Of a stretch of DNA of 64,000 bases, positions 1 through 64,000 are shown in pieces (positions within the stretch are counted from its first letter, which is position 1; every line of letters starts with the position of its first letter). Below the pieces are notes generated by a model, which worked only from the letters and a program-made list of their open reading frames with translations, was not told where the DNA came from and searched no databases. Position numbers and translations under genes: made by a program. Where the stretch lies: the NCBI GenBank assembly GCA_965262675.1, contig OZ253554.1, forward strand, positions 844,496 to 908,495, given 5' to 3'. The DNA comes from Terriglobia bacterium (GTDB lineage Bacteria > Acidobacteriota > Terriglobia > 20CM-2-55-15).

Positions 1-399
1 TTTACCGACGGGTTCCAGGAATACGAGACCGCCACTCGGGGATGGGACATCGACTACGCGCAGGTGATCCGCCCAAAATCGGGAGACGCCTCGTGGGGCA
101 AGCAGTTGGAGATCGTGCGCGTAAGGGGCAACCCGGACTACAACCGGATCGGCACGTCCTACGTGGAGCGCAACAACCTCACCATCCGGCAACAGGTCCG
201 GAGATTCACCAGAAAGACGCTGGCCTTCTCGAAGAAGCTCCATAACCTGCGGGCCGCGGTCGCGCTCTACTTCGCGTGGTACAACTTCGTCCGGCCGCAC
301 GGGGCGTTGCACGGCGCCACCCCGGCGATGGCTCTGGGGATCGAACCGACGTTCTGGACGCTGGAACGGCTGTTGCCGCGAGAGGCTGATGTGAGATAA
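1..399 (+). mobile_element. IS1-family (InsB-like) DDE transposase, C-terminal fragment entering from the 5' window edge
   Basis: Reading frame is open from nt 1 through the listed 64..399 ORF. The motif TSYVERNNLTIRQQVRRFTRKTLAFSKK...YNFVRPH...TPAMALG matches the conserved InsB-type C-terminus (ER.NL..RQ...R..RKTL.FSK). Confidence 0.55.
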
Positions 400-414
400 T
401 CGACCGAGAACAGC

Positions 415-446
415 GAAGCCCCGGTTGGCGCCGGGGCTTCTTAACC
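415..446 (+). terminator. GC-rich hairpin (gaagccccgg ttgg cgccggggcttc) followed by tt, just after the transposase stop
   Basis: Perfect stem seen directly in the sequence; T-tract is short. Confidence 0.4.
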
Positions 447-519
447 GATTTCTGTCAGGAGAGATTTCACCCCCACCTTAGCGGGAGTCTCCGACAGAAG
501 TCAACAGGAGATTTCTGTC

Positions 520-825
520 ATGACGTTCAAGCAACGTGTTTCCGACATTCGATCACACATCAAGAACCAAATTGAGTCTCTGGACAGGCTGGAATCCCAA
601 GCACCCGACCCGAGCGTTCGAAAAGCGCTGAATCTTCCACGAATGCACTACGAGGAATTGAAACGAACGATCCTCTCCCGAATCGAAAAGCACCCGATGC
701 GGGAGAGGGATCGTTGGCTATGGCTTCTTGGAGTCGAACTTCAACTACGGATGGCGGACGAACAGGCCCGTGGACTTCAATCGGCATTGATGGCTATCGG
801 TCCGAACGCAAAATTCATTTGGTGA
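520..825 (+). CDS. hypothetical protein (101 aa, helical/charged), lower-GC segment next to the IS fragment
   Basis: ORF with a plausible start, located in a local AT-richer segment; no family recognised. Confidence 0.35.
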   Translation: MTFKQRVSDIRSHIKNQIESLDRLESQAPDPSVRKALNLPRMHYEELKRTILSRIEKHPMRERDRWLWLLGVELQLRMADEQARGLQSALMAIGPNAKFIW

Positions 826-841
826 AGGAAAAACACCAACG

Positions 842-1045
842 ATGTCAGACTTCTTTGTGATTTACGATCAGAAGACTATCGCGGTTGTGCACACCCAAGA
901 TTGCGGCCGCTATCATGCGGGACTTGACGGGAACAACTGCCGTCGCTGGATTCGGTATTTAAATCGTCGGGATGTTGGAAAAGCGATCATTGACTCCGAC
1001 GGCGACAAGATTTTTCGACGCTGCAAGTTGTGTAGCCCTCGTTGA
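842..1045 (+). CDS. hypothetical small Cys-containing protein (67 aa)
   Basis: ORF lies 17 nt downstream of the previous one; no family recognised. Confidence 0.3.
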   Translation: MSDFFVIYDQKTIAVVHTQDCGRYHAGLDGNNCRRWIRYLNRRDVGKAIIDSDGDKIFRRCKLCSPR

Positions 1046-1237
1046 CCCCCCCCACCCCCCCCAAGATACCACCCCGCGGGGGGCCCGGGGCAAACTGACC
1101 CACTACCGAAAACTGAGGATCACCGCGGCAAACGCTGAATTGAAGGTAATGTTGCATATTCAATACTTCTCATTTATTTTTTTTGAAGTATTTTTGAAAT
1201 AATCCGATCAAGGGATGCCAAAAAGAAAGGTAACGCG

Positions 1238-1684
1238 ATGGAACGCGAAGACAAGCGACCGCAACGTTCACCTGGCACGAACAAGGATCAGGTTTTCGAA
1301 CTGATCCAGGAACACCCTGACGGCCTGGATGACGATGATATATCCGAGTTGTCCGGCGTCCGCCCGCGCCAGCAGGTGCAGCAACTCTGCAATCAATTGG
1401 CGGCGGTCGATCGTATTCGCCGGGAGTCGGTATCCAAGACCGGAAAGCGGCGCAAGATCCACAACTTTCCGTTGACGCAATCCGGTGAAAAACCCGATCC
1501 GTTTCAGAACATCAATACGAGTTGGCGCAGGCGGCTGGCGAATCTGGTCGCCGCGACCGGAAGGGATGAAGAAGAACTGCTCGACGAGGCACTTCAGGCG
1601 ATGGCGGTCAAGTTTCTGGCCGACTCGACCGTCGAACTCCCTGAAACGGGAGAACGTGGACCGCAGTCCAACGACGCGGGTTGA
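1238..1684 (+). CDS. hypothetical acidic protein (148 aa)
   Basis: An AT-rich promoter-like stretch lies at 1140-1235; the ORF has host-like codon usage; no family recognised. Confidence 0.45.
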   Translation: MEREDKRPQRSPGTNKDQVFELIQEHPDGLDDDDISELSGVRPRQQVQQLCNQLAAVDRIRRESVSKTGKRRKIHNFPLTQSGEKPDPFQNINTSWRRRLANLVAATGRDEEELLDEALQAMAVKFLADSTVELPETGERGPQSNDAG

Positions 1685-1708
1685 CAAGTGCCAGGAGGGA
1701 TCCCGTAG

Positions 1709-2494
1709 ATGAATCCGAGCGCCCACGCCGAAGACGCACCTTCGATGATCGAGGCCGAAGGACTCACCAAGTACTTTGGTCCGTTCGTTGCAATCGAGAA
1801 CGTTTCGTTCGCGATTCCCCGCGGTCAGATCGTCGCATTCCTCGGCCCGAACGGCGCCGGTAAAACGACGGCGATGAAGTTGTTGACCGGGTATATGGCG
1901 CCCAGTGCCGGGACGGCCAGGATTGCCGGACACGATATGCACTCCGGTCGAATCGAAGCTTCGCGGAATCTGGGATACCTTCCCGAAAACGGTCCGCTCT
2001 ACACCGACATGACGCCTCTCGAGCTGCTGCGATTTTTCGGCGAAGCGCGGGGAATGGTGTCTGAAGACCTGGAGGAAAGGATCGATTTCGTAGCCAGACG
2101 CTATTCGATCGCCGAGGTTCTGGAGAAGCCGATCGGAAAGCTCTCAAAAGGATTTCGCCAGCGGGTCGGTCTGGCGCAGGCCCTGATTCACGACCCCGAT
2201 GTCCTGATATTGGACGAACCGACCGTTGGGCTCGATCCCAATCAACTACGAGTATTCCGCGACAACATCCTGGAACTGGGGCAAACCAAGACGATTCTGA
2301 TTTCCACGCATATCCTGCAGGAAGTGGATGCGGTCGCCAGCCGCGTGTTGTTCATCAATGAGGGACGGATGATCTTCGACGGCGCCCCCGAAGAACTCAA
2401 GAAAGACGGCTCGCTCGAAACGCCGTTCTATCGGATGACCGTCCCAGCCGGGGCCGCGGCGGAACCGGCGAGCGACTTCGATCGCGAGACCTGA
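1709..2494 (+). CDS. ABC transporter ATP-binding protein (ABC-2/GldA-like)
   Basis: Walker A GPNGAGKTT, ABC signature LSKGFRQRV, Walker B ILDEPTVGLD. Confidence 0.9.
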   Translation: MNPSAHAEDAPSMIEAEGLTKYFGPFVAIENVSFAIPRGQIVAFLGPNGAGKTTAMKLLTGYMAPSAGTARIAGHDMHSGRIEASRNLGYLPENGPLYTDMTPLELLRFFGEARGMVSEDLEERIDFVARRYSIAEVLEKPIGKLSKGFRQRVGLAQALIHDPDVLILDEPTVGLDPNQLRVFRDNILELGQTKTILISTHILQEVDAVASRVLFINEGRMIFDGAPEELKKDGSLETPFYRMTVPAGAAAEPASDFDRET

Positions 2495-2507
2495 GGAGAG
2501 ACAGTTC

Positions 2508-5279
2508 ATGTTCACGAAGCTCCACGGAGATTTCATCCGCGCCCTGGTCAGGCGGGACCTGTGGAAGTACTTCACCAATCCCACGGGCTACGTTTTCATC
2601 ACGCTTTTCATTTTTCTGAGCGCCGCCGGCGCGTTCTGGCAGGACCGTTTTTTTCAGGCCAACCTGGCGAACCTCGATCAGTTGAACGCGGTGTTCCCCT
2701 ACCTGCTGGTGTTCTTCATTCCGGCACTGACCATGGCCGTCTGGTCCGAAGAGAAAAAACAGGCAACCGATGAACTGTTGCTGACGTTGCCGGCAACGAG
2801 CCTGGATGTCGTCGCCGGTAAATATCTCGCCGTGCTGGCGGTCTACACGGTATCGCTGATTCTTTCCGCCAGCCATGTCGTGGTATTGCTCTGGCTCGGA
2901 TCTCCCGACCTCGGATTGATGATTGCCAACTACATCGGGTACTGGCTGATCGGCGCCGCGATGATCGGAATCGGAATGCTGGCGTCGTTGCTCACCGCCA
3001 ACGCGACGGTCGCGTTCGTCATCGGCGCCGCCTTCTCGGCGGTATTTGCCTTCGGCTCCCAGGCAATCGCATTCAGCGACACTTTGAGCCGATGGTTTGC
3101 CCCAATCGGCGTCAGCGGATATTTCGAAGACTTCGCGGGAGGCGTCGTCAGCCTGTCGGCGGTCCTGTATTTCGTTTCGCTGGCCGGTGTGTCGCTCTAT
3201 CTGAACGTGCTGGTGCTCGACAGCCGCCATTGGCCGCATCGTGTGGACGGTCTTCCAATGTGGGGACATCACGCACTCCGGGTGGCGGCATTGGCAGTCG
3301 CGGTTATTGCATTCAACGCGGTTGCCGGGAGAGGCGATACCCGCATCGACGTGACCGCGGAGAGGCTGCACTCCCTCAGTTCCGAAACCCGCGGCCTGAT
3401 TGCGGAAATACCCGAAGACCGCCCGGTCTTTGTCCAGGCGTACGTGAGTTCCGAGGTCCCGGAAAGGTACGTCCAGGCCCGGGAGAACCTGATCGGCCTG
3501 CTTCGCGAAATCGACGCGATGGCGGGCGGCCGGGTCCAGGTTCTGCTGGAGGAAACGGAACCCTTCACACCCGAAGCGCGGGACGCGCGGGAGAAATTCG
3601 GAATCGTGCCCCGTCAGATTCCGACTTTGACCAGCGCGCGAACCAGCGTCATGGACGTGTTTCTCGGAGTGGCCGTCACCTCGGGAGCCCGGGAACAGGT
3701 CATTCCCTTCCTCGACCGCGGCCTTTCGCCGGAATACGAACTGACCCGCAGCATTCGCATCGTCGCCCAGACCGAACGCAGAAAGGTAGGTATCGTGGAT
3801 ACCGACCTTCGCATTCTGGGCGGACTCGATTTCGCGACGATGCAGAATTCGGCGGAATGGTCGGTGGTGGCCGAACTTCGCAAGCAATACGACGTCGCCA
3901 CGGTGACTCCGGACGAGCCGATCGACGACGATCTGGACGCGCTTCTCGTCATCCTGCCGTCGTCGCTGACCCAGGAGGAGATGGACCACGTTCAGGCCAC
4001 CATCGAAACAGGCAAACCATCGCTCCTGCTTGTCGACCCCCTGCCAGTGGTCAATTTCGCGCTGGCGCCATCCGAGCAAGGCGCAAACCCCAACCCGCTG
4101 TTCGGAAACACCGGTCCGCCACCGGAAGAAAAAGGGGACATCCAAGCGTTCCTGGCCGATCTCGGCGTCGATTGGAACCCGGCCGAGATCGTGTGGGATT
4201 CGTACAACCCGCATCCGGATCTTGCCCATCTGGCGCCGGAAATCGTTTTTGTCGGCGCGGGGAACGAGAACGAGAACGCTTTTGACGGCCAACACGCGAC
4301 AAGCTCGGCGCTTCAGGAACTGGTGTTGCTCTACTCCGGACACCTCGAAAAGGCACCGAATTCGAATGCCGATTTCCAACCACTGGTGGGATCGGGCGTC
4401 CAGTCGGGATCGCTTCCCTACTTTCAACTGATCCAGCGCACGCTGTTCGGACCTCAGATCAACCCGAGCCCCCCGCACCAACCCGATATGCGCGACTACG
4501 TATTTGCCGCGCACGTTCTTGGCGCCGAAATTGCCGTCGAGAGCTTGACGGACACGGACGACGAAAACGAAGCCGAGAATACCGCCGACTCCGTGGACGA
4601 TTCCGATGACCGGGCGGCAGCCTCCGATAACCAAGATGCGACTGCGCCATCGGATTCAGGTGAAATCAACGTGATCGTCGTCGCCGACGTCGACTTCATC
4701 TCGGAGCAGTTCTTTCAGATTCGGGAGCAGGCGCCGGCGGACCTCAATTTCGACAACGTCACTTTTTTCCTGAACGCGATGGACCTGCTCACCGGCGATA
4801 CCGAGTTCATCTCGTTGCGAGGCAAACGAGGGCTTCACCGGACACTGGAACGGGTTGAAGCGCAGGTCAGCAGCTTTCTCGAAGCCCGGATCGCCGACGA
4901 GGAGCAGGCTGAACTGGACGCCGAGGCCGCACTGTCGGAAGCCCAGGAACGGCTTGACGAAAGGGTCGACGCGGTCCGGCAACGCACGGATCTGGACGCC
5001 CAGACCAAGCAGATCATGGCCCGAAACCTCCAGGAGGTCGAGAATCGGCGCTTCGAAGTGCTTCGAACCAATATCGAGACCGAAAAGGAAGCCAGGATCA
5101 ACGCCAGCGAAGAAAACATGGAGGCGCAGATTCTTCGAATCCAGAACAACATCAAGACCTTCGCCGTGCTGTTGCCGCCACTGCCGGTATTCGCCGTCGG
5201 AATCATGATCTTTCTGCGGCGGCGACAGAAGGAACGCGAAGGGGCGGCCGCGGCCCGAAGGTTCAGGTCGAAATCATGA
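2508..5279 (+). CDS. ABC-2 type permease fused to a GldG-like ABC-transporter auxiliary domain (923 aa)
   Basis: N-terminal polytopic ABC-2 (GldF-like) region followed by a large extracytoplasmic domain, an acidic linker and a C-terminal TM. It sits directly after the ATPase. Confidence 0.75.
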   Translation: MFTKLHGDFIRALVRRDLWKYFTNPTGYVFITLFIFLSAAGAFWQDRFFQANLANLDQLNAVFPYLLVFFIPALTMAVWSEEKKQATDELLLTLPATSLDVVAGKYLAVLAVYTVSLILSASHVVVLLWLGSPDLGLMIANYIGYWLIGAAMIGIGMLASLLTANATVAFVIGAAFSAVFAFGSQAIAFSDTLSRWFAPIGVSGYFEDFAGGVVSLSAVLYFVSLAGVSLYLNVLVLDSRHWPHRVDGLPMWGHHALRVAALAVAVIAFNAVAGRGDTRIDVTAERLHSLSSETRGLIAEIPEDRPVFVQAYVSSEVPERYVQARENLIGLLREIDAMAGGRVQVLLEETEPFTPEARDAREKFGIVPRQIPTLTSARTSVMDVFLGVAVTSGAREQVIPFLDRGLSPEYELTRSIRIVAQTERRKVGIVDTDLRILGGLDFATMQNSAEWSVVAELRKQYDVATVTPDEPIDDDLDALLVILPSSLTQEEMDHVQATIETGKPSLLLVDPLPVVNFALAPSEQGANPNPLFGNTGPPPEEKGDIQAFLADLGVDWNPAEIVWDSYNPHPDLAHLAPEIVFVGAGNENENAFDGQHATSSALQELVLLYSGHLEKAPNSNADFQPLVGSGVQSGSLPYFQLIQRTLFGPQINPSPPHQPDMRDYVFAAHVLGAEIAVESLTDTDDENEAENTADSVDDSDDRAAASDNQDATAPSDSGEINVIVVADVDFISEQFFQIREQAPADLNFDNVTFFLNAMDLLTGDTEFISLRGKRGLHRTLERVEAQVSSFLEARIADEEQAELDAEAALSEAQERLDERVDAVRQRTDLDAQTKQIMARNLQEVENRRFEVLRTNIETEKEARINASEENMEAQILRIQNNIKTFAVLLPPLPVFAVGIMIFLRRRQKEREGAAAARRFRSKS

Positions 5280-6646
5280 GCGAAACACAGAAAACCGCAA
5301 CGTTCGGAGGGGTTGCGCTGGTGTTGGTTGTCGTCGCGCTGCTCGGCACGCCCCAGCGCGCAACTCCCGAAGATTTCCTGGACCGTGGGGAAGCCATTTT
5401 CCCCGATTTTACGGACCCCAATGTGGCTACCACGCTCGAAGTCATCGACTTCGATGAGGCGACCGCCACTGCCCGTCCGTTCCAGGTGAGGTTCAGTAAC
5501 GGGCGCTGGACCATTCCGTCCCACCACAACTATCCCGCCGACGGCGAAGATCGTTTGGCTCGAACCGCGGCGGGCGTGATCGACATTCTCAAGGACGACT
5601 ACCGTTCCGACAACGTGGCCGACCACGAAGCGCTGGGTGTGATTGGACCTCTGGACGACGCGGCCACCAGCCTGACAGGGCGCGGGCAGCGGATCACGTT
5701 GCGGGACGCCGGAAACAACGTCCTGGCGGATCTGATCGTGGGAAACACGGTCGAAGGGCGCGAGAATCTTCGATTCGTGCGCCTACCGGATCAGAAGCGC
5801 GTGTACGTCTCGCGCATGGATCTGGACATCTCGACACAGTTCGCCGACTGGATCGTGCAGGATCTGCTGGAGTTGACCCGCGACGACATTCGCCAAGTGA
5901 CGCTCAAGGACTATTCCATCGACGAACAAACCGGAATCCTCGACAACCGCGACACCTTGATCCTGGACCGGGAACCGGAAGGGGCTTCCTGGACGGCCGA
6001 CCGAATGGCGGACGGCGAAGAGGTGGATATTGCCACGATGAACGACCTTCTCGGGGCCATCGATACGTTATCGATCGTCGGTGTCCGCCCCAAACCCGAA
6101 GGCCTGTCCGAAAGCCTGACGCAGTTGTCCGACGGCCTCAGCATTACCCAGGCCGACCTGCTTTCCCTTCAGAGTCGCGGCTACTACTTCGCCGGCGGCG
6201 GACAGTTGGTCTCGAACGAAGGCGAGCTTGAAGTCCGGACCGGAAACGGAGTGCTCTACAACCTGAGGTTCGGGGAAGTGGTGTACGGCGACGGCGAAGC
6301 CGTCAGCGCCGGCAGCGAGACAAGCGGCGATGCCGAAAGCGGTCCGGGCGAAAACCGCTATCTGTTCGTGACCACGTCTTTTGATCCGGGAACGATGCCT
6401 GAACCGGGCCTGCCCAGGAACACGGACTTTTTGGAAAAAGATGAAAGCGATTGGAGCGATGAGGACCGCTCAAACAAGGAACTGCAGGATGCCCATGACG
6501 AGTGGGCGTCCAACCTCGAAGCCGGTCAACAACGATCCGAGGAGTTGAATACGCGCTTCGCGGAGTGGTACTACGTGATCTCGTCAGACATTTTCGAACG
6601 AATCCGATTAACCCGTTCCGATCTTGTACGACCGGAAGAAGCTTGA
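5276..6646 (+). CDS. DUF4340-like protein, the usual third gene of GldA/F/G-type ABC operons
   Basis: ATGA start/stop overlap with the upstream gene; N-terminal TM helix; operon context. Confidence 0.6.
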   Translation: MSETQKTATFGGVALVLVVVALLGTPQRATPEDFLDRGEAIFPDFTDPNVATTLEVIDFDEATATARPFQVRFSNGRWTIPSHHNYPADGEDRLARTAAGVIDILKDDYRSDNVADHEALGVIGPLDDAATSLTGRGQRITLRDAGNNVLADLIVGNTVEGRENLRFVRLPDQKRVYVSRMDLDISTQFADWIVQDLLELTRDDIRQVTLKDYSIDEQTGILDNRDTLILDREPEGASWTADRMADGEEVDIATMNDLLGAIDTLSIVGVRPKPEGLSESLTQLSDGLSITQADLLSLQSRGYYFAGGGQLVSNEGELEVRTGNGVLYNLRFGEVVYGDGEAVSAGSETSGDAESGPGENRYLFVTTSFDPGTMPEPGLPRNTDFLEKDESDWSDEDRSNKELQDAHDEWASNLEAGQQRSEELNTRFAEWYYVISSDIFERIRLTRSDLVRPEEA

Positions 6647-6679
6647 GCAGCCCGTGGCGGGCCGCTCGGTCCGAAGGAC

Positions 6680-7330
6680 TTGATTCGTGCGGTCATAGAC
6701 CGCCCCTACACACTCCCCCTGTAGGTGCGGTCTACGACCGGACGATTCGGACGATCCGCGCGAACTTGATTCTCTTCGCGAGTGCACCTGTAGGTCCGGT
6801 CTACGACCGGACGATTCGAAGATTCTTGATTCGAGCGGTCACAGACCGCTCCTACACACTCCCCCTGTAGGTGCGGTCTACGACCGGACGATTCGGACGA
6901 TCCGCACGAAGTTGATTCTCTTCGCAAGTGCACATGTAGGTCCGGTCTACGACCGGACGATTCGAAGATTCTTGATTCGAGCGGTCACAGACCGCTCCTA
7001 CACACTCCCCCTGTAGGTGCGGTCTATGACCGCACGATTCCCGCACGAAGTTGATTCTCTTCGCGAGTGCACATGTAGGTCCGGTCTACGACCGGACGAT
7101 TCGAAGATTCTTGATTCGAGCGGTCACAGACCGCTCCTACACACTCCCCTTGTAGGTGCTGTCTACGACAGCACGATTCCCGCACGAAGTTGATTCTCTT
7201 CGCGAGTGCACATGTAGGTCCGGTCTACGACCGGACGATTCGAAGATTCTTGATTCGAGCGGTCACAGACCGCTCCTACACACTCCCCCTGTAGCGGTCT
7301 ATGACCGCACGATCTCGACCGCACGATCAC
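6680..7330. repeat. BIME-like tandem array (about 4.5 copies of a roughly 140-bp unit) built from palindromic REP-like elements (core TGCGGTCTAYGACCGCA)
   Basis: Units repeat at 6826, 6971, 7111 and 7251. Each unit has an approximately 80-bp sub-element containing an inverted REP pair and an approximately 60-bp sub-element containing a single REP. The listed ORFs 6502..6870, 6706..6933 and 6852..7046 are artefacts of this array. Confidence 0.85.
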
Positions 7331-7356
7331 CGCCCCGCGGCCGCGGGGCGGTTTGT
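7330..7356 (+). terminator. GC hairpin ccgccccgcgg ccgcggggcgg followed by tttgt at the end of the repeat array
   Basis: Perfect 11-bp stem seen in the sequence. Confidence 0.4.
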
Positions 7357-7364
7357 CCCGTCAA

Positions 7365-7390
7365 TCCGATTGTGCGATATTGCACAATCG
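7365..7390. promoter_or_regulatory. Perfect 11-bp inverted repeat ccgattgtgca(atat)tgcacaatcgg, a candidate operator upstream of the amidohydrolase gene
   Basis: Palindrome seen about 80 nt upstream of the 7472 start codon. Confidence 0.35.
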
Positions 7391-7471
7391 GATATTGAAG
7401 CCCGAAAAGGGAGCGCCTTGGCGGCCCCGGGCAGAACCCCGCGAAGTTCTGCCCGGGGCTGCCGGATCCAC

Positions 7472-8407
7472 ATGAGTATCGAACCCTACGTCAGGCAGGA
7501 CCCCAATCCCGCGCCGCTCGCCTTCACGATGCCCGAGGGCGCGATCGACGCCCACATGCACGTGATCGGCCCGTTCGACCGATTTCCTCTCTCGCCAACG
7601 ACAAAATACGAACCGTTCGCCGCGACCTGGCGGGAACAGAGAGAAATCCTCATCGAAAAGATGGGATTCTTCGGTTACGTGGTGGTGCAGGCCACCTGCC
7701 ACGGTACCGACAACCGCGTCGTCGTCGATGCGCTCGAGCACATGGAGGGCCGAGCGGCCGGCGTGGTCAGCGTCACCGAGGACGTCACGAGGGCAGAATT
7801 GAAGCGAATGCACGATGTGGGAGTGCGGGGCGTGCGCTTTGCTTTTCTGCCCCATATCGCCCGCACCAAGACACCGTCCGATGTCATCCGGAGGATCGCG
7901 GAGCGGATCGAGCCGTTCGGGTGGCACACGGACTTGTATTTTTTGCCCGAAACGTTTGAAACGATGGCGCCTATGATCCAGGAGTTGCCGACACCGGTGA
8001 TCATCGACCACATGGGACGACCCGACGTCACGATGCCGGTCGAGAACAACGAATACTTTCAACGGCTGTTGAAACTGGGCTCGAGCCGTGACGGGATATT
8101 CTGGAAGGTCACCTCTCCGGACCGCTATACACGATCCGCACGACCGGAAGACTGGCCGATCGTGCTGCCCTTTGCGCATGCGTTGATCGAGCACTTCCCC
8201 GGCAACGTCATCAGCGGAACGGACCGGCCCCGCCCCAACATGAATACCGTTATCGTGACGGGCCGGGGGGATCCACCCAACAAGATGCCGAACGACGGCG
8301 ACATCGCCAATCATTGGATCTGGCCGGCCGCGCGCGAGGATCCAGACATCCTGAAGCAGATTCTCACGGTCAACCCACGCAAGCTATACGATTTCAGGGA
8401 GTTCTGA
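7472..8407 (+). CDS. amidohydrolase-2 family metal-dependent hydrolase
   Basis: N-terminal IDAHMHVIGP metal-binding motif and TIM-barrel amidohydrolase-like length. The start was moved to the internal Met because the upstream part of ORF 7301..8407 lies in the repeat array. Confidence 0.7.
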   Translation: MSIEPYVRQDPNPAPLAFTMPEGAIDAHMHVIGPFDRFPLSPTTKYEPFAATWREQREILIEKMGFFGYVVVQATCHGTDNRVVVDALEHMEGRAAGVVSVTEDVTRAELKRMHDVGVRGVRFAFLPHIARTKTPSDVIRRIAERIEPFGWHTDLYFLPETFETMAPMIQELPTPVIIDHMGRPDVTMPVENNEYFQRLLKLGSSRDGIFWKVTSPDRYTRSARPEDWPIVLPFAHALIEHFPGNVISGTDRPRPNMNTVIVTGRGDPPNKMPNDGDIANHWIWPAAREDPDILKQILTVNPRKLYDFREF

Positions 8408-8886
8408 TGCCCCATCTGCGACTCGAGGTGCCCGAAGAGTGGCTCCACGATGATTTCGTCCGGAAAACGGGTTTCGACGCCCGAAAACTTCTGGACCGTC
8501 TGGTGGATGTCGTTTGCGGCCTCAAGATGGAGAGTGCCGCGGATACCGGCGCCGCCACTCCCGCGAAACAACCGGAAATGGTCCCTTTGATCAACAGGAA
8601 GAACCTGAAACACGCCTTGATTCCCGTCCATCATTCCGGAGTCGCGGGCGAGGGTTCAATGGGATTTCTTCACGCCGTCCTTTCGGCGGGCAACGACACG
8701 CCGGGAAGGACTGCCGCGGTGCGGCGAAACGCGGCCGAAGTCCTTGGAGACGAAATCGACCATTTTACCGATGGGTTGCCGGGCCTGGCGTCGGTGACGG
8801 TCCACGTCCAGGATATTGACCGGGACCGGGGTTACACCACCACGGCGTCGCGCAGGAAAAGGCGGGAACGAGAGGCGAACCAGTAG
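8407..8886 (+). CDS. small cytoplasmic protein, possibly a 5-carboxymethyl-2-hydroxymuconate isomerase-like tautomerase
   Basis: Starts MPHLRLEVPEE..., resembling the N-terminus of the CHMI family; start overlaps the upstream stop (TGATG). This is a weak assignment. Confidence 0.35.
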   Translation: MPHLRLEVPEEWLHDDFVRKTGFDARKLLDRLVDVVCGLKMESAADTGAATPAKQPEMVPLINRKNLKHALIPVHHSGVAGEGSMGFLHAVLSAGNDTPGRTAAVRRNAAEVLGDEIDHFTDGLPGLASVTVHVQDIDRDRGYTTTASRRKRREREANQ

Positions 8887-8966
8887 CCCCGAACACCCGT
8901 TCCGAGAATACTTTGCGCCTTTTGGCCGTACGGTTATCATGTCGATAGTCAGGAGGGAGGGCACGA

Positions 8967-10340
8967 ATGAATGCTCTTGGCGGCGGTGGACGAGAGAGCG
9001 GCGCCAGGGAAAATCGGGGATCGGTCCTCGGACGGCGGTCGCTGGTTCGATGCGGCCTTGCCGGGCTGCTGGCAACGCCCTTTGCGAGCAGGGGCAGCGC
9101 CGCAGCCGGCGCAGCGGGATTCGGCACATTCGTGGCAGCGGGCCAGGAAGGCGGGGGCGAGGGATCGTTCCGTCCCGTGGAGGACGAGATCGTACTGGGC
9201 ATGTCCGCCGCGTTTTCAGGCCCCTCCAGGGGGCTGGGTAGCGAGCTTTATCGCGGCACCAGAGCCTATTTCAACCACGTAAACGACAACGGCGGGGTCA
9301 ATGGCCGCCGGATCGCGCTCAAGATTTACGACGACGGGTACCAGCCCGACCCATGCGTCCTGAACACCATGAAGCTCATGCTGGAAGACCGCGTCTTCCT
9401 GTTGTTCGGCTACGTGGGGACGCCGACCGTGACCCGTGCGCTGCCCCTGCTGAAGAAGTTCCAGGACGAGCGGGTCTACATGTTTTTTCCCTTTACAGGC
9501 GCCCAACCGCAAAGGGAACCCCCTTACGGCGATTTCGCCTTCAACCTCCGGGCGTCCTACCGTCAGGAGACGGCCGGTCTGGTCGACAACTTCGTTCGGG
9601 TCGGCCGGCGGCGCATCGGCGTGTTTTACCAGGCCGATGCCTATGGCCGTAGCGGATGGGCCGGCGTCAGGGCGGCTCTGGCGGCGCACGGCGAGCAACT
9701 TGCAGGCGAGGCCACCTATAGCCGCGGACAGAACTTCACCGGCAGCATGAGGCGGCAAGTTGAAATCCTGACGGCGGCATCGCCCGACGCGGTGATCTGC
9801 ATCGGTTCGTACGCCGCATGCGCCGGTTTTGCGCGCGACGCGGTTGACCTGGGCTTTCGGGTTCCGATCGCCAACCTTTCCTTCGTCGGGAGCGAGAACC
9901 TCCTTCAACTCCTCACCGAAAGCCAGGACGACGCCCAACCCTACACTCGGTTACTGGTCAACTCCCAGGTCGTTCCCAGCTACGAAAATACAGCCATTCC
10001 GGCCGTACTGGAGTATCGCGAGTTGATGTCGCGCTACGACCCCGCGGTCCCCGAAGAGCTTGTCCAGGAGCCCTACAACCCGTTTCCGCAGAGCTTCGTC
10101 AGCCTCGAGGGCTTCCTGAACGCCAAGTTGATGACCGAGATTCTGCGGCGCCTCGAAGGAGAGCCCACCAGGGCTGGACTGGAGGAAGCGGTCTTCTCGG
10201 TGCGGAACTTCGATCTCGGGATCGGCGAGAATGTCTCGTTCGGGCCCGATCGCCGGCAGGGGCTTCAGACCGTGTACTACACCGTCGTTCAGGATGGCCG
10301 TTTCGTGACACTGGAAGACTGGCAGGGCTGGCTTTCGTGA
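8967..10340 (+). CDS. ABC transporter substrate-binding protein, branched-chain amino acid (LivK/LivJ-like, PBP type I)
   Basis: Signal/TAT-like N-terminus and the motif LKIYDDGYQPDPCVLNTMKLMLEDRVFLLFGYVGTP typical of Leu/Ile/Val-binding proteins. Confidence 0.8.
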   Translation: MNALGGGGRESGARENRGSVLGRRSLVRCGLAGLLATPFASRGSAAAGAAGFGTFVAAGQEGGGEGSFRPVEDEIVLGMSAAFSGPSRGLGSELYRGTRAYFNHVNDNGGVNGRRIALKIYDDGYQPDPCVLNTMKLMLEDRVFLLFGYVGTPTVTRALPLLKKFQDERVYMFFPFTGAQPQREPPYGDFAFNLRASYRQETAGLVDNFVRVGRRRIGVFYQADAYGRSGWAGVRAALAAHGEQLAGEATYSRGQNFTGSMRRQVEILTAASPDAVICIGSYAACAGFARDAVDLGFRVPIANLSFVGSENLLQLLTESQDDAQPYTRLLVNSQVVPSYENTAIPAVLEYRELMSRYDPAVPEELVQEPYNPFPQSFVSLEGFLNAKLMTEILRRLEGEPTRAGLEEAVFSVRNFDLGIGENVSFGPDRRQGLQTVYYTVVQDGRFVTLEDWQGWLS

Positions 10341-10341
10341 A

Positions 10342-11085
10342 ATGAAAATCCAGAAACTCTTTCAGAAAACCCGGTTCGGCATCTTCGCTCTCTTCGGGGT
10401 AATCGTCCTGTCAACGTCCATTCTGTGCATTTACACCGTCGATACCCAGTTGTCGGCGGAGTACGTGACCAACAGCGCGAATATCGCGCAGAGCATCGCC
10501 GACTCCAGCGTGGACATCCTCCTGAACAGAGACCTGGCGACGCTGCAATCGATGATCGATCAGTTCGTCGAGATTCAGGGAATCAGTTACATATACATCA
10601 CCAGCGAGGAAGGCGAGTTTCTGGCGCATACCTTTGTACCCGGCATACCCGAAGAAATCCTTGCAAGCGATCCGTTCAGCACCGAACCCGTCGAACGAAA
10701 CATCCCCGGGATGGGCGATTTCATGGAAGTGGGCAGCCCAATCCTCGTCGGCGTTGCCGGAACGGTTCACGTGGGCATGGACCTGGACCTCGTCGCGCTC
10801 AAAATTCAGCGGGCCATCGGCCAGCAGGTCATCCTGATTTGCATCTTTCTCGTCGTTGGAGTGCTGGCTTCGATATGGCTCGTCAACCTGGCCGCAAAGC
10901 CGCTGGGAGAACTCCTGGCTTACGCCGTGGCACTGGCCGGCGACGGGGTCAAGGACACCGCGGGGAACGAAGCGCTCCTGACCCGGGACGATGAAGTCGG
11001 CGATCTGGCTCGCCTCTTCCGCTACGTTTCGGAACAATCTTCCCGCTCGGAAGCATCCGGAGCGCCACCGGAGATTGTCCGATAG
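10342..11085 (+). CDS. membrane sensor fragment (TM, periplasmic domain, TM, HAMP-like linker) with no output domain
   Basis: Two hydrophobic segments flank an approximately 130-aa periplasmic region, followed by an amphipathic HAMP-like stretch. The gene ends 15 nt before the MFS gene, so it is a truncated or stand-alone sensor. Confidence 0.5.
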   Translation: MKIQKLFQKTRFGIFALFGVIVLSTSILCIYTVDTQLSAEYVTNSANIAQSIADSSVDILLNRDLATLQSMIDQFVEIQGISYIYITSEEGEFLAHTFVPGIPEEILASDPFSTEPVERNIPGMGDFMEVGSPILVGVAGTVHVGMDLDLVALKIQRAIGQQVILICIFLVVGVLASIWLVNLAAKPLGELLAYAVALAGDGVKDTAGNEALLTRDDEVGDLARLFRYVSEQSSRSEASGAPPEIVR

Positions 11086-11099
11086 ACGGGGATTGCCCG

Positions 11100-12401
11100 A
11101 TGCGCATTCCGCGAAGCGTCATCGCGCTGTTCTGCACGATACTCCAGCTCTGCTTCGGTACGGTGTACGCCTGGAGTTTCTTCCAGACGATGCTCGTAAG
11201 GCAGAACGGCTGGACCCATACCGAGACGGCCTGGGCGTTCAGCATCGCGATCTTCTCACTCGGCGTATCGGCAGCCTGGGCCGGAAACGCACTTCCGAAA
11301 ATGGGTCCGAAGCGGCTCGCGGTGACCGGCAGCGCGATGTTCTCGATCGGTTACATGATCGCGGGCCTGGCGCTTCACCTCGATTCGGTACCGCTCTTCT
11401 ACCTGGGTTACGGCGTAATTGGCGGAGCGGGAATCGGGCTGGGTTACGTAACTCCGGTCGCAACAGTCGCCAAGTGGTTTCCCGACCGCAAGGGACTGGC
11501 CACCGGCATCGTCGTCATGGGCTTCGGCGTAGGGGCCTTTCTTCTGAGCAAGGGACTGGCGCCGTTCCTCATTGTGCAGGTTGGCCCTCAACTGCCGCTC
11601 GTCTTCGTATGGCTTGGCGTGATTTTCGCCTGCATCCTGATTCCCTGCAGTCTTGCCCTGAGCAATCCCCCGGAGTCGCGATCCCTGGCCGGCGCCGGGG
11701 CCGGACGCGCCGGTCGCAACGAAGCGGAATCCGCCGCCACATACCTGCGCACGCCGCAGTTCCTCATCATGTGGATCGTCTTCTTCTTCAATATCGCCGC
11801 GGGGATCTCGGTGATCGGCTTTCAGTCGGAAATCCTGCAAGAAGTCTGGGGCCTCTCCGATCCCTCGATCGAACCGGCCACGCTTGCCGCTTACGGCGCG
11901 ACGCTCATAACCGTCAGTTCGATCTGCAACGGTTTGGGGCGCCTTTTCTGGGGACTGCTATCGGACCGGATCGGGCGAGTCAGGGTTTTCAGGATCCTGC
12001 TTGCCAGCCAGATGTTCGTTTTCGGGATCCTCATGACGGAAACCAACCCCTGGGTTTTTTCCGTTTTGGTCTGCTATGTCCTGCTCTGTTTCGGAGGCGG
12101 GTTCGCCACCATGCCTTCATTCGTTCTCGATGTTTTTGGGACCAGGAAGATGTCCACGATTTACGGGGCCGTTCTGACTGCCTGGGCGGCCGCCGGGATC
12201 TTCGGCCCCCTGTACGTCGGCTATCTGAAGGACATGTATCCCGACAGATCCGTGTTGTACTGCTTTCTCATCGGAATACTCATGCTCGGCGCCGGGTACC
12301 TGTTCTCCTACCTGTTGAACGATGGGCGGCTTCGCCTGGGCCGACCGACGCTCGAAAGCACGCTTCAGCGGTATGGGATTCCGGTGGCGGAGAAGGGCTA
12401 G
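11100..12401 (+). CDS. MFS transporter, oxalate/formate antiporter (OFA) family
   Basis: N-terminus LQLCFGTVYAWSFFQ typical of OFA; 12 predicted TMs. Confidence 0.8.
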   Translation: MRIPRSVIALFCTILQLCFGTVYAWSFFQTMLVRQNGWTHTETAWAFSIAIFSLGVSAAWAGNALPKMGPKRLAVTGSAMFSIGYMIAGLALHLDSVPLFYLGYGVIGGAGIGLGYVTPVATVAKWFPDRKGLATGIVVMGFGVGAFLLSKGLAPFLIVQVGPQLPLVFVWLGVIFACILIPCSLALSNPPESRSLAGAGAGRAGRNEAESAATYLRTPQFLIMWIVFFFNIAAGISVIGFQSEILQEVWGLSDPSIEPATLAAYGATLITVSSICNGLGRLFWGLLSDRIGRVRVFRILLASQMFVFGILMTETNPWVFSVLVCYVLLCFGGGFATMPSFVLDVFGTRKMSTIYGAVLTAWAAAGIFGPLYVGYLKDMYPDRSVLYCFLIGILMLGAGYLFSYLLNDGRLRLGRPTLESTLQRYGIPVAEKG

Positions 12402-12593
12402 CCCGCATGCTGGCAACCCGTGGTATCGCAGGGGACCGGCCCCGGTTTCATTGGACAGATCGTCGACCGTGGCGGATAATCCAGACGTTCATCCGATAAT
12501 CCTTAATCTATCGGCACCTCGATGTACCGAGAAATAATCCTTCCGTCGGTCCGCACTCGGCTGAATTTCGCAAGGGCGGTTTCGAGAGATGGC

Positions 12594-13307
12594 ATGGTCC
12601 GGCCCGCACGCCGGTTCCCCTGGCTGCTTGCCGGTTTGCTGACACTGGCATCGTCCGCCGCCGCGGCGCCCGGGTTTCAGGAGTTGCCCGATTTGTCCGG
12701 CAACTGGATTCGCGGGGATTTCGCTGGATTAGGCCGGAGTAACCAACCCCTGGACCGCGCGATGCTCACCGTGGAAGGTCAACGCGGGATGGATGCGTAC
12801 GACTTTCTCACCGACGACCCCGCGTACGAATGCGTGCCGGCCAGTTGGACCCGGGTATGGTCGAATCCCAACGTCGTGGTCCAGGTCGATCAGTCGGACC
12901 GGGACGTGCGGCTGCGATACGAGTGGATGGATATCGATCGCAGGATCCCTCTGTACGATCCGGCCGATGCGAACGCGGAACGCGTGCATATGGAAGGCAT
13001 TCCCACGCTGGGACGTTCTATGGCCTGGTACGACGGCGACACGCTTGTCATCGACACCGTGGACTACGCGCCCGGCTACGTTTCGACGATCGCCGACCTA
13101 GCCGGACTGCCGCAAAGCCGCACCATGCACACCGTCGAACGAATTCGCCGCGAGGGTGAGGGACTGGTGATCGAAATCACGCACCTCGATCCGACCATCC
13201 TTCGCCGGCCCTTCGTCATGGCCATCAGCTACGCCCCGACGGATTTTGAGTTGCTCGACTATGGATGTTCGCCTGAATACGCACGGATCGTGGCGCCCGA
13301 CGATTAA
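12594..13307 (+). CDS. secreted protein, paralogue family L (subtype 3) of the recurring two-gene cassette
   Basis: Signal peptide; shared motifs PDLSGNW..., YDGDTLVIDT and C-terminal DYGCSPEY align with ORFs 16250, 17120, 53470 and 56151. Confidence 0.6.
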   Translation: MVRPARRFPWLLAGLLTLASSAAAAPGFQELPDLSGNWIRGDFAGLGRSNQPLDRAMLTVEGQRGMDAYDFLTDDPAYECVPASWTRVWSNPNVVVQVDQSDRDVRLRYEWMDIDRRIPLYDPADANAERVHMEGIPTLGRSMAWYDGDTLVIDTVDYAPGYVSTIADLAGLPQSRTMHTVERIRREGEGLVIEITHLDPTILRRPFVMAISYAPTDFELLDYGCSPEYARIVAPDD

Positions 13308-13322
13308 CCCGGGAGCAACCGA

Positions 13323-13721
13323 ATGAGTCTTCCACAACACGCGATCCTGGCAACGTTGCCCTCCCTGCTGCTCACCCTGGCGGCCCCGGCGCACCATTCC
13401 GTGGCCGTCAACTTCGACCAGTCCAGAGAAATCACCATCGAGGGTGTGCTCACCGAGATGTCCTGGCGCAATCCGCACTCCCATTTTCGGATCGACGTCG
13501 AGGACAGCGAGGGCCCACAATCGGAATGGCTGGTCGAAATGGGCGCGATCAACACGATGCGCAGAGCCGGATTCGAAGTCGAACTTTTCGTGCCCGGAGA
13601 GACGGTATCGATTACCGGTTGGCCGGGGTGGCGGGATCGGACGCTTTACCTGAGTTCCGCAATCCTGCAGGATGGAACGGAATTGATCTGCGCAGGCGCG
13701 TCCTGCAATCGGGAGAGGTAA
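13323..13721 (+). CDS. small secreted His-His protein (132 aa), partner S of the cassette
   Basis: Signal peptide ends ...AAPA followed by HHSVAVNFD. Conserved W.NPHSHF, E.G..N core shared with ORFs 18171 and 54333. Confidence 0.6.
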   Translation: MSLPQHAILATLPSLLLTLAAPAHHSVAVNFDQSREITIEGVLTEMSWRNPHSHFRIDVEDSEGPQSEWLVEMGAINTMRRAGFEVELFVPGETVSITGWPGWRDRTLYLSSAILQDGTELICAGASCNRER

Positions 13722-13724
13722 ATC

Positions 13725-15095
13725 ATGAACGACGGCCGCATCGACCGGCGGGAATTCATCGGAACCGCCCTCGCGGGCTCCGTCCTCGCCATGGCGCCCG
13801 AATTGGCTGGCCAACAACCTCCAGAGCTCCCGGAACGACCGAACATCGTGTTTCTGTTCGCGGACGATCTGGGTTACGGCGACCTGAGTTCCTACGGCCG
13901 GCCCGACTATCGGACGCCCGTCCTGGACCGGTTGGCCGATGACGGCCTGGCCTTCTCGGACGCCTACGCGGCCGCGCCCGTATGTTCGCCAACGCGCGTC
14001 GGTTTTCACACCGGCCGCTATCCCCACCGGTTGCCCGTCGGGGCCGGAGGCGTGGTGGGCGCCGACGACGTTTCGCTGGGCATCCCGCCGGAACATCCGA
14101 CACTGGCGACGCTGCTTCGGCGACAGGGATACGAGAACATCCTGCTCGGCAAATGGCACGTGGGCCGCGCACCCCGATTCCGCCCGAACGCGCAGGGATA
14201 CGATGAGTTTTTCGGATTCCTGACCGGAACGTCCGACTACTTCGCATATACCAATACGGCCGGTTTCCGGGACCTCTGGGACAACGATGAACCCAGCGAC
14301 GCGGAAGGCTACCTGACCGATCTGCTGACCGATCGGGCCGTCGAGGCCATTCGAAGGCCGCGCGAACAGCCGTTTTACCTGAGCCTGCACTACAACGCCC
14401 CACATTCGCCATGGGAAGGACCCGGCGACGGAGGACTCGACCACACTCATCCGGTCCAGCAGGGACCGGCCGGGTCCCCAGAGAAGTACGGCGAGATGAT
14501 GCGCAGCCTGGATGACGGGATCGGGCGGGTCCTGGCCGCACTGACCGATAGGAACCTGGATCGCACGACCCTCGTCGTGTTCACCAGCGACAACGGTGGA
14601 GCGCAGTATTCGAACAACTGGCCGTTCTCGTTTCAAAAGGGCAACTGCTGGGAAGGAGGCATACGGGTCCCGGCGATCGTGCGCTGGCCGGGCGTCGTTC
14701 CGGCAGGATTCCGAACCGGCCAGGTGGCCACGACCATGGACTGGACAGCGACATTTCTGGCCGCCGCGGGAGCGAGTCCGGATTCGAATTACCCGCTGGA
14801 CGGCGACAACCTGCTCCCGGTCTGCACGGGCGAACGGCCCGCCTACGATCGGACGCTGTTCTGGCGAAACCCCCGGCACGATGCCGTGCGATCCGGACAG
14901 TGGAAGTATCTGCGGGACCCCCAAGGGGAATATCTGTTCAATCTTCCGGCCGACCCCGGTGAACGAACCGATCTGAAGGACAATTATCCGGAAATATTCG
15001 ATTCCCTGCGAAATCGGTTCCAGGCGTGGAACCGGAAGATGGTTCCGCTTCCCGAGGCCGCGGGACCCGGCGGCCGGGGCCGCGGCGGCGTTTAG
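13725..15095 (+). CDS. arylsulfatase (formylglycine-dependent sulfatase family)
   Basis: TAT signal RREFIGTALAG; sulfatase signature PVCSPTRVGFHTGRYPHR (C-x-P-x-R); begins 4 nt after the small His-His gene. Confidence 0.9.
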   Translation: MNDGRIDRREFIGTALAGSVLAMAPELAGQQPPELPERPNIVFLFADDLGYGDLSSYGRPDYRTPVLDRLADDGLAFSDAYAAAPVCSPTRVGFHTGRYPHRLPVGAGGVVGADDVSLGIPPEHPTLATLLRRQGYENILLGKWHVGRAPRFRPNAQGYDEFFGFLTGTSDYFAYTNTAGFRDLWDNDEPSDAEGYLTDLLTDRAVEAIRRPREQPFYLSLHYNAPHSPWEGPGDGGLDHTHPVQQGPAGSPEKYGEMMRSLDDGIGRVLAALTDRNLDRTTLVVFTSDNGGAQYSNNWPFSFQKGNCWEGGIRVPAIVRWPGVVPAGFRTGQVATTMDWTATFLAAAGASPDSNYPLDGDNLLPVCTGERPAYDRTLFWRNPRHDAVRSGQWKYLRDPQGEYLFNLPADPGERTDLKDNYPEIFDSLRNRFQAWNRKMVPLPEAAGPGGRGRGGV

Positions 15096-15102
15096 CCCGC
15101 GC

Positions 15103-15260
15103 CTACAGTCTCGGAATGCAGGCGCCCCTCCGACTCCCCCTGTAGGTGCGGTCTACGACCGCACGATTACCGCACGATCTTGATTTGGGCGGTCATAGAC
15201 CGCCCCTACATTAGCTTTGGGCGATCATCGTTCACCCTCACAGTCTCGGAATGTAGCTGG
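15103..15260. mobile_element. MITE-like REP element (inverted REP pair) flanked by 17-bp direct repeats ACAGTCTCGGAATGYAG
   Basis: cctgtaggtgcggtctacgaccgcacgat ... ggtcatagaccgcccctaca lies between the two copies of acagtctcggaatg(c/t)ag. The flanking repeats look like a target-site duplication. Confidence 0.6.
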
Positions 15261-15261
15261 C

Positions 15262-16137
15262 TCACTCCCGAATCCCTTCGGGCGTGACGTTGACTTCGAC
15301 CCTGAAGCGCTGGAAGTTGCGATATTGAGCTCGCGTATCGACGGTGTGAAGGTCGCTGTCGTAGTTTTCTTCCATCGAGTCCGGAACCAGCATCCCCAGT
15401 TCGGGGCTGTCCCTGTAGCCAACCCGCATCGTGACCCGATACCGCGTGCGGGCGGACTCTCCCTCGAAGATGACCTCTGTTCTGACGACACTTCCGTTTT
15501 CGGGATCGATCCAGAACGTCCCATGCGCCGGTCGGTCTTCGCCATTGGATCCCCGCACGAGCGTGGGACTGGCGGCCTCCAGGAAACTGACCTCCCACGT
15601 ATCGACACCGTCGATGGTGCGTGTTCTATCCTGTTCGAATGAAAAGCGGTCGAGATTGTCGGGACGCAGAAATGTCAATGCAAACGTGGGGACGTTGAAG
15701 TTTCGCGAAAAGTCGCCAATGTTGTGCTGGGCGTCTGTCCGGGTTTCAAGGATTTCTTCGAGCGACTCCGGAAAGACGTCCGGAACTTCGACCGGAACGC
15801 CATCGACGCGCAGCACGTTTCTGACGCCATACCAACGCGCCCGGACTTGCAGCAACAGAAAATCCGAAGCCAGGCGCCGGCGCTCCCGTTTCACAACCGT
15901 TGGCGGAGTGTTTCCACCGAGCCACGCGGCATTCTGAACGTATTCCTCTTCGCCGATAACCGTCCCCAGTTGCCCTTCATAGTCCGCGACGTATCGGCCG
16001 GCGCGCTCCAGAACGGTAGCCAGATCGAGCGAACTCGAATCGACCTGCCCCTGGCCGGCGGCAACGCCCCCCAGAACGAACAACACCAACAGTGCGGCAA
16101 CGGCAACGGACGCGGCCGTTTCCGAAACGGTTTTCAT
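15262..16137 (-). CDS. hypothetical secreted protein (291 aa)
   Basis: Signal peptide MKTVSETAASVAVAALLVLFVLGG; no family recognised. Confidence 0.55.
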   Translation of the reverse strand: MKTVSETAASVAVAALLVLFVLGGVAAGQGQVDSSSLDLATVLERAGRYVADYEGQLGTVIGEEEYVQNAAWLGGNTPPTVVKRERRRLASDFLLLQVRARWYGVRNVLRVDGVPVEVPDVFPESLEEILETRTDAQHNIGDFSRNFNVPTFALTFLRPDNLDRFSFEQDRTRTIDGVDTWEVSFLEAASPTLVRGSNGEDRPAHGTFWIDPENGSVVRTEVIFEGESARTRYRVTMRVGYRDSPELGMLVPDSMEENYDSDLHTVDTRAQYRNFQRFRVEVNVTPEGIRE

Positions 16138-16249
16138 GACATCGAGTGTAGCTCCACTCTCGGTTTTCGCGGACTAAATCCGATACCTGCTGGGTTCTCT
16201 TGACATTTGTTGTAAACTGCGGAAATCGAACAAACCGGGGGTCGCCAGA

Positions 16250-17104
16250 GTGAAAACACGGTCTCGACATGCAAGAGTCCTCATCGCCGCCATCACGTCG
16301 ATCACGAGCCTCTCGTTAGCAGTTGACATTGCGGTTGCTCAGACGCCGGACTACGAAGCGCCTCGCCTGATCGGGACCGGGAACCCCGACCTGAACGGCG
16401 TCTGGCAGACACTGAACACTGCGAATTGGAATATCGAACCGCATGCGGCCGGGCGTGCGGCGTTCGCGGAACTTCAGGGCGCGATCGGGGCGGTCCCCGC
16501 CGGACAGGGAGTTGTCGAGGGCGGCGAGATCCCATATCAGGAGTGGGCCGAAGCGCAGAGGCAAATAAACTTCGAACAGCGGTTCACGAGACCCATCGAC
16601 CGGCAAACCAACGAAACAACCGGCGACCCCGAGGCCAAGTGTTATCTGCCGGGCGTGCCGCGCGCCACCTATCTTCCCTATCCGTTTCGCATCGTCCAGA
16701 CGCCGTCTCAGATCCTGATCGCGTATGAATACGCCAACGCCACCCGTGTGGTGCACATGGATCGGGAACCCGTCAGCCCGTCGCTTTCCTGGATGGGCTG
16801 GTCGATCGGCCGCTGGGAGGGAGACACGCTGGTCGTGGAGGTTACCGACCAATTGGCATCCACATGGTTTGATCGCGCCGGCAATTTTCACAGTGAGGAT
16901 CTACGTGTGGTCGAGCGTTACACACCGATCGGCCCGGACCACCTGATGTACGAAGCCACGATTGAGGATCCGGCCGTGTTTACGCGCCCCTGGACCATAC
17001 GCATGCCGCTGTACCGCCGGATCGAGGAAAACGCGCAAATTCTGGAGTTCAAGTGCGTGGAGTTCGTTGAAGAGTTCATGTATGGACACATGGTCGACGA
17101 TTAG
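16250..17104 (+). CDS. secreted protein, paralogue family L (subtype 1)
   Basis: About 50% identical to ORF 53470. Motifs NPDLNGVWQTLNTANWN, DPEAKCY.PGVPR, SWMGWSIGRWEGDTLVV, EATIEDP, IEENAQILEFKCV. Confidence 0.65.
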   Translation: MKTRSRHARVLIAAITSITSLSLAVDIAVAQTPDYEAPRLIGTGNPDLNGVWQTLNTANWNIEPHAAGRAAFAELQGAIGAVPAGQGVVEGGEIPYQEWAEAQRQINFEQRFTRPIDRQTNETTGDPEAKCYLPGVPRATYLPYPFRIVQTPSQILIAYEYANATRVVHMDREPVSPSLSWMGWSIGRWEGDTLVVEVTDQLASTWFDRAGNFHSEDLRVVERYTPIGPDHLMYEATIEDPAVFTRPWTIRMPLYRRIEENAQILEFKCVEFVEEFMYGHMVDD

Positions 17105-17119
17105 ACGGGAGATGTTGCG

Positions 17120-18166
17120 ATGAATAATCGATTGCTGCTTGGAATGGGTGTGCTGATCGCCGGGCTGTCGCTTGCGGCCCTGCCCACCGTCGCACAGGCC
17201 TTCGCACAGGAAGAAGTGGCCCAGGACTGGACCCGATCATACACGCCCTGGGGCGATCCGGACCTGCAGGGGGTGTACACGTTCTCGACCAATACTCCTC
17301 TGGAGCGCCCCGAAGCGCTTGGGGACAAGGCAACGTACACGGAAGCCGAACTGGCGGAACTGGAGGCGCAGGCCGCCGAAAGACTCACCACCGAGGGCGG
17401 CGCGCTCCAGGCGGGCAACGTCGGCAGCTATAACAGCTTCTGGACAAGCAACGAAAAGGGACGGTTGATGAACCGCACGTCGCTGGTGATCGACCCGCCC
17501 GACGGCCGTCTTCCCCAGGTTCGGGAGCAGGCGCAGATTGTTTGGGAAGAGCAGGCGGCGGACTTGGCGGATCGGACCGTTGGCGAGGCGCCTTTCGTCG
17601 AAACGCTGTACCGCACATGGACAGACTTCCCTGCCTATGAACGTTGCCTCGCTCGTCCGATGCCTCGAGTCTGGCAATCCTACAACCACGGCGTTCAGAT
17701 TCTGCAGACCCCCGGCTACGTGGTGATCCACTACGAGAGCATGAACGACGTGCGCATCGTTCCGCTGGACCAACGCCCGCCTCTTCACGACAACATCCGG
17801 CAGTGGAATGGGGACTCGCGCGGTCACTGGGAAGGCGACACGCTCGTGGTCGACTGGTCCAACTTCAGCGACAAGCAATTGTTCGATGGGGGGCGTGCAC
17901 GCCAGCCCCTGAATTTGCCTCAGGGCACCATGCGCTTTACCGAACGGTTTACGAAGGTCGACGCCAACACGATCGACTACGAAGTCACCGTTGTGGATTC
18001 GGCCATGTGGTCCGAACCCTGGACATTCGCCCTGCCCTGGCGGGGCGACGATCCGAATTATCAGGAACCTGAAGATCTTTATGAATTCGCCTGTCACGAA
18101 GGCAACTACAGAATGATGGAAAACTCACTGAAGGGGTCGCGCGCCCTGGAAGAGCAGTCCAACTAG
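17120..18166 (+). CDS. secreted protein, paralogue family L (subtype 2)
   Basis: Homologous to ORF 56151 (TPWGDPDLQGVY, IDPPDGR.P, QSPGYVV, GHWEGDTLVV, YEFACHEGNY). Confidence 0.65.
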   Translation: MNNRLLLGMGVLIAGLSLAALPTVAQAFAQEEVAQDWTRSYTPWGDPDLQGVYTFSTNTPLERPEALGDKATYTEAELAELEAQAAERLTTEGGALQAGNVGSYNSFWTSNEKGRLMNRTSLVIDPPDGRLPQVREQAQIVWEEQAADLADRTVGEAPFVETLYRTWTDFPAYERCLARPMPRVWQSYNHGVQILQTPGYVVIHYESMNDVRIVPLDQRPPLHDNIRQWNGDSRGHWEGDTLVVDWSNFSDKQLFDGGRARQPLNLPQGTMRFTERFTKVDANTIDYEVTVVDSAMWSEPWTFALPWRGDDPNYQEPEDLYEFACHEGNYRMMENSLKGSRALEEQSN

Positions 18167-18170
18167 GGAG

Positions 18171-18614
18171 ATGCAATCGATGTCAATAAAATCATTCGCC
18201 GCCGCCGTCGGCATCTGCGGACTTCTGCTCGTTGCCGCAACGGCGCCCGCCCTGTCCCATCACGCGTTTTCCGCCGAGTTCGATGCGTCGAAACCGATCG
18301 AGTTGCGTGGAACGGTCACCAAGGTCGAATGGATCAATCCGCACAGTTGGATCACGATCGACGTCAGCGGGCCCGATGGCGGATCCGAAATCTGGGAAAT
18401 CGAGGCCGGCGCCCCCAATGCAATGTTCCGGCGCGGCTTCACCCGCGATTCCCTGCCGCTCGGGACTGAAATCCTGGTCAACGGTTTCCAGTCCAAGGAC
18501 GGTGCGAATCGTGCCAACGGCAGGGACCTGACCCTGCCCGACGGCAACAGATTGTTCGTCGGGTCGGCCGGGACCGGAGCGCCCGCGGACGGGCGCGATT
18601 CAACTGAACGTTAG
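18171..18614 (+). CDS. small secreted His-His protein (147 aa), partner S
   Basis: Signal peptide ...APALS then HHAFSAEFD, followed by KVEWINPHSW and the rest of the conserved core. Confidence 0.65.
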   Translation: MQSMSIKSFAAAVGICGLLLVAATAPALSHHAFSAEFDASKPIELRGTVTKVEWINPHSWITIDVSGPDGGSEIWEIEAGAPNAMFRRGFTRDSLPLGTEILVNGFQSKDGANRANGRDLTLPDGNRLFVGSAGTGAPADGRDSTER

Positions 18615-18766
18615 CAGCCCGTGGCAGAACCCTGCCGGACCGCGCCACTGGCGCCCTTGGCCCGCGGTCCTGACAGGTTTGGTGCGGAACTGCCGACGAC
18701 TACCAGTGCAATGCAATCCCGCCGGGATCGGAAACTCGTTCTTCGTACCGCGATCTTCCTCCGGGT

Positions 18767-20218
18767 TCAGTAGGTGTACTGGATGTAAATGTTGAGCCGG
18801 TTGTCGGTGCCTTCATTGGCCATCTTGTATTTCGTTTGCCAACGGATGTATTCGAACCCGGTCGTCACCGGAGGCCCCAGCCTGAACTGGGTATGAAAAT
18901 ACCCGGCGCGATTCAGGCTGATCCCGCCCGAGGGAACATGCCCATTGTTCGGGTCATCCACGGTGTAGCCCGTAAAGAAACCAACGTTCCCGCCGCGCAA
19001 TCCCATCTCGATCCATCCGCCGCGGCTGTCGATTTCCTTTCCTGTCAGCCTGTTGAACGATTGACCGGCGCCGCCGCGTACGTCTCCCATATTGCTGCCC
19101 TTCCACAGCTCTCCACGCAAGCTCACCTGGGGTGTCAACCGGAAATCGAAGTCTCCACCGAAGGAATAACTTTCGAAGTCATTCTTTCTCGCGAAGGCCG
19201 TGCTGGTGTGCTCCCGAGCGTAGTGGCTCCAAAGTCCCACAAAGGCCCGTCCGTTGGGCGTGTTGTATCCGACGCGCCCCTGCAGACCCGGCATGGCAGA
19301 GGCTTCCCCGTCCCTTATTCCGTCGCCATCGGCATCCTGGCCATTGAGAGCGCCGGTCAAGACCAGGCCCGTCTGGAGGTTGAAGCCAGGGCTGGTGCTG
19401 GTTCCGTAGCTGTAACGAAGTTGCGTCCGGCGGTCGCCCGGGTTTCCGGCGTTCCACATCAATGTTTGCAAGTTTACGTTCGGAAAAATGGGAGAAATGA
19501 TGTCGGAAGTCTGGCCCGCCAAAAGCGAATGCCGTTGCCAGTTGAGTTGTAGGAACACGTGGCGGTATCGGGGAATGCCTCGGGAATCGCTACCGCCATT
19601 GAGGAAATCGATTTCGAACTTGCCGTTTACCGTTGCACCACCTACGGCGTCCAGGGTGCCGGGCGCCCTGTAGTTGACACCGAAACGGGTCATGCGGGGA
19701 TGCAGGGTGAAGTTGGCTTGATTGTCCGCATCGGGTTGTTCGGATCGGACCACGGTGGGCGCCTGAAAGTTGTTGATCCGAGAGTCGTCAAGAGCCGCGT
19801 CGAGCCGTGCGAAGCCATAGAACGTCAAGGCGCTGCGATTTGTTTCGGCTTCAAGTACCGTCGGCTGTGCCTGCGTGGGGGGCGGTATCACACGCCGCGA
19901 TACCGGCGCCGCGGCGGGCGGAAAGATGGGAAAGGTCGACGCCACCTGGACCGCGTTTGCGACCGTGGGGTTGCGGTCCAGGGTCTCCAGACGCGATTGG
20001 ATCGCGGCCAATTGCTCCTGGATGGCCGTGTTCTGGGCCTGGATGGCCAGGTTCTGGGCCTCGAGTTCCACGATCCGCCGGCGGAGTTGTTCCAATTCGG
20101 CGCGGTCGTTCGACTGCGCCTCGGGGTTTTGAGCGTTCGTCGCGGACGAATTCACAAGAATCGCCACCATCGCGAGACCTGGCAAGATGAGGTGTGAAAA
20201 CTTCGCGGTTCTGGACAT
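18767..20218 (-). CDS. outer-membrane porin with an N-terminal coiled coil (DcaP / phosphate-selective porin-like beta-barrel)
   Basis: Signal peptide, a heptad-rich LEAQNLAIQAQNTAIQEQLAAIQSRLETL region, alternating beta strands and a C-terminal ...IYIQYTY (aromatic terminus). Confidence 0.6.
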   Translation of the reverse strand: MSRTAKFSHLILPGLAMVAILVNSSATNAQNPEAQSNDRAELEQLRRRIVELEAQNLAIQAQNTAIQEQLAAIQSRLETLDRNPTVANAVQVASTFPIFPPAAAPVSRRVIPPPTQAQPTVLEAETNRSALTFYGFARLDAALDDSRINNFQAPTVVRSEQPDADNQANFTLHPRMTRFGVNYRAPGTLDAVGGATVNGKFEIDFLNGGSDSRGIPRYRHVFLQLNWQRHSLLAGQTSDIISPIFPNVNLQTLMWNAGNPGDRRTQLRYSYGTSTSPGFNLQTGLVLTGALNGQDADGDGIRDGEASAMPGLQGRVGYNTPNGRAFVGLWSHYAREHTSTAFARKNDFESYSFGGDFDFRLTPQVSLRGELWKGSNMGDVRGGAGQSFNRLTGKEIDSRGGWIEMGLRGGNVGFFTGYTVDDPNNGHVPSGGISLNRAGYFHTQFRLGPPVTTGFEYIRWQTKYKMANEGTDNRLNIYIQYTY

Positions 20219-20495
20219 CGAAAATTCTCCTCTGAAAATATCCCTCAGGCTCATTTTCACGATTCGCGGGATCATGGACGGCTCTCTTGACTGTTCCCGC
20301 GGGGCACAAGCGAACAGCGCCGCGATCCACCGATACGGTTCCGGTCGAGTCCGGCTTCAACCAGACCAGCCGCCCGATTCCGATAATACATCCGTTCGAA
20401 CGCCGCCGGAGATGTCTCCGGCCGGTTCCGGCAATCGCTCCGTATTGTAGTGCGTCAATCTCTTTCGATGGAACCTGCCGGCCGATCTCGTCCGA

Positions 20496-20532
20496 CTGTA
20501 GGTGCGGTCTATGACCGCACGATCCGCCCCTG
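20496..20532. repeat. solo REP element ctgtaggtgcggtctatgaccgcacgatc
   Basis: Same palindromic core as the 6680-7330 array. Confidence 0.7.
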
Positions 20533-20894
20533 CAATCACGTAACCCGTGACATCGGATACGTTGCGGGGGAGAATCAAGTGTCCTGACCCATAAATAGCG
20601 AGTTTAACGTTCGGAGCGCAACGGGGTCGTATTCGAGGAGTGACGACCGAGCAAATGTCCCGCATTGCGAGTGGAGGAACGACAACGAAGACGGCCCCGT
20701 TCCGCCCGAACCCTTTGGGCCGATGGGGGTTGGCGGCGATCTCGTTGTCGCTCGACGTTCGCGATGAATGAGCATCCACTTCCGTCTCGCTGCCAGCCAA
20801 GACCCATCGGCGTTAGGCACGTTATTTGTGGGACAGGACACTACCTTGAACTTTGGGCTGAAGGCCGACTCGATACCGCGAGCCAGGAGAATTC

Positions 20895-22466
20895 ATGATA
20901 TCCGGCAGACTTGCAGGCATGGTGTTTGGGGTTGGGTTCCTCATATCCGCCCCGGCCTTGGGCAACGAGGCCGACTTGGCCACCGCCGCCAGGGTGGGTG
21001 ACTGGGCGGCGGTTATTGCCCTTGTCGACGATGGCGTGGATGTCAACACCAAGGACCTGGACGGCAACCGGGCGCTGCACTGGGCGGTTCGCTCCGATGC
21101 CACGGAAGCGGCCGGGCGGCTCCTTGAAAGTGGCGCGGATCCCGCGGTCGAAAACCGTCACGGAGTTACGCCGCTCTATCAGGCTGCGGAGAACGGCAAT
21201 GCTTCGATCGCACGGTTGCTCATCGAGGCCGGCGCCGATCCGAATCAGGTGGACCGGACCGGGGAAACGATCCTGATGATCGCCACCCAGACCGGCGATG
21301 CCGAGACGGTCCGGGTACTCCTCGATCATGGCGCCGATGTCACCGCGACCGATCCGGAATTTGGACAAACCGCCCTGATGTGGGCCGCGAGAGGCGATCG
21401 TCCCGGCTTGGTCGAAATGCTGATCGATCATGGCTCGGATGTCACCGCGCGTACCCGGCGGGGTGAAACCCCCGCGCCCCGGCTGCCGTGCATCGGCAGA
21501 ACCGGGTGCGGCTCTCACGGGCTGGGCATCATCCGGGGAGGGCTTCCGGAGCGTGGCAAGCGCGCTCCGATCCCTGGCGAGATGACGCCCCTGATGTACG
21601 CCGCCCGGGAGGGGCGGACCGAATCGGCGCGGCTCTTGCTGGAAGCCGGAGCGGACGTGAACGCGGTTGACGCGAACGGCATCGCGCCTCTGCTTCTTGC
21701 GATCGGCAACTATCGAATCGAACTGGCCGAGTTGCTGCTGGATCGTGGCGCCGATTTGAATGCGGTGGACTGGTATGGACGAACGCCGTTGTGGGCTGCC
21801 GTCGAGATGCGGAATGTGGATCTGCACTATTCGACCTTCGAGCATATGATCGACGCGGACGATCGCGAGGAGATCCTGGAATTCATTCGCGCGCTGCTGG
21901 ATCGGGGGGCCGAAGTCAACGTCCGGATTCAGGAAGTCCCGCCGCTTCGGAGTTGGATGTATCTGCTTGGAGGCTCTCTGGCGTGGGTGGACTTTACCGG
22001 ACAAACACCGTTTCTGCTCGCCTCGTTATCCGGTGACATCGCCACGATGCGGCTTCTGCTCGAATACGGCGCAAACCCCTACATTTCCACTTTTGAAGGT
22101 ACGACTCCCCTGATGGCTGTCGCGGGAATCAACTGGGTGGTGAATCAGACATTCACCGAGTGGGACTCGCTCGTCGAAGCGGTCGAACTCTGTTGGGAAC
22201 TTGGAATGGATGTGAACGCGGTGAACTCGATGGGGCTCACCGCCCTGATGGGTGCGGCCAACCGGGGTTCATCCGACATCATCGAGTTCCTGGTGGACAG
22301 GGGCGCACGCCTCGATGCGAGGGACAACGAAGGCCGGACGCCGCTCACATGGGCCGAGGGGGTGTTTCTGGCCACGCACGCTCCCGAACCCAAGCCCGAA
22401 TCGATTGCGGTGATCCGGGACTTGATGGATCGGACGAACGTGGCGGATGCCGGCGTACCCGAATAG
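20895..22466 (+). CDS. ankyrin-repeat protein with a signal peptide (about 12 ANK repeats)
   Basis: Repeated G.T.LH.A...G......LL..GAD.N motifs; N-terminal hydrophobic signal. Confidence 0.85.
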   Translation: MISGRLAGMVFGVGFLISAPALGNEADLATAARVGDWAAVIALVDDGVDVNTKDLDGNRALHWAVRSDATEAAGRLLESGADPAVENRHGVTPLYQAAENGNASIARLLIEAGADPNQVDRTGETILMIATQTGDAETVRVLLDHGADVTATDPEFGQTALMWAARGDRPGLVEMLIDHGSDVTARTRRGETPAPRLPCIGRTGCGSHGLGIIRGGLPERGKRAPIPGEMTPLMYAAREGRTESARLLLEAGADVNAVDANGIAPLLLAIGNYRIELAELLLDRGADLNAVDWYGRTPLWAAVEMRNVDLHYSTFEHMIDADDREEILEFIRALLDRGAEVNVRIQEVPPLRSWMYLLGGSLAWVDFTGQTPFLLASLSGDIATMRLLLEYGANPYISTFEGTTPLMAVAGINWVVNQTFTEWDSLVEAVELCWELGMDVNAVNSMGLTALMGAANRGSSDIIEFLVDRGARLDARDNEGRTPLTWAEGVFLATHAPEPKPESIAVIRDLMDRTNVADAGVPE

Positions 22467-22493
22467 AGGCGGCCCGGGCGACATGTTTCACTC

Positions 22494-24860
22494 ATGTTTC
22501 ACTCAAGAGAGACGGCATTGACCGGGAAGACCCGGTCGGCATGGGTGGCGGCCGCACTGTTGGCGCTTGGCCCGCACGCTGTCACTCTTGCGGCGGTGCC
22601 CGCGCAGGCCACCCCGGAAGCGGCGGTTCCAACTGAATTCTCCCGGGATCGGGCGCAAGGGCTTCTCGACCGATACTGTCTGACCTGCCACAATTCGACC
22701 GCAAACACTGCGGGCCTTGCCCTCGACACAAAGGACGCGGAGATCGTGGGTCCGGATGCCGAGGTCTGGGAATCTGTCGTCCGCAAGATCCGCACCGGCC
22801 TGATGCCTCCAGGGGAAGCGCCCCGGCCGATACGTCGAGACCTGGATGGTTTGGCATCATGGCTCGAGGCCGGACTGGATCGTGCTGCCGCCGGCGCCCC
22901 CAATCCGGGATCGCCCACGCTTCACCGGCTGAACCGGACCGAGTATGCCAATGCGATCCGTGACCTGCTCGATCTCGAGATCGACGCGTCGACGCTGCTT
23001 CCCGTAGACAGATCGGCTGCGGGCTTCGACAACGTCGCCGACGTGTTGAGTACATCTCCGGCGCTCATCGACGGCTATCTCTCCGCGGCGATGAAGGTGA
23101 GCCGTCTGGCGGTTGGCGACCTGACGGCGCCGCCGCGCATCGTGACCCATCGTGCGCCTGACGACCTGTCACAAACCGGACACATCGAGGGCTTGCCGCT
23201 CGGAACTCGCGGAGGCATGGTCGTGCGGCATGTGTTTCCGCTGGATGCCGAGTACGAGTTCGCTGTCGGCGGCGGTGGTCCGGACCTCGACTTCACGATT
23301 GACGGCGAGAGCGTTCCGGCGGGCGATCGTGACGGGATCGTACGACAAGTCTCCGCCGGGCCCCATACTCTCGCCGCTTCCCTGGTACGGACTCTTCGAT
23401 CCGCCGGTGTCGATGACACGTTCAGTGCGCCGGTCAGCAACCGTGGCGGTATCCAGAGTATTACGGTAACGGGTCCACTCGATCCGACCGGTCCGGGGGA
23501 CACACCCAGTCGTCGCCGGATTTTCGTTTGCCAACCGGCAGGCGCCGAAGATGAATTGCGTTGCGCGCGCGATATCCTGGGCGCCCTGGCCCGGCCGGCG
23601 TTCCGGCGGCCTGTCCCCAACGATGATCCGGTAATGACAACGCTCGTCGAATTCTACGAGGCGGGACGCGGCGAAGGCACGTTCGAAACCGGCATCCAGC
23701 ATGCTCTGGCGCGCATCCTCGTAGACCCGCGGTTCATCTTCCGCATGGAACATGTGCCAGACGAACTGGCCGTGGGCGCGGTCTACCCTCTGACGGATAT
23801 CGAAATCGCGTCGCGTCTCTCCTTCTTTCTCTGGAGCAGCATTCCCGATGACGAACTTCTCGAAGTGGCGGCGTCCGGCATGCTCTCCGATCCTGCGACG
23901 TTCGAAGAGCAAACCCTTCGCATGCTGGCAAATCCACGATCCCAGGCACTGATCGACAACTTCGCCGCGCAGTGGATGGGCCTGAGGGAACTCGAAGACG
24001 CCGCGCCCGAATCGGACGGCTTCGACGCCAATCTGCGGCTGGCCTTTGAGCGCGAGACGCGCCTGTTGTTCGAGCACATCGTCAACGAAGACCGGAGCAT
24101 CGTTGAACTGTTGGATGCGGATTACACGTTTCTGGATCAGCGTCTTGCCGAACACTATGGCATTCCCGGCGTCCGTGGAAGTCGAGTGCGCCGGGTTGCG
24201 CTCGATCCCGACAGCCCGCGGCGCGGCATTCTGGGGCATGGCAGCATCCTTCTGGTGACATCGGTCGCCAACCGGACATCGCCGGTTGTCCGCGGGAAGT
24301 GGGTTCTCGAGAATCTGCTCGGTGCGCCACCGCCGTCCCCGCCGGCTGGCGTGGAGACCAACCTTGACGAGACACCGGATGCGGTGGCGTCGGGGACTTT
24401 GCGCGCGCGACTGGAGCAGCACCGCGCAAATCCGGCTTGCGCCTCCTGCCACGGCATCATGGACCCTATCGGCTTCAGCCTGGAGAACTTCGATCTGACC
24501 GGACGGTGGCGGGAATACGACGGGGATGCGCCGATCGACGCGTCTTCCGAACTGGCGGACGGTACCGTTCTGGACGGTCCCGCGAGTCTTCGAAGGGCGT
24601 TGCTGCTGCGTTCAGACGCGTTCGTGTCGACTGCCGTCGAGAAGTTGTTGACCTACGCCACCGGACGGGCGGCGGAATATTACGACATGCCGGCTATCCG
24701 TTCCATCGTTCGCGGCACCGCCGCCTCGGACTACCGTTTCTCATCGCTCGTCCTGGGTATCGTAGCGAGTCCACCGTTTCAAACACGGGTCAAGGCGGTG
24801 GAGCGTAACGATACGGTGGCCGAAGCGGAACTGGCGGTAGAAACGCCCGGGCAGGACTGA
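22494..24860 (+). CDS. DUF1592/DUF1595/DUF1587/DUF1588-type protein with an N-terminal cytochrome-c-like CxxCH motif
   Basis: CLTCHN heme-binding motif near the N-terminus and a long multi-domain body. It forms the canonical pair with the downstream DUF1552 gene. Confidence 0.8.
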   Translation: MFHSRETALTGKTRSAWVAAALLALGPHAVTLAAVPAQATPEAAVPTEFSRDRAQGLLDRYCLTCHNSTANTAGLALDTKDAEIVGPDAEVWESVVRKIRTGLMPPGEAPRPIRRDLDGLASWLEAGLDRAAAGAPNPGSPTLHRLNRTEYANAIRDLLDLEIDASTLLPVDRSAAGFDNVADVLSTSPALIDGYLSAAMKVSRLAVGDLTAPPRIVTHRAPDDLSQTGHIEGLPLGTRGGMVVRHVFPLDAEYEFAVGGGGPDLDFTIDGESVPAGDRDGIVRQVSAGPHTLAASLVRTLRSAGVDDTFSAPVSNRGGIQSITVTGPLDPTGPGDTPSRRRIFVCQPAGAEDELRCARDILGALARPAFRRPVPNDDPVMTTLVEFYEAGRGEGTFETGIQHALARILVDPRFIFRMEHVPDELAVGAVYPLTDIEIASRLSFFLWSSIPDDELLEVAASGMLSDPATFEEQTLRMLANPRSQALIDNFAAQWMGLRELEDAAPESDGFDANLRLAFERETRLLFEHIVNEDRSIVELLDADYTFLDQRLAEHYGIPGVRGSRVRRVALDPDSPRRGILGHGSILLVTSVANRTSPVVRGKWVLENLLGAPPPSPPAGVETNLDETPDAVASGTLRARLEQHRANPACASCHGIMDPIGFSLENFDLTGRWREYDGDAPIDASSELADGTVLDGPASLRRALLLRSDAFVSTAVEKLLTYATGRAAEYYDMPAIRSIVRGTAASDYRFSSLVLGIVASPPFQTRVKAVERNDTVAEAELAVETPGQD

Positions 24861-24886
24861 GAGTTTCGATTGAAGAGATTGCGGAA

Positions 24887-26197
24887 ATGAACTTTATTTC
24901 GAAGAAGCATCTGGCGCGGAGGACGTTCCTCCGGGGCGCGGGCGCGACGCTGGCTCTGCCATTGCTCGATTCGATGGTGTCGGCACAGACTCCCTTGAAC
25001 CGAACGCCGGCGTCGCCACAAAGCCGGTTCGCGTGCATCTACTTTCCTCACGGAGTCACGATGGACAAGTGGACGCCCGCGACTGAAGGGAAGGATTTCG
25101 AATTTACCGAGATCCTGAAGCCTCTCGAACCATTCAGGGAACGCATCAACGTCGTGAGCAACCTGTATGCGCCCTCGGCATACGGCGCGGATGCTTCGGC
25201 CGGGGCCAATCACGAGCGGTCCTCGGCCGTGTTTTTGACCGCGGCCAGGGCTGAAGAGGGCGCCCGCGTTTTTCTGGGCCCGTCAGTGGACCAGATTGCG
25301 GCCCGAACGATTGGCCAGGACACTCCGTTGCCCTCCATTGAACTCACGGTCCAGGAAGGGGGACGAACCAGTCCCTACCGGAACACGATTTCCTGGCAGT
25401 CCGCAACGACGCCCCTTCCGATGGAGCATAATCCCCAGGCAGTTTTCGAGAAACTGTTCGGGGATGGGACGACCGATGCCGAACGTGGGGCGCGTCGTCA
25501 ACAGTCCCGAAGTCTGTTGGACTCGGTTGTGGACCAGATCGCCACCTTGAACTCGGAGTTGCCGGCTGGAGACAGGGGCCGGCTCGGCGAATACCTGGAC
25601 AACGTCCGCGAGATCGAGCGCCGGATCGAGAAAGCGGAGGCACGGATGGCGACGGCGGACCTGGAGGTGCCCGAGGCGCCCGTAGGCATACCGAATGCGT
25701 TCGAAGACCACATCGAGTTGCTTTTCGATCTGCAGGTGCTCGCGTGGCAGGCCGAGATCACGCGAATTTCGACGTTGATGCTGGCCCCCGAACTCAGCAA
25801 TGCGGTCTATCCCGGCACGGGAATCCGTGACGGGTTTCACAACCTCTCGCACCACTCCCACAGTCGGGCCAACATGGATCGGTTCGCCGAACTCAACGCC
25901 TACCACCACGGTATGTTGGCTTACTTCCTGGAGAGTCTGGCGGCGACGCCCGACGGCGACGAGACGCTCCTCGACAACTCGTTGATCCTCTACGGCAGCG
26001 GCATGAGCGACGGCAACGCGCACAACCACACCCCACTGCCTCTGGTGCTGGCCGGAGGCGCCGCCGGAAATCTGGCGGGGGGACGGCACATCAAGGCCCG
26101 CCGCGAAACGCATGCGAACCTGCTCCTCGCGATGCTCGACAAACTCGGGGTTCCGGCGGAACAATTCGGTGACAGCACCGGTCTGGTGGAGATTTGA
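24887..26197 (+). CDS. DUF1552 family protein (TAT-secreted)
   Basis: RRTFLRGAGATLALPLL TAT signal; conserved partner of DUF1592 proteins. Confidence 0.8.
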   Translation: MNFISKKHLARRTFLRGAGATLALPLLDSMVSAQTPLNRTPASPQSRFACIYFPHGVTMDKWTPATEGKDFEFTEILKPLEPFRERINVVSNLYAPSAYGADASAGANHERSSAVFLTAARAEEGARVFLGPSVDQIAARTIGQDTPLPSIELTVQEGGRTSPYRNTISWQSATTPLPMEHNPQAVFEKLFGDGTTDAERGARRQQSRSLLDSVVDQIATLNSELPAGDRGRLGEYLDNVREIERRIEKAEARMATADLEVPEAPVGIPNAFEDHIELLFDLQVLAWQAEITRISTLMLAPELSNAVYPGTGIRDGFHNLSHHSHSRANMDRFAELNAYHHGMLAYFLESLAATPDGDETLLDNSLILYGSGMSDGNAHNHTPLPLVLAGGAAGNLAGGRHIKARRETHANLLLAMLDKLGVPAEQFGDSTGLVEI

Positions 26198-26198
26198 C

Positions 26199-27038
26199 AT
26201 GTCAGGCACACTGACACGCCGGGAAGCGCTTCAACTTCTGGGCGGCGCGGCGGCAACGCTGTCACTGCCGTCCTCTGGGGAGGCCGGTCTTGAGCAGGGT
26301 TCCGATACGCCTCTGCTGGCGCGCACGACAGGACTCGAACACCTCGGGTTCACGGTGCCCGACACGCACGCCACGGCGGAGTTCTATGGACGAATCTTCA
26401 ACCCGCAGTTGTTCAGGGAGCGGGAGGACGAGAATCGGCTTTACGTGACCGCCGGCACCGCGTATCTGGCCTTCGGCGGAAACATGCCGGATTCGACGCC
26501 GCACATCGACCACTTCTGCGCGCTCATGCCGGACTACGACTCAGGCAGGATGCGGCCCATGATCGAGGCGGCGGGTATCGATCTGACTCCCGGGGGATTC
26601 GGCATGCTGTTGGACCCGGATGGGCTGCGGCTTCAGTTGCTGAACGTTCCAGGCGGTCTGGCCGGAACCATCGTGCCGGCCGGCCGGATTTCGCTCGATC
26701 CGCCCGCGGTTCATGCCGTGGGACTCGACAGCATCGCGTTGCGTGTGTCGGACCTCGCTCGATCCATCGAACACTATCGGAAACTCTTTGGCCTTGAGAC
26801 TTCCAATCCACAGGGCACCGCATTCGATGCCGCGAACACACGACTTGTCCTCGAACAGGCCGCGTCCGGCGAGACGCCGAGTATCGCCCGCTTTTGCCTT
26901 ACGGTTGCCGGCTTCGACCGCCAGGCCATCGCAGGGAAACTGGAAGGTCTTCAGGTGGAGCTTGCGTCGTCCGGCGATGACGCACTGCTCAGCTTCCGCG
27001 ATCCCCATGGACACGTCGTTGAATTGAAAGCGGCGTAG
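26199..27038 (+). CDS. VOC (glyoxalase/bleomycin-resistance/dioxygenase) family protein with two domains and a TAT-like signal
   Basis: Two beta-alpha-beta-beta-beta modules (LEHLGFTVPDTHATAEFY..., LDSIALRVSDLARSIEHY...); start taken at MSGTLTRREALQLLGG. Confidence 0.55.
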   Translation: MSGTLTRREALQLLGGAAATLSLPSSGEAGLEQGSDTPLLARTTGLEHLGFTVPDTHATAEFYGRIFNPQLFREREDENRLYVTAGTAYLAFGGNMPDSTPHIDHFCALMPDYDSGRMRPMIEAAGIDLTPGGFGMLLDPDGLRLQLLNVPGGLAGTIVPAGRISLDPPAVHAVGLDSIALRVSDLARSIEHYRKLFGLETSNPQGTAFDAANTRLVLEQAASGETPSIARFCLTVAGFDRQAIAGKLEGLQVELASSGDDALLSFRDPHGHVVELKAA

Positions 27039-27071
27039 CGGTCGTTCCAGGAGCGAAGAAATTCGAGGAGA

Positions 27072-29441
27072 CTACTCGTATCGCAATGCCGACATCGGAT
27101 CGAATCGGGCCGCCCGCCGGGCCGGCAACCACGACGCGACGACGACCAGGGCAATGCCTCCAATCATGACGACGGTGTAGACCCAGGAATCGGCCGCTTC
27201 GATCTCGAACAGGTAGCTTTGCAGGAATCGCGTCAACTCGGCCGACGCGATTGTGCCGAGTGCGAGTCCGAGAATCGCGGGGACAAGACCGTGGCGCATC
27301 ATCTGGAAGATCACATCGCGCGCTCGGGCGCCCATGGCCATTCGAAGGCCGATCTCGCGGGACCGTTGCGCGGTAGAGAACGCGACCACGCTGTAGACGC
27401 CCAGCATTGCCAGCACCAGCGCCGCTCCAGCGAAGGAGGACAGCACGGCAGTCTGGAACCGTTCGCGCTGAACGTTTGTGGCAATAAGCCGGTCCATTGA
27501 AGTCACGGTGACAACGCTTTCGGGCTCGATCCGAAGTATCGCCTGTTCCAGTGAAACCTCGGCCCCGGGGCTCACCTTCGCCACCAGGGTGGCATTTCCG
27601 CTCCCGGGCCGGGGGGGTGGAAGGCCCAGATCCGCCGTGTAGGGTACGTAAAGGTAAGCCAGGGAGTCGCTCCGCATACTCAAGCGCACCCCCCGAACCA
27701 CACCGATCATTGTCGGGGACTCTTGCGCGCCGCTGAATGCTTCGAGCCGCTGCCCGATCGGATTCTGTCCCGGAAAGAACTGCCGGATGATCGATTCGCT
27801 GATGACGACGACAGAATCGCCTGCCGCCACGTCGCTCTCATCGATCCAGCGACCCGACACCAGGGGGATTCCCATCGCCTGCCCGTAGTCCGCGGCCACC
27901 GCTGCCGGGACCATGGCTACGGGGTCTTCCACGCCGGCAGTCATTGCAAGCATGAAAAAACCCTGTCCACCCATCGGAAGCTGTTGTGTCGACGAGGCGT
28001 ATTCCACTTCCGGCAGCGATCGAATCTCTTCCAGTACGGTGTTCAGTAACGCTTGCTGGCTGGAAGCCACGGCATAACGCCGCGGAAGAGAAATTCGGGC
28101 GGTTACCACGTTCTCCGGATCGAAGCCGGGATCGACCGTAATCAACCTCGCGAAACTCTCTATCAGCAGACCGGCGCCGACCAGCAGCACAACCGCAAGC
28201 GAAGTCTGTGCGACAGTCAACACGCTGCGCAGCCATCGCCGATGCCGGGTCTCCGTGGCGCTCGTCGTTCCGTCCTTGAGCGTGTCGTTCAGTTCAAGAC
28301 GCGACGCCCTCAGCGCGGGGACGATTCCAATGGCCAAACCGGACACAAGCGCGACAGCGACAGAGAAGGCGAACACGCGGCCATCGACGGGAACGTCAGC
28401 CATACGTGGAAGCAGCGGTGGCATGTTGGCCAAGGCGGCGGCGCGGATCGAATAGACGGCCAGGAACCCGAGCCCCGCCCCCGAAAAGGTCAGGATCATT
28501 GCCTCGGCAATCATCTGTCGGATCAGGCGCCAGCGGGAGGCGCCCAACGCCCCGCGAATCGACAGTTCCCTTTCTCGCCTCGAAATCCTCGATGCCTGCA
28601 GGTTGACGAGATTCAGAACTCCAATCGACAGAACCATGCCGACAGCGACGGCGAAGATCAGGATGCTTCGTCTGGAATCCGGACCCACAACCCGCTCGGA
28701 CAGCGGCCGCACGACAATGCCCCGTGCGTTCGCTCCGTCGCTCAAACGGTCCCCAAGCAAGTCCATTTCGGCCTGAGCCGATTCGATCGACTCTCCCGGC
28801 ATCAGACGACCCACCACGGCATAGTTCCGGCGGAAGCCCTGGCGAGGCGCCTCAACGGTTGTCACGACCGTTGACGGCGGTCCCGCATCGAAGGGCGACC
28901 GAAACGTTGCCGGAAGGACACCGACGATCGTCATGGCCGGCTGCCCTTCGAGTCGTAACGCCTGACCGATGACATCGGGCCTGCCGCCCCACTTCCCTTG
29001 CCAATAGCTGTAGTCGATTACCGCGGGCTTCGTGCCGTCGGCAAGAAGCTCTTCGGTATCGAACAAGCGGCCAAGTACGGGCTGCACTCGCAACACCTCG
29101 AAATAGCCCGCCGTCACGAAACCGAGGTCGACCGCTTCGGGCGCACCGTCCTGGTCGACGTTCGCGGTGCTCGACGTCGAGGCCGCCAGTCCGGCGAGCG
29201 TACGCGATTCGTCTCGGAAGTCCGCCAGGAGTTCGAGATCGAAGAATCTATCGGCGAAACCGACCAGATCGTCCGGTTCCTCGAACGGAAGGGGCGCCAG
29301 CAGGATCCCGTTGACGATGCTGAACGCGGCCGTGCTCGCCCCGATCGCGATCGTCAGCGTGGCGATTGCGGCGAGAGCGAAGCCCGGACTCCGCGCCAGG
29401 CCGCGGACACCGTATCGGACATTTTTCCAGAGTTCGATCAT
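27072..29441 (-). CDS. ADOP-type duplicated FtsX/MacB-like ABC permease (789 aa)
   Basis: N-terminus LWKNVRYGVRGLARSPGFALAAIATLTIAIGA; two 4-TM FtsX modules separated by large periplasmic domains. Confidence 0.85.
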   Translation of the reverse strand: MIELWKNVRYGVRGLARSPGFALAAIATLTIAIGASTAAFSIVNGILLAPLPFEEPDDLVGFADRFFDLELLADFRDESRTLAGLAASTSSTANVDQDGAPEAVDLGFVTAGYFEVLRVQPVLGRLFDTEELLADGTKPAVIDYSYWQGKWGGRPDVIGQALRLEGQPAMTIVGVLPATFRSPFDAGPPSTVVTTVEAPRQGFRRNYAVVGRLMPGESIESAQAEMDLLGDRLSDGANARGIVVRPLSERVVGPDSRRSILIFAVAVGMVLSIGVLNLVNLQASRISRRERELSIRGALGASRWRLIRQMIAEAMILTFSGAGLGFLAVYSIRAAALANMPPLLPRMADVPVDGRVFAFSVAVALVSGLAIGIVPALRASRLELNDTLKDGTTSATETRHRRWLRSVLTVAQTSLAVVLLVGAGLLIESFARLITVDPGFDPENVVTARISLPRRYAVASSQQALLNTVLEEIRSLPEVEYASSTQQLPMGGQGFFMLAMTAGVEDPVAMVPAAVAADYGQAMGIPLVSGRWIDESDVAAGDSVVVISESIIRQFFPGQNPIGQRLEAFSGAQESPTMIGVVRGVRLSMRSDSLAYLYVPYTADLGLPPPRPGSGNATLVAKVSPGAEVSLEQAILRIEPESVVTVTSMDRLIATNVQRERFQTAVLSSFAGAALVLAMLGVYSVVAFSTAQRSREIGLRMAMGARARDVIFQMMRHGLVPAILGLALGTIASAELTRFLQSYLFEIEAADSWVYTVVMIGGIALVVVASWLPARRAARFDPMSALRYE

Positions 29442-29499
29442 CGTTCCGCCTTTAGCCCGCCTTTCTCACGGGTTTTCGTCGCGAAGAGTCGGAGACGCC

Positions 29500-29600
29500 G
29501 TCAGAGCTACGGCGCGTTCTCAGACGCGTTCCTCGCGTCGGTCGCGCCGGGCGCGTAGCGGCGCGTTCCTCGCGCCGGATCAAGCGCGTCAGGGGGCGTG
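29500..29600. repeat. direct-repeat copy 1 (gcgccgggcgcgtaRcggcgcgttc...cctcgcgccgg...atcaagcgcg); copy 2 is at 35120-35200
   Basis: About 60-70 bp of near-identity in the same orientation, bracketing the degenerate accessory segment 29.6-35.1 kb. Confidence 0.6.
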
Positions 29601-29726
29601 CCTGGCGGATGGATCCGGCGCTGTAGCAGACAACTCGTGAGAAAGACGGGTCAGACAAGACCGAGCCTTTTCGGTTAGTCGCGCCGTAATTTCAATCCGT
29701 AAGCCTTGGAAGCCCGACGCCAAACC

Positions 29727-31264
29727 CTACAGGCTCGCGCGCAAACCCTTCCAGGTGCTGTAACACATGACGATCAGCACCAGCGCAAAGGGGAGACCGG
29801 CCGCGAGAACGGCCGCCTGCGCGGCCACAAGGCCGCCTCCGAGCATCAGCGCGATGGCGACGGCCCCCTCGAAGACGCACCAGAACGCGCGTTGGGCAAC
29901 CGGCGAGTCCAGCTTGCCGCCGGCAGTGATGGTGTCGATGACCAACGATCCCGAGTCGGAGGAGGTGACGAAGAATACCACCACCAGGACGAGGCCGATG
30001 ACCGTGGTGAGGTTCGCAAGCGGCAGAGACTCCAGCATCGCGAACAGGGCAATCTCCGGCTGCTGCGCCTCGACCGCCGCGACGACCTCCGGAGAACCGG
30101 TTTCGATGTACTGCGACACCGCGGTTCCGCCGAAAGCGTTCATCCAGATCGTGACAACCAGCGTCGGGATGATCAGCATGCAGGCGACCGTCTCGCGCAC
30201 CGTTCTGCCGCGCGAAACCCTTGCGACGAACAGGCCGACGAAGGGAGACCACGAGATCCACCAGGCCCAGAAGAATGTCGTCCAGCCGTGCATGAAGTGG
30301 AGATCCTCGCGGCCCACCCAGTTGCTGAGCGGTCCGATCGCCGCGAGATAACTACCGAGGCTGGTCACGGCACCTGTGGCGATGTCTCGCGCCGGCCCGA
30401 CCGCCAGAACGAATACCAGCAGCACCAGGGCGAGCCACAGGTTGGCCTCGCTCAGCCGCTTGACGCCCTTTTCCATCCCGCTCAGGACCGAGGCCAGTGC
30501 CATGCCGGTGATACCGACGATCACCAATACCTCGGTGGCGCCGGTCGTCGGCGCTCCCAAGTGGTCCAGCCCCGCCCTCACCTGTTCGGCGCCCAGCCCG
30601 AGCGACGTCGCCAGACCAAAGAGGGTGGCAAAGACGGCGAGGATGTCGATACAGTGGCCGAACCGGCCCCACACCGCATCCCCCATCAGCGGATAGAACG
30701 CCGACCTCAGCGTCATCGGCAGCCCGAGATTGTACGAGGCGAAGGCGATCGACAGCGCGACCACCGCGTACATGGCCCACCCATGGATTCCCCAATGGTA
30801 GATGGTGCCGGCCATGCCCAGGCGCGCCGCCGCCGCCGTGTCGGCCGGATCGAGGCCGAGCGGCGGTTGCAGGAAATGCTCCACCGGTTCCGACACCCCG
30901 TAGAACATCAGGCCGATGCCCATCCCGCGGCGAAAAGCATGGCAAACCACGCCCACCTGGAGTAGTCGGGCCGGGCATCCGAGCCACCCAGGCGCACGCG
31001 GCCGACGGGCGTTACGATCAACAGCAGGCAGAAGAGCACGAAGAAGTTCCCCGCGCCCATGAACACCCAGTCGAAAGACGACATGAGCCACGCGCGCAGC
31101 GCAACGAAAGCGGTCGCCGCCCCGGCCTGGAAAGTCAGTACCCCCGCGACGAACGCAACGATGGCGAGGCTCGAGACGGCGAAGACCGGATTGTGGATGT
31201 CGAGACCCAAGAACTGGACGTTGTCCTGCCCGAGCTTGTAATTGATCTTCGGGATCTCAGCCAT
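29727..31264 (-). pseudogene. BCCT-family (betaine/carnitine/choline) transporter disrupted by a -1 frameshift near nt 30935
   Basis: N-terminal 118-aa ORF (30908..31264) ends ...WAWFAMLFAAGWASA*, whereas the 454-aa ORF continues the canonical ...GMGIGLMFYGVSEP in another frame. Restoring one G in the run gcgggatggg fuses them. Confidence 0.7.
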
Positions 31265-31334
31265 ATTGTTTTGTCAGCGGCGCTCGAATACCCGGGGCCC
31301 CACCGCGAGGGAAAGCGGGGGAGCCCCGATTCGT

Positions 31335-32372
31335 TCAACTCCCGGTGCCAACGATGAACGCGCCCGGGTTGCCGACGCTGGACCACCCGCCCCGGCCGCC
31401 TTCGTAGTTTCTCAACGTAAAGTCGGGCCTTTCGGAGGGGAGCAACTCGCGGCGGTGCACCCGCTCGCCGGAAAAGACCACCTGGGACGAACCGAGCGCT
31501 CCCCCCCAGATGCCGGAAACCGTGCTGTCGCCGGCGCTGACGAAATGGTCGTGCGTGACGTTCAACTCGAAGCCGCTGAAGTCCTTCCGCGTCACGAAGT
31601 TGGCAACGCCAGCGACCGCGTCCGACCCGTAGGTCGCCGCGGCGCCTTCCTTCAGTACCTCGATCCGATCGATGGCGACCGCCGGGATGGCGTTGATGTC
31701 GACGAATCGGCCTCCGACCAGACGCGCCGGCACGTATGTCTGCCGGCGGCCGTTGATCGATACGAGAGTTCGCGACGCGCCGAGTCCGCGCAGGTTGACG
31801 TTTGAAATCGTCTCGGTGAGGGTAGCGGGCTGGTCGGAATTGTACCAACTGTTCCGCTCGCCGATGACTCCGTGGCTGGCGCCGATGTTCCTGAAGAGGT
31901 CGACGAGTTGGGCCGCCCTCTGCTCCTGCAGCGTTTCACGGCCGACGACGGTGACCGCGTGCGGCAGGTTGATGGCGGGCGCCTCGATCGCCGTGCCGGT
32001 CGCCACCACGGAGATCTGCTCGGCGAACGCTCCGATTCTCATTTCGACATCGAGCGCGGTCATCGCCCCCTCGGCCACCAGTACTCTCTCCCGCTCGAGT
32101 AAGGCGAAGCCGGGCAGATTGAAACTCACGGTGTAGGAACCGGCCGGCAACGAGACGGAGTAGGCCCCGTCCCCGCCGGTAAGGACGATGGAGGGCGCCT
32201 CCAGGTTGGGGCCGGCGATTTCGACCGTGACGCCGGGCAGCACGGCGCCGGTGGCGTCGCTGACGGAACCCGCAACACCAGTGTCCTGCGCCAGCGCCGC
32301 TGCGGGCGCCAGCCACAGAGACGCGAAGACACCCGGATAGACCGATCTTTTTATTTTATCGAGTAGCGTCAC
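31335..32372 (-). pseudogene. TonB-dependent receptor truncated after the plug domain (345 aa; barrel missing)
   Basis: Signal peptide, carboxypeptidase-regulatory-like region and plug motif IEVLKEGAAATYGSDAVAGVANF. Stops about 600 aa short of a complete receptor, 70 nt before the BCCT start. Confidence 0.65.
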
Positions 32373-32776
32373 TATCGATCTCCGGACAGGTATTCATCCC
32401 GTTGTCCAGTCCCCGCACAGACGACTGTCTCGCGCGTGGGTTCGATCTCGCGGAAGTTCTCTCCGTCTTTGGGCCGTCCATTGGTAAGGAGTATACGGTG
32501 TGTGAGTTGTAAGCGCCGGTGAGGTTCAGCGCGTTCCGAGTCGGTCAGTTCAATGGTGGCGACCGGCCGTGGCATTCCTGAAGGATAGGACGCCAAACAA
32601 CTTACGTCAAATTCAGGAACGCTGACGGCGGAGTTATACGACTTGCGAATCAGATGCGACACCACGTTGGTGTCTAACAGCACGACCATGGCCCCGGGCC
32701 CAATCGATGCGAGGCGGTTCGCGCGCGTGCTCGGACGGCGACGATGATTACGATCTTCAACCCGGCGTGTGTTCAA
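32372..32776 (-). pseudogene. degenerate PIN-domain (VapC-like) toxin remnant
   Basis: MVVLLDTNVVSHLIRK is the canonical VapC N-terminus, but the remaining 100 aa lack the PIN acidic residues and core. Confidence 0.35.
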
Positions 32777-32965
32777 AAAAATTCACTTTTGGGTGATCGT
32801 TCACATTCCGCGGGCCGTCCTTTCGGATGACCCGATCTTGTACAGGCCGATCTTCGACGCGACCGAGGCCATCGCCACTTCAATCTGCCGCAAATTCGCT
32901 GCGGTCTGCTCGTCGACCTGTCTCGCGCAGTGGCTGATGCCGACGTAACCTATGTTTCATAATAT

Positions 32966-32998
32966 TCATTGTTTCCCGCATGCCGAAACACTAATATA
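32966..32998 (+). promoter_or_regulatory. sigma70-like promoter (TTGTTT, 17 nt spacer, TAATAT) ending 2-3 nt before the ATG of the 33000 gene, implying a leaderless transcript
   Basis: Read directly in the AT-rich divergent intergenic region 32780-33000. Confidence 0.4.
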
Positions 32999-32999
32999 A

Positions 33000-34112
33000 A
33001 TGGAACACTATTCGCGACAGAGAGCCCTTATGCCTGTAGGGAACAAACAGCAGCCCACCGGAATACAGATCGAGCGCCAGATCGAGCGATTTCTGGCTGA
33101 GCGAATTCCGGCCGGCTGGTCACTCCAAGCCCGGCGAACCGAAATGCTGGCCGGTCGTTACAGTGTGGACCTGCTGGCGGAGATCGCGTCACCCGACGGC
33201 GGGACAGCCGTCCTTGCCGTCGAGATCAAACGAAATCTGGAGCCACGCGACGTCCTCCAGGCAGTCGAGCAGATTTCGATGATCACGGCGAGCGCATTGC
33301 CTCGTGCCGTGCCTGTCGTGGCGGCCGCCTACCTCGCCCCTCGCACCCGTGCCCTGCTTCGTGATCGGGGTGTCGGCTACCTCGATACCACGGGCAACGT
33401 CCGTATCGAAATCTCTACGCCTGGACTGTTCATTTCTACCGACGGGGCCGATCGCAACCCCTGGCCAAGGGATCACAAGCTCCGGTCCCTGCGAGGTCCG
33501 GGTGCTGCCCGGGCCATGAGGGCCATTATCGACACATTTCCTCCATACGGTGTCCGCCAGTTGGCCCAGTCGACCGGAGCGTCGGCACCGACCCTGTCCC
33601 GCGTGCTGGACTTGCTCGAACGCGAGGCAATCGTGACCCGTGCACGCGGGGCCGTATCGACCGTCGATTGGCAGGGCGCCATTCGCCGGTGGGCCGAGGA
33701 CTACGACCAGACCGATTCCAACACACCAACCACGGTTCTCGAGCCACGGGGTCTGCCGGCCCTCGAAAAGAAGCTCCGCGCGAAGAAGTTTGAGTACGCT
33801 GCCACCGGCGCCCTTGCATCTCAGCGATTCGATCCCCTCGCGCCGGCACGGCAGGCGGCCATCTACGTCACCGACGCGCCAAGGTCCATCGACCGCCTGG
33901 ATCTCCGCGAGACCGAAGCCGGTGCCAACGTGGTGCTCCTCGAGCCTCTCGATCCGGTCGTCTTCGATCGGACGGTCGAGCGCGACGGCCTTCTTTGCGT
34001 CGCTCCCAGCCAGCTCGCCGTGGACCTGCTGACCGGACCGGGTCGGGAGCCGTCACAGGGCGAACAGATGTTGAAGTGGATGGAGAAGAACGAGCATGTC
34101 TGGCGGTCCTGA
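33000..34112 (+). CDS. PD-(D/E)xK nuclease-like plus winged-HTH protein (370 aa), first gene of a translationally coupled pair
   Basis: D...AVEIKR (D/EIK) motif in an alpha/beta N-terminal domain; HTH-like GVRQLAQSTGASAPTLSRVLDLLERE; overlaps the next gene by 17 nt. Confidence 0.5.
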   Translation: MEHYSRQRALMPVGNKQQPTGIQIERQIERFLAERIPAGWSLQARRTEMLAGRYSVDLLAEIASPDGGTAVLAVEIKRNLEPRDVLQAVEQISMITASALPRAVPVVAAAYLAPRTRALLRDRGVGYLDTTGNVRIEISTPGLFISTDGADRNPWPRDHKLRSLRGPGAARAMRAIIDTFPPYGVRQLAQSTGASAPTLSRVLDLLEREAIVTRARGAVSTVDWQGAIRRWAEDYDQTDSNTPTTVLEPRGLPALEKKLRAKKFEYAATGALASQRFDPLAPARQAAIYVTDAPRSIDRLDLRETEAGANVVLLEPLDPVVFDRTVERDGLLCVAPSQLAVDLLTGPGREPSQGEQMLKWMEKNEHVWRS

Positions 34113-34941
34113 CCCGCTCTACGTTCGCGCCCGCACTGCACTGCTCGACGCCGCCGATGCGCTGGCCGAACAGTTCGACGCTGTCGTGCTCGTCGGTGCT
34201 CAGGCCATCTATCTACACACCGGCGACGCCGACTTCGCTGCCGCCGAGTACACGACCGACGCAGACTTCTGCATCGCGCCGGCGGATCTGCGCGAAACGC
34301 CGCTTCTCGCCGAATTGCTCGAGACGCACGGGTTCTCGCTCAGAGAACATCCCGGGGCGTGGATGAGCCCGGATGGGATACCCATCGACCTGATGGTTCC
34401 CGAAACGCTGGCCGGAGCCGGTTCCAGGGGAGCTCGCCTTGGACTCCACGGCAATAGAGCGGCAAGGCGAGCCACGGGCCTCGAGGGAGCACTGGTTAAC
34501 CGGGAGCGCATGGAAATCACGGCACTCGATCCGGGCGTGGAGCGATCATCTGCAATGCTGGTCGCCGGACCCGCGGCGCTGCTCGTGGCAAAGGTCCACA
34601 AGATCGCCGAGCGCACCGGGACTCGTGACCGAGTCAGGGACAAGGACGCGTTGGATGTCCTTCGTCTCCTGCAGGCGATTGACACGCCGACGTTCGCGGC
34701 AGGCTTGGCGCAACTTGCGAGCCACGAGATAAGCGCGCGGGTCACAGCCGAAGCCGTGTCCCAGCTCGCGCCCTTGTTTGGCAACCCAGACTCCGTGGGC
34801 GTCACCATGGCGATCCGCGCGGCCCGTGCGGGCACCGAGGCCGACATGATTGCCGCTTCGTTCGGTGCGCTCGTGTCGGATCTCCTCACTGCCTCGACCG
34901 TCGGACGCTCCACCAACCCGTCGAACCCGTCGGCGAGGTAG
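34096..34941 (+). CDS. nucleotidyltransferase-fold-like protein (AbiEii-like?), second gene of the pair
   Basis: VVLVGAQAIYLHTGDADF...TTDADFCI resembles a minimal NTase G-x(n)-D-x-D signature; 281 aa. Confidence 0.4.
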   Translation: MSGGPDPLYVRARTALLDAADALAEQFDAVVLVGAQAIYLHTGDADFAAAEYTTDADFCIAPADLRETPLLAELLETHGFSLREHPGAWMSPDGIPIDLMVPETLAGAGSRGARLGLHGNRAARRATGLEGALVNRERMEITALDPGVERSSAMLVAGPAALLVAKVHKIAERTGTRDRVRDKDALDVLRLLQAIDTPTFAAGLAQLASHEISARVTAEAVSQLAPLFGNPDSVGVTMAIRAARAGTEADMIAASFGALVSDLLTASTVGRSTNPSNPSAR

Positions 34942-35152
34942 CGCGGCGCGAAGCGGCGGAGATCCTTGTCTGGATCGGCAGCGTAGGTCATGCGGTATTG
35001 ACGTAGGAGCATCGCAGCCACAACGGCGGGGATAATTCCCCAGATTCCTCACTCTCGACTTGGACCTGATTTTCGGGGAAGGTCACATCCACTGTAAAGA
35101 CGGCCGTGTTCAACGGCGCATTCCGATGCGCCGGGCGCGTAACGGCGCGTTC

Positions 35153-35314
35153 TCAGGCGCGTGCCTCGCGCCGGTCGCGCCGGATCAAGCGCGCCAAGGC
35201 CACCGACAGCACCGCCACGGCAGTGAAGCCCGGACTCCTGGACAACGAACGCGCGGTGTAGATCGCGTCCTTCGACAGCCGATCGATGGCGGAAAAGGAG
35301 CGCATGGCAGTCAT
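35153..35314 (-). pseudogene. 5' remnant (about 45 codons) of a second ADOP permease gene fused to direct-repeat copy 2
   Basis: Minus-strand translation ...AIYTARSLSRSPGFTAVAVLSVALA aligns with the N-terminus of 27072..29441. The gene body is absent. Confidence 0.5.
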
Positions 35315-35382
35315 TTTATCAGAGGCCGCGTTTCGCCAAACTCACGCCGCCCAGGCGCGTCCACGAACCGCGAGTTGGCGGC

Positions 35383-35808
35383 TTATTTGTTGCCTCTCAG
35401 CAGGCAAATGCCCATCGCGCACGAAAGCAGCGGCAGAGCGGCATCGATGAACCCCCACACGAGAGAGACGGTCTCGGGCCCCACTCCGGTAAAATCGGGG
35501 CTCCGGAAGTTGAACCAGTTCCAGAAAAACAGAATACCCACGAACAGGAAACCGTAGAACAGCGTGCTGGCTGCCAGGAACTCGCGGGTAATCGGCGCGC
35601 CGCCTTCATGGTTGGCGGCTCTCTTGCGGATGTAGCTGAATCTCACGCCCAGCACGATCGCCAACGCCATGAATGGGTTAACGATGTTCCAGATCGGGCT
35701 GTAGGGGCTGGCGTCGGTTGACGCGTAATACAGCGGCTCCACGATCGTGTGAACCGCGACCGCCACGCCGATGACGATGAGACCTGCACCGACAATTCGC
35801 CGGAGCAT
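35383..35808 (-). CDS. hypothetical integral membrane protein (4 TM, 141 aa)
   Basis: Hydrophobic helices; no family recognised. Confidence 0.45.
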   Translation of the reverse strand: MLRRIVGAGLIVIGVAVAVHTIVEPLYYASTDASPYSPIWNIVNPFMALAIVLGVRFSYIRKRAANHEGGAPITREFLAASTLFYGFLFVGILFFWNWFNFRSPDFTGVGPETVSLVWGFIDAALPLLSCAMGICLLRGNK

Positions 35809-36071
35809 ATCCGTGAGTTACCCCCCCTTGCATTGTCCTCACTTTCATCCTTGACTATACGCAACCACAGCCACGGAGGTGCGCAACAGTGTTGTGGCGG
35901 GGCGACGGCAAAAGGCGGATGTGAAGCCGGGTCCTGCATACCCGGCGGCATAGTCCGCATTTTCCATGCGGACAGACTGCCACTTGGTGACCAAGTGAAT
36001 GGGTTCGCATGCGCAAAATCGTGGGTGAACTAATCCGGCGCACATGCGCCGGATGCAACCCGCTAAGCCGA

Positions 36072-36416
36072 CTACAAATCCAGGACCTGCCGGAGTCCGG
36101 AATCGACGCGCGCCATGAGTTTCCGGGAAATTTGTCCAACCCGATCGGAAAGACAGGATTTGTCGAGAGTCACGATCTGCATGATGTTGGCGACAGAGTC
36201 TTGCGGGAGCCCGGTGCTTGTCGCTGGAAGCAGGGTGTTCCCGGGAGCGCCGAGTAGGCGCGTATTCGACGTGAGGATAACACCAAGGATTGTTCTCAAC
36301 CTGCTTCGATTGAAAGCATCCGCCTGAACGATGAGGACGGGGTGGCGAAAACCAGGTTCCGATGCTCGCGGAACATCCAGATCAGCCCACCATACCTCGC
36401 GGCGCGCAACTACCAT
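36072..36416 (-). CDS. MazF/PemK-family type II toxin (endoribonuclease)
   Basis: RREVWWADLD...GFRHPVLIVQADAFN...ILTSN matches the PemK/MazF fold signature. Confidence 0.7.
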   Translation of the reverse strand: MVVARREVWWADLDVPRASEPGFRHPVLIVQADAFNRSRLRTILGVILTSNTRLLGAPGNTLLPATSTGLPQDSVANIMQIVTLDKSCLSDRVGQISRKLMARVDSGLRQVLDL

Positions 36417-36646
36417 TTGCCAGAGCTGACGCTTCGAGCCTGGGCGGTCCTCAACGCCGGATCAAGGCCGTTCGATTCATCGGCGAAAACCTCGTTTAGC
36501 TTAGACGTCACATCCTCGTCACGGTGTTTCGCCAAGTATTCAGAAACCGCTGTGGCGTACAATTCGCTCCTCGACACTCCTTGCCGTTCCGCCAATTCGT
36601 CAGCAGACAGGAACAGTTCGTCCGGTAGTGAGATTGCTGTTTTCAT
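36410..36646 (-). CDS. ribbon-helix-helix (CopG/MazE-like) antitoxin
   Basis: MKTAISLPDELFLSADELAERQGVSRSELYATAVSEYL; overlaps the toxin by 7 nt. Confidence 0.65.
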   Translation of the reverse strand: MKTAISLPDELFLSADELAERQGVSRSELYATAVSEYLAKHRDEDVTSKLNEVFADESNGLDPALRTAQARSVSSGKW

Positions 36647-37395
36647 ACCGAGATTATACCAGCACGGCGACCCTCAAGGCTTGGTTGGGCGACGGCTAGC
36701 AGTGAATTCCGATTGAGCCGCGTGGTATGACCCGCCGGGAGAGAAGGCATTTCGCGGGGAGGAAGCTGTTTTTGTCAAGGGCTACGAAGCCGCTGAAAAA
36801 CCAAGGGGACATTCAAGTCGGTTTGGCCGCTGCCGGATGCTCCAGCCCAGATTGAATTAGCGCGCGGCAGCGAGGACGAGTGATGGGTTTGACAAAAAAA
36901 TGGCTTTGTGATGCGCATCGCGCCAAGCGGTGGTGATCGTATCTCCGAGGCGTTGGAGAAAGACCATCTGATTATCGGATGGTCGGCTGCGAAAGGCCTT
37001 CTTGATGAGGAGCTTCAATGGGAAGGGTTCCGGGAAATCATTCGTAAGACGTACTGCGCCGATGCTGAGAATCTGCGGCAGGCTGTACAGCGCTAGCCCG
37101 CATGGATCACCAGTCGAAGTTTTGGCGTCATTTTGTCGCCGGTAATCGTCTGCGACGAAGTGATGAGGCGTGAAGGGGCGTCTGAGGGCGAAACGAGGCG
37201 TTTTTGAAGACGTGGGACGCGACATTACCTCCATCACCGCTCCGATGGCTACCGGCTGGAGCGACAGTTGCCGGGTGGGTTTCGCACCCACTGAAGATCG
37301 GCGCCTTTTCACGGCGCACTGAGAAAGGCGGGCTAATCGGGACTACCGCGTCGGGGCGGGCGCTGCCGGCATCAACCCAGCCTACTCATTGACAA

Positions 37396-37701
37396 GTGTC
37401 TATAGACACATTACATTCATGGGTGATACGGAGCTTCCGACATCGCGGACTCAAGCGCTTCTACGAGCGCGGAGATCGAAGTCTCATTCGTCCCGATCTG
37501 CACGACCGGGTGGAAGTGATGCTCGCCCAGCTCGATGTCGCCGGCTCCCCTGAATCCATGCGCCTTCCCCAATACCGGCTGCACAGCCTCAAGGGAAACC
37601 TGAAGGGCTATTGGTCGGTCACTGTGAGGGCAAATTGGCGCATCATTTTCCGCTTCGAGAACGGGAACGTTCACGACGTGGAGTTGATCGACTACCACTG
37701 A
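37396..37701 (+). CDS. higB: HigB-family (RelE-fold) type II toxin
   Basis: IRSFRHRGLKRFYERGD...LPQYRLHSLKGNLKGYWSVTVRANWRIIFRFENGNVHDVELIDYH matches the plasmid-maintenance-killer HigB pattern. Confidence 0.75.
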   Translation: MSIDTLHSWVIRSFRHRGLKRFYERGDRSLIRPDLHDRVEVMLAQLDVAGSPESMRLPQYRLHSLKGNLKGYWSVTVRANWRIIFRFENGNVHDVELIDYH

Positions 37702-37717
37702 TGAAAGGAGAAACACC

Positions 37718-38011
37718 ATGCCGATGAAGAACCCGCCGCACCCCGGCAAGGTGGTACGCATATCCTGCCTGGAGCCGCTCGGCCTCAGCGTCACCGAAGG
37801 CGCGAAAGTCCTGGGAGTCAGCCGCCAGGCGCTCTCGAACGTCGTGAACTGCCGCGCCCGCATCTCGAGCGACATGGCGGTGCGACTGGCCAAAGCCTTC
37901 GGTTCGACCACGGAAACCTGGATACGTTTACAGGCCGCCTACGATGTCGCGCAGGCCCAAGCTCGAGAGGATGAGATCGAAGTCGAGCGGTACGAGCAGC
38001 AGCCGGCATGA
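37718..38011 (+). CDS. higA: HigA antitoxin (XRE-family HTH)
   Basis: NPPHPGKVVR...LGLSVTEGAKVLGVSRQALSNVVNCRARISSDMAVRLAKAFGST.ETWIRLQ. Confidence 0.75.
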   Translation: MPMKNPPHPGKVVRISCLEPLGLSVTEGAKVLGVSRQALSNVVNCRARISSDMAVRLAKAFGSTTETWIRLQAAYDVAQAQAREDEIEVERYEQQPA

Positions 38012-38012
38012 G

Positions 38013-38165
38013 GGAACAGTAGATGATGGCTCTCAGGGAGAGAATGGATGAGTTCCCCCCGGCGCGTCGGAATAAAGTGGAGGAGCGAGCCAAGGCGTTG
38101 ATCGCCGAAGAGATGTCCCTGCACGATCTGCGCAGGGCCCGGGAACAAACGCAGGTGCGCGTCGC
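38013..38165 (+). pseudogene. truncated XRE-type antitoxin fragment (50 aa)
   Basis: ...LIAEEMSLHDLRRAREQTQVRVA then stops before any HTH, typical of the N-terminal arm of RelE/ParE-associated antidotes. Confidence 0.3.
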
Positions 38166-38220
38166 TAGGGCCTGAAGGTTTCTGACGGAACTGGAAGTAA
38201 ACGCAGACGATGCGGGGGCG

Positions 38221-38340
38221 GGCCGGGGCCAGAATCCTGCGGATTCTGCTTGGGGCTTCCAGCCGGGGCCAGAATCCTGCGGATTCTGCTTGGGGCTTCC
38301 AGCCGGGGCCAGAATCCTGCGGATTCTGCTTGGGGCTTTG
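38221..38340. repeat. 3 x 40-bp identical tandem repeat, each unit carrying the palindrome CAGAATCCTGCGGATTCTG
   Basis: agccggggccagaatcctgcggattctgcttggggcttcc repeated three times; no variable spacers. Confidence 0.85.
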
Positions 38341-38952
38341 CTAATACCCGATTTCAGCGATGCCCGGCGTCAGCCGGATCTGCTCGATCCCCCAGGGAAT
38401 CGTGAACGGCGCGTCCAGGTCGACATCCGGATACCGGGAATTGACGAAACCCTCGACCAGCACGTCGATCACAACCAGGGGAACGGACAACCCGTCCAGT
38501 CGTACCTCGCGCAACTCGAACCGGCCGCGACCGTCGTCCCCGCTCAAGGCGCCCTCGGCGAAAATAGTATGCGTCCCTTCAAAAAGAGTATCGACAATGA
38601 CGTTCCCGGTTCGGTTCTCGGCGTCGAACGTCAGTTCAGTCTCGGCGGAGATAATCCCGTCCGTCACCCGGATGTCGATGGAATCGACCCGGGGAGGGAT
38701 GTCTTCTTCCATCCAGAAGAGGACGAAAGATTCCATCTCGATCTCGCTGACCCGGATCGTGTCCTGCCCCGGGGCACGTCCGGTATCGAGTTCGCGTTGT
38801 CGAATTTCCTGGATCCTGGAACCCAGAAGGTTAGCGGCTTCCGGGGAAACGGATGTGAACTCCTGAGCGGACGAAGGCAGCGAAGCGCATGACAACACAG
38901 ACACCAACGCCATGCAGACCAAACGACCTTGAACCGCCGCAGATCGAGACAT
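38341..38952 (-). CDS. hypothetical secreted protein (203 aa)
   Basis: Signal peptide LVCMALVSVLSCASLPSSAQE; no family recognised. Confidence 0.5.
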   Translation of the reverse strand: MSRSAAVQGRLVCMALVSVLSCASLPSSAQEFTSVSPEAANLLGSRIQEIRQRELDTGRAPGQDTIRVSEIEMESFVLFWMEEDIPPRVDSIDIRVTDGIISAETELTFDAENRTGNVIVDTLFEGTHTIFAEGALSGDDGRGRFELREVRLDGLSVPLVVIDVLVEGFVNSRYPDVDLDAPFTIPWGIEQIRLTPGIAEIGY

Positions 38953-38963
38953 GCCTCGATTAT

Positions 38964-39731
38964 CTATCGAATGACTTGAAAAGTCCGGCTCCAGCGTGTC
39001 TTGCGGAAAAAATTCAAACCGAGATCCAGAACTTGCTGAACTCGGGCGCCGACGCCGGTCCGCGTGTAGGTTGCCGCGTCGGCTTCGTAGGACCAGTAGA
39101 CGACCAGGGCCTTGCCGACGATGTCCTCGCGGGGCACGAACCCCCAGTAACGACTGTCGGAACTGTTGTCCCGATTGTCGCCCATCACAAAGTAGTGCCC
39201 TTCGGGAACAACGAGTTCGTCGCCATCGACATAATCCTCATACGGCCAGAACGGACGGCCATTGGTGTCGCTGTACAGCCGGTCGGGATGCGGCTGAGGA
39301 GGAAAGTAATCGCGAAAAGGGTCCACATACGTCCCCGGCGGACTGGTATGCATCTTGTAAGGTTCATCGAGCGCTTCCCCGTTCACGAACGCCTGTTGAT
39401 CGACGATACGGACACGCTCGACCGGCAATCCGACCACACGTTTCACATAGTGCTTCGTGAGATCGTCGGGATAGCGAAAAACGATGACGTCGCCTCGATC
39501 GATGTCCCGAAACGGCAACACGGCATCCAATAACGATCCGGGAGTGCCGAACGCGAACTTGTTGACGAGCAGGTGATCGCCAACCAGAAGATTCTCCTCC
39601 ATTGAAGGGGTGGGAATCTTGAACGCCTGGATGATAAACGTGGTCCCGAACAGTGCCAGGATCACGGTGATCACGAGCGATTCGAAATACTCGCGGGCGG
39701 TCGACTTGGTGATGTTCAGTTCGTCGGACAT
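38964..39731 (-). CDS. lepB: signal peptidase I
   Basis: Catalytic Ser box SMEENLLVGDHLLVNKF, RVVGLPVERV, GDNRDNSSDSRYWGFV. Confidence 0.9.
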   Translation of the reverse strand: MSDELNITKSTAREYFESLVITVILALFGTTFIIQAFKIPTPSMEENLLVGDHLLVNKFAFGTPGSLLDAVLPFRDIDRGDVIVFRYPDDLTKHYVKRVVGLPVERVRIVDQQAFVNGEALDEPYKMHTSPPGTYVDPFRDYFPPQPHPDRLYSDTNGRPFWPYEDYVDGDELVVPEGHYFVMGDNRDNSSDSRYWGFVPREDIVGKALVVYWSYEADAATYTRTGVGARVQQVLDLGLNFFRKTRWSRTFQVIR

Positions 39732-39813
39732 ACCTATCCTCTGTAACGAAACCGTTAGACACTATAGCGTTTATGACCCGTTTGTTCCAGCGATGGCCGT
39801 CCGGCGCAAAAAA

Positions 39814-40533
39814 TCAGCCCGCGGCAGAAGCATCTTCATTCCGGATCGCTTCAAGAGCGCGCATCGCCGACGCCTGCTCGGCCGCCTTCCTGGTCGTTCC
39901 GCTGCCGGAAGCGACGGGCACACCATCGATCAGAACTTCCACTGTAAAGAGTCGCCGATGATCAGGCCCGGTCTCTTCGACCAGCCTGTAGCGGGCCGCG
40001 CGGCTATCGGACTGCAGCGTCTCCTGCAATATCGACTTGAAATTGGACACGGGGCCTTCGCCGCCCGCCGCAATCTCGTCGATCTGTGTACTGAACAGCC
40101 CCCGGACGGTCTCGCGCGCGACCTCGATACCGCCGTCCAGATAAATGGCCGCGAGCACGGCCTCGAACGAGTCCACCAGGAGTGCGGGCTTGCGCCGGCC
40201 ACCGGTCTTTTCTTCGCCCTTCCCCAGTCGCAGGTACTCGCCGAGGGAAATCCGTTGGCCGTAATGCACAAGGTTGGCGGCGCTTACCAGAAAGGACTTG
40301 AGCCTCGATAGCTCACCCTCATCGAGATCCGGCCGGACGCGGTACAAACAGTCGCCAATCAGGAAACCAAGCACCGAATCGCCGAGGAATTCCAGTCGTT
40401 CGTTGTCTTCGACAGTCAGGGAATCTTGTTCGTGAGCAAACGAACTGTGAGTCAAGGCGAGTTCAAGCAGTTGGCGGCGCTCGAAACGATAGCCCAGGGT
40501 GTCTTCAAGTTCTTCGAGAGGTCTGCCGTCCAT
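39814..40533 (-). CDS. rnc: ribonuclease III
   Basis: ERLEFLGDSVLGFLIGDCLY signature plus a C-terminal dsRBD (GPDHRRLFTVEVLIDG...); start taken at MDGRPLEELEDTLGYRF. Confidence 0.9.
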   Translation of the reverse strand: MDGRPLEELEDTLGYRFERRQLLELALTHSSFAHEQDSLTVEDNERLEFLGDSVLGFLIGDCLYRVRPDLDEGELSRLKSFLVSAANLVHYGQRISLGEYLRLGKGEEKTGGRRKPALLVDSFEAVLAAIYLDGGIEVARETVRGLFSTQIDEIAAGGEGPVSNFKSILQETLQSDSRAARYRLVEETGPDHRRLFTVEVLIDGVPVASGSGTTRKAAEQASAMRALEAIRNEDASAAG

Positions 40534-40552
40534 GAGCGCACCGCGTGGGGCG

Positions 40553-41773
40553 TCAATTGCCGGGCAGCGACTGTCCAACGGCATCGATGAGTTCTTCCAT
40601 CCCGTCGAGATCTCCATGAACCCGTTCGTAGACCCGAATCAGTCCATCTCGGGCTTCGGTGCCGGGATACCCGAGGTATACCGCGCGGGCCAGGGCCTCG
40701 ATTGCTTCGGCGCCCTTCTGATCGTTGGCGTAGGCCACGCCCAGCCGGTAGTAGGTTGTGGAGTCGCGCCCGTTTGAATCCAACGCCGCCAGGTACTCTG
40801 CCTGAGCATCCGCAAACCGGCCCCGGTCGAAGTCAATCAGGCCCAGGGCGTTGCGTATCCGGGAACGCAAATCGGCTTCTTGCTCGGGCGGCAGGACGCT
40901 CCCTTCCGGGCCCGACACGATGGAATCCAGGGTCTCGAGCGCTTGGGCGGCATAACCTTCGGCCTCGGTCCTTCGATCCGCCCGCGAACCATCGTCCGAG
41001 GGCAAACTCTCGGCAATCGTTGTCGACATCGTGATCAATGTGAACAGATCGTCGGGAAACAGTTGCAGGGCGCGCCGGCCGTAGTCGATGACTTCGTCCG
41101 TGTTCTGCAATCCCCCGTGTGCCACCATCAGGTTCCGAAAGAAAAAACCCTCGCTGGCACGATGACGCACGGAAGCTTCCGCATACTCTGGAGAATCCGG
41201 CGCCGGGGACGGCGCCGTGATTGAACGCGCCCGCAGGTCGGACGCGCTCTCCAACCCCAGTTCGGCGAACCGAACGGCATCCCTGTAATTACCCAGTCCA
41301 TTGTGGGCCTCGGTCAACGATTCGTAGTACGACACCTTGATCCGTTGGTACTGGAGTTCGGCCTCGGTGAAACCCGGAAGTGTTTCAGCATCCGGCAACG
41401 ACGCCAGGCGGCCTTCCATAAAGGCGGTCTCGGCTTCGAGGGCAGTCTCGGCAATTCCGATGACCGCCGCGAAGTCGCCCATCGACGCAAAAGCGTTCCA
41501 ACGAGCGCGTAGAACGACGGGACGAAGTTCCGATTCGGGATAGCGAACAAGAAACGACTCGGTCAGGTCGAGCCGCGCCGCCATATCGGCCTCGTCCTGA
41601 ATGTCCCTGAATGCGTCGGCTTCGAATTCCGACCGGACCATCGGTGTGAACGGATTGGACTGGGCCAGGGCAAAACTCGCCAGAGCGGCGATCGCCGCCG
41701 ACAGCGCCAGCATCGAACGGCACCGTGCCACGACCGGCCCGCCCGATTCCCTGCCTGGCAGCTTCAACATCAT
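40553..41773 (-). CDS. TPR-repeat protein with a signal peptide
   Basis: Multiple TPR-like helical repeats. The upstream 170 codons of ORF 40553..42286 overlap the next gene and are not coding. Confidence 0.6.
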   Translation of the reverse strand: MMLKLPGRESGGPVVARCRSMLALSAAIAALASFALAQSNPFTPMVRSEFEADAFRDIQDEADMAARLDLTESFLVRYPESELRPVVLRARWNAFASMGDFAAVIGIAETALEAETAFMEGRLASLPDAETLPGFTEAELQYQRIKVSYYESLTEAHNGLGNYRDAVRFAELGLESASDLRARSITAPSPAPDSPEYAEASVRHRASEGFFFRNLMVAHGGLQNTDEVIDYGRRALQLFPDDLFTLITMSTTIAESLPSDDGSRADRRTEAEGYAAQALETLDSIVSGPEGSVLPPEQEADLRSRIRNALGLIDFDRGRFADAQAEYLAALDSNGRDSTTYYRLGVAYANDQKGAEAIEALARAVYLGYPGTEARDGLIRVYERVHGDLDGMEELIDAVGQSLPGN

Positions 41774-41807
41774 GAACTCGTCCCGGCGGCGCGAACCAAC
41801 CCCGATC

Positions 41808-43325
41808 TCAGAGTCCGCACCCGCCGCCGAACGGCGCTTCGATACCGTTTCGCGCCTCAGCCTGCGCGCCGTTGTTGTCGTCGCCGAGACCGGCGCCGGC
41901 TTCGTATTGAACCAGAGCGGCCGCCCGGTCGCATTCGATGTCCAGAATCCGGCCGAGGAATACGTGAGACCATGCGCGCATTGGAAGTTCGGCGGATTCG
42001 CTTTCGATGGTCTGCGCGAAATAGTCCTTCGCCATCTCGGAATCGCCCTCGCGGCTCGCCAGCAGAGCCAGCCCGTACAGCGCCGACCCATTCGCATCGT
42101 CGTATTGCGCGAGCACCGTTTCGAAAGCGGTCCGCGCCGTGTTGTCGTCTCCCGAGTTGAATGCGGCCTGAGCCTCAAGCAGAAGGTCCTGAACCGGATT
42201 CGACGGCGGTGGCTCGGGCACTTCGGCGCGGGGGCCCAGGTCAGGCGCCAGGGCGATCGCATGGAACCGCTCATCGAAGCGCTCACGCTCAGCCTGGAGT
42301 TCTATCTCCAACGCCATTTCGGGAAAATATTCGCGAATCCCGACAGGAGTCTGCTCGAACCGCGCCAGACTATCCATGAAATAGGGTGTCAACAGCAAAC
42401 CTGACCGGTAAGCCGTATCCACAAGACTGTCAACGTTGTCCGCATCTCCGTCGATTCGCATCTCCACGGCCTGAATCAGCGATTCGGTGACCATGACCTC
42501 GAAATCGTCGGTATATTCCGATCGAACTCCTTCGATATCTCGAACCCAGTCCACCATGGCGTTGCTCTCGACCAACTCCTCGCGGCTTCTCCGGACAATC
42601 GCGTCGAGCGCCACGTGGAGATAGCCGTGCCGCACGTCCTCAACCGGATTCTGAGCGTCATAGCCGAAAACCAGATAGAGATTGTCGGTGTAGTTCCTGA
42701 CATGCACGCTGTTGACTGGCGCCGAAAGTTCCAGATATGCGATCAGGCGCCGGCCATCGATTGTTCCCGTCTGCGCCCGGATATACGCCCGGGTCTCAAC
42801 GACGGACTGACGCAACGGCCCCGCCATGACATCCAGAACCTGGTCATAGACCGGCGCCAGTTGTACCCACATCTGGCTGATGTCTGCTTCAAAGTAGAAT
42901 TCGTTGAGCAGTGGGAGGAAGCCATCGAGATCGCGTGCGTCGGGGGGGATGAACAGGTCGTCGGTGACGAAATCCATATCGGGCGGATAGGTCAGATTCA
43001 GGGCAAGGGAAACGTACCGCGCCAATTCGTCTTCGTGTGGCGTATCTCCCCTGTTTTCGGCGTAATATTCAGCCAGCCGTGTTCGAAGGTCGGGATCGAT
43101 GCTTACCAGTCGTTCCCGGACCGCTTCACGCACGGGATGATACTGGGGTGCGAACTCGACGTCGAACCCGGCAACGTTCAGGGCCGCGGTAACGGTAAAC
43201 ACGCGAATGTCGCGGTCGACCGTGGCGCTGGACTGAGAATCGTTAACGATCTGAGCGTCCGCGATGAACAAGGTTCCCCCAAGGACGGACACGACCGAGA
43301 CAGCTAAAATCCAATGACGCAGCAT
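41808..43325 (-). CDS. hypothetical secreted protein with a C-terminal TPR-like region
   Basis: Signal peptide MLRHWILAVSVVSVLGGTLFIADAQ chosen as start; no family recognised. Confidence 0.55.
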   Translation of the reverse strand: MLRHWILAVSVVSVLGGTLFIADAQIVNDSQSSATVDRDIRVFTVTAALNVAGFDVEFAPQYHPVREAVRERLVSIDPDLRTRLAEYYAENRGDTPHEDELARYVSLALNLTYPPDMDFVTDDLFIPPDARDLDGFLPLLNEFYFEADISQMWVQLAPVYDQVLDVMAGPLRQSVVETRAYIRAQTGTIDGRRLIAYLELSAPVNSVHVRNYTDNLYLVFGYDAQNPVEDVRHGYLHVALDAIVRRSREELVESNAMVDWVRDIEGVRSEYTDDFEVMVTESLIQAVEMRIDGDADNVDSLVDTAYRSGLLLTPYFMDSLARFEQTPVGIREYFPEMALEIELQAERERFDERFHAIALAPDLGPRAEVPEPPPSNPVQDLLLEAQAAFNSGDDNTARTAFETVLAQYDDANGSALYGLALLASREGDSEMAKDYFAQTIESESAELPMRAWSHVFLGRILDIECDRAAALVQYEAGAGLGDDNNGAQAEARNGIEAPFGGGCGL

Positions 43326-43373
43326 AATGGTGATGATATCAGGAGCCGGGCAGGCATGGCATTCGGAGAGTGA

Positions 43374-44675
43374 ATGAAAGCAACATACGTTGAAGATGTC
43401 GGAAATCGCATCGGCGAAAAGGTCACGCTGCGTTGCTGGCTTCACAACAAGCGATCCAGCGGGAAACTACGCTTTCTTATCGTTCGTGATGGAACGGGAT
43501 ATCTGCAGGCCGTGGTCTTCAAGAAAGCCGTGTCGGAAGAAACCTTCACGGCAGCAAGCGACCTGACACATGAGTCGTCGTTCACCGTCACCGGCACGAT
43601 CCGCGCGGACGAACGCGCGCCCGGCGGATGCGAGATGGACGTGGAGTCGATCGAACCGCTTCAGATCGTCCCGACCGATGACGAGTTTCCGATCACGCCC
43701 AAGGAGCATGGCATTGAATTCTTGATGGACAAACGCCATCTGTGGATCCGGTCCAGCCGGCAGCGTGCCGTCCTTAAGATTCGACACGAGATTATCCGGG
43801 CCGCGCGAGAATTCCTGGACGACGATGGGTTCACGCTGTGCGACACGCCGATCCTGACCCCGGCAGCCTGTGAGGGAACGACGACATTGTTTCCGGTCAA
43901 TTACTTCAAGGACCAGGCGTTCCTGACCCAGTCGGGCCAGCTCTACAGCGAAGCCACGGCGATGGCTCTGGGAAAGGTGTACAACTTCGGGCCGACGTTT
44001 CGGGCCGAAAAATCCAAGACACGACGGCATCTCACCGAGTTCTGGATGATCGAGCCCGAAGTGGCATTCGCGCAGGTCGAAGACATGATGGACCTGTCCG
44101 AGCGGTTCATCACGCACATCGTGGGCCGGGTCCTGGAGCGGCGCAAAGACGAACTCGAAACCCTCGAGCGCGATCCGGCGCCGCTGGAAGCCGTCGCGCC
44201 CCCCTTTCCTCGAGTCGCGTACGACGAAGCCATCGAGATTCTTCAAAAGCAAGGCTCCGCGATCGAGTGGGGCAGCGACTTTGGCGGCGGCGACGAAACC
44301 GTCCTTTCGAAGGAATTCGACAAACCCATCATCGTTCATCGCTATCCGTCGGCCATCAAGGCGTTTTATATGGAACCCGACCCCGTCCGGCCGGAAGTCG
44401 CGCTGTGTCTCGACGTCCTGGCGCCGGAAGGCTACGGCGAAATCATCGGCGGCGGCCAGCGGACGGCCAGCTACGATTTACTGCTGCAACGACTGGATGA
44501 GCATGGACTCGAAAAAGAGGTCTTTGACTGGTATCTGGATTTGCGGAAGTACGGATCCGTGCCGCATGCCGGGTTTGGAATGGGAATCGAGCGAGTCGTG
44601 GCGTGGATCTGCCATCTCGACCACGTGCGCGAAACGATTCCGTTTCCGAGGATGCTTCACCGGTTGAGGCCCTGA
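43374..44675 (+). CDS. asnS: asparagine--tRNA ligase (class II aaRS, AsnRS-type)
   Basis: N-terminal OB anticodon-binding domain, class II motifs, [24 protein letters not shown] and GGGQR; 433 aa. Confidence 0.8.
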
Positions 44676-44718
44676 AGGGCGTCAGTGGGATATTTCGCGA
44701 AAGGAAGCGGGCATCAGT

Positions 44719-45219
44719 GTGAGCATTGTGGAAATTGAGATTCGACGGGTGGAGTGGTTCAACGGTGGACTGTTCGCGGAAATCCTCTCTACCGCCGCCC
44801 GAAACCTTGTCCTGGCGCTGGAAGCTGAAATGTTGCAACTCTATCCTGGAGATGAGGCAACCGACCACTTCATGTTGGGCGCCGATGAGGTTGCCGTCGG
44901 TCGGGGAGTCTTCATGATTGCGTACAGCGCAACCACCCCAGTCGCCTGTGGCGCCATTCGACTGCGCAACCCCGAGACCGCCGAGATAAAAAGGATGTAT
45001 GTGATTCCCCAAGCGCGCGGCTAGGGGATAGCAGGCCGCCTGTTGGATGCTCTTGAATCGGAAGCACGCCGCCTTGGCGCCAGGAAGGCCGTGCTGGTGA
45101 CTGGGCCGAGGCAGCCTGAAGCGATCTCACTCTATTCAAGAGCCGGGTTCGTCGAGACCGAAGGCTTTGGAAAGTTCAAGGACCATCCGCTGAGCTATTT
45201 CATGGGAAAGCAACTGTGA
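44719..45219 (+). pseudogene. GNAT N-acetyltransferase interrupted by an in-frame TAG at about 45022
   Basis: ...RMYVIPQARG * GIAGRLLDALESEARRLGARKAVLVTG...: the stop falls exactly in the acetyl-CoA-binding R/Q-x-x-G-x-G/A motif. Confidence 0.55.
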
Positions 45220-45240
45220 TGCTCCGGGCCGGTTACTCCA
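45100..45240. repeat. 140-bp direct-repeat copy A (GNAT 3' end); copy B is at 46366-46510
   Basis: About 93% identical copies flank the TA cassette; listed ORF 46163..46495 is an artefact spanning copy B. Confidence 0.8.
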
Positions 45241-45296
45241 TCACGGTCACATCATCAAATAAGGTCACTGGGAAACACGTTTAAGCTTTTCCTGAT

Positions 45297-45509
45297 ATGA
45301 TCTGGACCATGAGCATCAAGGCCGAGTACAGGAACGGGGTCTTCGAGCCCCTGGAGGAAGTGAGCAACACCGATCCGGGAAAAATCTACCAGGTCTTCTC
45401 GGAGGATGAGTTGAGGCGACTCGCCGAGGACCTGCCGTGGCTAGAGGGCTCGGAGCGGAGCTTCGAGTTCTGGGAGAATAAGGAGGATGCCGTCTACGAC
45501 AGTTTATAG
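45297..45509 (+). CDS. DUF104-type antitoxin
   Basis: MSIKAEYRNGVFEPLEEV... matches the AF2212/DUF104 antitoxin N-terminus; overlaps the toxin by 23 nt. Confidence 0.55.
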   Translation: MIWTMSIKAEYRNGVFEPLEEVSNTDPGKIYQVFSEDELRRLAEDLPWLEGSERSFEFWENKEDAVYDSL

Positions 45510-45837
45510 ACAGGGCAACATCGTTCTGGTTTCATTCCCCTTCACCGACCTCACCTCGTCCAAAAGACGTCCCGCGCTGATCATTTCCCCGGATTCCTTC
45601 AACGCTGCCGGAGAGGACCTCGTGCTGGCCGCGATCACCTCGCACATCACGGACGACCCCAATGCGATCCAACTCTCCGACGCGGACTTTGCCGAAGGCC
45701 GGCTTCCGAAGAGATCGATCGTCAAGACGACTAAGCTGTTCACGATGCACTCGTCGCTCATCGTAAAGAAAGTCTGCGCGCTCAAGAGAGAGAAGACAGA
45801 AGAAGCCCTTCGGTCGGTGCGGGAATTTTTTTCATGA
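45487..45837 (+). CDS. MazF/PemK-family toxin
   Basis: RQGNIVLVSFPFTDLTSSKRRPALIISPDSFN. Confidence 0.7.
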   Translation: MPSTTVYRQGNIVLVSFPFTDLTSSKRRPALIISPDSFNAAGEDLVLAAITSHITDDPNAIQLSDADFAEGRLPKRSIVKTTKLFTMHSSLIVKKVCALKREKTEEALRSVREFFS

Positions 45838-45959
45838 GCGAAACGAGATCTCGCAAGCCTTCCTGGACTCAACGGGAAAAACTGATGCTGTCGCACCGAT
45901 TTCCCGTTTGATTCTCATGTGGCGCGGTTAGTGACCATGCCTCTAAAATTCAATGACAT

Positions 45960-46217
45960 ATGGCGATTCAAGCCCTCGCAGACGGCAAATTCCGAATGAT
46001 TTGGCACGACGATCTTGTAACGGCGATATTGGCAGTGACTTCAAGGATGGCCGATCCTGCGTTGCGGAAAAATGATACCGCAATCCAACAGACACGCAAG
46101 AACGCCTCCGATGTCCTTGCAGACCATCCGACGCTCAAGAATCTGTTGCCGACAAGCGACCAATGGCATCTGTACAATTTGTCCCCCGCCCCACGATTTC
46201 TTTGGACAGTGATTTGA
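45960..46217 (+). CDS. hypothetical protein (85 aa)
   Basis: ORF only; inside the repeat-flanked segment. Confidence 0.3.
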   Translation: MAIQALADGKFRMIWHDDLVTAILAVTSRMADPALRKNDTAIQQTRKNASDVLADHPTLKNLLPTSDQWHLYNLSPAPRFLWTVI

Positions 46218-46671
46218 GAGAATACCGAACAGGAGGATCACGATGTCCAGAGGAAGAAATACAGAATCCGGGGGCTTCGCAGGGAGCCCGTAGGGCGACC
46301 GAAGCGGCCCCGGATTCAGCGCGACGCGGGAAGGGCCGTTGGTCGGCCCGGCGGCAGGTCACGGTCGTGCTGGAGACTGGGCCGAGGCAACCTGAAGCGA
46401 TTTCACTCTATTCAAGAGCCGGGTTCGTCGAGATCGAAGGCTTTGGAGAGTTCAAGGACCATCCCCTGAGCTATTTCACGGGAAAGCAACTGTGATGCTC
46501 CGGGCCGCCGCCATTCGGGAGGTCCAGCGACCGGTTGATGTCAACGAAAGAAAAGCGTGATATCGGGAGTGCTTCAAGTCAAATTGCGTAACTGGCAACT
46601 CGACACCGATTGTCGCTGGGTACTGTCGGATCATGTCTGACGCTTACGCTTGGACCGCCATCACAGTTTTC

Positions 46672-49600
46672 TCAGGAATTATGCGGATTAAGAACATCCT
46701 CCAGACGCTCGCGTGCCGCTCGGCTGAGCCGGGCGATTCCTAACGCCCGTGCAAGTTCAACTACATCGCCATTGAGGTCTAGTGTCTCGTCAATGTGTTG
46801 CAATTCTTCCGCGCAGATGTGCTCGGGTTTGCGCATCTCCTCGTCTCGGTTAGCATAGCGCGCGGGGACCAACCGATTCTTGACCGTGCCCTTTCGCCAA
46901 AAGAAGAGGCCGACATCCTCGTTCGTGCGCCCCCGCCGGTTCTTGGCGAGGCGCAACACCAGATTGCGAATCTGACGTCCGGCGCGTTGGAAATCGTGAT
47001 GACGGGCAATTCGACGGCTCAGAATATCCTCATGGATCGGCCCTTCGATATCGACAATGTGATCGATCATCGCTTTAAGCCTCCGTTCGTACTCCTCGTC
47101 GTAGAAGCGCGATGGATCGGGCACAAACGCACCACCAGCAAGACGACTTTTGACGTAACGATGGGTTTCCTCCAGAGCGGTCTCGCTCGAAAAGACGAGA
47201 GACGGCTGCTCCTCGGCGGAATTTACCTGGGCGGCCTTTGCGGTCGCACCCTGGAGGCGGTGCCCCTCATTTCCCGCACGTATAGAGTAAGTCCGTTTGA
47301 CGTCGCGTTGCCGCGAGGACGTCTCCTTGGAGCCGTTTTCGTAAGGTAGGACGCCATCGACGTCTATAGGGCTGTGATCTTCAGAAACCGGCTCTTTGCG
47401 CTCCCCGTCGTCTCTTGCAGCTTTGCGGCGCTGTCTATCCTCCTCCAGATGCTCCCTCAACTGGCGATCGAGCTTTTCGAGCGCCCCCACCTTGTTGATC
47501 CACCAGTCCGTTGACCATACGCGGAAGAGGGTCCAACCGAGTCCCTCCAGCACTTCCTGACGGATCTTGTCGCGTTCCCGGGCGAAGGCGGAACTGTGGT
47601 ACATCGCCCCGTCGCATTCGACGCCCGCGAGATAGACCCCGGGCTCGTCTGGATGGACGACTCCGAGATCTATCCGGAACGAACTGACGCCGATCTGCGG
47701 GTGGATCGTCCACCCTTTCTCACGAAAGGACCGTGCAACGGCAATTTCGAACGGCGATTCGAAATCTCCAAGCGAACCGTGAACACCTGCGCCAAGCGCT
47801 ATCGGCCCGCGTTCGGCATATTCAAGAAAATGCTTCAGATCCTTCACCGCTTCCGCGTTCGTGCGGGAAAGGTCGATCTTATCGGGGTGCAGTGTCGCGA
47901 AAACGACCATCTCAGAACGCGCTCGAGTCAATGCAACATTGAGGCGCCTTTCGCCCCCCTCCCGGTTCAAAGGACCGAAATTCATAGACACATGGCCGGA
48001 TTGGTCCGGCCCATACGTAACGCTGAAGAGGATCACGTCGCGTTCGTCGCCCTGAACAGTCTCGAGGTTCTTGACGAATACCGCCTCCTGATGGTTCTCA
48101 TCGAAAGCCCATTCGATGCTCGGATTGGCGGCCCGCGCCCTATCCAACAGATCCTCGATTAGCGACTGCTGTTCTGTATTGAAAGTGACGACACCGATGG
48201 TGGCCTGTTTCACCTCAGGTTCGTCCGAAGTGAGGCGCCGGACGACCTCAGCGACGATCACTTTCGCCTCTCGTTCATTGTGTCGCGCCTTGCCACGGGC
48301 ATAAAACCCGTCGGGCCGGACCAACCGAACGCCGGAATCCGGACGGATCGGCGCCGGGAAGGTGATGAGGCTGTTGTCGTAGTAGCGACTGTTCGAGAAG
48401 GCGATCAAGCTTTCCCGGCGGGAGCGATAGTGGAGATTGAGCGTGCATTCCGGGATGCTGGAGCTTCGCAATTCGTCCAGGATACTCTCCAGATCACCGT
48501 CATAGTCGATGTCACCGTCAGGATCGTCGTCAGCGCGGTTGAAAAAGTTGGTCGGCGGCATCTGCTTCGGATCGCCTGCGACAATCACCTGCATCCCGCG
48601 CGCTATCGAACCCACGGCATCCCAGACCGTGATCTGCGACGCCTCGTCAAAAATCACCATGTCGAACAAGGCTTGTTCCGCCGACAGATATTGCGCGACG
48701 GAAAGCGGCGACATCATCAGACAAGGGGTGAGCTTGGTTACCACATCGGGTGCCTCTTGCATCAGTTGGCGTACCGGCTTATGACGCTTTTTCTTGTTGA
48801 TCTCGTGCCGCAAGACGCCCCATTGGGAACTTTTCTTCACATCATCCTGAACCGGGATCTGGCCGCTCAGTCCGGCTGCGATATAGGCTGCCGTAATCTT
48901 TTGGAAGGATGCGTCGATCTGCCGGAACTTCTCGATCGTATCCATATGTTCGGCGGTCGAGAATGTACGTAGCACCTCGTCTTCGCCAATCACCATAGAC
49001 GACCACCAAGCGCAATACGCGGCCTCAAACGTCTCCAGAATCTCGTCAATGGGAACACGCCCCTTCTCGATCCCGTCTACCAGCGGTGCAAGGTCGAGAT
49101 CCATCGCCTCTGTCCGCCGCTTTCGCCAGGCACACCAGTCATGCAACTCCGCTCGCCGGGCAATGATCGTCTCGGCAGTCTCACACAATGCCTCAAGCGC
49201 CCGGTCTTTCTCCGAAAAAGCCTCGCGCACGACGCGTCCGGCGCGCTCTTCGAAGGCCCGGCTTGCACTCTGCAACGTGTCGAGTGTCTTCAAATACTCC
49301 GCTGCCGCGCGGCCCACAATTGCTTCCGGGGCAAGCAGGTCATTGCCGTCCTGCAGAAGCATCCGCACCTTGCGACGCACCTCCGCTAGCGCCTGCGCAT
49401 CGTCGGCGAGCCATCCGACCGATGTGCGCGCTCGATCGCCCAGATCTCGCAACGCCTGCGCGGCCTGCGGATCGGTCGTGTGCGCCTCCCACTCCTTGAG
49501 CGAGGAAAGTTGCTTGTCGAGGCGATCGATCGCCTCGCCCTCCTCGCGAAGTGAGGTCAGCAACGGGGCGTCGCGCGCAGGATTCGGCTCGCCTCGGGCC

Positions 49601-52600
49601 CCACCTTTGCGCATCGATTTGATGACGGCACGCTGGGCGAATATTTTTTTGGGCCACCAAGTACGTTCCGCCTCTGCCCAGTGCAACGCGACCTCTTGAC
49701 CGTCGGTCGCCCTCCAGGCCATCGGATCATAAGGACAGCTCAACCGAGCCTGCGCCGCAGCATAAGCTTTGAGGCGGTGAACTGCCTCTTCCAGCGCTTC
49801 GATCCGGTCCTGACCGTCTGGCTCCAGCGCGTAGGCGGTCTGTCTACGATATGACTCCGTCAACACGCGCGCGAGATCAGCGAGCGCATCGAGGCGTCTC
49901 ATGGTCTGGTCGGGCAGCGTCAAACCGACGGTCTCACAAAGCGCGCGCGCAGCGTGATCGGCAGCCTTCGCGGCGGCGGAGAGCGCGGCAGCGCGGCCCA
50001 CCAGTTCACCCTCCCACTGCGGTGTCCATCCTGAGCTCGCTACGAGTTGCAAAGGGCTTTCCGTGATCTCGCCCACAGCATGGGCCTGAATCTTCAACAT
50101 TTCGGCCGCCGCACGCATCGCGGCGAGTTGCGCCTCGTCATGCTGATCGGCTTTCGGCCAAGAAAGATTGATCCGCGAGCCCAACTCTTCGTCGCGCACC
50201 TTCACGCCAATCGCGTAGTGGGCGGTTAGACCGTTCCGCCGCCTGCGGTGCATATGATCAATGAATCGATTGAGTTGGTCGCGTAAGATGCGTAGTCGCT
50301 CCGCCTCCTTCTCCCAAACCTCGGCCGTGCGGCTTTTTCCAGTGGACCAAGCGGTTTCGAGTTGATTTAACACGTCCGCCTTTTTGGCCTTGTTGGAATG
50401 GAGTTCCAGACAGAAGCGCCCCAGTCCGATGTCATCGAGACGACGGTAGACGACGTTGAGCGCCGCCGTCTTCTCCGAGACAAAGAGAACCTTCTTTCCC
50501 TTTCCGAGAAAGTGCGCGATCAGATTGCCAATAGTCTGGCTTTTGCCCGTGCCGGGCGGGCCGATGATTATGAAGTCCTTGCCCCTATCCGCCGTCGCGA
50601 CCGCCGCCATCTGGGACGAATCCGCCGGCAGCGGGACAAGCAGTTCGGAAGGCTTATAGTCGCGATCGATCCGATCCGTCTCGACGAAGGCGATCTTGCT
50701 CCCATAGGCCTCGCGCGGGGTATCGATCAGGTGCCGGACAACCGGATTCTCCCGCAGTGCATCCGTCCGATCGATCAGATCCTTCCACATCAGGAACTTC
50801 GCGAAGGAAAAATGGCCGAGCACCACGTCCTCCACGACCTCGAAGCCCGGCGCGTCCTTGACTGCCTTGCGCACCTTTTTCCAGATACCATGGACGTCGA
50901 CCCCACTTTCGTCCTCGGGAAGTGCTCCGTCAATGCCTTTGATATCGATTTCGAAATCCTTACGCAGCATTTCGAGGAGGGTGGTGTTAAAGCGCGGCTC
51001 GTCGTCATGCGCAAGCATCTTGACGCCGCTACGGACCGACTGGCGCTGCAGGGTGACGGGCATCAAGATGAGGGGGGCACGGAAGCGATGGTCTTCCTTT
51101 TCATCCCGCTTCCAGAGGAGGAAGCCGAGGGCGACGTAGAGCGTGTTCGCCCCGCCCTCCTGCAGCGCTGTCCGGGCCTTGCGGTAGATTTCGACAGCGC
51201 GCTTCGAGAGGTCCTCTGGTGGAAGATCGACCAACACTTGACCCCGATTCAGCGCGTCGCGGGCGTACTCCTCTGTGATTAGTTCGCCGGTGCGTTGTTC
51301 ATGGAGATCAACGTCCTGTGCTTGGGAAGTTGCCTGCCGCAAAACCTGGATCGAGATCTTGCTCCCATCTGCAAGTTTGTCTTCGAGTAGCCCTGGATCG
51401 GGGCAGACGATCTTCAGGCTTGCCTTGGTCGATTTGTGATTCAGAAGTGGATTGCGCGCGGAGAGGTCAAGCAGCTTGCGTTGCCAACGCTCCAAACGAC
51501 CGGCCGGAGTCTCCGGCTTCTGTTCCGTGACGTCCTCGTCGAATCGGGGCAACGCCGGCGCCTCCTCCATTGGAAGCTCGACGGCCTCAATCCCCTGGCC
51601 GTCTGGACCATTCGTAGGCGTCTCCCCTTTCAGCCCCAGCGGCAAAATCCGATGCGCACGAGCGCGACGAATGTCGACCGCGACGCTGAACGTTTGGTCG
51701 CGCTCTGGGGCGACCTGCTCCATTGCGCGAGCAATCGCTTTCGAAAAAGGCGGCGCCGGATACGAAGTGGCCAGCGTCGTTTCAATCAGGATGAGTTCCT
51801 GCAATTGATAGCGCTTGCGGAGCGTCTCGGCGTCATCAATCACAATGGTGGTGAGCTCTTCCGGTTGTAGCCAGACGCCGACCATGGCATGGTCCTTCGG
51901 CATCGCGATGATGGGATTGAGGCCCGCTTGCTCCAACACAGAGGCGAACAGCATCGTGGTGTCGAGACATGTTGCAATCTTGCGCTCCCAGATCTGGCTT
52001 GGCAGGCGGATTTTCTGGCCGTCGCGCTCAAAGCTGGCCGGGGGAACAGCATAGACGATCCCGAGATTGGCGATTGCCGTGTAGATAGCTGACGCCATTT
52101 CCCAAATCCGGTGCCGACTGCCGGAGCTATAGCCGTCGAGGCCGTCGGGCTTGCCAGCTTGGCGCAGAAGCTTTGAGGCCTTGTGCAAAATCCGGTCAAC
52201 TGCCGGGTCATTCGGCATCGAAAAAGCTGCCAAAAGCTCCGGCATATAGCCCGAACCACCCCATTCATTGAAAGCGAGAATCTCGACGGGCTTAGTCACC
52301 TCGGTCAGCACCTCACCCCCAGTCTCGACTCGGATCGAGACCGCCCCACGCAGTGAGTCGGAGAGGTCAAGCAGGAAACCGCCATCGAGATCGATATCAC
52401 GATGCCTGACCGAAACAACCCCAGCCGCGGCTATGCGATCGATGCGCCAGATCTTCGGCTTTATGAAGCCCGGATTCGCACTAAGCGTTACCAGAACGTC
52501 GTCGAGACGATTCTCCTCGTCCAGGTTTTCAATTCGGAGATCCCGCAACACGGGATATGCACTTTGGTGGCAGGCGAAATTCAACTTCGCCGCAATTTCA

Positions 52601-52638
52601 CAATGAATTGCGACGGTTCGATCTTTGGCGTCGTCCAT
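46672..52638 (-). CDS. 1988-aa DUF4011 / Upf1-like SF1 helicase (AAA_11/AAA_12) / REase (Vsr/DUF559-like) / DUF3320 protein (Hhe-like architecture)
   Basis: Walker A IIIGPPGTGKSQTIGN, motif VI VALTRARSEMVVF, endonuclease core GVECDGAMYHSSAFARERDKIRQEVLEGLGWTLFRVWSTDWW, and a C-terminal DUF3320-like tail. Confidence 0.85.
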   Translation of the reverse strand: MDDAKDRTVAIHCEIAAKLNFACHQSAYPVLRDLRIENLDEENRLDDVLVTLSANPGFIKPKIWRIDRIAAAGVVSVRHRDIDLDGGFLLDLSDSLRGAVSIRVETGGEVLTEVTKPVEILAFNEWGGSGYMPELLAAFSMPNDPAVDRILHKASKLLRQAGKPDGLDGYSSGSRHRIWEMASAIYTAIANLGIVYAVPPASFERDGQKIRLPSQIWERKIATCLDTTMLFASVLEQAGLNPIIAMPKDHAMVGVWLQPEELTTIVIDDAETLRKRYQLQELILIETTLATSYPAPPFSKAIARAMEQVAPERDQTFSVAVDIRRARAHRILPLGLKGETPTNGPDGQGIEAVELPMEEAPALPRFDEDVTEQKPETPAGRLERWQRKLLDLSARNPLLNHKSTKASLKIVCPDPGLLEDKLADGSKISIQVLRQATSQAQDVDLHEQRTGELITEEYARDALNRGQVLVDLPPEDLSKRAVEIYRKARTALQEGGANTLYVALGFLLWKRDEKEDHRFRAPLILMPVTLQRQSVRSGVKMLAHDDEPRFNTTLLEMLRKDFEIDIKGIDGALPEDESGVDVHGIWKKVRKAVKDAPGFEVVEDVVLGHFSFAKFLMWKDLIDRTDALRENPVVRHLIDTPREAYGSKIAFVETDRIDRDYKPSELLVPLPADSSQMAAVATADRGKDFIIIGPPGTGKSQTIGNLIAHFLGKGKKVLFVSEKTAALNVVYRRLDDIGLGRFCLELHSNKAKKADVLNQLETAWSTGKSRTAEVWEKEAERLRILRDQLNRFIDHMHRRRRNGLTAHYAIGVKVRDEELGSRINLSWPKADQHDEAQLAAMRAAAEMLKIQAHAVGEITESPLQLVASSGWTPQWEGELVGRAAALSAAAKAADHAARALCETVGLTLPDQTMRRLDALADLARVLTESYRRQTAYALEPDGQDRIEALEEAVHRLKAYAAAQARLSCPYDPMAWRATDGQEVALHWAEAERTWWPKKIFAQRAVIKSMRKGGARGEPNPARDAPLLTSLREEGEAIDRLDKQLSSLKEWEAHTTDPQAAQALRDLGDRARTSVGWLADDAQALAEVRRKVRMLLQDGNDLLAPEAIVGRAAAEYLKTLDTLQSASRAFEERAGRVVREAFSEKDRALEALCETAETIIARRAELHDWCAWRKRRTEAMDLDLAPLVDGIEKGRVPIDEILETFEAAYCAWWSSMVIGEDEVLRTFSTAEHMDTIEKFRQIDASFQKITAAYIAAGLSGQIPVQDDVKKSSQWGVLRHEINKKKRHKPVRQLMQEAPDVVTKLTPCLMMSPLSVAQYLSAEQALFDMVIFDEASQITVWDAVGSIARGMQVIVAGDPKQMPPTNFFNRADDDPDGDIDYDGDLESILDELRSSSIPECTLNLHYRSRRESLIAFSNSRYYDNSLITFPAPIRPDSGVRLVRPDGFYARGKARHNEREAKVIVAEVVRRLTSDEPEVKQATIGVVTFNTEQQSLIEDLLDRARAANPSIEWAFDENHQEAVFVKNLETVQGDERDVILFSVTYGPDQSGHVSMNFGPLNREGGERRLNVALTRARSEMVVFATLHPDKIDLSRTNAEAVKDLKHFLEYAERGPIALGAGVHGSLGDFESPFEIAVARSFREKGWTIHPQIGVSSFRIDLGVVHPDEPGVYLAGVECDGAMYHSSAFARERDKIRQEVLEGLGWTLFRVWSTDWWINKVGALEKLDRQLREHLEEDRQRRKAARDDGERKEPVSEDHSPIDVDGVLPYENGSKETSSRQRDVKRTYSIRAGNEGHRLQGATAKAAQVNSAEEQPSLVFSSETALEETHRYVKSRLAGGAFVPDPSRFYDEEYERRLKAMIDHIVDIEGPIHEDILSRRIARHHDFQRAGRQIRNLVLRLAKNRRGRTNEDVGLFFWRKGTVKNRLVPARYANRDEEMRKPEHICAEELQHIDETLDLNGDVVELARALGIARLSRAARERLEDVLNPHNS

Positions 52639-53094
52639 GCTGCCCCCCCTGAAAGTAGATCGTCCATCGTTACGCCGACATTCCCCAAATGACTTACAAA
52701 TTCGGCCAGATGTAGCTAAACGGATCCCGTATCGGAACCAAGAACAACGTCTCGATCGGATGGAGCAAGTTTTCGACTGCTGGACCGCCTGAAACGACCA
52801 TTCAGATTGAGCCGATTCCGTTCCATCCAGAAACCTTTCTCCTTCACACGTCTCCGTTCTGTCGTCCCCTTAGATTGCAACCATGGCCAATGGTCGCAAT
52901 ATGTCGATCCCCCGCAAGATTTTCAGAAACAGATCAGTCTGCACGGCAACCTCAGCAAATTGGAAGGTGACGTATATCACCAATCAATCGGGCGCACGTC
53001 CTGAAGACATATTTAGTTGCCGTACGTTGTAAATCTTCTGACTTCATCCGACAGTACGCAGCAGCAATCGGAGTCGAGTTCCCAGCTAAACACT

Positions 53095-53275
53095 CCGTTG
53101 AAACGCACTCGATCTCCGTGCCCCGTTGCTGGGGGAGTAATGCCGCCGAGATGTTGAGGGTGACGTCTGACTTGCCGCGATCGGTGGACTCCAGTACGGC
53201 AGTCACCACCTTGTCAACCTCGAGGTTGACAAGGCCCCGCTTCTCCAACTGAACGACGCGTGGAAACCTCAACAT
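53095..53275 (-). pseudogene. internal fragment of a paralogous FtsX/MacB-type permease
   Basis: KVVTAVLESTDRGKSDVTLNISAALLPQQRGTEI aligns with KVVTAVLESTHRGTPDFTVTIPAALLAQQRRTQTI of the intact permease 57438..58682. Confidence 0.5.
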
Positions 53276-53469
53276 TGCTCCAACCCGATACCTCGCTCGC
53301 GCGGACCCGCCCTTCCGACGAAAATGCTCCCAAAAACTTGTTTCGCGTATACTCTATTTTTTCGAATGGGACTCCAAAATGGGCGATCCGGAACGTCTCA
53401 TCGGGTTGGCGTTCCAAGGCATTTCGGGCCAATCTGTCGCCCGATGGATGTGTAGAGGGGAGTTGATAC

Positions 53470-54270
53470 ATGCGAAATCGATTGACCGGCGTGATCGTGA
53501 CGGCCGCGGCGGTATTGTTGACCGCCGGCGCCGTTCGCGCCCAGCAACTGGAACGTCCCGAACGCATGTTGGACCGTCCCGACCTGAACGGCATCTGGCA
53601 GGCGCTGAACACCGCCAACTGGAATCTCGAAGGTCATTCGGCGGAAGCGCTCGATGACTTCTGGCAGCTCGGCGCCATCGGCGCGATTCCGGCGGGCCAG
53701 AGCGTCGTCGGTGAAGGCACGATTCCGTACCTGCCCGAAGCGCTCGCTATACGCGATGAAAACCGCGCGGCGTGGCCCGCTGAAGATCCCGAAGCGAAAT
53801 GCTACATGCTGGGAGTTCCACGCGTTACCTACCATGATTTGCCGTTCCAGATTTTCCAGGGCAACGGCGATCTTCTGATGGTCTACCCGTTCGCCGCCGC
53901 GAACAGAGTTATCTACATGAGCGATGACTCGGAACTGCCGATCGATTCGTGGATGGGCAAATCCAACGGAACCTGGGAAGACGATGTTCTGGTCGTGACG
54001 ACGACGGGCTCCAACGGCCAGACGTGGTTGGATCGCGCCGGCAATCATCACAGCAATCAGTTGACGGTCACGGAGCGATTTACGCTTCTCGGGCCGAACC
54101 ACATCTGGTATGAGGCGACGCTTGAGGATCCGCTGACCTTCTCGGAGCCCTGGACCATCGAGATGCCGCTGTATCGTTTGATCGAGGAGAACGCGCAACT
54201 GCTCGAGCACAAGTGTGTACCGTTTGCGGACATGCTTCTCTATAGCGATCTGCTCCTGACGGAGCAATGA
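53470..54270 (+). CDS. secreted protein, paralogue family L (subtype 1, second copy)
   Basis: RPDLNGIWQALNTANWNLE, DPEAKCYMLGVPR, SWMGKSNGTWEDDVLVV, EATLEDP, IEENAQLLEHKCV. Confidence 0.65.
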   Translation: MRNRLTGVIVTAAAVLLTAGAVRAQQLERPERMLDRPDLNGIWQALNTANWNLEGHSAEALDDFWQLGAIGAIPAGQSVVGEGTIPYLPEALAIRDENRAAWPAEDPEAKCYMLGVPRVTYHDLPFQIFQGNGDLLMVYPFAAANRVIYMSDDSELPIDSWMGKSNGTWEDDVLVVTTTGSNGQTWLDRAGNHHSNQLTVTERFTLLGPNHIWYEATLEDPLTFSEPWTIEMPLYRLIEENAQLLEHKCVPFADMLLYSDLLLTEQ

Positions 54271-54332
54271 CGGCGCGCGGAAATGCGGCGTAACGACGAT
54301 GTCTTCAGAATAGACGATCGGGAGCAAGACCA

Positions 54333-54731
54333 ATGCAGAGCAGACTGATGAGTGTTATTGCGAGCGCCGGAGTCCTGATGGCGGCGGCGTTGCCCGCGGC
54401 GGCGCACCATTCCTTTTCCGCCGAGTTCTCCCGGGAGAGGCCGGTCACGCTCGAGGGCGAAGTGGTCATGATGGAGTGGGTGAACCCGCATTCGTGGCTG
54501 CACATCGACGTGCCGCAGGCGGACGGCTCCGTCGAACGCTGGAAGGTTGAAGGCGGGTCACCGTCGGTATTGATGCGCCAAGGATGGAACAGGGATTCGC
54601 TGCCGGCCGGCACGAAGGTCAGAGTCGAAGGTTTCGGGGCGAAGGATGGCGCGTTCCGGGCCCAGTCGCGAGGACTTGAGTTCCCCGATGGCCGACGTCT
54701 GGAGCTTGGCGGCACGGCAAGTCCCGATTAG
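54333..54731 (+). CDS. small secreted His-His protein (132 aa), partner S
   Basis: ...ALPAAA then HHSFSAEFS...MMEWVNPHSWLHIDV... Confidence 0.65.
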   Translation: MQSRLMSVIASAGVLMAAALPAAAHHSFSAEFSRERPVTLEGEVVMMEWVNPHSWLHIDVPQADGSVERWKVEGGSPSVLMRQGWNRDSLPAGTKVRVEGFGAKDGAFRAQSRGLEFPDGRRLELGGTASPD

Positions 54732-54873
54732 CAGCCCGTGGCGAAACCCTGCATGGTCGCGCAGACGGGGTTCTTCGAATACATGGTCTGACACTTTCCA
54801 TCGGCCAGGACACCGCCCAGTGGATACCGTCTCAACACACCTGCGGCCCGGTACCGCAAGGAGCAACAAGATT

Positions 54874-55719
54874 ATGCGCAGCACTGTTCTTGCTATCGCC
54901 GGCCTGATCGCCGTTCCGCTGGCGGGCATGTCGCAACCGGCCGGTTGGAACGATCCCTATCCACCCCATCGCGTGATGGACAACCTCTACTACGTCGGCA
55001 CCACCATGCTGGCCACATTCCTGGTTGCCACGCCGGACGGTCATATCCTGATCAATAGCGACTACGAGACGACAGTACCGGTGATTCGCGACAACATGGC
55101 CGAACTGGGCTTCGATTTCGACGACATCAGGATCGTTCTCGGCAGCCACGCACATGCCGACCATGTGGAGGCGGACGCGCTGATCCAGGAACTGACCGGA
55201 GCGGAAGTCATGGCGGCCCGAGGCGACGTGCCGGCTCTGCGCGAGATTCGTCCAGGCGGCAAGGAGCATCCGATCGACCGCATACTCGACGACGGCGATG
55301 AGGTGACGCTGGGGGGAACGACGCTGACGGCTCACGTGATGCCGGGTCACACCAAGGGCTGTACGAGTTGGGGAATGGAATTGACCGAAGACGGCCAGAC
55401 TTACCAGGCACTGATCGTTTGCAGCCTCAACGGCGGTTTCCTTGAGCTTTTCGACAACCCGGATTACCCCGAAATCGCCGATGACTTCGTGGCGACGTTC
55501 GAAAAGGCGCGGGCGTTACCGATCGATGTCTTTCTCAGTTCCCATGGCGTGTTCTACGGCCTGGACGCCAAGTACGAGCAACTGCTGGCCCGCGCCCCCG
55601 GAGATCCCAACCCGTTTGTCGATCCCGAGGGTTACCAAGCGCACATTGACGAGTACGAGGAGATTTTCCAGACGAGACTCGAGGAGCAGCGAAACGCTGC
55701 CGAGACAACCGACCCGTAA
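54874..55719 (+). CDS. subclass B3-like metallo-beta-lactamase-fold hydrolase (secreted)
   Basis: GSHAHADH zinc motif, later H...D...H ligands; signal peptide MRSTVLAIAGLIAVPLAG chosen as start. Confidence 0.75.
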   Translation: MRSTVLAIAGLIAVPLAGMSQPAGWNDPYPPHRVMDNLYYVGTTMLATFLVATPDGHILINSDYETTVPVIRDNMAELGFDFDDIRIVLGSHAHADHVEADALIQELTGAEVMAARGDVPALREIRPGGKEHPIDRILDDGDEVTLGGTTLTAHVMPGHTKGCTSWGMELTEDGQTYQALIVCSLNGGFLELFDNPDYPEIADDFVATFEKARALPIDVFLSSHGVFYGLDAKYEQLLARAPGDPNPFVDPEGYQAHIDEYEEIFQTRLEEQRNAAETTDP

Positions 55720-55816
55720 GATCTTCGGTCCTGGGTCCTTCACAAACCAAGCGTTCGATTCGAACCTTCCTGAATGGTAAGACGCGAGAAGGCGTTCAGA
55801 TAGCTCATCGGTGCCC

Positions 55817-56095
55817 CTACACTAACTCAATGTTCACGCGGCGCCCGACCATTGCGGCGGCCCGTTGCAGGCTGCCGAGCGTGATGTCGTTGTTCGGATC
55901 GAGCAGCCGGTCCACCTGGGTGCGGCTCGTCTTCAGCAGCGTCGCCATCTTGTTCTTGGAGATGTTCTTCTGCTTCATGGCCTCCGCGAGCTGCCACGCG
56001 ACGACCTCCTTGATCGCCTGCGCCTGCGTTTCCTCGAAGATGCCTTCCTCCTTAAGGAAGGCATCGATGCTCGAACCCATATGCGTCTTGCTCAT
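55817..56095 (-). CDS. XRE-family HTH protein (antitoxin-like)
   Basis: ...ISKNKMATLLKTSRTQVDRLLDPNNDITLGSLQRAAAMVGRRVNIELV. Confidence 0.55.
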   Translation of the reverse strand: MSKTHMGSSIDAFLKEEGIFEETQAQAIKEVVAWQLAEAMKQKNISKNKMATLLKTSRTQVDRLLDPNNDITLGSLQRAAAMVGRRVNIELV

Positions 56096-56150
56096 CGTTT
56101 CGATTGGTTGGCTGAACAGGCTCGCGTGGCTTCTTCAGGAACCCGATGGC

Positions 56151-57200
56151 CTACTGACCGGCCTGCTGTGCTCGCTCGAAACGCGACGTCTCGATGTAAT
56201 TACGGACGGCCGTGTTGCCTTCGTGGCAGGCGTATTCGTAGATCCGGTAGCTGTTGTCGAGCTTCATCGGGTAGGCCGCGGTCCACGAACCCGTCGCCAG
56301 CACTTCGGGGTCCTCCACGGTCATCTGGTATTCGATCGTTTCGTCGTCGGTTCGGGTAAAGCGCTCGACGAAGCGCATGTTTTCTGTCGTCGGCTGCAAG
56401 GGCCGCGGAGAACCGGGGACCCCGGCGCTGGTGGCGCCCGTCTTGCCGGTGAAGTTCGTTGTTTCGACGACAAGCGTGTTGCCTTCCCATCGCCCCCGCG
56501 GCTCGCCCAGCCACTGCCTGATCGACGAATCGAGCGCCGGGCGCGGTTCGGTGGGAATGATGCGGGCCTCGTGGGCCATTTCGATGACAAGCACGACGTA
56601 GCCAGGAGACTGAACGATCTGGATGCCGTTGTTGTAGTTGCGGGTCAACATCGAAACGGGCAGACCGCGCGTGATGCAACGATCCCAGTGGTTGAAGTCC
56701 TCGATGCCGTCGAATACGGTCTGTCCCGGCCGGTAGCTGCTGCGCATGTCGGCTTGCAGCGCCACGCCGGTTTCGGTCAGTCCCGGAAAACGCCCATCCG
56801 GCGGATCGATTATCAGGGACGTCAGCCGCATCGCCTGGCCTGCCGGATCGGCCGCGGGTATCGCTCCTGAAAGGAAACGCGAGTCGCGGGCTTCCACACT
56901 GGCCTGCTCGGCCTCGAATTCCTCATCGGTCAACAATCGGCGCTCGCCGAACTCCTCCGGGCGTTCGAGAGGGACGCCGATCAAATGGGAAAGGGGCCAA
57001 ATGCCCTGAAGGTCGGGCTCGCCCCACGGCGTCATCGGGTGCGTCCAGTCGGCATCGCTCGCGGCGGGTTCCACTGCCGTCTGTGGGTCCGAGCAGCCCG
57101 TCAGGCCTATGCCGATAACAATTCCACCTAAAGCCAGAATCCGTTTGATCACCTTGAGAATCCTCTGCGATTCATGCCGTCGAACGCTGTTACGCGGCAT
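56151..57200 (-). CDS. secreted/lipoprotein, paralogue family L (subtype 2, second copy; no small partner)
   Basis: TPWGEPDLQGIW, IDPPDGRFP, QSPGYVV, GRWEGNTLVVETTNF, YEYACHEGN; possible lipobox LTGCS. Confidence 0.65.
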   Translation of the reverse strand: MPRNSVRRHESQRILKVIKRILALGGIVIGIGLTGCSDPQTAVEPAASDADWTHPMTPWGEPDLQGIWPLSHLIGVPLERPEEFGERRLLTDEEFEAEQASVEARDSRFLSGAIPAADPAGQAMRLTSLIIDPPDGRFPGLTETGVALQADMRSSYRPGQTVFDGIEDFNHWDRCITRGLPVSMLTRNYNNGIQIVQSPGYVVLVIEMAHEARIIPTEPRPALDSSIRQWLGEPRGRWEGNTLVVETTNFTGKTGATSAGVPGSPRPLQPTTENMRFVERFTRTDDETIEYQMTVEDPEVLATGSWTAAYPMKLDNSYRIYEYACHEGNTAVRNYIETSRFERAQQAGQ

Positions 57201-57329
57201 TGCCGTTACGCAACCGATACCGAACTGGCACCAATCCGGCACCAATGGTTACTTGTGCGAAAAACCGGTCGACATCTTCGGTTTTCCGTTCGCCGATGAT
57301 ATCACCATACCTGCGGCAAACGTGCCGTC

Positions 57330-57400
57330 ATAGATCGCGCGGTCGATCGCGCGGTAGATCGTGCGGTCATAGACCGCACCTACACTGGCCTACACTGGGA
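57330..57400. repeat. degenerate REP copy gtgcggtcatagaccgcacctaca with upstream cgcggt-gatcg sub-repeats
   Basis: Same palindromic core as the other REP copies. Confidence 0.6.
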
Positions 57401-57437
57401 GCGGGGGTGACGTCCGAAGGCCGGCAGGGCGAGGCCG

Positions 57438-58682
57438 TCACTCGTATCGAAGGGCGTCGATGGGATCGATACGGGACGCCTTCATCGCGGGATACACGCC
57501 GAACAGCACGCCCACCGAGACCGACACGCTGAAAGCGACCACGACGGAGGTCGTGGTCACAATCGTTGTCCAGTCCGCTGTCCGTGCAATCAGTCCGGCC
57601 AGAATGAACCCGAAACCGATACCGATGACGCCTCCACCGCCCGAGATCAATACCGATTCGGTGATGAACTGCCGGGCGATGTCCAATCGGCGGGCGCCGA
57701 CGGAACGGCGGATGCCGATTTCGCGAGTCCGTTCGAGCACAGTCGCAAGAACGATGTTCATGATACCGATACCCCCGACGAGCAGAGAAATCGCGGCGAT
57801 TGCAACCATCACGTAGGTGAAGATCGTCTGCGTACGCCGTTGCTGGGCCAGCAGCGCCGCCGGGATGGTGACGGTGAAGTCCGGTGTGCCGCGATGTGTG
57901 GACTCCAATACCGCGGTCACCACTTTTGCGATCTCGACGCTGTCGGCGCCCTCGCTCAATTGAAGTTCGATACCGGCAAGCTCGTCTTTCAGGTTCGAGC
58001 CGGGATCGTGGAATCGGTACTCGAAGGTGTTGATCGGGACATAGACGATGTTGTTGATGTCCGGCAGCGAACCGCCTTCGCTCTGGGAACTCTCCATCAA
58101 CTGCTCTTCGAGCACACCGATGACTTCGAGCCAGGTGTCGTCCACCTTGATGAATTCCCCGAGAGCCGGCCGATAACCGAACAGCGCGACTTTCGCGGAT
58201 TCCCCGAGGACACCGACGGCGGCACTCGACCGATTCGCGCGGTCGTCGAAGAAAGCGCCCTCCGCGAAGGCAAGGTTGTGAATCGCGCTGTAAGCGGGCT
58301 CCACTCCATACAGCTCGGGCGGATCTTCGGACGGCTTGGGCAGCAGCGTGGCCGGCCGCATCGTCTTGCGCACCGACAGCGCTTCAATGGCATCGACGTT
58401 GGTCGCCAGGATGCGGGCGTCGCGGTACGTGAGGCCGGGCGAGGACTGGCGGCGCAACTGGAACTCCTGAGAGCTGTCGGCGGCCTGCGAATCGATCAAG
58501 ATGTTTCGCACGCCCAGCAACTCAATGAAACGGAGCGACTCCTCACGTGCCCCGGCGCCAATCGACATCATTCCGATAACCGATCCGACGCCGAAGACAA
58601 TGCCCATCGCGGTCAACAGAGTGCGCGCCTTCTGCGCCGTGAGATTATCGAGGGCCTGGCCAAAGTCCGAGATCACCATCAT
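57438..58682 (-). CDS. FtsX/MacB-type ABC permease (414 aa, no ATPase domain)
   Basis: N-terminal TM, large periplasmic domain, and C-terminal 3-TM FtsX module IRRSVGARRLDIARQFITESVLISGGGGVIGIGFG. Confidence 0.85.
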   Translation of the reverse strand: MMVISDFGQALDNLTAQKARTLLTAMGIVFGVGSVIGMMSIGAGAREESLRFIELLGVRNILIDSQAADSSQEFQLRRQSSPGLTYRDARILATNVDAIEALSVRKTMRPATLLPKPSEDPPELYGVEPAYSAIHNLAFAEGAFFDDRANRSSAAVGVLGESAKVALFGYRPALGEFIKVDDTWLEVIGVLEEQLMESSQSEGGSLPDINNIVYVPINTFEYRFHDPGSNLKDELAGIELQLSEGADSVEIAKVVTAVLESTHRGTPDFTVTIPAALLAQQRRTQTIFTYVMVAIAAISLLVGGIGIMNIVLATVLERTREIGIRRSVGARRLDIARQFITESVLISGGGGVIGIGFGFILAGLIARTADWTTIVTTTSVVVAFSVSVSVGVLFGVYPAMKASRIDPIDALRYE

Positions 58683-59974
58683 CGGGAGAGCGCTCCAAGG
58701 GGGCCATCCGATCGTCGGCCGCCGCCGGTCTCGACCCCGGGCCTGGCGAGAGCGATCGTCACGCCCTCGTCGATGCCCGTGATCACGGCCTGACTCTCGG
58801 TGCGGCGAATCAACTGCACTTCGTCGGTGAGATAGCCCTCAGGCGTTTGCCGGTAGACGTACCACCCTCCCCCGCTTTCGAATAGTGCCTGAGATGGAAT
58901 CCACAACACGTCGTCGAGAGTCTCTACGTTGATCAGGATGTCCGCGCTCATGCCCGGGCGTAAATCCGGCGCGGTTTGGTCGAGAGCAATGCGGCAGTTG
59001 AAAGTGCGATTCCACGCGTTCCCGGACGAGCCGCCGAGCGCACTGATGTGGCCCAGGAACTCCCGCTCCGGCGTCGCCACAGGCCGGACAATCACCTCCT
59101 GCCCCACCTCGAGGTAGGCGCGGTCCGTTTCAGTTATCTGGGCACTGACCTCCCAGCGGCTCATGTCCGGGATGCGCGCTACCACTTGTCCGGGACGCGC
59201 AGTGTCGCCGGGTTGGAAATGTGGCAGTTCCATTCCCGAAAAAATAAAGCTGAGGCCGTTCAGGTTTTCGGCAAGCTGGACGTAGCCCGAAGTTTCGGCG
59301 CGTAGCGTCAGGTCGGCCATCGTGCGGCGCGCCATGTCTGCCTTCGTCGACGCTTCGTTCACCGCGGCACGCCGGACGTCGAGACTCGCGCCGGTCGTCG
59401 CTTCGCGATGCTCCAGGTCCTGAACGGCCTGCGCGTGTCTGTTCTCGGCGCGTTCCAGCGCGATCTCGTTCTGGCGCCCCTGGATGGCCGGCAGGACTTC
59501 ATTCTTTCTAATTTCCAGCCTTGCGATCCGGAGGTCGGCTTCGGCGGTCGCCCCCAGGAGCCGTGCCTGCTCCAACGCCACTCGGGCTTCGGCTTCGGCT
59601 TGCAACAGTTGCTGTTCGGCTTCCGCGAGATCCGCTTCGGCCTCGATAAGGTTGTATTCCTGCTCACCCGCGTCGAATTCGGCGACGATTCCTCCGGCAT
59701 CCACCAGTTCACCGTCGTCCCGCAGGAACGTAATCGGCAATTCGGGGACACCGGCCATCGGTGCGGTCAGGGATTCAGCGCCACCGCCCTGAAGTTCACC
59801 CTTGGCCGGCACGGTAATCGCCACCAATCCGCGCCGTACCGTGGTCGTGGGCATTTCGGCATCGCCCGACTCCGCGGTCGCTTCGATCACGGCTCGAAGC
59901 CCCCGGGACAGCCCTGCTCCAATACCGACAATCGCCGCGGCGAGGGCCATTAACACGATCATCCGTTTGATCAT
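58679..59974 (-). CDS. HlyD-family membrane fusion (periplasmic adaptor) protein
   Basis: Signal anchor, biotinyl-lipoyl-like half-domains around a long coiled coil, and a beta-barrel; 4-nt overlap with the permease. Confidence 0.75.
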   Translation of the reverse strand: MIKRMIVLMALAAAIVGIGAGLSRGLRAVIEATAESGDAEMPTTTVRRGLVAITVPAKGELQGGGAESLTAPMAGVPELPITFLRDDGELVDAGGIVAEFDAGEQEYNLIEAEADLAEAEQQLLQAEAEARVALEQARLLGATAEADLRIARLEIRKNEVLPAIQGRQNEIALERAENRHAQAVQDLEHREATTGASLDVRRAAVNEASTKADMARRTMADLTLRAETSGYVQLAENLNGLSFIFSGMELPHFQPGDTARPGQVVARIPDMSRWEVSAQITETDRAYLEVGQEVIVRPVATPEREFLGHISALGGSSGNAWNRTFNCRIALDQTAPDLRPGMSADILINVETLDDVLWIPSQALFESGGGWYVYRQTPEGYLTDEVQLIRRTESQAVITGIDEGVTIALARPGVETGGGRRSDGPLGALSR

Positions 59975-61239
59975 TCTTCACCTGCGATCGCGGACCCTGT
60001 CTCTACACTGCCCGCAAAAGGATCGATCAGCGTCACCCGCGAGCCCCCATCGATGCCGGCCACCGCAATCTCATCCGGATTGCGCGCGAGCACTTCAACG
60101 TCAACGGCCCGGAAACCATCGCCATCCACCACAAACACCGTCGGCCTGCCGGATCGCGTAAACAGCGCCTGCGCCGGAATCGTCTTTGCGTCAGGGATTC
60201 GTTCGGTCACGATATCCATACTCCCGTTCATGCCCGGCCTCAACCGGGTGTCCACGCTATCGCCGAGGAACGCGAACGCATGAAAGCTCCGGCCACGGGT
60301 GTCGAAAGAAATCTCGGCAAGCGGGGAAATCTGTGTCAGCACGGTCTCGATCGTCAGTTCGGGAAGCGCATCCACGCGCACGATCACCTCATCGCCCACC
60401 CGCATCCGCCCGCGGTCGATCTCTTCGACGGCGGCATCGATCAGCAGAGAGGTCAAATCCGGGATTGCCGCCAGGTTCATTCCACCCGACACCTGGTCCC
60501 CGACGCGAAACGGCTGCGGCTGTCCCCCGCCCAATACCGAGGCCAACGAACTCGAGTTTCTCGAGTAGATGGCAAACCCGGACAGGGGGGCCAGGATCTC
60601 CATCCGCGCCATTCGCGCCTCGATAACATCCACCTCTGCCTGGGCGTCCTGCAACTGCCGGTTCAGAGACGCGATTCTCGACTCACTCGAAACGGCGCGT
60701 TGAGCCACTTCGGCTCCGAGTTGGCGGAGATTCTGCTCTGCGAGTCCCAGATCGATCAGCGCCCGTTCTGCTTCGATGCGCCCGACAAACTCGTTATCCG
60801 CGGTACCGAGTTCAGCGATTTCAACGTTGAGTCTGGCATCGACCAACTCGCGCTCGTCGTGCCCGGCCGAAATGAGAGCTTCGGCAGCGGCCTGCGCCAG
60901 GCTCGCCTCCGCCCGTTCGAGGGCCGCGCGCCGCTGGATCAGATCGCGCTCTGCCGAACTGGAGTCGAAGCGGATCATCGGCTGGCCTTCTTCGACAATC
61001 TCTCCGGTGGGCGCCATCCATGCGATCCTCAGGTCTTGAGCAACAGGCGCGTAGATTGGAACCGATCGCCCGGCCTGGATTTGACCCCGTGTTCGAATGA
61101 CGGCAACGAACTCCCCCTCATCGACGGTGGCCATGGGAAGGCTTGATTCTTCCACCGCCAGAAACGGGACCACGCCAATCCACACGGCGCCGGCGAGCGC
61201 GGCAACGACGACGAGGGCCGCCAACAACTTGAAGCCCAT
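59971..61239 (-). CDS. HlyD-family membrane fusion protein (second paralogue)
   Basis: Same architecture; overlaps its neighbours by 4 nt and 1 nt. Confidence 0.75.
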   Translation of the reverse strand: MGFKLLAALVVVAALAGAVWIGVVPFLAVEESSLPMATVDEGEFVAVIRTRGQIQAGRSVPIYAPVAQDLRIAWMAPTGEIVEEGQPMIRFDSSSAERDLIQRRAALERAEASLAQAAAEALISAGHDERELVDARLNVEIAELGTADNEFVGRIEAERALIDLGLAEQNLRQLGAEVAQRAVSSESRIASLNRQLQDAQAEVDVIEARMARMEILAPLSGFAIYSRNSSSLASVLGGGQPQPFRVGDQVSGGMNLAAIPDLTSLLIDAAVEEIDRGRMRVGDEVIVRVDALPELTIETVLTQISPLAEISFDTRGRSFHAFAFLGDSVDTRLRPGMNGSMDIVTERIPDAKTIPAQALFTRSGRPTVFVVDGDGFRAVDVEVLARNPDEIAVAGIDGGSRVTLIDPFAGSVETGSAIAGEE

Positions 61240-62324
61240 TACGGAACCCCCGCGCCGGACAGAATTTCGACCGAGTGACCGGTCACGTCCGGTTCCTCGA
61301 TTTCCACTGATTCGAATACGACGGCGGTCGAAAGATCGGGCATCAGACGCGGATCCGAATCGACCAGTCTGAAGACCGCTGTAAACGTCTTGATCGAGTT
61401 TCCAAACGTGGCCGACGCGACGGGACTGGCCGAAGCGAATCGGGCGCGCAACGCGAGGTCGGGGTAGGCATCAACGTAGACCACCGCTTCGAGCCCCGGC
61501 TGCAACAGGGCGCCGTCCGGCTCTGCGACAGTGGCACGAACCAGCATCTCCGTGGGATCGAAGATGCTGAGCAGGGAGTTGTTGCGTCTCATCTGATCGC
61601 CTTCCTGCGGACGAATCATTGCGCCATTGCTGTAGCGCGTCGCATGCGCCACCATGCCGCCGATCGCCGCCCGCAAACGGAGCCGCTCCAGGTTGGCTTC
61701 GGCACGCTCGAATGCCGATCTCTGCCGGTCGCGCTGCAACTCCAGGATCCGGAGCGCCGCCGCATCCACGCGTTCGTTCTCGGCGTCGGATCGAGCGAGG
61801 CTTTCAACCTTCAATCGGGCCTTCTCGGCCCGAATCACGTTTTGCTCCGCTTCGATGGCGCTCAGAATCTCGGCCTTGCTCACCTCGAGCAATGCCTTGG
61901 CAAGGTCGGCCTCGGCCTGTTGAACCGCCGACCGCCGGCGCTCGAGATTGGCAATATTGTCGGCTTCCCTCTGGCGCACCTGAAAGCTCAGATCTTCGTA
62001 GCGCGCGGCGCTTTCCCGGGCCAGATCGATCTGTTCGACGCCGGCGAATTCCGCCACGATGTCGCCGGCAACCACTTCACTGCCGTTGGGAATGATTCGG
62101 GTGAGGGTCATTTGGCGGGACGGCCCCGTCAACTGGGGCACCACAACACGAGTCGACCGAACCGCATCGAGGACCCCCGTCAGGCGGATCGTGCGCGCGC
62201 TGGGGGAGTTCGGCGCACCCGCCGACGACATCGAAGCGGCGGGAAGAACTTCGTCGCGCGGGGGCTCGGAGGTCGTACAGGAACACAGAAGTGACACAGC
62301 CACAACAGACAGAACGGACCGCAT
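61239..62324 (-). CDS. HlyD-like periplasmic adaptor lipoprotein (third paralogue)
   Basis: Lipobox LLCSC, coiled coil, C-terminal beta-barrel-like region. Confidence 0.6.
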   Translation of the reverse strand: MRSVLSVVAVSLLCSCTTSEPPRDEVLPAASMSSAGAPNSPSARTIRLTGVLDAVRSTRVVVPQLTGPSRQMTLTRIIPNGSEVVAGDIVAEFAGVEQIDLARESAARYEDLSFQVRQREADNIANLERRRSAVQQAEADLAKALLEVSKAEILSAIEAEQNVIRAEKARLKVESLARSDAENERVDAAALRILELQRDRQRSAFERAEANLERLRLRAAIGGMVAHATRYSNGAMIRPQEGDQMRRNNSLLSIFDPTEMLVRATVAEPDGALLQPGLEAVVYVDAYPDLALRARFASASPVASATFGNSIKTFTAVFRLVDSDPRLMPDLSTAVVFESVEIEEPDVTGHSVEILSGAGVP

Positions 62325-62499
62325 TTGAATCTCCGATCGGTGAACCCACAGGTTTAGCCTGGCAGCCCGAGGCGAAACCCTGCAGGGTTATTACACGGGC
62401 CGCTACCAGCCACGATGCGGCGCACTAAACACTTTGACACCGACAAAGGCAAAAAGGATTCCCGAAGACGTCAAAAATATGTCCGGGACGAATCCGTCA

Positions 62500-62550
62500 A
62501 TGTCGTCGACTCAATTCGAGTCGATGTCGTCGACTCATTTTGAGTCGATA
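62500..62550. promoter_or_regulatory. two tandem imperfect palindromes tgtcgtcgactcAATTcgagtcgatg / tgtcgtcgactcATTTTgagtcgata between divergent genes
   Basis: Read directly; 25-bp periodicity; candidate operator for the OMP gene and/or the efflux operon. Confidence 0.35.
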
Positions 62551-62663
62551 AACTGACCCGACACGTGCCACCGCCGCGTTTGCCAGAAACGCTCTTGATT
62601 TCCCCGGTGGGGCAGGTCCACGATATATTCATGCTTGGAAATCGAACCGCCGTGCCGTCGCGG

Positions 62664-63452
62664 ATGAATCGAAGGGAGTCGAGGTCGCGAATCGGAACGT
62701 TGGACTTCCATCGAGGTTTTTCAATCCTTCTCGTCATCCTGCTCTGGCATGTCCCTCTGAGTGCCCAGGAGACTGGCGAAGACGGCCGATTTTACGTGAA
62801 TCTTTCCGGATCGGCTGTTTTTCCATACGACCCCAGGGTCCCATCGGACGCCGGCGAGTTGGGGCCCGGTTATGACGTTGGAACCGGCTTCACAGCGGCT
62901 TTCGGTTACGCATTCAAAGAGGGTTTCTCGACCGAGATGGAATGGGGATACCGGAGAATCGGTGTCGGCAATTCCTTCGAAGACTTGCTCCAGGACATCG
63001 ATCTTGGGGGCCTTGCAGATTTCTCAGGCTTCGTTGGGGGCCTTGCAGATTTCCCAGGCTTCCAAATCCCCTCCATCGGCATCGAAATCGACGGAGAACT
63101 CGAGACCCAGTCTCTGATGGGCAATGCCTACTACCGCTATCCCGAATGGAGAGTGAGTCCCTATGCCGGATTCGGTGTTGGAACCTTCTTCCACGATGGG
63201 GCCTTCACCTCCACCTTCACCGTTGGGAACGAACTCGGAAACATCGACATTCCCGTCATCGATTTTCCCGCCGAAGCCCTCACGAACACAGAAACGTACG
63301 AGGATTCCCGGTTTTCCTATCAGATCATGGTAGGCCTCTCGGCTCAGGCCTCCGAGCGCGTGGAGTTCCACTTTGGCTATCGCTTTCGCTCCAGTCGCGG
63401 GGCAGTCATCGATTCGGACCAGATTGAAGGCGGCATCCGGTTCCGGTTCTGA
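62664..63452 (+). CDS. outer-membrane beta-barrel protein (OmpA-like barrel / porin family)
   Basis: Signal peptide FSILLVILLWHVPLSAQE, alternating beta strands, C-terminal ...GIRFRF, and an internal duplicated loop GGLADFSGFVGGLADFPGF. Confidence 0.55.
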   Translation: MNRRESRSRIGTLDFHRGFSILLVILLWHVPLSAQETGEDGRFYVNLSGSAVFPYDPRVPSDAGELGPGYDVGTGFTAAFGYAFKEGFSTEMEWGYRRIGVGNSFEDLLQDIDLGGLADFSGFVGGLADFPGFQIPSIGIEIDGELETQSLMGNAYYRYPEWRVSPYAGFGVGTFFHDGAFTSTFTVGNELGNIDIPVIDFPAEALTNTETYEDSRFSYQIMVGLSAQASERVEFHFGYRFRSSRGAVIDSDQIEGGIRFRF

Positions 63453-63603
63453 TGCGAACCTGAGGAACGGCGCTTCCCAATTCTTCCGCTGAAGAGGATT
63501 CAGGGGGCCACCCCTCACGATTACCGGTTTATCCTGGCGCACGCCACGGGCTGCCAAGGTTCTGTCAGCCGCCTCGAATCAAGCTCGTCCGGGCAGGCCT
63601 CCG

Positions 63604-63632
63604 TTGGACTACTGGCATTGGAACCGTATAAT
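63604..63632 (+). promoter_or_regulatory. near-consensus sigma70 promoter TTGGAC, 17 nt spacer, TATAAT, 6 nt upstream of the ATG
   Basis: Read directly: ttggac tactggcattggaaccg tataat cacccg atg. Confidence 0.45.
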
Positions 63633-63638
63633 CACCCG

Positions 63639-64000
63639 ATGTTGCCGCGCCTTCGTCCAATCCTGCTCGCGCTCGGTACGGTGCTGCTGACGCCGTGGGC
63701 AGGCGCCGCTCAGGAGTTCACAATCGCCACCTTCGCCGGCACCGGCACGGCAGGCTTCGCGGGAGACAGCGGCACGGCGGTCCAGGCGCGGCTGGCCAAT
63801 CCAACGGGTGTCGCGGTGGACGGGGCGGGAAACCTCTACATCGCCGATTCGCACAACGACCGCGTTCGCCGGGTGGACCCCTCGGGGACAATTGCCACAT
63901 TTGCCGGAGGAGGAGACTCTTTTGGCGATGGGGGGCCGGCCCTCGAGGCCCAACTGGACTTCCCCGCGGACTTGGCGGTCGACGGCGCGGGCAATGTCTA
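63639..64000 (+). CDS. NHL-repeat protein, 5' part (runs off the window)
   Basis: Signal peptide then repeated GTAGFAGD.G.A..A.L..P.GVAVD.AGNLYIADS.N..VRRVD NHL units; no stop before the window end. Confidence 0.7.
   Translation, partial: MLPRLRPILLALGTVLLTPWAGAAQEFTIATFAGTGTAGFAGDSGTAVQARLANPTGVAVDGAGNLYIADSHNDRVRRVDPSGTIATFAGGGDSFGDGGPALEAQLDFPADLAVDGAGNV

Follow-up and report, generated by a model that had tools for sequence, protein, structure and literature searches.

A widespread secreted gene pair comprising a DUF6152 protein and a large barrel-type partner, present in three copies in a Terriglobia locus

What could be the function of a secreted gene pair that occurs three times within a 64-kb window (the whole stretch of Terriglobia DNA analyzed here)? 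Family HMMs retrieve exactly five large proteins (L1 to L5) and three small ones (S1 to S3) from the window and, together with the open reading frames, bear out the five large and three small genes reported in the first-pass annotation. In cassette 1, L1 (12594–13307, + strand), a short, divergent member of the large, calycin-like family, has a reading frame open from 12522 and a start at 12594 that matches the 237 aa gene calls of 95%-identical relatives, with a leader ending AAAA|PG. It is followed by S1 (13323–13721, +; leader ...LAAPA|HHSVAVNFD, with an NPH loop) and, 3 nt past S1, by a PF00884 sulfatase with a Tat-type leader (DRREFIG; 13725–15095, +). Cassette 2 is an L-L-S triple, in which L2 (16250–17104, +; ∼285 aa type), L3 (17120–18166, +; ∼345 aa type; 15 nt past L2), and S2 (18171–18614, +; leader ...APALS|HHAFSAEFD; 4 nt past L3) follow one another. 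Cassette 3 comprises L4 (53470–54270, +), a paralogue of L2, and S3 (54333–54731, +; leader ...PAAA|HHSFSAEFS), 62 nt past L4. A metallo-beta-lactamase (MBL)-fold hydrolase with its own signal peptide (54874–55719, +) comes next; its reading frame is open from 54646, but the most likely gene start lies near 54874 and hence at some distance from S3. The remaining large gene, L5 (56151–57245, −), is an L3 paralogue without an adjacent S, likely starting at the ATG at 57200; it carries a lipobox (LTG|C) and is therefore probably a lipid-anchored lipoprotein. Each S in the window sits directly 3′ of an L, with gaps of 15 (L1-S1), 4 (L3-S2), and 62 nt (L4-S3); the earlier values of 16, 5, and 63 nt were start-minus-end differences, and the 4 nt given for the S1-sulfatase gap is in fact 3 nt. 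No inverted repeat common to the upstream regions of L1, L2, L4, and L5 was found.

All three small proteins belong to Pfam family DUF6152 (PF19649), scoring above its gathering threshold of 27 bits (S1, E 3.9e-22, 78.6 bits; S2, E 7.8e-32, 109.7 bits; S3, E 5.2e-33, 113.5 bits), and pairwise BLAST among them, at a fixed database size of 1e9, gives E values of 2e-10 to 2e-36. The hydrophobic leaders of S1, S2, and S3 end in APA, ALS, and AAA, respectively, with HH immediately after. Cleavage positions were assigned throughout by the −3/−1 rule. Among close S homologues, a signal-peptidase site followed by HH is present in 120/120, with A, G, or S at −1 in every one and A, V, or L at −3 in 113. 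In S domains from loci picked via L, not via S, both the cleavage site|HH and an xPH loop are present in 58/58, and the residues past HH vary freely across the same 58 domains. HH and xPH are also kept in members of 25–35% identity from Paracoccus, Caballeronia, Cupriavidus, and Azospirillum. These counts, together with the fusion proteins described below, agree with the cleavage directly before HH that the annotation had postulated, so that signal-peptide removal is predicted to leave His1-His2 at the mature N terminus of S. We infer that this terminus probably constitutes a metal site. The family is named yet unstudied, and our literature search found no paper on DUF6152 or on DUF6644 (PF20349), a second family that is considered below.

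The defining mark of histidine-brace proteins is a His1 that comes right after the signal peptide, and their T-shaped N3 site is formed by the NH2 and N-π of this His1 together with the side chain of a second His (PMC10952591). The same logic, termed "signal-strapping," has uncovered new Ni- and Cu-binding proteins of the periplasm, which in some cases have TonB receptors as neighbors or permeases as fusion partners (PMC12537917). Like LPMOs, CopC, PmoF, and the mono-His YcnI, S would expose NH2-His1 upon cleavage and has further invariant His residues, of which His2 and the xPH His (His58 in the S2 model) are both candidate second ligands. However, S differs from these brace systems in that (i) its second invariant His is at position 2; (ii) its predicted fold is an OB-fold, whereas theirs are Ig-like, cupredoxin-like, or beta-sandwich folds without sequence similarity to S; and (iii) its usual partner appears to be a calycin barrel, which none of them has. 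The S2 model likewise has no CopC or LPMO-type fold, and S is not in any known histidine-brace family, which speaks against the CopC, PmoF, and LPMO folds with which the annotation had suggested comparing S; our literature search found nothing joining the histidine brace with an OB-fold. In that model, computed with the signal peptide still attached, residues 30–32 (HHA) have a pLDDT <50, which makes the modeled placement of HH relative to His58 unreliable. CusF, a periplasmic Cu(I)/Ag(I) chaperone, shares with S a small OB-type barrel, on which it carries metal. Its internal His/Met/Met(/Trp) Cu(I) site, however, has no counterpart in S, as no Met is found among the invariant or near-invariant columns of 45 S sequences. 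Similar in logic, and found by signal-strapping, are the families DUF4198 (Ni) and DUF6702 together with the Ang-1/Ang-2 "anglerases," periplasmic proteins that like S have a conserved mature +1 His, and the association of DUF4198 with TonB receptors and the fusion of Ang-1/Ang-2 to a HupE/UreJ-2 permease invite comparison with the S neighbors (PMC12537917). They differ from S in their beta-sandwich/Ig-like folds, in their Pfam families, and in having no barrel partner, and neither DUF6152 nor DUF6644 appears in that study or its supplements.

The large partners fall into three subtypes, as had been proposed. BLAST with a database size of 1e9 pairs L2 with L4 (53% identity, E 5e-76) and L3 with L5 (37% identity, E 3e-59), and cross-subtype E values at the same size range from 2e-13 to 6e-7; L1 is marginal by BLAST (E 1e-3) and is recovered by a leave-one-out HMM (E 4.4e-9). 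The subtypes L2/L4, L3/L5, and L1 are therefore real. Columns invariant over the five window proteins comprise P-D-L-x-G, two Cys, ER, and, within the WEGDTLVV block, LV. Thus, among the motifs initially listed as shared, P-D-L-x-G and this LV stand, but E-[FY]-x-C-x-E is strict in only 3/5 members, with its Cys invariant; in P-D-L-x-G-x-W/Y, the Gly is invariant, and the residue that closes the motif is Tyr in L3 and Trp in the other four. The L2 model conforms to the eight- to ten-stranded antiparallel beta-barrel of the calycins (FABP, nitrobindin, lipocalin type), which fits the earlier guess of a lipocalin fold. Its PDLxGxW motif lies on strand 50–53 and supplies the GxW signature that calycins carry on their first strand. 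L departs from lipocalins, FABPs, and nitrobindin by an insert of up to ∼90 residues that separates the GxW strand from the remainder of the barrel, by a conserved disulfide, and by having no sequence match to Pfam or NCBIfam calycin families. ZinT/YodA is a metal-binding relative of the calycins; here, the His terminus is instead on the separate, putative OB protein S. In the window L alignment, no His, no Met, and no free Cys able to accept metal is invariant. We considered the His214 column of L2 as a source of a metal co-ligand; it holds His in 41/58 S-adjacent (71%) vs 17/31 S-less copies (55%) and is thus only mildly commoner beside S, which is not decisive.

None of the five window L proteins matches Pfam or NCBIfam, and 41 L members searched against Pfam at E up to 10 gave only four unrelated single-member matches (best E 0.012). 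Judged by these searches, L is not in any named family and has no Pfam or NCBIfam label, and both partners therefore lie outside characterized families, as the annotation had surmised. The L profile nonetheless retrieves 18,491 sequence clusters, with dozens of paralogues per genome. Among ten long members, one has an N-terminal glyoxalase/VOC domain, and the other nine, without any Pfam domain, are probably tandem L-L proteins. PDB sequence searches with the L, S, and DUF6644 profiles returned nothing significant, and no solved structure was found.

Pairing of S with L extends beyond this genome to several phyla, as it is kept in Acidobacteriota and Gemmatimonadota and in the alpha, beta, and gamma classes of Proteobacteria. 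In an S-centered sample of 91 S domains from 80 genome loci in several phyla and classes, a same-strand L ends <400 nt upstream of 73 S domains and an L lies directly downstream of 9, and only 4 have no L within 3 kb. The gene order is not strict, contrary to what the window had suggested: in an L-centered sample, S-then-L is as frequent as L-then-S, and about half of the L genes have no adjacent S. Some role of L, therefore, needs no neighboring S. Fusion proteins argue that S and L are physically coupled. One S-L fusion clade comprises >100 clusters, with an SP-AxA|HH start in 100/101, and other types of fusion add at least five more; S comes first and L second in all of them, which is the reverse of how the genes are arranged in the window and in the S-centered sample. 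Since S leads in the fusions, HH stays at the predicted mature N terminus.

The module is also larger than the two genes originally described, as the L-L-S triple of cassette 2 recurs in many loci and DUF6644 recurs elsewhere. DUF6644, a 4-TM protein that is absent from the window, adjoins the cassette in 24/80 loci, a recurrence that surfaced only by an HMM search of both strands; the 40 same-strand operonic neighbors are heterogeneous, which rules out a universal same-strand third gene. Tight S-DUF6644 operons occur in four cultured genera (gaps of 2–3 nt in two annotated records), Sinorhizobium has an S-L-M-M operon in which M is DUF6644, and some S-DUF6644 operons are without any L. A single His per 4-TM subunit, located where TM1 starts, is invariant in DUF6644, and the genes occur in tandem pairs. 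In having a membrane partner, S resembles CopC/CopD and YcnI/YcnJ, in which a periplasmic metal protein is likewise paired with a membrane protein (PMC8424229, PMC12362106). DUF6644 as a CopD homologue was rejected at an hhalign probability of 0.8%, a weak test in which seven sequences were compared with the single E. coli YebZ; its Pfam similarities are weak (DUF2214, E 0.0015; UPF0093, E 0.26 for one member). Nothing that we found, whether in papers or in the annotation of L, links DUF6152, DUF6644, and the L family together.

Other neighbors are less constant. The sulfatase, which the annotation had placed in an operon with copy 1, is lineage specific, kept only in 95%-identical relatives, and distant L1-like genes (≤39% identity) show no link to it. 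The MBL is no conserved partner either, as the window MBL and a fusion-adjacent MBL share 21% identity (E 1.1) and are not orthologues. S/L genes have TonB-dependent receptors as neighbors in SAR86 and one more marine gammaproteobacterium as well as in Croceibacterium; regulators near S/L genes are of the MarR, TetR, and LysR types; cytochrome c and a PQQ dehydrogenase adjoin one fusion gene; and catabolic neighbors in various loci include sulfatase, MBL, amidohydrolase, and PQQ dehydrogenases.

We tentatively propose that the cassettes encode a conserved module that acts outside the cytoplasm and has S at its center. S would offer an N-terminal-His site of the Cu/Ni type on a new scaffold and work with barrel and membrane partners. 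It would be exported by Sec and cut by signal peptidase I immediately before His-His, so that the mature protein would be a small OB-fold barrel beginning with His1, which bears the free amino group, and His2. This terminus may bind a divalent ion of a transition metal, with Cu(II) as the likeliest candidate and Ni(II) as the alternative, and with the invariant xPH-loop His as the likely third ligand, in either a histidine-brace or a NikM/ATCUN-like four-nitrogen site. L would be a periplasmic calycin barrel with a conserved disulfide, serving as a variable partner that physically associates with S, and DUF6644 would be a 4-TM inner-membrane partner in one or two copies, alongside or instead of L in other genomes. 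S might thus capture metal and then present or transfer it to its partners, both to DUF6644 for transport and to, or at, the mouth of the L barrel, which would hold an organic ligand or metallophore.

Several observations count against metal. L has no invariant metal-accepting residues; DUF6644 lacks detectable similarity to CopD/YebZ in the single-sequence comparison above; dozens of paralogues per genome are unusual in metal trafficking; and MarR, TetR, and LysR regulators, which more often sense organic molecules than metals, are found nearby. A metal-free ligand shuttle, in which L binds hydrophobic or amphipathic organics imported by TonB-dependent receptors or porins and S is an adaptor that hands the cargo to DUF6644, with His-His docking on proteins or plugging the barrel, would draw on the calycin fold as a classic small-ligand binder, on the diversification of L into many paralogues, and on the nearby MarR/TetR regulators, TonB receptors, and catabolic genes. 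We nevertheless consider it unlikely: docking leaves an invariant His-His, with drift after it, unexplained, as well as the position of S at the free N terminus of the fusions, and S-DUF6644 operons occur without L.

If S carries a brace-type Cu center, the cassette could alternatively be a split copper oxidoreductase, with L as an exchangeable substrate pocket and electrons from DUF6644 (through haem b bound by the TM1 His), periplasmic cytochromes, or PQQ dehydrogenases. Oxygenases and peroxygenases are indeed found among the brace proteins (PMC10952591), a cytochrome c and a PQQ dehydrogenase adjoin a fusion gene, and one invariant His per DUF6644 together with tandem genes fits bis-His haem ligation. 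Enzymatic activity is, however, purely hypothetical, no redox partner is constant among the heterogeneous neighbors, L shows no catalytic-looking invariant set apart from D, Q, R, E, and R, and the newly characterized SP-His1 families gave only weak oxidase/peroxidase activity and were judged binders or transporters (PMC12537917), which makes this reading quite improbable. Its boldest form, a previously unrecognized, phylum-spanning copper system, is slightly less probable again; in it, the OB-fold DUF6152 subunit would carry the brace-type center at its His-His terminus, interchangeable calycin L barrels would hold the substrates, and the DUF6644 pair would supply electrons or metal, making a modular, split metallo-oxidoreductase without a counterpart among described enzymes. 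Haem or tetrapyrrole handling, with a nitrobindin-like L holding haem, S His residues as axial ligands, and a HemJ-like DUF6644, is very improbable, since its support (a likeness of S to the OB-fold haem chaperone CcmE, the UPF0093/HemJ match of one DUF6644 member, and TonB receptors nearby in some genomes) is offset by similarities at the fold level only, an L without a conserved proximal His, a UPF0093 match far below threshold, no haem-uptake or haem-degradation genes among the neighbors inspected, and the fact that, to our knowledge, haem ligation does not require a free N terminus.

In summary, secreted proteins with an N-terminal His have repeatedly proved to be important metalloproteins, among them LPMOs, CopC, YcnI, and the recent Ni/Cu binders, and the same His signature is conserved here on what is predicted to be a new scaffold, an OB-fold, with two unstudied recurrent partners, namely an unnamed calycin-type family of >18,000 clusters and the 4-TM DUF6644. 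Acidobacteriota and Gemmatimonadota of soils and marine SAR86 carry the system in abundance, and it is also found in tractable cultured bacteria (among them Paracoccus versutus, Azospirillum brasilense, Cupriavidus, Sinorhizobium, and Novosphingobium), so that the proposal of an S-centered metal module is directly testable. Even if S should prove to be metal-free, a name and a definition for the L family and for its association with S and DUF6644 would provide an annotation for tens of thousands of "hypothetical proteins."

Every open reading frame reported in the first-pass annotation was recovered, and hidden Markov models (HMMs) of the two families detected exactly five large genes and three small genes, and none else, in the 64 kb examined. 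The large genes, namely L1 (12594-13307, ORF from 12522), L2 (16250-17104), L3 (17120-18166), and L4 (53470-54270), lie on the forward strand, with L5 (56151-57245) on the reverse strand; the small genes are S1 (13323-13721), S2 (18171-18614), and S3 (54333-54731). The true intergenic gaps are 15 nt for L1-S1, 4 nt for L3-S2, 62 nt for L4-S3, 15 nt for L2-L3, and 3 nt between S1 and the following sulfatase gene. In pairwise comparisons with the database size set to 1e9, L2 pairs with L4 (53% identity, E 5e-76) and L3 with L5 (37% identity, E 3e-59), while cross-subtype pairs give E values of 2e-13 to 6e-7. L1 is an outlier (1e-3 pairwise), and a profile made without it recovers it at 4.4e-9. 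Judged by these comparisons, the paralogy is far beyond chance. All L copies carry an export signal, with a lipobox (LTG↓C) in L5, and S1-S3 share 33-49% mutual identity.

What most needs explaining is the invariant His-His pair, which lies exactly at the predicted mature N-terminus of S and is retained in every fusion. With the cleavage site placed by the -3/-1 rule, the leaders of S1, S2, and S3 end in APA, ALS, and AAA, respectively, with HH immediately after, in agreement with the cleavage directly before HH that had been claimed for these proteins. A hydrophobic leader followed by HH was present in 120 of 120 close S homologs, with Ala (112), Gly (6), or Ser (2) at position -1 and mostly Ala (66), Val (39), or Leu (8) at position -3. 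Because these homologs had come through S2, a second sample was chosen via the L family from metagenome contigs, keeping only S domains with a covered N-terminus (n = 58). All 58 showed HH after a signal-peptidase-like site (position -1: A 51, G 3, T 2, S 1, P 1), as well as the xPH loop, a motif with an invariant His, and the residues beyond HH were very variable (e.g., HHGKGAFD, HHSEAGFD, and HHAWHGYD). The pattern is also kept at 25-35% identity in Paracoccus, Caballeronia, Cupriavidus, and Azospirillum (A↓HHGWS...).

S1-S3 clearly match the Pfam family DUF6152 (PF19649; E 4e-22 to 5e-33), while NCBIfam holds no model for S, and no solved structure is related to it by sequence. In the AlphaFold2 model of S2, built from a 45-sequence alignment (pLDDT 79), five strands make up a barrel, and a helix separates the third strand from the fourth. 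On this basis, S does not belong with the CopC-, PmoF-, or LPMO-type proteins to which a comparison had been suggested. Invariant columns among the 45 sequences comprise His30 and His31, one strand-1 Gly, and W54-x-N56-P57-H58 in the strand 1-2 turn, together with Gly, Trp, Glu, and Arg at several further positions; none of the conserved columns is Met.

The large family has no credible Pfam match, either for the five window copies or among 41 members scanned at E values up to 10, where the only matches were four unrelated, single-member ones (best E 0.012). NCBIfam gave no match, and RefSeq labels the homologs "hypothetical protein". The family is nonetheless very large: all 8000 candidates scored in a search of 5.8 billion proteins were significant homologs, and a profile of the five window paralogs collected 18,491 clusters at 50% identity with E ≤ 1e-3 (10,494 with E ≤ 1e-10). 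In the L2 model (pLDDT 77), an N-terminal strand bearing PDLNGVW is followed by an insert of mostly helix or coil and then by eight strands. This model scored 9-9.7 against FABP and CRBP proteins, and 8.4 and 7.6 against nitrobindin-type barrels, with many lipocalins next. The invariant Gly and the Trp (Tyr in L3) two residues on in P-D-L-x-G-x-W/Y correspond to the calycin GxW signature, and an earlier lipocalin guess for L is thus supported at the level of fold. Two Cys residues are invariant in L; a disulfide between them is probable and in keeping with export. Among long family members such as P0361 (528 aa) and P0476 (587 aa), some are probably tandem L-L proteins, and one has an N-terminal glyoxalase/VOC domain; in P0358, an L domain is fused to the Plug domain of a TonB receptor, perhaps through an artifact of gene calling.

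Searching the S alignment against one genome per species confirmed at least 598 matches, of which the 80 best loci are mostly from Acidobacteriota (Vicinamibacterales and Bryobacterales), the remainder being from Gemmatimonadota, Rhodospirillaceae, Holophagales, and Gammaproteobacteria (Porticoccaceae, Ca. Rariloculaceae, and Ca. Multivoraceae). When HMM domain envelopes were mapped on the DNA for the 91 S domains in these loci, the nearest L lay upstream on the same strand, ending less than 400 nt away, in 73 cases (median 62 nt, including the S leader), directly downstream in nine, elsewhere within 3 kb in five, and beyond 3 kb or absent in four. The pairing proposed from this one genome is therefore conserved. 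Its supposedly strict gene order is not: among 97 determinable L genes in an L-centered sample, S was downstream of 24 and directly upstream of 28, and 45 had no adjacent S. Taken together, the two samples indicate that S is almost always accompanied by L, and that L is often alone, like L5. The L(∼285 aa)-L(∼345 aa)-S(∼145 aa) order of 16250-18614 recurs at many loci, including two complete genomes, and both cassettes are syntenic in relatives 95% identical to the window.

The two domains also occur as single proteins. A 354-aa protein of a Ca. Rariloculaceae genome joins S and L. Used as a query, it retrieved more than 100 clusters of 350-384 aa at ≥95% coverage, including SAR86 and other marine Gammaproteobacteria (one natural SAR86 fusion has 368 aa); in 100 of 101 such fusions, the signal peptide is immediately followed by HHSF.... 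Two marine gammaproteobacterial loci, one from SAR86, carry a second type (406-431 aa, HHSAVVFD) arranged in tandem with the first, and the same layout is seen in one acidobacterial fusion and in three more from the sample taken via L. Every fusion is S-first, as opposed to the usual L-then-S gene order of the S-centered sample, and this constant order means that His-His stays the mature N-terminus. The fusions argue for physical cooperation between S and L. The tandem pairs (L083/L084 in SAR86, and L087/L088) lie near, or are divergent from, a TonB-dependent receptor and a TetR/MarR regulator, and SAR86 has a receptor-S-L operon beside its tandem fusion genes.

Same-strand neighbors of the cassettes (n = 40) were heterogeneous, with DUF6644 (PF20349) appearing four times. 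An HMM search of both strands placed DUF6644 beside the cassette in 24 of the best 80 of at least 598 matches, in Acidobacteriota, Gemmatimonadota, and Gammaproteobacteria. It is usually present there as two tandem genes, and in many cases these are convergent with S and lie 30-70 nt beyond it (e.g., L171:7391-7864, L170:3388-4363, and L009:6818-7851, all loci of other genomes). Tight S-DUF6644 operons without L occur in Paracoccus versutus, Caballeronia grimmiae, Cupriavidus campinensis, and Azospirillum brasilense, the two records with annotation putting the genes 2-3 nt apart. The order in Sinorhizobium mexicanum is S-L-DUF6644-DUF6644, and in Novosphingobium humi two divergent DUF6644 genes accompany L-S-TetR. 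As read off its alignment, DUF6644 has ∼155 aa, four predicted TM helices, an invariant His where TM1 begins, DLRLLG, and a C-terminal GRxI. It has no relative in the PDB, only weak Pfam matches to DUF2214 and UPF0093, and no similarity to Escherichia coli CopD/YebZ; the HMM search found no DUF6644 gene in the window.

S/L genes adjoin TonB-dependent receptors with MarR or TetR regulators in SAR86, another marine gammaproteobacterium, and Croceibacterium, with C. atlanticum having an S-S-L-TonB receptor-MarR order. In the window, genes for an MFS transporter, a periplasmic binding protein, and a Cache-domain protein lie upstream of L1, a Tat-exported sulfatase follows S1, an MBL-fold hydrolase follows S3, and a MacB/HlyD efflux cluster (57438-62324, reverse strand; a MacB/FtsX permease, then three consecutive HlyD-family membrane-fusion genes) lies beside L5. 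The sulfatase and the hydrolase had been put forward as possible co-occurring partners; since the sulfatase link is found in near-identical relatives only, and the two MBL neighbors found are not orthologs, we treat both as local context. Cassette 2, the L2-L3-S2 triple, lies between two reverse-strand genes for exported proteins that match no Pfam family (15262-16137 and 18767-20275); the protein of the latter (502 aa) has an N-terminal coiled coil and then a porin-like region, and both are syntenic in the 95%-identical relatives L177 and L178 (289 aa; 483-485 aa). Genes for a 523-aa ankyrin-repeat protein, a PSCyt/PSD (DUF1587/1592/1588/1585) protein, and a DUF1552 protein (20895-26197, forward strand) form a trio that is likewise syntenic in L177. 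Just upstream of the third cassette is a 1988-aa protein with DUF4011, AAA_11/AAA_12 helicase, REase_MTES_1575 nuclease, and DUF3320 domains (46672-52638, reverse strand). A 92-aa ORF of very high GC3 (0.88), without a Pfam match, lies between the MBL gene and L5 (55817-56095, reverse strand), and a run of imperfect ∼12-nt repeats and palindromes (GATCGCGCGGTCGATCGCGCG...) lies at 57322-57379, in the intergenic region separating L5 from the MacB-type permease gene.

In a histidine brace, copper is held by the amino group and N-pi of His1 and by one more His (PMC10952591). YcnI has a mono-His brace, and Cu(II) is exchanged between it and YcnJ, a CopC-CopD protein (PMC8424229, PMC12362106). A "signal-strapping" study found new periplasmic Ni/Cu binders by a signal-peptide-His1 criterion, some of them adjoining TonB receptors or fused to permeases; DUF6152 is not among its proteins (PMC12537917). 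Given these amino-terminal metal-site precedents and the HH at the mature N-terminus of S, we tentatively favor S as a periplasmic metal-binding subunit, whose partners would be the L barrel and, in genomes that have it, the DUF6644 membrane protein. Its metal would be Cu(II) as first choice and Ni(II) as second. With His2 and the xPH His (His58 in S2), a NikM-like four-nitrogen site is as plausible as a brace. Our confidence is limited because L has no conserved metal ligands, because the regulators nearby belong to organic-sensing types, and because so many paralogs are unusual in metal trafficking. Among the alternatives, a metal-free ligand shuttle is unlikely, a split copper oxidoreductase is quite doubtful, and haem handling is very improbable.

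The S-L association, the S-first fusions, and the DUF6644 link are not described in any paper or annotation that we found. S has a Pfam name, and no mention of DUF6152 or PF19649 was found in the literature searched; L is nameless despite its more than 18,000 clusters. In kind, the system resembles known ones that combine an N-terminal-His periplasmic protein with a membrane partner, but with a new scaffold for S and with L as an extra calycin partner. Not yet a solved case, the S-L cassette is a good, testable lead.

Follow-up and report, generated by a model that had tools for sequence, protein, structure and literature searches.

A hairpin repeat of a Terriglobia genome lies in a putative miniature mobile element and inside an ADOP permease gene

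In a 64-kb stretch of a Terriglobia genome (hereafter, the window), a short, GC-rich, REP-like hairpin module occurs in two different settings, and the repeats involved belong to already known kinds (MITE-like and REP-like). We consider it likely that copy A of the module lies in a MITE-like element beside an intact permease gene (ADOP-A), that copy B is an older insertion in a second permease gene (ADOP-B), and that the body of ADOP-B was replaced. With copy A in a mobile element and copy B an old intragenic insertion, the repeats do not delimit an island. Comparison with relatives indicates that the genes between them are for the most part ancestral and remain under selection.

A hairpin module at two places

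29489..29598, minus strand: repeat copy A, units of the type GGCGCG-AGGAA-CGCGCC; variable core of a 195-bp element
35102..35203 (about), minus strand: repeat copy B, hairpin-unit module within the codons of ADOP-B transmembrane helix 1

A sequence-only reading had claimed that a motif is repeated at these two places, and we found it at exactly those two in the window. The 25-mer GAACGCGCCGYTACGCGCCCGGCGC lies at 29544-29568 and 35128-35152 (expected number in 100 shuffles, 0), and GCGCTTGATCCGGCGCGA lies at 29570-29587 and 35175-35192. The copies are in direct orientation with 5.6 kb between them, and their best ungapped match is 62 nt (81% identity). The direct repeat of 65 bp described earlier is real as a repeat but has no single clean 65-bp unit: it is a gapped mosaic of hairpins of ~17 nt each (GGCGCG-N5-CGCGCC), and copy A is the longer by ~1.5 hairpin units. 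The 28-nt tandem unit of the module, GAGGAACGCGCCGCTACGCGCCCGGCGC, reads GTAG-C-GGCGCG-TTCCT-CGCGCC on the plus strand, and of the 22 hairpins only 8 carry GTAG, the tag that marks classical REPs. With two loci in 64 kb of this genome, the copy number is apparently low, and family members were absent from two JGI metagenome scans.

An inverted-repeat element upstream of ADOP-A

27072..29441, minus strand: ADOP-A permease gene, intact, 789 aa (TIGR03434, 696.7 bits, cutoff 622; Pfam FtsX and MacB_PCD, twice)
29456..29650, no strand assigned: miniature element, 195 bp, non-coding, ends formed by the inverted repeats CCCGYCTTTCTCACGRGTT

Copy A forms the variable core of this element, which lies 14 nt ahead of the ADOP-A start. 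The arms of the inverted repeat (29456-29477 and 29629-29650) are 19 to 22 nt long and are flanked, reading the minus strand, by CTGA (29651-29654) and CTAA (29452-29455). This site (site 1) is filled in the present genome and in the relative L036 and is empty, exactly and at base resolution, in L030, L039, L001, and L029; the empty site of L039 reads TTGTCTAAAGGTGG. Two further sites in a sister genome hold elements with these termini. Between sites, ~36 nt of the left end and ~45 nt of the right end are conserved, and the similarity ceases exactly at the ends. The third copy, on the sister contig ~210 kb off, has an unrelated core and ends that match at 100% over 52 nt and at 97.7% over 43 nt. 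In L036 the core of the copy differs, and in L040 unrelated sequence takes its place; the L040 copy lacks any such hairpin, so the element ends and the hairpins are separable. Element sizes range from 165 to 195 bp, with longer composite relatives in addition.

The 4-nt flanks at the three sites are CTGA/CTAA, CTAC/CTAC, and CTTG/CTAG. Since two of the three pairs match at 3 of 4 bases, with the mismatch always at the third base, the target duplication is not clean, and the constant CTA may be element sequence. At site 2, the difference between filled and empty genomes fits either an insertion or a precise loss, with no outgroup to polarise it.

Mobility is read solely from presence/absence and the multiple sites, since no transposase carrying these ends turned up. 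On these grounds the element appears to behave like a MITE (e.g., Correia/NEMIS, ERIC, or Nezha) that comes and goes between close soil acidobacterial relatives, and it would move via a transposase recognising its inverted repeats. It shares with MITEs its small size, lack of coding capacity, terminal inverted repeats of ~19 to 22 nt, short flanking direct repeats, strong hairpin fold, and occurrence at several sites, beside genes, with presence/absence polymorphism in close relatives. It differs in that no cognate transposase was identified, in its imperfect flanking repeats at two of three sites, in its apparently low copy number, and in a core that is a fast-changing REP-like hairpin array, with 670- to 1,050-bp versions built from other hairpin units in relatives.

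The same region has a strong predicted RNA fold with a long closing stem (-105.6 kcal/mol, z = -4.27), and all three element sites have an ADOP gene no more than 550 bp away, features that would suit an element that is not mobile DNA but a structured cis-regulatory RNA, ancestrally present as leader or terminator of ADOP genes and since lost in some genomes. We regard this as very unlikely. Relative to ADOP genes, the element is upstream in one case and downstream in two, and both orientations occur; its termini alone are conserved and its core is not; Rfam returned no match; and base-exact losses would be needed in four genomes. All loci examined were picked around an ADOP gene, so the association may be a sampling effect.

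The modules might instead be classical REP/BIME sequences that owe their mobility to a RAYT tyrosine transposase; the outer inverted repeats would then be incidental, or members of a tyrosine-transposase-associated TIR family such as has been reported in Acidobacteria. GTAG REPs, intragenic REP clusters encoding 43 to 82 aa, and acidobacterial tyrosine transposases lying between long TIRs, with TIR repeat families, have been reported (Di Nocera et al. 2013, PMC3733652). The likeness extends to the 6-bp GC stem, the 5-nt loop, the GTAG in the tandem unit, and the clustered or tandem arrangement of variable number that is also intragenic; a textbook GTAG...CTAC hairpin array lies at 6679-7326 of the same window. 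However, most hairpin copies here are without the tag, the inverted-repeat element of L040 lacks such a hairpin, no Y1 transposase (RAYT) was seen among the large ORFs of the window, and the module is known from very few loci, versus hundreds. We judge this explanation improbable, if the most serious competitor to a MITE-like element. No Rfam family, tRNA, integrase, or transposase was found in the 64-kb window.

An older insertion in ADOP-B

35086..35314, minus strand: ADOP-B 5' remnant; 41 ADOP codons followed by repeat-encoded codons that include a TGA in frame (35153-35155), and NTAVFTV after them

The earlier description of an ADOP N-terminal remnant fused to the repeat held up: the ORF at 35153-35314 (minus strand) matches the ADOP N terminus (TIGR03434, E = 5.7e-6, residues 14 to 41 on profile positions 2 to 29) and is joined to repeat-encoded codons, with its TGA stop inside the repeat. 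In an alignment with 11 ADOP paralogs, the insert takes the place of IGA in LALGIGANTAIFS, a position at which paralog P0245 is uninterrupted. The full ADOP-B gene is present in L001 (880 aa), L029 (852 aa), L039 (849 aa), L036, and L038, and in the first three it is full length and in frame despite the insert, which lengthens the product by 17 to 45 residues. L029 and L039 have one 28-nt unit each and L001 has four, and the TGA allele is common to the window genome, L030, L036, and L038. The ADOP-B body shows a dN/dS of 0.26 to 0.31 among compared genomes that all carry the insert.

From these alignments, copy B appears to be an old insertion of the hairpin module into the codons of ADOP-B transmembrane helix 1. 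The insertion would be older than that of the copy A element, with unit number changing by slippage (one or four units, each in frame); the window lineage carries a variant with the TGA in frame.

Rickettsia palindromic elements, reportedly described by Ogata et al. in 2000, are said to be in-frame palindromic insertions in protein genes. The ADOP-B insert resembles them in being palindromic and intragenic, with the frame open in three relatives and the gene body still under purifying selection. It differs in being an array of a slippage-prone 28-nt unit, not a multiple of three, in lying within a transmembrane helix, and in that the window's allele has a stop and the gene was later destroyed. 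These elements are also mentioned in PMC3733652. An Arg-rich insert in this helix is expected to be disruptive, which is at odds with selection on the ADOP-B body.

A replaced gene body carrying a two-gene module

32373..32631, no strand assigned: ancestral DNA lying upstream of the receptor, earlier read as the body of a "PIN" ORF
32632..35085, no strand assigned: segment specific to the window/L030 lineage, 2.45 kb, in place of the ADOP-B body
32632..32689, minus strand: 19-codon stub MVVLLDTNVVSHLIRKSYN at one end of the imported segment, VapC-like by eye only
33000..34112, plus strand: upstream module gene, 370 aa (360 aa by the relatives' gene calls), weak NucS-like nuclease region and winged-helix HTH
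34096..34941, plus strand: downstream module gene, 281 aa, predicted Pol-beta-type nucleotidyltransferase fold, 17-nt overlap with the upstream gene

In the window/L030 lineage, the already interrupted ADOP-B body has been replaced by a 2.45-kb piece with winged-helix and nucleotidyltransferase-fold genes. The segment at 32632-35085 has no nucleotide similarity to L001, L029, L036, or L039, where the ADOP-B body stands instead, and over 32954-34956 L030 is 99% identical to the window. Of the DNA that separates the repeats, this segment alone is truly accessory; its GC content falls to 55 to 56% at 32500-33250. The segment begins ~20 to 40 bp from copy B, neither of its ends falls in a repeat, and the replacement may be a product of illegitimate recombination close to the cluster of hairpins.

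The degenerate PIN (VapC-like) ORF of the sequence-only reading was not confirmed: it joins 19 imported codons to ancestral DNA that is non-coding. Neither the ORF nor its stub had support in Pfam, NCBIfam, or PDB; 32373..32631 gave no family match in HMM profile searches and is homologous in all relatives without the imported segment.

The 370-aa protein matched NF002876 (E = 2.9e-5, residues 24 to 126) and GntR, MarR, and Crp HTH models (E ~1e-3, residues 172 to 225), with no match in PADLOC or PHROGs searches. The 281-aa protein has >3,000 homologs and no Pfam domain. Its AF2 model (pLDDT 84.6, pTM 0.87) gave ANT(2'')-Ia, mimivirus poly(A) polymerase, CCA-adding enzyme, and cGAS as best Foldseek matches (E ~0.08, probability 0.96 to 0.98), and G34, D55, D57, and D98 are invariant; a Pol-beta-type nucleotidyltransferase fold is predicted. 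The pair may be analogous to AbiE-type (type IV) toxin-antitoxin or abortive-infection pairs, given its two overlapping genes, winged-helix upstream protein, and downstream protein of ~280 aa with a predicted nucleotidyltransferase fold and G...DxD...D motif. Like them it lies in variable regions: L031 has the module (32954-34956) at 92% identity, placed after PglX-, PglZ-, and BrxL-like (BREX) genes. It differs in its larger upstream protein with a nuclease-like N-terminal region, and it matched no PADLOC, Pfam, or NCBIfam AbiE model.

Mostly ancestral genes between the repeats

29727..31264, minus strand: BCCT transporter gene, one G missing from a run (GGG at 30927-30929)
31335..32372, minus strand: plug-only TonB-dependent receptor ORF, 345 aa (Pfam CarboxypepD_reg, Plug, and a short barrel stub)

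Synteny was compared with six related assemblies, with maps against L001, L029, L030, L036, and L039. The ancestral order is lepB, a 203-aa gene, a membrane gene, ADOP-B, the plug-only receptor, BCCT, ADOP-A, and VOC. The ADOP-A ortholog of L001 is 89% identical (dN/dS 0.30).

The receptor was correctly described as ending after its plug, full-length homologs being about 950 to 1,075 aa. The suggestion that it might continue in another assembly failed, as the stop is at the same position in L001, L029, L030, L036, and L039. No barrel remnant was detected in the window by tblastn, and L037, a relative with 63% identity, keeps the barrel. The ORF shows purifying selection (pairwise dN/dS 0.09 to 0.24).

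The reported BCCT frameshift is present in the assembly: the Pfam match is split between 30908-31264 (minus strand, positions 1 to 90) and 29727-31091 (minus strand, positions 85 to 484). All five relatives, one an Illumina/SPAdes assembly, have GGGG where GGG is private to this assembly, and restoring one G yields a 512-aa ORF 99% identical to P0001. The gene is intact in L029, L030, L036, L039, and the P0001 cluster (22 member sequences); the repaired gene is 98.8 to 99.3% identical in five relatives, with a dN/dS of 0.115. We infer either an error in the consensus or a private mutation of very recent origin, and it is doubtful that BCCT is a broken gene, the defect being a single homopolymer base unique to this assembly. 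The statement that the interval holds only broken genes is wrong for the conserved receptor and doubtful for BCCT.

That homopolymer change, together with homopolymer frameshifts of their own in long-read relatives (the BCCT 3' end of L001 and a membrane ORF of L030), could suggest that repeats, frameshift, and truncations alike stem from misassembly or long-read consensus errors. We give this almost no credence, as the receptor truncation, the ADOP-B insert, the TGA allele, and the site 1 element recur in independent assemblies, short-read ones included.

An accessory island at 29452-35330 that recombination between the direct repeats had inserted or excised, its cargo decaying, would draw on the two significant direct-orientation copies 5.6 kb apart, on the ADOP remnant, truncated receptor, and frameshifted BCCT, and on a GC dip at 32250-33250. 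Comparison with relatives makes it highly improbable. ADOP-B, receptor, and BCCT lie between both repeat positions in L001, L029, L036, and L039; receptor and BCCT do so in every covering relative, and relatives without the accessory module retain the ADOP-B body. Four relatives have the same gene content there without copy A, and one of them, L030, has the same accessory module. The real indel ends outside the repeats, and receptor and BCCT are under purifying selection. What survives of the island is a recombined locus, with ADOP-B destroyed and a foreign piece of 2.45 kb, but not uniform decay. Nucleotide identity also jumps across the two sides of the copy A site (95.7% to 98.3% in L030 and 92.2% to 97.2% in L039).

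A second variable block

35877..38163, no strand assigned: second variable block, two toxin-antitoxin pairs
36072-36416 and 36410-36646, minus strand: MazF and antitoxin (Pfam PemK_toxin)
37396-37701 and 37718-38011, plus strand: HigB-like and HigA (TIGR02607 HigA, 101 bits; weak RelE match)

L036 and L039 are without a larger interval (35474-38342) that includes this block, and L001 and L029 have ~700 bp of other hairpin repeats in its place.

Gene order of the interval in related genomes

Window positions 29452 to 35330 had been described, from the sequence alone, as an island bordered by direct repeats of about 65 bp and holding only broken genes. Read in minus-strand order, from the 35314 end to the 27072 end, the region consists of the following features:

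35314 end (35086-35314), minus strand: ORF of 53 codons, of which the first 41 match the ADOP N-terminus (TIGR03434, E=5.7e-6); remnant of a second ADOP gene, ADOP-B
About 35102-35203: repeat copy B, after the 53-codon ORF
Between copy B and the 134-codon ORF, plus strand: two genes, of 370 aa and 281 aa
Minus strand: 134-codon ORF without a family
Minus strand: TonB-dependent receptor ORF, 345 aa, with only CarboxypepD_reg and Plug domains
Minus strand: BCCT gene, split into parts that match Pfam positions 1-90 and 85-484
29489-29598: repeat copy A, between BCCT and ADOP-A
27072 end (27072-29441), minus strand: ADOP-A, an intact permease gene

The presence of an ADOP 5' remnant was thus confirmed; it covers TIGR03434 profile positions 2-29 only, and ADOP-A is a full-length match (696.7 bits versus a curated cutoff of 622.3). 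The repetition is also real, with a 25-mer and an 18-mer each occurring exactly twice in the 64 kb (0.00 and 0.33 expected), but the repeated motif is a gapped mosaic of GGCGCG-N5-CGCGCC hairpins and contains no clean 65-mer.

Scanning genome contigs for ADOP-A, we found a sister genome, a Terriglobia MAG (locus L001), whose ADOP-A protein is 89% identical and whose nucleotide synteny with the window runs at 92-95%. Protein searches and exact look-ups gave further loci. Of these, L030 is 98.3% identical to window 29651-42899, L036 and L039 are about 96-97% identical, and L029 is close to L001; L038 is a short contig, L037 a receptor locus (63% identical), L031 an unrelated context of the two-gene module, and L040 another part of the L001 contig. 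The L039 assembly is short-read and SPAdes-style, and several other relatives have long-read-style contig names.

The order lepB, 203-aa gene, small membrane gene, full ADOP-B, plug-only receptor, BCCT, ADOP-A and VOC is kept in L001, L029, L036 and L039, which makes the genes lying between the repeat positions ancestral. Lineage-specific DNA, shared by the window and L030, is limited to 32632-35085; at the nucleotide level it does not resemble the ADOP-B body, which holds the same place in the other relatives. The repeats, rather than bordering an island, belong to palindromic families that are mobile or expandable, and the locus as a whole is an ordinary zone of plasticity in which a single 2.45-kb piece has been replaced. 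What had been seen in the sequence was largely right, and the interpretation placed on it was largely wrong.

An island or integrative element with att-like direct repeats was rejected: the core genes of the interval are kept in all relatives, and the absence of copy A is independent of the interval's gene content. No integrase was found in domain scans of window ORFs and no tRNA in a scan of the whole window. The segment that was lost and the one that took its place have the same length (2455 bp), which we judged a coincidence because the L029 comparison gives 2437 versus 2453 bp.

A miniature element at copy A

Copy A lies within a 195-nt stretch (29456-29650) that is closed by a 22-nt inverted repeat with arms 86% complementary and that folds far better than shuffled sequences (z = -4.27); copy B, with a fold z of -0.55, is not closed by a stem. 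The 19-nt terminal consensus occurs in the 64 kb at the two element ends only. The terminal-repeat sequence, occurring as a pair, is CCCGYCTTTCTCACGRGTT, and the termini are also present in L036, L001, L029 and L040.

Among the loci examined, the element occupies three distinct sites. Site 1, upstream of ADOP-A, is filled in the window (GTCTGA, the element, then CTAAAGGCGG) and, with an identical position and identical flanks, in L036; it is empty to the base in L030, L039 (GTCTAAAGGTGG), L001 and L029. Site 2, just downstream of ADOP-A, holds elements of 1050 bp in L001 and about 670 bp in L029 that share their termini with the site-1 element, and is empty, with a single CTAC, in the window, L030 and L036. 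The L001 contig carries a third copy, of 175 bp, at a distance of about 210 kb and 540 nt downstream of an ADOP paralog; it matches the window element at its two ends, with 100% identity over 52 nt and 97.7% over 43 nt, and has an unrelated core. In alignments between sites, similarity ends precisely at the element ends. The flanking 4-nt pairs are CTGA/CTAA, CTAC/CTAC and CTTG/CTAG (one perfect, two with 3/4 identity), and at empty sites the tetranucleotide is present once, as CTAA or CTGA or as CTAC.

The element combines a presence/absence polymorphism with exact boundaries, terminal inverted repeats, and a small, noncoding sequence in several dispersed copies (165-195 bp, no real ORF). Its termini and its presence and absence fit a MITE; the weak points are that the flanking duplications are imperfect and that no transposase for the element was found. 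Domain scans of the window's large ORFs found no transposase, element ends were not found beside the IS4/IS5-like transposase at the L040 edge, and the IS genes of L040 are without them. The hairpin module that had drawn attention to the locus is only variable cargo of this 195-bp element.

A gathering-threshold Rfam scan of the whole window gave no match, a JGI metagenome scan with the 25-mer gave none, and a JGI scan with the degenerate terminal-repeat pattern gave four solo matches without a partner arm, which we treated as chance. A promoter and terminator consensus scan added nothing. Reading the repeat as an integron attC site was dropped, as R''/R' core sites and an integrase are absent.

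Genes described as broken

The BCCT frameshift stands as a reading of the window, which is one G short (GGG) of a GGGG run found in 5/5 relatives; with the G restored the gene is 99% identical to P0001, an intact 512-aa protein that represents a 22-sequence cluster, and its dN/dS is 0.115. A consensus error and a recent mutation are both compatible with the assemblies alone. The relatives have homopolymer frameshifts of their own, TT to T near the BCCT 3' end at L001 9812 (window 29830) and G4 to G5 in a 141-aa membrane ORF at L030 9610 (window 35704); indels of this type thus recur among these assemblies, be they true mutations or errors of the consensus. BCCT identity is 98.8-99.3% across all the relatives versus 91-97% for its flanks, which suggests a recently exchanged tract with an edge at the copy A site. 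Over 29700-31800, BCCT and the 3' part of the receptor are 97-100% identical to five relatives, versus 91-97% for the flanking genes, and dS is 0.03 versus 0.13-0.23; this stretch looks like a recently exchanged or swept tract.

The receptor ORF does stop after its plug, as had been noted, and full-length homologs have about 1000 aa; however, its stop codon has an identical position in all six assemblies, and its pairwise dN/dS is 0.09-0.24 (16 nonsynonymous versus 40 synonymous changes against L001), which is not what the word broken implies. L037 retains the receptor barrel, with the VOC gene directly after it, and so BCCT and ADOP-A replaced the barrel in the clade's ancestor, the plug part having been kept since. 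The plug-only receptor, instead of being a relic, might work as a plug protein on its own. In L037 itself, the full-length receptor is broken at 6960-7100 by a 44-nt perfect tandem duplication at the GNPG position, the point where the receptor of the window's clade is truncated, either by coincidence or at a fragile site.

The ORF taken for a degenerate VapC/PIN gene has no support for that identity: no PIN model in Pfam or NCBIfam and no PDB entry is matched by its 134 aa or by the 23-aa stub, and it is a chimera of 19 codons from the imported piece that run into ancestral noncoding DNA.

Hairpin units within ADOP-B

Compared with 11 ADOP paralogs, ADOP-B has extra residues at the family's LALG-IGA-NTAIFS in the first transmembrane helix; in P0245, a paralog 61% identical, this position is uninterrupted. 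One 28-nt unit is present in L029 (852 aa) and L039 (849 aa), and four are present in L001 (+84 nt, frame kept, 880 aa). The allele common to the window, L030, L036 and L038 has a further partial unit and a TGA in frame. L036 and L038 carry the TGA allele yet keep the whole ADOP-B body, and the stop therefore predates the body replacement in the lineage of the window and L030. Copy B is an old intragenic insertion. Among genomes that all have the insert, the ADOP-B body shows a dN/dS of 0.26-0.31, indicating that the gene was under selection after the insertion, which one would not expect when a membrane helix carries a charged insert. Palindromic repeats in frame within genes are a known phenomenon (PMC3733652).

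The hairpin array in the codons of this helix might be a tolerated, slippage-driven on/off switch, that is, a REP-derived contingency locus, in which alleles that keep the frame (1 or 4 units) would yield a functional permease carrying an Arg-rich insert, and ADOP-B would be silent with any other allele. We consider this reading, an on/off switch in ADOP-B and a working plug protein beside it, improbable; if true, both would be unrecognized uses of "broken" sequence in Terriglobia.

The unit GGCGCG-TTCCT-CGCGCC occurs in 22 copies over five loci and agrees with the short imperfect palindrome (20-40 nt) of GTAG-type REP/BIME elements. The GTAG tag accompanies 8 of the 22 copies, the remainder having GTTCTCA, GTTCAAC or GCTAA. 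The window has two loci with the unit, in a comparison that covered 64 kb of this genome plus about 65 kb from sister genomes, and no RAYT gene was found among the scanned large ORFs of the window.

The call of an island bounded by direct repeats, though plausible from sequence alone, dissolves on comparison with close relatives. The comparison also documents, in uncultured Terriglobia, a miniature element that looks active together with a family of REP-like hairpins; to our knowledge, elements and repeats of these types are little described there. The mechanisms are of known kinds and open no major question. For the specialist there are two puzzles: why a receptor cut down to its plug stays under purifying selection in six assemblies, and how an ADOP permease has kept its frame open and its body under selection with a charged repeat inserted in its first transmembrane helix.

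Other hairpin arrays were observed. At window 6679-7326, between a DUF4340 gene and an amidohydrolase gene, a tandem array (139-bp period, 4.6 copies, 93% matches) consists of head-to-head hairpins tagged GTAG...CTAC, such as cTGTAGGTCCGGTCTACGACCGGAC and GAGCGGTCACAGACCGCTCCTAC, and resembles a REP/BIME cluster of the textbook type. A different hairpin unit, GCGGGCAGGATGCCCGC, forms long arrays in L001 (2940-3700 and 12412-13462) and L029 (4800-5300 and 14037-14709), a 380-bp tandem duplication among them; this unit has no match in the window with up to 2 mismatches allowed.

The imported two-gene module and neighboring variable blocks

The module at 32954-34956 is 92% identical in nucleotides and 89% in protein to that of L031. 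Homologs of the 281-aa protein number more than 3000, span several phyla and are 66-97% identical to it; the protein matches no Pfam domain. AF2 models it with confidence (pLDDT 84.6, pTM 0.87), and its best Foldseek matches in PDB, weak at E ~0.08, are all Pol-beta-type nucleotidyltransferases; the invariant residues G34, D55xD57 and D98 are consistent with this predicted fold. The 370-aa upstream protein shows weak similarity to NucS in one region and contains a winged-helix motif (HTH matches, E ~1e-3). The two-gene architecture resembles AbiE, but the module matches neither AbiEii (DUF1814) nor AbiEi models in PADLOC, Pfam or NCBIfam, and no family was assigned to either protein with PADLOC, PHROGs, Pfam at E=10 or PDB phmmer.

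In L031 (1-8862), the module (360 aa and 281 aa) directly follows genes for a PglX-like methyltransferase, PglZ and BrxL and is followed by a 1443-aa ORF without a family; the setting is of the defense-island type. A candidate IS6-like transposase fragment, read by eye and given no weight, lies upstream of the module.

A second variable block (35877-38163) is present in the window and L030 and encodes two toxin-antitoxin pairs:

36072-36416: MazF, with an overlapping antitoxin at 36410-36646
37396-37701: HigB-like protein, with HigA at 37718-38011

L001 and L029 have other hairpin repeats instead of this MazEF and HigBA block, and L036 and L039 are without the entire larger interval 35474-38342. 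At the edge of the block (38222-38341), there are three perfect or near-perfect 40-bp tandem units, each with the hairpin CAGAATCC-TGC-GGATTCTG; L030 has four units at this site, with a loop one base longer in each.

Farther along the window, 46672-52638 (minus strand) encodes a 1988-aa protein with DUF4011, AAA_11/AAA_12 helicase, MTES_1575 restriction-endonuclease-like and DUF3320 domains; large helicase-nucleases of this kind are common in defense regions.

Follow-up and report, generated by a model that had tools for sequence, protein, structure and literature searches.

In the window (the whole stretch of 64,000 nucleotides of Terriglobia bacterium contig OZ253554.1 that was analysed), two overlapping genes, here called A and B, form a real and widespread two-gene module of the AbiE/MenAT class. 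The A–B pair is a divergent member of this known class and belongs to a subfamily that current annotation models miss. Hereby, a very large unnamed protein pair is placed among the AbiE/MenAT toxin–antitoxin systems. Most likely, the locus is an autoregulated operon of the COG4861–COG4849 (MenA2–MenT2-like) type, in which A serves as antitoxin-repressor and B as nucleotidyltransferase (NTase) toxin. The features, all on the + strand and in positions of the window, are:

32954..33006 (+), promoter–operator region: four 5-bp half-sites around −35-like and −10-like hexamers
32954–58 GTTTC, 32971–75 GTTTC, 32985–89 GAAAC and 33002–06 GGAAC (+), the half-sites
32969–74 TTGTTT and 32992–97 TAATAT (+), −35-like and −10-like hexamers, 17 nt between them, enclosed by the half-sites
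33019..33024 (+), weak Shine–Dalgarno (SD)-like AGAGAG, 5 nt before the gene A ATG at 33030
33030..34112 (+), gene A, 360 aa; homologues have 359–360 aa and start MPxxDKQPPT
33057..33440 (+), PD-(D/E)xK (NucS-like) fold domain of A, N-terminal, aa ~10–137
33168–70 GAC (D47), 33222–24 GAG (E65) and 33228–30 AAA (K67) (+), triad of A
33492..33704 (+), winged helix-turn-helix (wHTH) of A, aa ~155–225, internal, after the ~140-aa nuclease-fold domain
33705..34109 (+), AbiEi_2-type C-terminal domain of A, aa ~226–360, presumed toxin-neutralising
34082..34112 (+), coupling region as read from the sequence, with GGAG at 34082–85, 10 nt 5' of the gene B ATG at 34096
34112 (+), end of the gene A stop TGA, inside gene B, giving the 17-nt overlap
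34096..34941 (+), gene B, 281 aa, DUF1814-superfamily NTase (MenT/AbiEii-like, NTP_transf_8/COG4849-like), presumed toxin
34252..34266 (+), catalytic motif II of B, T53-T54-D55-A56-D57

An earlier note on this DNA had described a gene pair overlapping by 17 nt, and both ORFs (33000..34112 and 34096..34941) as well as the shared stretch are real. The identical overlap recurs in most of 78 related loci. Among 83 related loci spread over many phyla, 82 have gene A directly 5' of gene B—the pair is hence kept as a unit—and the flanking genes vary from locus to locus. The overlap geometry also fits the translational coupling that had been proposed: together with the GGAG within the end of A, it is consistent with a translation of B that would be coupled to that of A. 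No intrinsic terminator was found after gene B.

The NTase pattern noted before in gene B is present as VGAQ...TTDAD and extends to all four DUF1814 motifs as defined in PMC3985639. Motifs I and II read V33-G34-A35-x19-D55-A56-D57, are invariant in 98 sequences and deviate from the pattern hG[G/S]-x(9-15)-DhD by an Ala for G/S after the Gly and by the 19-residue spacer, which measures 15 residues in AbiEii. Motif III (KLxAaxxR in COG4849) is K166-V-H-K-I-A-E-R173 with invariant K166, K169, and R173, and motif IV (+DxxD) is K183-D-A-L-D187 with invariant K183, D184, and D187, each in 98 sequences. At position 53, which precedes the first catalytic Asp by two residues, 97 of the 98 have Thr and the remaining one has Ser. 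By its location, T53 is a putative phospho-acceptor: the T53/D55 equivalents are S78/D80 in MenT3 and S67/D69 in MenT4 (PMC7450476), and T53 corresponds to T39 in MenT1 (PMC11375011) and to T65 in AbiEii (bioRxiv 10.64898/2026.01.19.700257). The fold of B is two-lobed and MenT-like, with the best structural match to MenT1, a COG4849 member (bioRxiv 10.64898/2026.01.19.700257). The MNT/HEPN systems named as a comparison in the earlier note—a minimal NTase of ~100–150 aa with a HEPN RNase—were rejected based on the fold ranking, the size of B and the lack of a HEPN match in A or B; a CD-NTase signalling role was rejected on fold ranking as well.

On the level of sequence models, B gave no match in Pfam, NCBIfam, or PADLOC, with Pfam silent even at E 10. 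Relatives 50–55% identical to B pass the gathering score of NTP_transf_8 (PF12281; 6 of 10 scanned, 28–38 bits versus a cutoff of 26.3), the AbiEii model (PF08843) matched below its cutoff in 10 of 41 relatives, and hhalign gave a weak match of B to a Rhizobium AbiEii-family toxin (34%, E 4e-4).

For gene A, the restriction-endonuclease-like D...EIK core followed by an HTH had been recognized correctly. The N-terminal domain shows an α-β-β-β-α-β core with a D...(D/E)xK triad, qualifying it for the PD-(D/E)xK superfamily, and holds an invariant YxD119-T-T-G-N hairpin. It resembles the defence and repair nucleases Can2, Card1, NucS, HamA, and Cap4 and restriction enzymes; the window protein has an intact D...ExK triad, as do 70 of 108 family representatives (65%). 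Fold and triad are shared with the nuclease domains of NucS/EndoMS, AF1548, and Can2. However, A scores 23.5 bits against NucS (cutoff 252) and lacks the NucS N-terminal domain, and, unlike NucS-type nucleases, a third of the A family can do without the triad. In the literature searched, no description of this N-terminal domain was found.

The C-terminal domain of A links the protein to AbiEi antitoxins. The AbiEi_2 model (PF09952) matches this domain in 21 of 44 and 28 of 108 relatives of A—above the gathering score in two of them (L070 and L080)—and gives no match in the window protein itself; AbiEi_1, _3, and _4 match neither A nor its relatives. Against Pfam, NCBIfam, and PADLOC, the window protein showed only sub-threshold wHTH and NucS matches. 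In AlphaFold, the C-terminal domain reaches a pLDDT of just 30–55, because the input alignment is too shallow, so that its AbiEi likeness is one of sequence profiles. An hhalign comparison of A with B, meant to show whether this domain derives from a decayed NTase, found nothing.

The profile evidence is most direct for Rhizobium rhizogenes pTiCA74_95, where a protein annotated by PGAP as type IV toxin–antitoxin system AbiEi family antitoxin (WP_174044870) precedes an overlapping 289-aa AbiEii/AbiGii toxin family gene (WP_174044872). The A family profile aligns to this antitoxin from end to end, with the N-terminal D...ExK domain covered as well (hhalign 99.5%, E 1.6e-22, 320 columns), and the Rhizobium protein is itself PF09952-positive (29.7 bits) in its C-terminal domain. 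The kinship to AbiE suggested by the earlier note is hence borne out by AbiEi_2 in the relatives of A, NTP_transf_8 in the relatives of B, and this profile match. Identity to annotated AbiEi/AbiEii members amounts to only ~26–29%, and the window proteins reach no Pfam, NCBIfam, or PADLOC threshold. When four family profiles were searched against PDB sequences, no MenT, AbiEii, or AbiEi chain came up. The assignment is hence built on fold, motifs, the transitive matches of relatives, and one profile comparison.

The same note had considered an undescribed variant. This does not hold, as the layout is already known as that of the COG4861/AbiEi_2-type partner of DUF1814 NTases: COG4861–COG4849 is a strongly linked pair from comparative genomics (Dy 2014, PMC3985639), represented by MenA2–MenT2 of M. 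tuberculosis (PMC7450476), and NCBI annotates canonical members as AbiEi family antitoxin beside AbiEii/AbiGii toxin. These pairs, such as MenA2 (Rv0837c)–MenT2 (Rv0836c), likewise have a ~360-aa wHTH antitoxin gene directly 5' of a DUF1814 NTase gene of 230–290 aa, which is often overlapped by the antitoxin gene; Rv0837c/Rv0836c are likened to A/B by this class description. A description of the domain architecture of Rv0837c/MenA2 was not found in the literature searched.

More distant systems—AbiEi–AbiEii of Streptococcus agalactiae/Lactococcus (COG5340–COG2253), MenA3–MenT3, and MenA4–MenT4—are also bicistronic with the antitoxin gene first. They share the combination of a wHTH and a neutralising C-terminal domain, inverted repeats in the promoter, and toxins with DUF1814 motifs I–IV in which a Ser/Thr precedes the catalytic Asp by two residues. 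In contrast, AbiEi, MenA3, and MenA4 consist of two domains with the wHTH at the N-terminus, whereas A bears the extra ~140-aa PD-(D/E)xK domain before it. Canonical AbiEi (COG5340) has ~200–300 aa, and A does not match the COG5340-type AbiEi Pfam models. MenA1 of the MenA1–MenT1 pair (Rv0078B–Rv0078A) comprises 68 aa without a DNA-binding domain (PMC7450476) and is unrelated to A.

The start of gene A lies further downstream than previously assumed. The 30 nt before the ATG at 33030 lack conservation as coding sequence, and homologues have 359–360 aa; hence, judged by these comparisons, the 370-aa ORF that begins at 33000 is an artefact of the ORF finder and the protein has 360 aa. Where the SD-like element lies, relatives have GGAG or GAAGGAGG, followed by a conserved ATG/TTG. 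The ATG at 33000, only 2 nt after the −10-like hexamer (the one at 33030 follows its end by 32 nt), falls into a conserved half-site, aTGGAAC; other loci have CTGAAAC, GTGAAAC, or CGGAAT there. The position of this ATG within the operator implies an mRNA leader of ~25 nt. The predicted gene A transcript is thus not leaderless as had been claimed, since the conserved start at 33030 is preceded by an SD-like element that lies between the −10-like hexamer and this start. The TTGTTT-17-TAATAT promoter of the earlier note fares better: hexamers, spacing, and a position conserved across loci stand, while just 7 of 12 consensus positions are matched and a consensus promoter scan did not report it.

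The four half-sites have a centre-to-centre spacing of 17-14-17 and a symmetry axis at ~32980. Of 77 sequences (the window and 76 related loci), 53 show this architecture with its spacing, versus 0 of 385 shuffles. All four half-sites switch together between lineages (GTTTC, GTTCC, GTCTC, and GTTGC), and residue 188 in the recognition helix of the A wHTH covaries with the half-site type. We infer that the wHTH of A binds this four-half-site operator. For the MenA2–MenT2 type, the least understood branch, the nuclease-fold domain in front of the antitoxin and the four-site operator with its single covarying recognition-helix residue are two testable features; neither alters the basic picture of such systems.

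The module is widely spread. Grouped at 50% identity, the A antitoxin family comprises 3014 clusters, and the B NTase has relatives in the genomes of 549 GTDB species. Since the Pfam, NCBIfam, and PADLOC models miss the subfamily, toxin–antitoxin and defence surveys of Acidobacteriota, Latescibacterota, and Acidimicrobiia will under-count A–B pairs. The distribution is patchy across phyla at 70–97% identity and in varying contexts; most copies found are chromosomal, and some reside on Streptomyces and Rhodococcus plasmids. The module moves from phylum to phylum and also enters plasmids, in keeping with a toxin–antitoxin or abortive-infection element. Among the viral contigs scanned, no relatives of the pair were found.

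By analogy with MenT1, MenT3, and AbiEii, B would most likely block translation by adding nucleotides to tRNA 3' ends, as MenT toxins extend these ends (PMC7450476). The wHTH of A most likely represses the operon by binding the dyad-symmetric operator over the −35/−10 elements, and the AbiEi_2 C-terminal domain most likely neutralises B. Plausibly, A would to this end trigger auto-phosphorylation of B on Thr53, in the manner of the pairs MenA1/MenT1, MenA3/MenT3, and AbiEi/AbiEii; antitoxin-induced auto-phosphorylation of toxins is described in PMC11375011 and bioRxiv 10.64898/2026.01.19.700257. For MenT2, no phosphopeptide was found (PMC7450476, PMC11375011). The N-terminal PD-(D/E)xK domain is most likely a dimerisation or nucleic-acid-binding module; speculatively, it may have retained DNA cleavage wherever the triad is kept, this lineage included.

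A more active role of this domain, which is common to this large class of AbiEi_2/COG4861-type antitoxins—as working nuclease or as sensor of DNA ends or structures, making A a bifunctional switch that, on detecting or cutting invading nucleic acid, frees the NTase toxin or ceases to phosphorylate it—seems rather improbable. If true, AbiE/MenAT-class systems would carry a built-in trigger-sensing domain, of which no description was found for their antitoxins in the literature searched.

Somewhat less probable still is that B is a regulated RNA/tRNA-modifying or otherwise non-lethal NTase and A its dedicated repressor, with no role in addiction or abortive infection. The one member of this COG4861-linked class that has been studied, MenT2, is non-toxic in M. 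smegmatis and E. coli (PMC7450476) and was omitted from later biochemistry, as its activity was undetectable (PMC11375011), and the mostly chromosomal location of the A–B copies found would suit this reading. Against it stand the invariance of all catalytic residues of B, the patchy distribution with its varying contexts and plasmid copies, and the location of the window copy next to MazEF and HigBA. In addition, decayed copies of B are found beside apparently intact A (in locus L061 and in R. opacus PD630), which is the pattern expected when the toxin is lost first. Least of all do we favour a nuclease-based defence system with A as an effector nuclease against invading DNA and B as its regulator or sensor, which might for instance nucleotidylate A or produce a signal; this is very unlikely, even though the N-terminal domain resembles the nucleases named above and keeps its triad in the window protein and most representatives. 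An antitoxin-repressor paired with an NTase toxin remains the preferred reading of the A–B operon.

As for the surroundings of the pair, the neighbouring ORF labelled PIN has no match in Pfam. The MazEF and HigBA modules nearby had been called degenerate as well; both give full-length Pfam matches and are hence not degenerate.

Genes A and B of the window—encoding a putative AbiEi_2-type repressor-antitoxin and a putative nucleotidyltransferase toxin—form a divergent subfamily of the COG4861–COG4849 class, a pairing that a 2014 paper presented as one of two tightly associated pairs of the AbiE type (PMC3985639) and that a 2026 AbiE preprint takes up again (bioRxiv 10.64898/2026.01.19.700257). 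This subfamily escapes current annotation and defence-finder models. The two ORFs overlapping by 17 nt that an earlier note had claimed are present on the plus strand, and so are the motifs pointed out there: gene A has VDLL ... AVEIKR and, after it, a helix-turn-helix, and gene B has VGAQAIYLHTGDADFAAAEYTTDADF.

Open reading frames of the pair (ORF listing and raw sequence)
33000 to 34112, plus strand: gene A as first listed, 370 aa
34096 to 34941, plus strand: gene B, 281 aa

A search of a 5.8-billion-protein set yielded 3137 homologues of gene B and 1084 of gene A, the best 120 of each being 66–97% identical and mostly metagenomic; most of these are unnamed, and the names shown all read "hypothetical protein." The pair is spread over phyla and onto plasmids. 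Scanning one genome per GTDB species, we found a relative of B encoded in 549 stretches, the best 80 of which stem from Vicinamibacterales, Latescibacterota, Acidimicrobiia, Rubrobacter, Thermoanaerobaculia, Binatia, Anaerolineae, one Gloeobacteraceae cyanobacterium, Spirochaetia, and Gamma/Deltaproteobacteria MAGs. Homologous pairs are carried by Streptomyces and Rhodococcus plasmids; a scan of IMG/VR viral contigs found none. The pair is kept as a unit elsewhere: by tblastn, A lies directly upstream of B at 82 of 83 loci, and the sole exception is interrupted by a contig end. The 17-nt overlap recurs in most related loci upon ORF extraction, and the genes flanking the pair vary.

Individual loci show further features. 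The ENA contig L001 is almost identical to the window (A 99%, B 97%). A Latescibacterota chromosome (L025) and a "Gammaproteobacteria" MAG contig (L032) are near-identical ~130 nt upstream of gene A, over a stretch of >100 nt before the operator; this suggests that a larger element was transferred very recently or that a binning error occurred. At L061 (6001–6827), the B match follows a 148-nt gap and does not begin until residue 55, beside an apparently intact A; on the R. opacus PD630 plasmid (L086, ~4080–4630), only 63% of B is matched beside an apparently intact A, and the annotation has no B gene after A. Such decayed B beside intact A is as expected if loss of the toxin precedes that of the antitoxin. 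Downstream of B, L002 encodes a 640-aa protein without Pfam family (6815–8737), and L003 (6855–10854) a 198-aa protein and then a 1128-aa PDDEXK_1/AAA_11/AAA_12 helicase-nuclease; these large genes were left out of the module because their arrangement is not conserved.

Gene B is a MenT/AbiEii-type nucleotidyltransferase by fold, motifs, and family links. Sequence searches with the window protein against Pfam, NCBIfam, PADLOC, and the PDB gave no match. AlphaFold models it with confidence (pLDDT 86.5, pTM 0.87), and Foldseek with this model returns weak generic nucleotidyltransferase matches only. All four DUF1814 motifs, as defined by Dy et al. (PMC3985639), are present and invariant among 98 aligned relatives.

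DUF1814 motifs in B (invariant in 98 relatives)
Motifs I/II: G34-A35 ... D55-A-D57
Motif III: K166VHKIAER173
Motif IV: K183DALD187

Residue 53 precedes the first catalytic Asp by two positions; 97 of the 98 relatives have Thr there and one has Ser. This is the phospho-acceptor position of MenT3 S78 (PMC7450476), MenT1 T39 (PMC11375011), and AbiEii T65 (bioRxiv 10.64898/2026.01.19.700257). Six of ten scanned divergent relatives, all A-paired, pass the gathering score of PF12281 NTP_transf_8; divergent relatives match PF08843 AbiEii below cutoff. The sole link to any defence-system catalogue is a weak match of the PADLOC candidate model PDC-M21B in 4 of 41 B relatives (best E 1.9e-4).

Gene A probably encodes a regulator-antitoxin of the AbiEi_2 type with three domains. 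Clustered at 50% identity, its family comprises 3014 clusters with E <= 1e-3 and 566 with E <= 1e-30. Its AlphaFold model is usable at residues 10–137 and 157–225 only, and the C-terminal ~135 residues are poorly modelled. PF09952 AbiEi_2 matches this C-terminal part in 21 of 44 locus-derived relatives and in 28 of 108 cluster representatives, with two of these matches above gathering score. Distant plasmid homologues (tblastn, 26–29% identity over residues 22–360) are named "type IV toxin-antitoxin system AbiEi family antitoxin" by NCBI, each adjoining a gene for a "nucleotidyl transferase AbiEii/AbiGii toxin family protein." Rhizobium rhizogenes pTiCA74_95, for example, bears an overlapping pair of 359 and 289 aa, whose antitoxin passes PF09952 (29.7 bits) and aligns with the A family profile over 320 columns (99.5% probability, E 1.6e-22), including the N-terminal D...ExK region. 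Hence, the "larger, nuclease-like" first protein, earlier suspected to be an undescribed variant, has the ordinary architecture of this AbiEi-like branch. An exact 11-nt tandem direct repeat within gene A (CAGATCGAGCG x2, 33066–33088, encoding IQIERQIER) is probably trivial.

Among the 108 A representatives, D47 (86%), E65 (75%), and K67 (76%) are conserved, and the full nuclease triad is intact in 70 as well as in the window protein; the active site of B is invariant. Since the triad is lost in some representatives and the B site never is, the system cannot depend on catalysis by A everywhere. D119 in the YxDTTGN hairpin, by contrast, is 100% conserved, W30, P27, and G122 98–99%, and T121 and N123 94%. 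Speculatively, the N-terminal nuclease-fold domain might dimerise A on the dyad operator, sense or cut nucleic acid, or both.

Upstream regions of related loci align in a fixed layout: GTTTC-ATAA, cTTGTTTC-N9-GAAACA, a -10-like TAcAAT, tGAAAC/GGAAC, about 25 nt, GGAG, and ATG/TTG. Across the window and 76 related loci, a search for four half-sites spaced 17-14-17 (score >= 13 of 15) found this operator in 53 of the 77, versus 0 of 385 shuffles. The half-site is GTTTC in 32, GTTCC in 15, GTCTC in 3, and GTTGC in 3, and the four sites change in concert by lineage. Two pair copies on one chromosome (L040 and L042; OZ242033.1, Ca. Aldehydirespirator sp.) both have GTTTC-type inner sites. Residue 188 of A, where the recognition helix of the wHTH begins (codon at ~33591–33593), covaries with half-site type in a comparison uncorrected for phylogeny: in the alignment of A relatives, GTTTC and GTCTC go with Thr, GTTCC with Ser, and GTTGC with Tyr. 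It is a candidate specificity determinant. The proposed promoter TTGTTT (32969–74)/TAATAT (32992–97) has the 17-nt spacing but agrees with the consensus at only 7 of 12 positions, and a consensus promoter scan did not report it; that it lies inside the conserved operator speaks for its being genuine and suggests that A represses its own operon. A leaderless mRNA is rejected, because ATG 33000 begins the fourth half-site (aTGGAAC), 2 nt past the -10 hexamer, and relatives do not keep it as a start codon, whereas the conserved start at 33030 is preceded by AGAGAG in the window and GGAG in relatives. From 33030, gene A has 360 aa rather than 370; homologues have 359–360 aa, beginning at window Met11.

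By analogy to characterised relatives, B would stop translation through tRNA 3'-end extension, and the C-terminal domain of A would neutralise it, possibly via induced auto-phosphorylation of T53. The operon would be repressed by the wHTH of A, and B translation would be coupled to that of A via GGAG (34082–85) and the 17-nt overlap. The main caveat to the toxin mechanism is MenT2, the sole studied toxin with a COG4861 partner, for which no toxicity or phosphorylation was seen (PMC7450476, PMC11375011). In the literature searched, neither the PD-(D/E)xK domain that these antitoxins carry at the front nor the covarying four-site operator appears to have been described.

The pair sits in a small toxin–antitoxin cluster.

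Neighbouring toxin–antitoxin genes
36072 to 36416, minus strand: MazF (MazF/PemK), full-length Pfam match, E 3e-23
36410 to 36646, minus strand: ribbon-helix-helix antitoxin, overlapping the MazF gene
37396 to 37701, plus strand: HigB, E 9e-22
37718 to 38011, plus strand: HigA (HTH_3)

MazEF and HigBA, previously called degenerate, both look intact, MazF being full length. GC is 0.55–0.60 in the intergenic and MazEF/HigBA parts, below the flanks, and the 64-kb window holds no tRNA genes. A 134-aa ORF (32372–32776, minus strand) begins with VVLLDTNVVSHL (LLDTNVV-like), resembling a PIN domain start, and may be a PIN remnant; it has no Pfam match, nor has the 105-aa public gene call of L001. The TonB-dependent-receptor-like gene at 31335–32372 (minus strand, 345 aa), directly followed by a BCCT transporter gene, is possibly truncated, with CarboxypepD_reg and Plug only and no beta-barrel. 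A 1988-aa ORF occupies 46672–52638 (minus strand).

Follow-up and report, generated by a model that had tools for sequence, protein, structure and literature searches.

Why the 3' end of a GNAT N-acetyltransferase gene recurs on the far side of a toxin-antitoxin (TA) pair, and why the gene itself carries an in-frame TAG, are the questions posed by this locus from an uncultured soil Acidobacteriota (Terriglobia-like) lineage. In the window (the whole 64-kb stretch of DNA that was analysed) the locus probably marks the left border of an island hotspot that varies among strains and lies directly 3' of a conserved asnS-GNAT pair, where homology-anchored additive recombination adds DNA and IS-associated deletions erode it. 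The structure is of an ordinary, known kind: it reflects wear at a gene-swapping hotspot, and neither recoding nor a new mobile element.

The asnS and GNAT genes are syntenic in contigs L001, L002 and L083-L088, and the conserved asnS anchors the variable locus on its left. These contigs come from long-read soil metagenomes (ENA ERZ25067264, ERZ25068833, ERZ25069191, ERZ25071132, ERZ25072076 and ERZ21829562), and since they are low-coverage (1x-20x) assemblies, single differences among them may be errors. L002 is 99.1% identical to the window and has the same layout. Among the GTDB species representatives no GNAT or TA gene adjoins asnS, and their best AsnRS match, just 65% identical, is too distant to inform on an empty site. 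Exact look-ups of the MazF toxin, the antitoxin and a 110-aa ORF returned only L001 and L002 among the matches listed. The features of the locus are as follows.

43374..44675, plus strand: asnS, asparaginyl-tRNA synthetase, 433 aa (Pfam tRNA-synt_2, E 2.5e-73, and an OB anticodon domain)
44719..45219, plus strand: GNAT N-acetyltransferase, 166 codons, a pseudogene here (Pfam Acetyltransf_1/7/10 matches)
45022..45024, plus strand: in-frame TAG, from a Gln codon CAG by the relatives' codons, at the x position of R-G-x-G-I-A in motif A
45087..45231, plus strand: repeat copy A, made up of the last 133 nt of the resident GNAT ORF and 12 nt downstream, as aligned with copy B
45238..45285, plus strand: linker between GNAT tail and TA block, outside the homology to L094 (which starts at 45286) and identical in L001 and L002
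45297..45509, plus strand: putative antitoxin, 70 aa (66 aa from the ATG at 45309), in the two-gene architecture of L089, L090 and L094
45487..45837, plus strand: PemK/MazF-family toxin, 116 aa (Pfam PF02452, E 7.4e-17, full-length profile match)
45960..46181, plus strand: 5' part (~73 codons) of a third gene, cut by an IS insertion; the frame goes on in the L094 homologue
46182..46374, plus strand: truncated left end of an IS3-family element with terminal inverted repeat, ribosome-binding site and the first ~43 orfA codons (88% to L093)
46362..46374, plus strand: 13-nt microhomology GGTCGTGCTGGAG at the joint of IS3 orfA and GNAT remnant, a string common to IS orfA and GNAT alleles
46363..46507, plus strand: repeat copy B, the orphaned 3' end left over from a second, diverged GNAT allele, reading VLETGPR as the other allele class does
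46508..46645, plus strand: native flank 3' of GNAT, which matches at 84% what comes right after the single GNAT in L083/L084

The GNAT frame begins with a GTG at 44719, 10 nt downstream of an AGGAAG ribosome-binding site, matches Acetyltransf_1 (PF00583, E 2.3e-14, residues 60-144) and is 93% identical to an intact homologue, P0001. The original prediction that this frame is unbroken except for a TAG near 45022 in motif A is confirmed: the single in-frame stop, at 45022-45024, interrupts an otherwise intact coding sequence at the x of R-G-x-G-I-A. The motif, here R-G-(TAG)-G-I-A, aligns with RGQGIA of P0001-P0004; Gln occupies the stop position in the four closest homologues, and R, Q or L does so across the wider family. 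At the nucleotide level, L002, L083, both copies of L085 and L087 have a C at 45022 (CAG), and L001 has CAA. Read against these codons, the TAG is either a lineage-specific CAG-to-TAG nonsense change (a single C-to-T) or an uncorrected base error. The suspicion that the upstream GNAT is inactivated is borne out, the gene being dead here because its Gln codon CAG became TAG, but the inactivation is confined to this genome and independent of cassette insertion, as in both L001 and L002 an intact Gln codon accompanies this cassette. Exact look-ups of AsnRS and of the 101-aa truncated GNAT found no match, and thus no other assembly independently shows the TAG.

It is conceivable, if unlikely, that the gene is intact and that the T at 45022 reflects a mistake in assembly or base calling, perhaps at a methylated CCWGG site whose CCAGG was read as CTAGG. 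The ancestral context, GGCCAGGGG, indeed contains CCAGG with the second C affected, and another C-to-T of the window lineage falls at a CCTGG site, position 40943. However, CCWGG is not enriched among the differences from L002 (2 of 43 substitutions, such sites covering 1.8% of positions), and the other window ORFs examined are uninterrupted, with no sign of frame-breaking errors, such that a 5mC hotspot or error is kept as a minor possibility. Scarcely credible is a reading in which the TAG specifies Gln or some other residue and GNAT is still made, be it by programmed readthrough or a suppressor tRNA, as the original prediction suggested, or by pyrrolysine-type recoding. The residue was ancestrally Gln, the one that supE-type suppressors place at UAG, and the frame is otherwise intact, but TAG terminates 12 of the 36 long ORFs in the window, the signal peptidase gene among them, and is therefore not recoded, no tRNA lies within the 64-kb window and no Rfam element at the locus, all relatives examined have CAG or CAA, and a change unique among them, including the 99%-identical one, has the look of a recent nonsense mutation or an error.

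The 3'-end repeat had been placed at 45100-45240 and 46366-46510 with 93% identity. It is real and lies within a few bases of those positions, with 145 nt at 45087-45231 and 46363-46507 that are ~94% identical (94.5%), start 1276 nt apart and comprise the final 133 nt of the GNAT ORF, including its stop, and 12 nt downstream; no further copies were found in the 64-kb window. BLAST extends the similarity leftwards to 46350, an extension that is IS3 orfA sequence and not GNAT. Copy B shares 94.5% identity with copy A, 93.8% with the second copy of L085 and 90% with L083. In its 5' two-thirds it follows the other allele class (GGAGAC, CAACCT, VLETGPR) and not copy A, an allele typing that draws on ~8-10 informative sites in a mosaic remnant of 145 nt. 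The last ~27 nt of copy A equal those of copy B, yet are unlike copy A of L001, from which we infer that a short patch was exchanged between the two repeats by gene conversion. The repeat represents neither a target-site duplication nor an att site; copy B is a diverged-allele remnant with an IS3-made left edge.

How this left edge arose can be read from intact relatives of the IS. A 22-mer scan led to such elements in L091 and L093 (orfA with HTH_Tnp_1, orfB with HTH_21 and rve), the latter with terminal inverted repeats. The remnant at 46182-46374 matches the left end of the intact L093 element at 88% (169/193), the first 74 nt at 100%, its orfA part has a 1-nt frameshift, and the right end of the IS is deleted. 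Since the window keeps only the left inverted repeat and ~43 frameshifted orfA codons, this is a fragment rather than a functional IS3 member; no full IS3 was found in the window. The hairpins at 46170-46365, tried as an RNA element, fold well (z = -3.4) and have no Rfam match; they are the IS3 end with its start-codon hairpin. At the other side of the fragment, the 13-nt string has its counterparts in the IS orfA of L093 (ACGGTCGTGCTGGAGCTG) and in the GNAT allele L085c2 (AAGGTCGTGCTGGAGACTGGG), and the fusion frame across the joint reads ...GKGRWSARRQVTVVLE followed by TGPRQPEAISLY. From these strings the left boundary of copy B is demonstrably an IS3-associated microhomology deletion joint. 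Fusion of a truncated IS end with a host gene is a known outcome of IS-adjacent or microhomology-mediated deletion, and the locus resembles such cases in that one IS end is kept, its partner has gone together with neighbouring DNA, and a short identity marks the joint. Classical IS-mediated adjacent deletions start exactly at the IS terminus. As the joint here lies inside orfA and not at the terminus, a RecA-independent microhomology deletion is more likely than one made by the transposase.

As to the cargo between the copies, a DUF104 antitoxin, a MazF toxin and an 85-aa ORF had been proposed. The toxin assignment holds, and its 469 homologues, many 75-89% identical, are found in soil bacteria. 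The putative antitoxin, whose gene overlaps that of the toxin by 23 nt, matches AF2212-like/DUF104 (PF01954) below threshold (18.7 bits against a cutoff of 21.6, over residues 7-23 only) and has no NCBIfam match. The 66-aa and 116-aa pair recurs in L089, L090 (twice) and L094; taken by itself, the TA pair has 86-87% identity to the copies in L089 and L090, which lie in unrelated contexts. The 85-aa ORF (45960-46217) does not stand as a gene: it is a truncated gene that runs into the IS end, from which its last 12 codons are read. It has no Pfam, NCBIfam or PADLOC match, and the only homologues found are P0241 (its own copy in L002) and P0242 (L094). In L094, another genome in which the three-gene block sits in a mobile-element-rich region, the frame of the third gene continues to ~155 codons (the called gene, P0242, has 126 aa) and runs past the point where the IS starts in the window. 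Window positions 45286-46184 are 93.7% identical to L094 9240-10138, and the homology stops at 46184. Synonymous to nonsynonymous differences from L094 number 3:4 in the antitoxin and 8:7 in the toxin, counts too small to say much on selection.

The search of relatives for an empty site, proposed along with the original prediction, succeeded. In L083/L084 the stop of a single GNAT is directly followed by the homologue of window 46508-46645, and relative to these related contigs the TA block is an insertion. The notion of an insertion or duplication scar is upheld to this extent, but copy B is a diverged remnant with an IS3-deletion edge and not a simple scar of arrival. An ancestral, stable arrangement shared by related genomes, named in the original prediction as counter-evidence, is not what is seen: the same arrangement occurs only, and trivially, in the 99%-identical L002. 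Other sister loci have second copies of their own. In L085/86 the second copy begins 490 nt inside asnS and abuts an internal IS256 transposase fragment, with DUF8371 as cargo; in L088 it also begins inside asnS, with TIR as cargo; in L087 an internal GNAT fragment is followed by HigBA. On the left, each strain has its own boundary of the second copy (44187, 44418, 44954 and the equivalent of 46363), and the right boundary is constant, 12-20 nt past the GNAT stop in every case. Across four strain backgrounds, each with different cargo, identity between second and first copies is 88-94%. The second copies are thus diverged alleles, and the copy identities suggest that they cluster with alleles resident at the primary position elsewhere. 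The cargo seen at the hotspot includes TIR/SEFIR, type I RM, NACHT, Mrr, HigBA, MazEF and a PDC-S37/Hhe-like helicase.

The island appears younger than the core around it. Compared with L001, there are 15 substitutions in 45000-45250 and 0 over 45250-46161, the switch from divergent to identical falling exactly at the boundary of GNAT tail and linker, 45237/45238. Compared with L002, there is 1 substitution over 45023-49785 and ~1% divergence upstream. The cassette is 100% identical in three diverged core backgrounds, with the adjoining GNAT tail sharply different in L001. Pure homologous recombination explains the switch at 45237/45238 poorly, which leaves room for a site-preferring process.

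A history that accommodates these patterns would begin with the second GNAT copy, through the addition, rather than swapping in, of DNA from a diverged strain (asnS-GNAT with new cargo). Recombination may have been anchored by homology on the core side and illegitimate on the other, pushing the resident allele further downstream in the manner of homology-facilitated illegitimate recombination, and the same additive process may have produced the asnS'/GNAT second copies of the sister strains. The locus has the homologous anchor, the foreign insert and the displaced, diverged resident copy that such recombination entails. Since the original illegitimate joint was overwritten by the later IS3-associated deletion, it is the overall pattern and the analogy with sister strains that point to additive recombination. 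The later steps are shown by the sequences themselves. The cargo after the GNAT tail is the three-gene block of antitoxin, MazF toxin and third gene, and an IS3-family element inserted within the third gene. A later deletion then joined orfA codon ~43 to codon ~119 of the second GNAT copy at the 13-nt microhomology, whereby the remainder of the IS, what was left of the interrupted gene and the 5' portion of the second GNAT copy were lost. The surviving 145-nt tail is copy B, still joined to the native downstream flank. The repeats could also delete the cassette via RecA-mediated recombination.

A rather doubtful alternative is that the GNAT 3' region was duplicated in tandem within the lineage, by slippage or unequal crossing-over, and that the TA block and the IS inserted between the copies later. 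Copies A and B are each other's closest overall (94.5%) and share a derived 27-nt tail, including the 12 nt past the stop, that is absent in other strains. However, gene conversion is the simpler account of this tail, because copy A of L001 keeps its native tail beside an identical cassette, and local duplication accounts neither for the other-allele-class states in the 5' two-thirds of copy B nor for the full-length second copies of sister strains, which have only 81% protein identity to the first.

It is very unlikely that the 1.28-kb unit of one repeat and the TA block is, or derives from, a site-specifically integrating element whose attP mimics the GNAT 3' end, such that integration regenerates the gene and leaves attL and attR as direct repeats, the integrase being lost or supplied in trans. 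Such an element would fit the constant start of the cargo 12-20 nt past the GNAT stop in all strains and the identical cassette beside a divergent GNAT tail in L001, and the cargo homologue of L094 lies ~2 kb from a large serine recombinase. However, no GNAT-like sequence lies beside the cargo in L094, no integrase (tyrosine or serine recombinase) was found in or near the unit, among the window ORFs scanned over 36-63 kb or at loci L083-L088, the left boundary of the second copy varies strain by strain, and here it is demonstrably a microhomology joint of IS3 orfA and GNAT.

Homology-anchored addition followed by IS-linked erosion has close parallels. The orphan 3'-fragment/immunity arrays of Rhs/CDI and Vibrio cholerae T6SS systems are explained by sequential displacement through homology-facilitated illegitimate recombination (PMC5361080, citing Prudhomme 2002 and de Vries & Wackernagel 2002). 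As in those arrays, a conserved upstream anchor is followed by new cargo and an older, 5'-truncated copy pushed downstream, events are repeated, remnants differ by strain, and there is no dedicated recombinase. In contrast to them, the anchor here is the housekeeping pair of asnS and a small GNAT and not a polymorphic toxin gene, the cargo is of the TA/defence type, and the left edge of the remnant was re-cut by the IS3-associated deletion. Our locus also resembles the defence-island and integration hotspots between core genes in the E. coli pan-genome (PMC10121019) and the core defence hotspots in P. aeruginosa (PMC10250203), in its fixed position next to conserved genes and in defence or TA cargo that varies among close strains. 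In the loci examined here the conserved flank is partly duplicated, and no integrase or other recombinase was found. It is also reminiscent of the acquisition and erosion of chromosomal type II TA systems (PMC13617665), as a two-gene MazF-type module sits in a high-turnover spot beside IS remnants and has near-identical copies in unrelated contexts, except that here the TA pair itself is intact, and erosion has affected the gene next to it, the IS and the copies of GNAT.

The importance of these findings is mostly limited to annotation: GNAT is best labelled a pseudogene or marked for a check against the reads, neither the 85-aa nor the 110-aa ORF should be listed as a gene, and the repeat is not to be entered as an att site. 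There is modest value in a cleanly dissected island beside a core gene, growing by displacement of flank alleles and trimmed by IS-linked microhomology deletion, with sister contigs that display the empty site and several alternative states of the same locus. A speculative and rather improbable extension is that the asnS'/GNAT partial copies are portable homology arms that travel with the cargo blocks, so that defence and TA modules hop and stack by RecA recombination alone; it would fit an island that is 100% identical in three core backgrounds and the switch against L001 exactly at the GNAT tail. If true, such arms would provide an integrase-free mechanism for the accretion of defence islands, parallel to the orphan arrays of Rhs/CDI and T6SS systems.

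The locus to the right of asnS, the asparaginyl-tRNA synthetase (AsnRS) gene, is a junction scar of an ordinary kind at a hotspot for islands, and beside it a gene has recently become a pseudogene, unless the change is a base error. The features of the locus are:

44719-45219 (+): GNAT acetyltransferase frame, 166 codons (Pfam Acetyltransf_1, E 2.3e-14)
Between the repeats: 70/66-aa ORF, putative antitoxin, overlapping the toxin by 23 nt; AF2212-like/DUF104 match sub-threshold only
Between the repeats: PemK/MazF toxin, sharing the 23-nt overlap with the 70/66-aa ORF
Between the repeats: 85-aa ORF without family matches, its 3' end within the IS inverted repeat
46672-52638 (-): helicase-nuclease gene, 1988 aa (DUF4011/AAA_11/AAA_12/MTES_1575/DUF3320), matching PADLOC PDC-S37 (1251 bits) and Hhe

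None of the best AsnRS matches in GTDB species representatives, which are Acidobacteriota/Terriglobia MAGs of at most 66% identity, has the window's GNAT or toxin-antitoxin (TA) pair beside asnS. Close relatives turned up in long-read soil metagenome assemblies when exact proteins were looked up and GNAT homologues searched for: the contigs L002 (99.1% identity to window 40894-49785), L001 (97.7%, stopping at window 46161) and L083 to L088, with GNATs (L083/L084, L085/L086, L087, L088) of 79-94% protein identity. In L083/L084, what comes straight after the single GNAT is 84% identical to window 46508-46645, the right flank of the second repeat copy, which bears out the predicted insertion of the TA module relative to an empty site; the gain of the window over that state is 45232-46507. 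Other strains share the insertion point, 12-20 nt past the GNAT stop, with differing cargo:

L083/L084: DUF3800, IS66 remnant, TIR/SEFIR, type I RM; no second copy
L085/L086: DUF8371 protein, 70-aa ORF, IS256 fragment; second copy of 490 nt of the asnS 3' end and a complete GNAT, then NACHT, Mrr and type I RM
L088: TIR gene; second copy of an asnS 3' fragment and GNAT
L087: HigBA and an IS4; second copy an internal GNAT fragment

The second copies are diverged alleles rather than fresh duplications, because they are only 88-94% identical in nucleotides to the first copies. Wherever they recur, the right boundary is fixed and the left one varies, no two being alike (window-equivalent 44187, 44418 and 44954, and 46363 in the window). 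No integrase was found in the sister loci L083-L088 or among the ORFs scanned between 36 and 63 kb of the window. In a called ORF at L085 9121-9975 (and L086 5634-6488), an internal piece of an IS256-family transposase (Transposase_mut profile positions 164-288 of 379) runs in frame into the final ~170 asnS codons; this piece forms the left edge of the second copy, a complete second GNAT (163 aa) follows, and the fusion is a larger parallel to the IS-GNAT joint of the window.

As predicted, the GNAT 3' end recurs past the TA genes, with two copies only in the 64-kb window: copy A, 45087-45231, and copy B, 46363-46507 (145 nt, 94% identity). Over its 5' two-thirds, copy B agrees with the other allele class (GGAGAC, CAACCT; protein VLETGPR, like the close homologues P0002-P0004), while copy A, L001 and L083 have GGTGAC and CAGCCT (VLVTGPR). 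In both copies the final ~27 nt, of which 12 nt lie beyond the stop, are the same; copy A of L001, adjoining the cassette with zero differences, retains the native tail TGATGGTTGGGGCTG, as in L083 and the first copy of L085. We infer that the shared tail may be a B-to-A gene-conversion patch.

Window 46173-46317 matches two short stretches of L090, a contig with a related TA pair elsewhere, and a metagenome contig scan with a conserved 22-mer of this segment recovered L091 and L093, where an intact IS3-family element, with orfA (129 aa, HTH_Tnp_1), orfB (~314 aa, HTH_21 and rve) and terminal inverted repeats, has this sequence as its left end. Window 46182-46374 matches the intact end at 88% identity (169/193; 100% over the first 74 nt) and carries a 1-nt frameshift, and the 110-aa ORF 46163-46495 reads GARRATEAAPDSARRGKGRWSARRQVTVVLE followed at once by TGPRQPEAISLY, an IS orfA N-terminus fused to a GNAT C-terminus. 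The joint is a 13-nt string, GGTCGTGCTGGAG (46362-46374), found in both IS orfA (L093) and GNAT alleles (second copy of L085), which points firmly to a microhomology deletion joint as the left boundary of copy B and not, as had been proposed, to the scar of an insertion or duplication that delivered the TA module. The IS3 inserted into the third gene of the cargo, and the deletion took away what remained of the IS and of that gene, together with the 5' portion of a second GNAT copy.

The IS3 end (46170-46365) holds a long hairpin, in which the start codon and ribosome-binding site of orfA pair with the terminal repeat region; a GC-rich hairpin comes next (z = -3.4). Both arms of the first can also be seen by eye in two L090 copies. 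IS ends are known for translational occlusion, which this hairpin appears to resemble. L090 has two partial copies of the IS3 left end in inverted orientation (5473-5582, +; 6209-6352, -). They lie just 3' of a MazF pair that shares 86% identity with that of the window, and they flank reading frames that by eye seem degenerate and of RelE/HigA type; this IS3 family seems to frequent TA clusters.

The cargo is of foreign origin. MazF and the ORFs lie between the copies as predicted, but the DUF104 match is only sub-threshold and the 85-aa ORF runs into the IS. Window 45286-46184 is 93.7% identical to 9240-10138 of L094, a 1.39-Mb contig of another genome, where the neighbours of the antitoxin, MazF and third gene are IS elements, a second PemK TA pair and a large serine recombinase. 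The third gene has ~155 codons in L094; homology in the window ends at 46184. Taken by itself, the TA pair (45268-45850) has copies of 86-87% identity in unrelated contexts (L089, L090), and the 116-aa MazF is widespread among soil bacteria. At most 5 kb away in L094 (4390-6233 and 11782-13488) are a C5 DNA methylase beside a Vsr endonuclease, and the large serine recombinase with DUF2924; this closest copy of the block therefore sits in a mobile-element-rich region.

Compared with L001, the window has 0 substitutions over 45250-46161 and 15 over 45000-45250, with roughly 2% in the core; compared with L002, it has 1 over 45023-49785 and about 1% upstream. Given these near-zero differences beside a diverged core, the TA/IS/remnant/helicase block is much younger than the strain backgrounds, between which it has moved. 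The second copies probably originated by homology-anchored additive recombination. DNA of a diverged strain (asnS-GNAT plus cargo) would come in as an addition, anchored by homology at its core side and joined illegitimately at its far side, pushing the resident allele downstream; the fixed right boundary would be the point where core homology ends, and the displaced copy would later be trimmed by IS activity and microhomology deletions. The hotspot would follow the logic of homology-facilitated illegitimate recombination, which has been put forward for the immunity arrays of T6SS and the orphan arrays of Rhs/CDI (PMC5361080). One oddity is that identity to L001 switches precisely at 45237/45238, and this gives a site-preferring process a little room.

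A 57-nt imperfect inverted repeat (81%; 46589-46645 and 53032-53088) flanks the helicase-nuclease gene. L083 has the motif once, immediately 3' of GNAT, and the arrangement suggests that the helicase gene may be a separate insertion, or an inversion, at this motif. A second strain-variable TA islet, a ~3-kb segment (35202-38162), is missing from L001, L083 and L084 and contains:

36072-36646 (-): RHH antitoxin and PemK toxin
37396-38011 (+): HigB-like and HTH HigA-like pair

At its right edge (38222-38341) stand three tandem copies of a 40-nt unit (100%, 100%, 93%); BLAST against L001, L084 and L087 splits there into overlapping pieces, which may reflect differing copy number.

The GNAT frame, by translation and Pfam match, is continuous as predicted save for a single in-frame stop in the CoA-binding motif, a TAG at 45022-45024 within R-G-stop-G-I-A of motif A. 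The suggestion of programmed readthrough or a suppressed stop is rejected: TAG terminates 12 of the 36 long non-overlapping ORFs of the window, where no tRNA gene and no Rfam match was found, and relatives have Gln codons. Position 45022 is T in the window and C in every relative examined, the codon being CAG in L002, L083, both L085 copies and L087, and CAA in L001; the residue is Gln in the four closest proteins and R/Q/L across the wider family. The TAG is therefore a CAG codon that a C-to-T change recently turned into nonsense, or else it is a base error. The original prediction also mentioned a possible inactivation of the GNAT along with the TA insertion; L001 and L002 have the same insertion with the codon intact, so that the inactivation is unrelated to it. 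The ancestral context is CCAGG, its second C changed, which recalls 5-methylcytosine deamination hotspots. CCWGG-linked differences, tested for enrichment, were not enriched, and we keep a methylation-hotspot origin as a remark only. Gene callers start the GNAT of relatives at an upstream in-frame GTG (172-aa products), where the window has GCG (44698-44700); the true start in all strains is probably 44719, with an AGGAAG ribosome-binding site.

Overall, the original prediction held as an observation and in part as an interpretation: the TA block inserted relative to an empty site stands, but recoding and an insertion-scar repeat do not. Each ingredient is known, namely a nonsense pseudogene, a floating MazF-type TA pair, an IS remnant, an orphan gene tail and a defence-island hotspot; the acquisition and erosion of chromosomal type II TA pairs have been described (PMC13617665), and so have defence-island hotspots beside core genes (PMC10121019, PMC10250203). 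What is new is the locus and the lineage; the kind of structure is already known.
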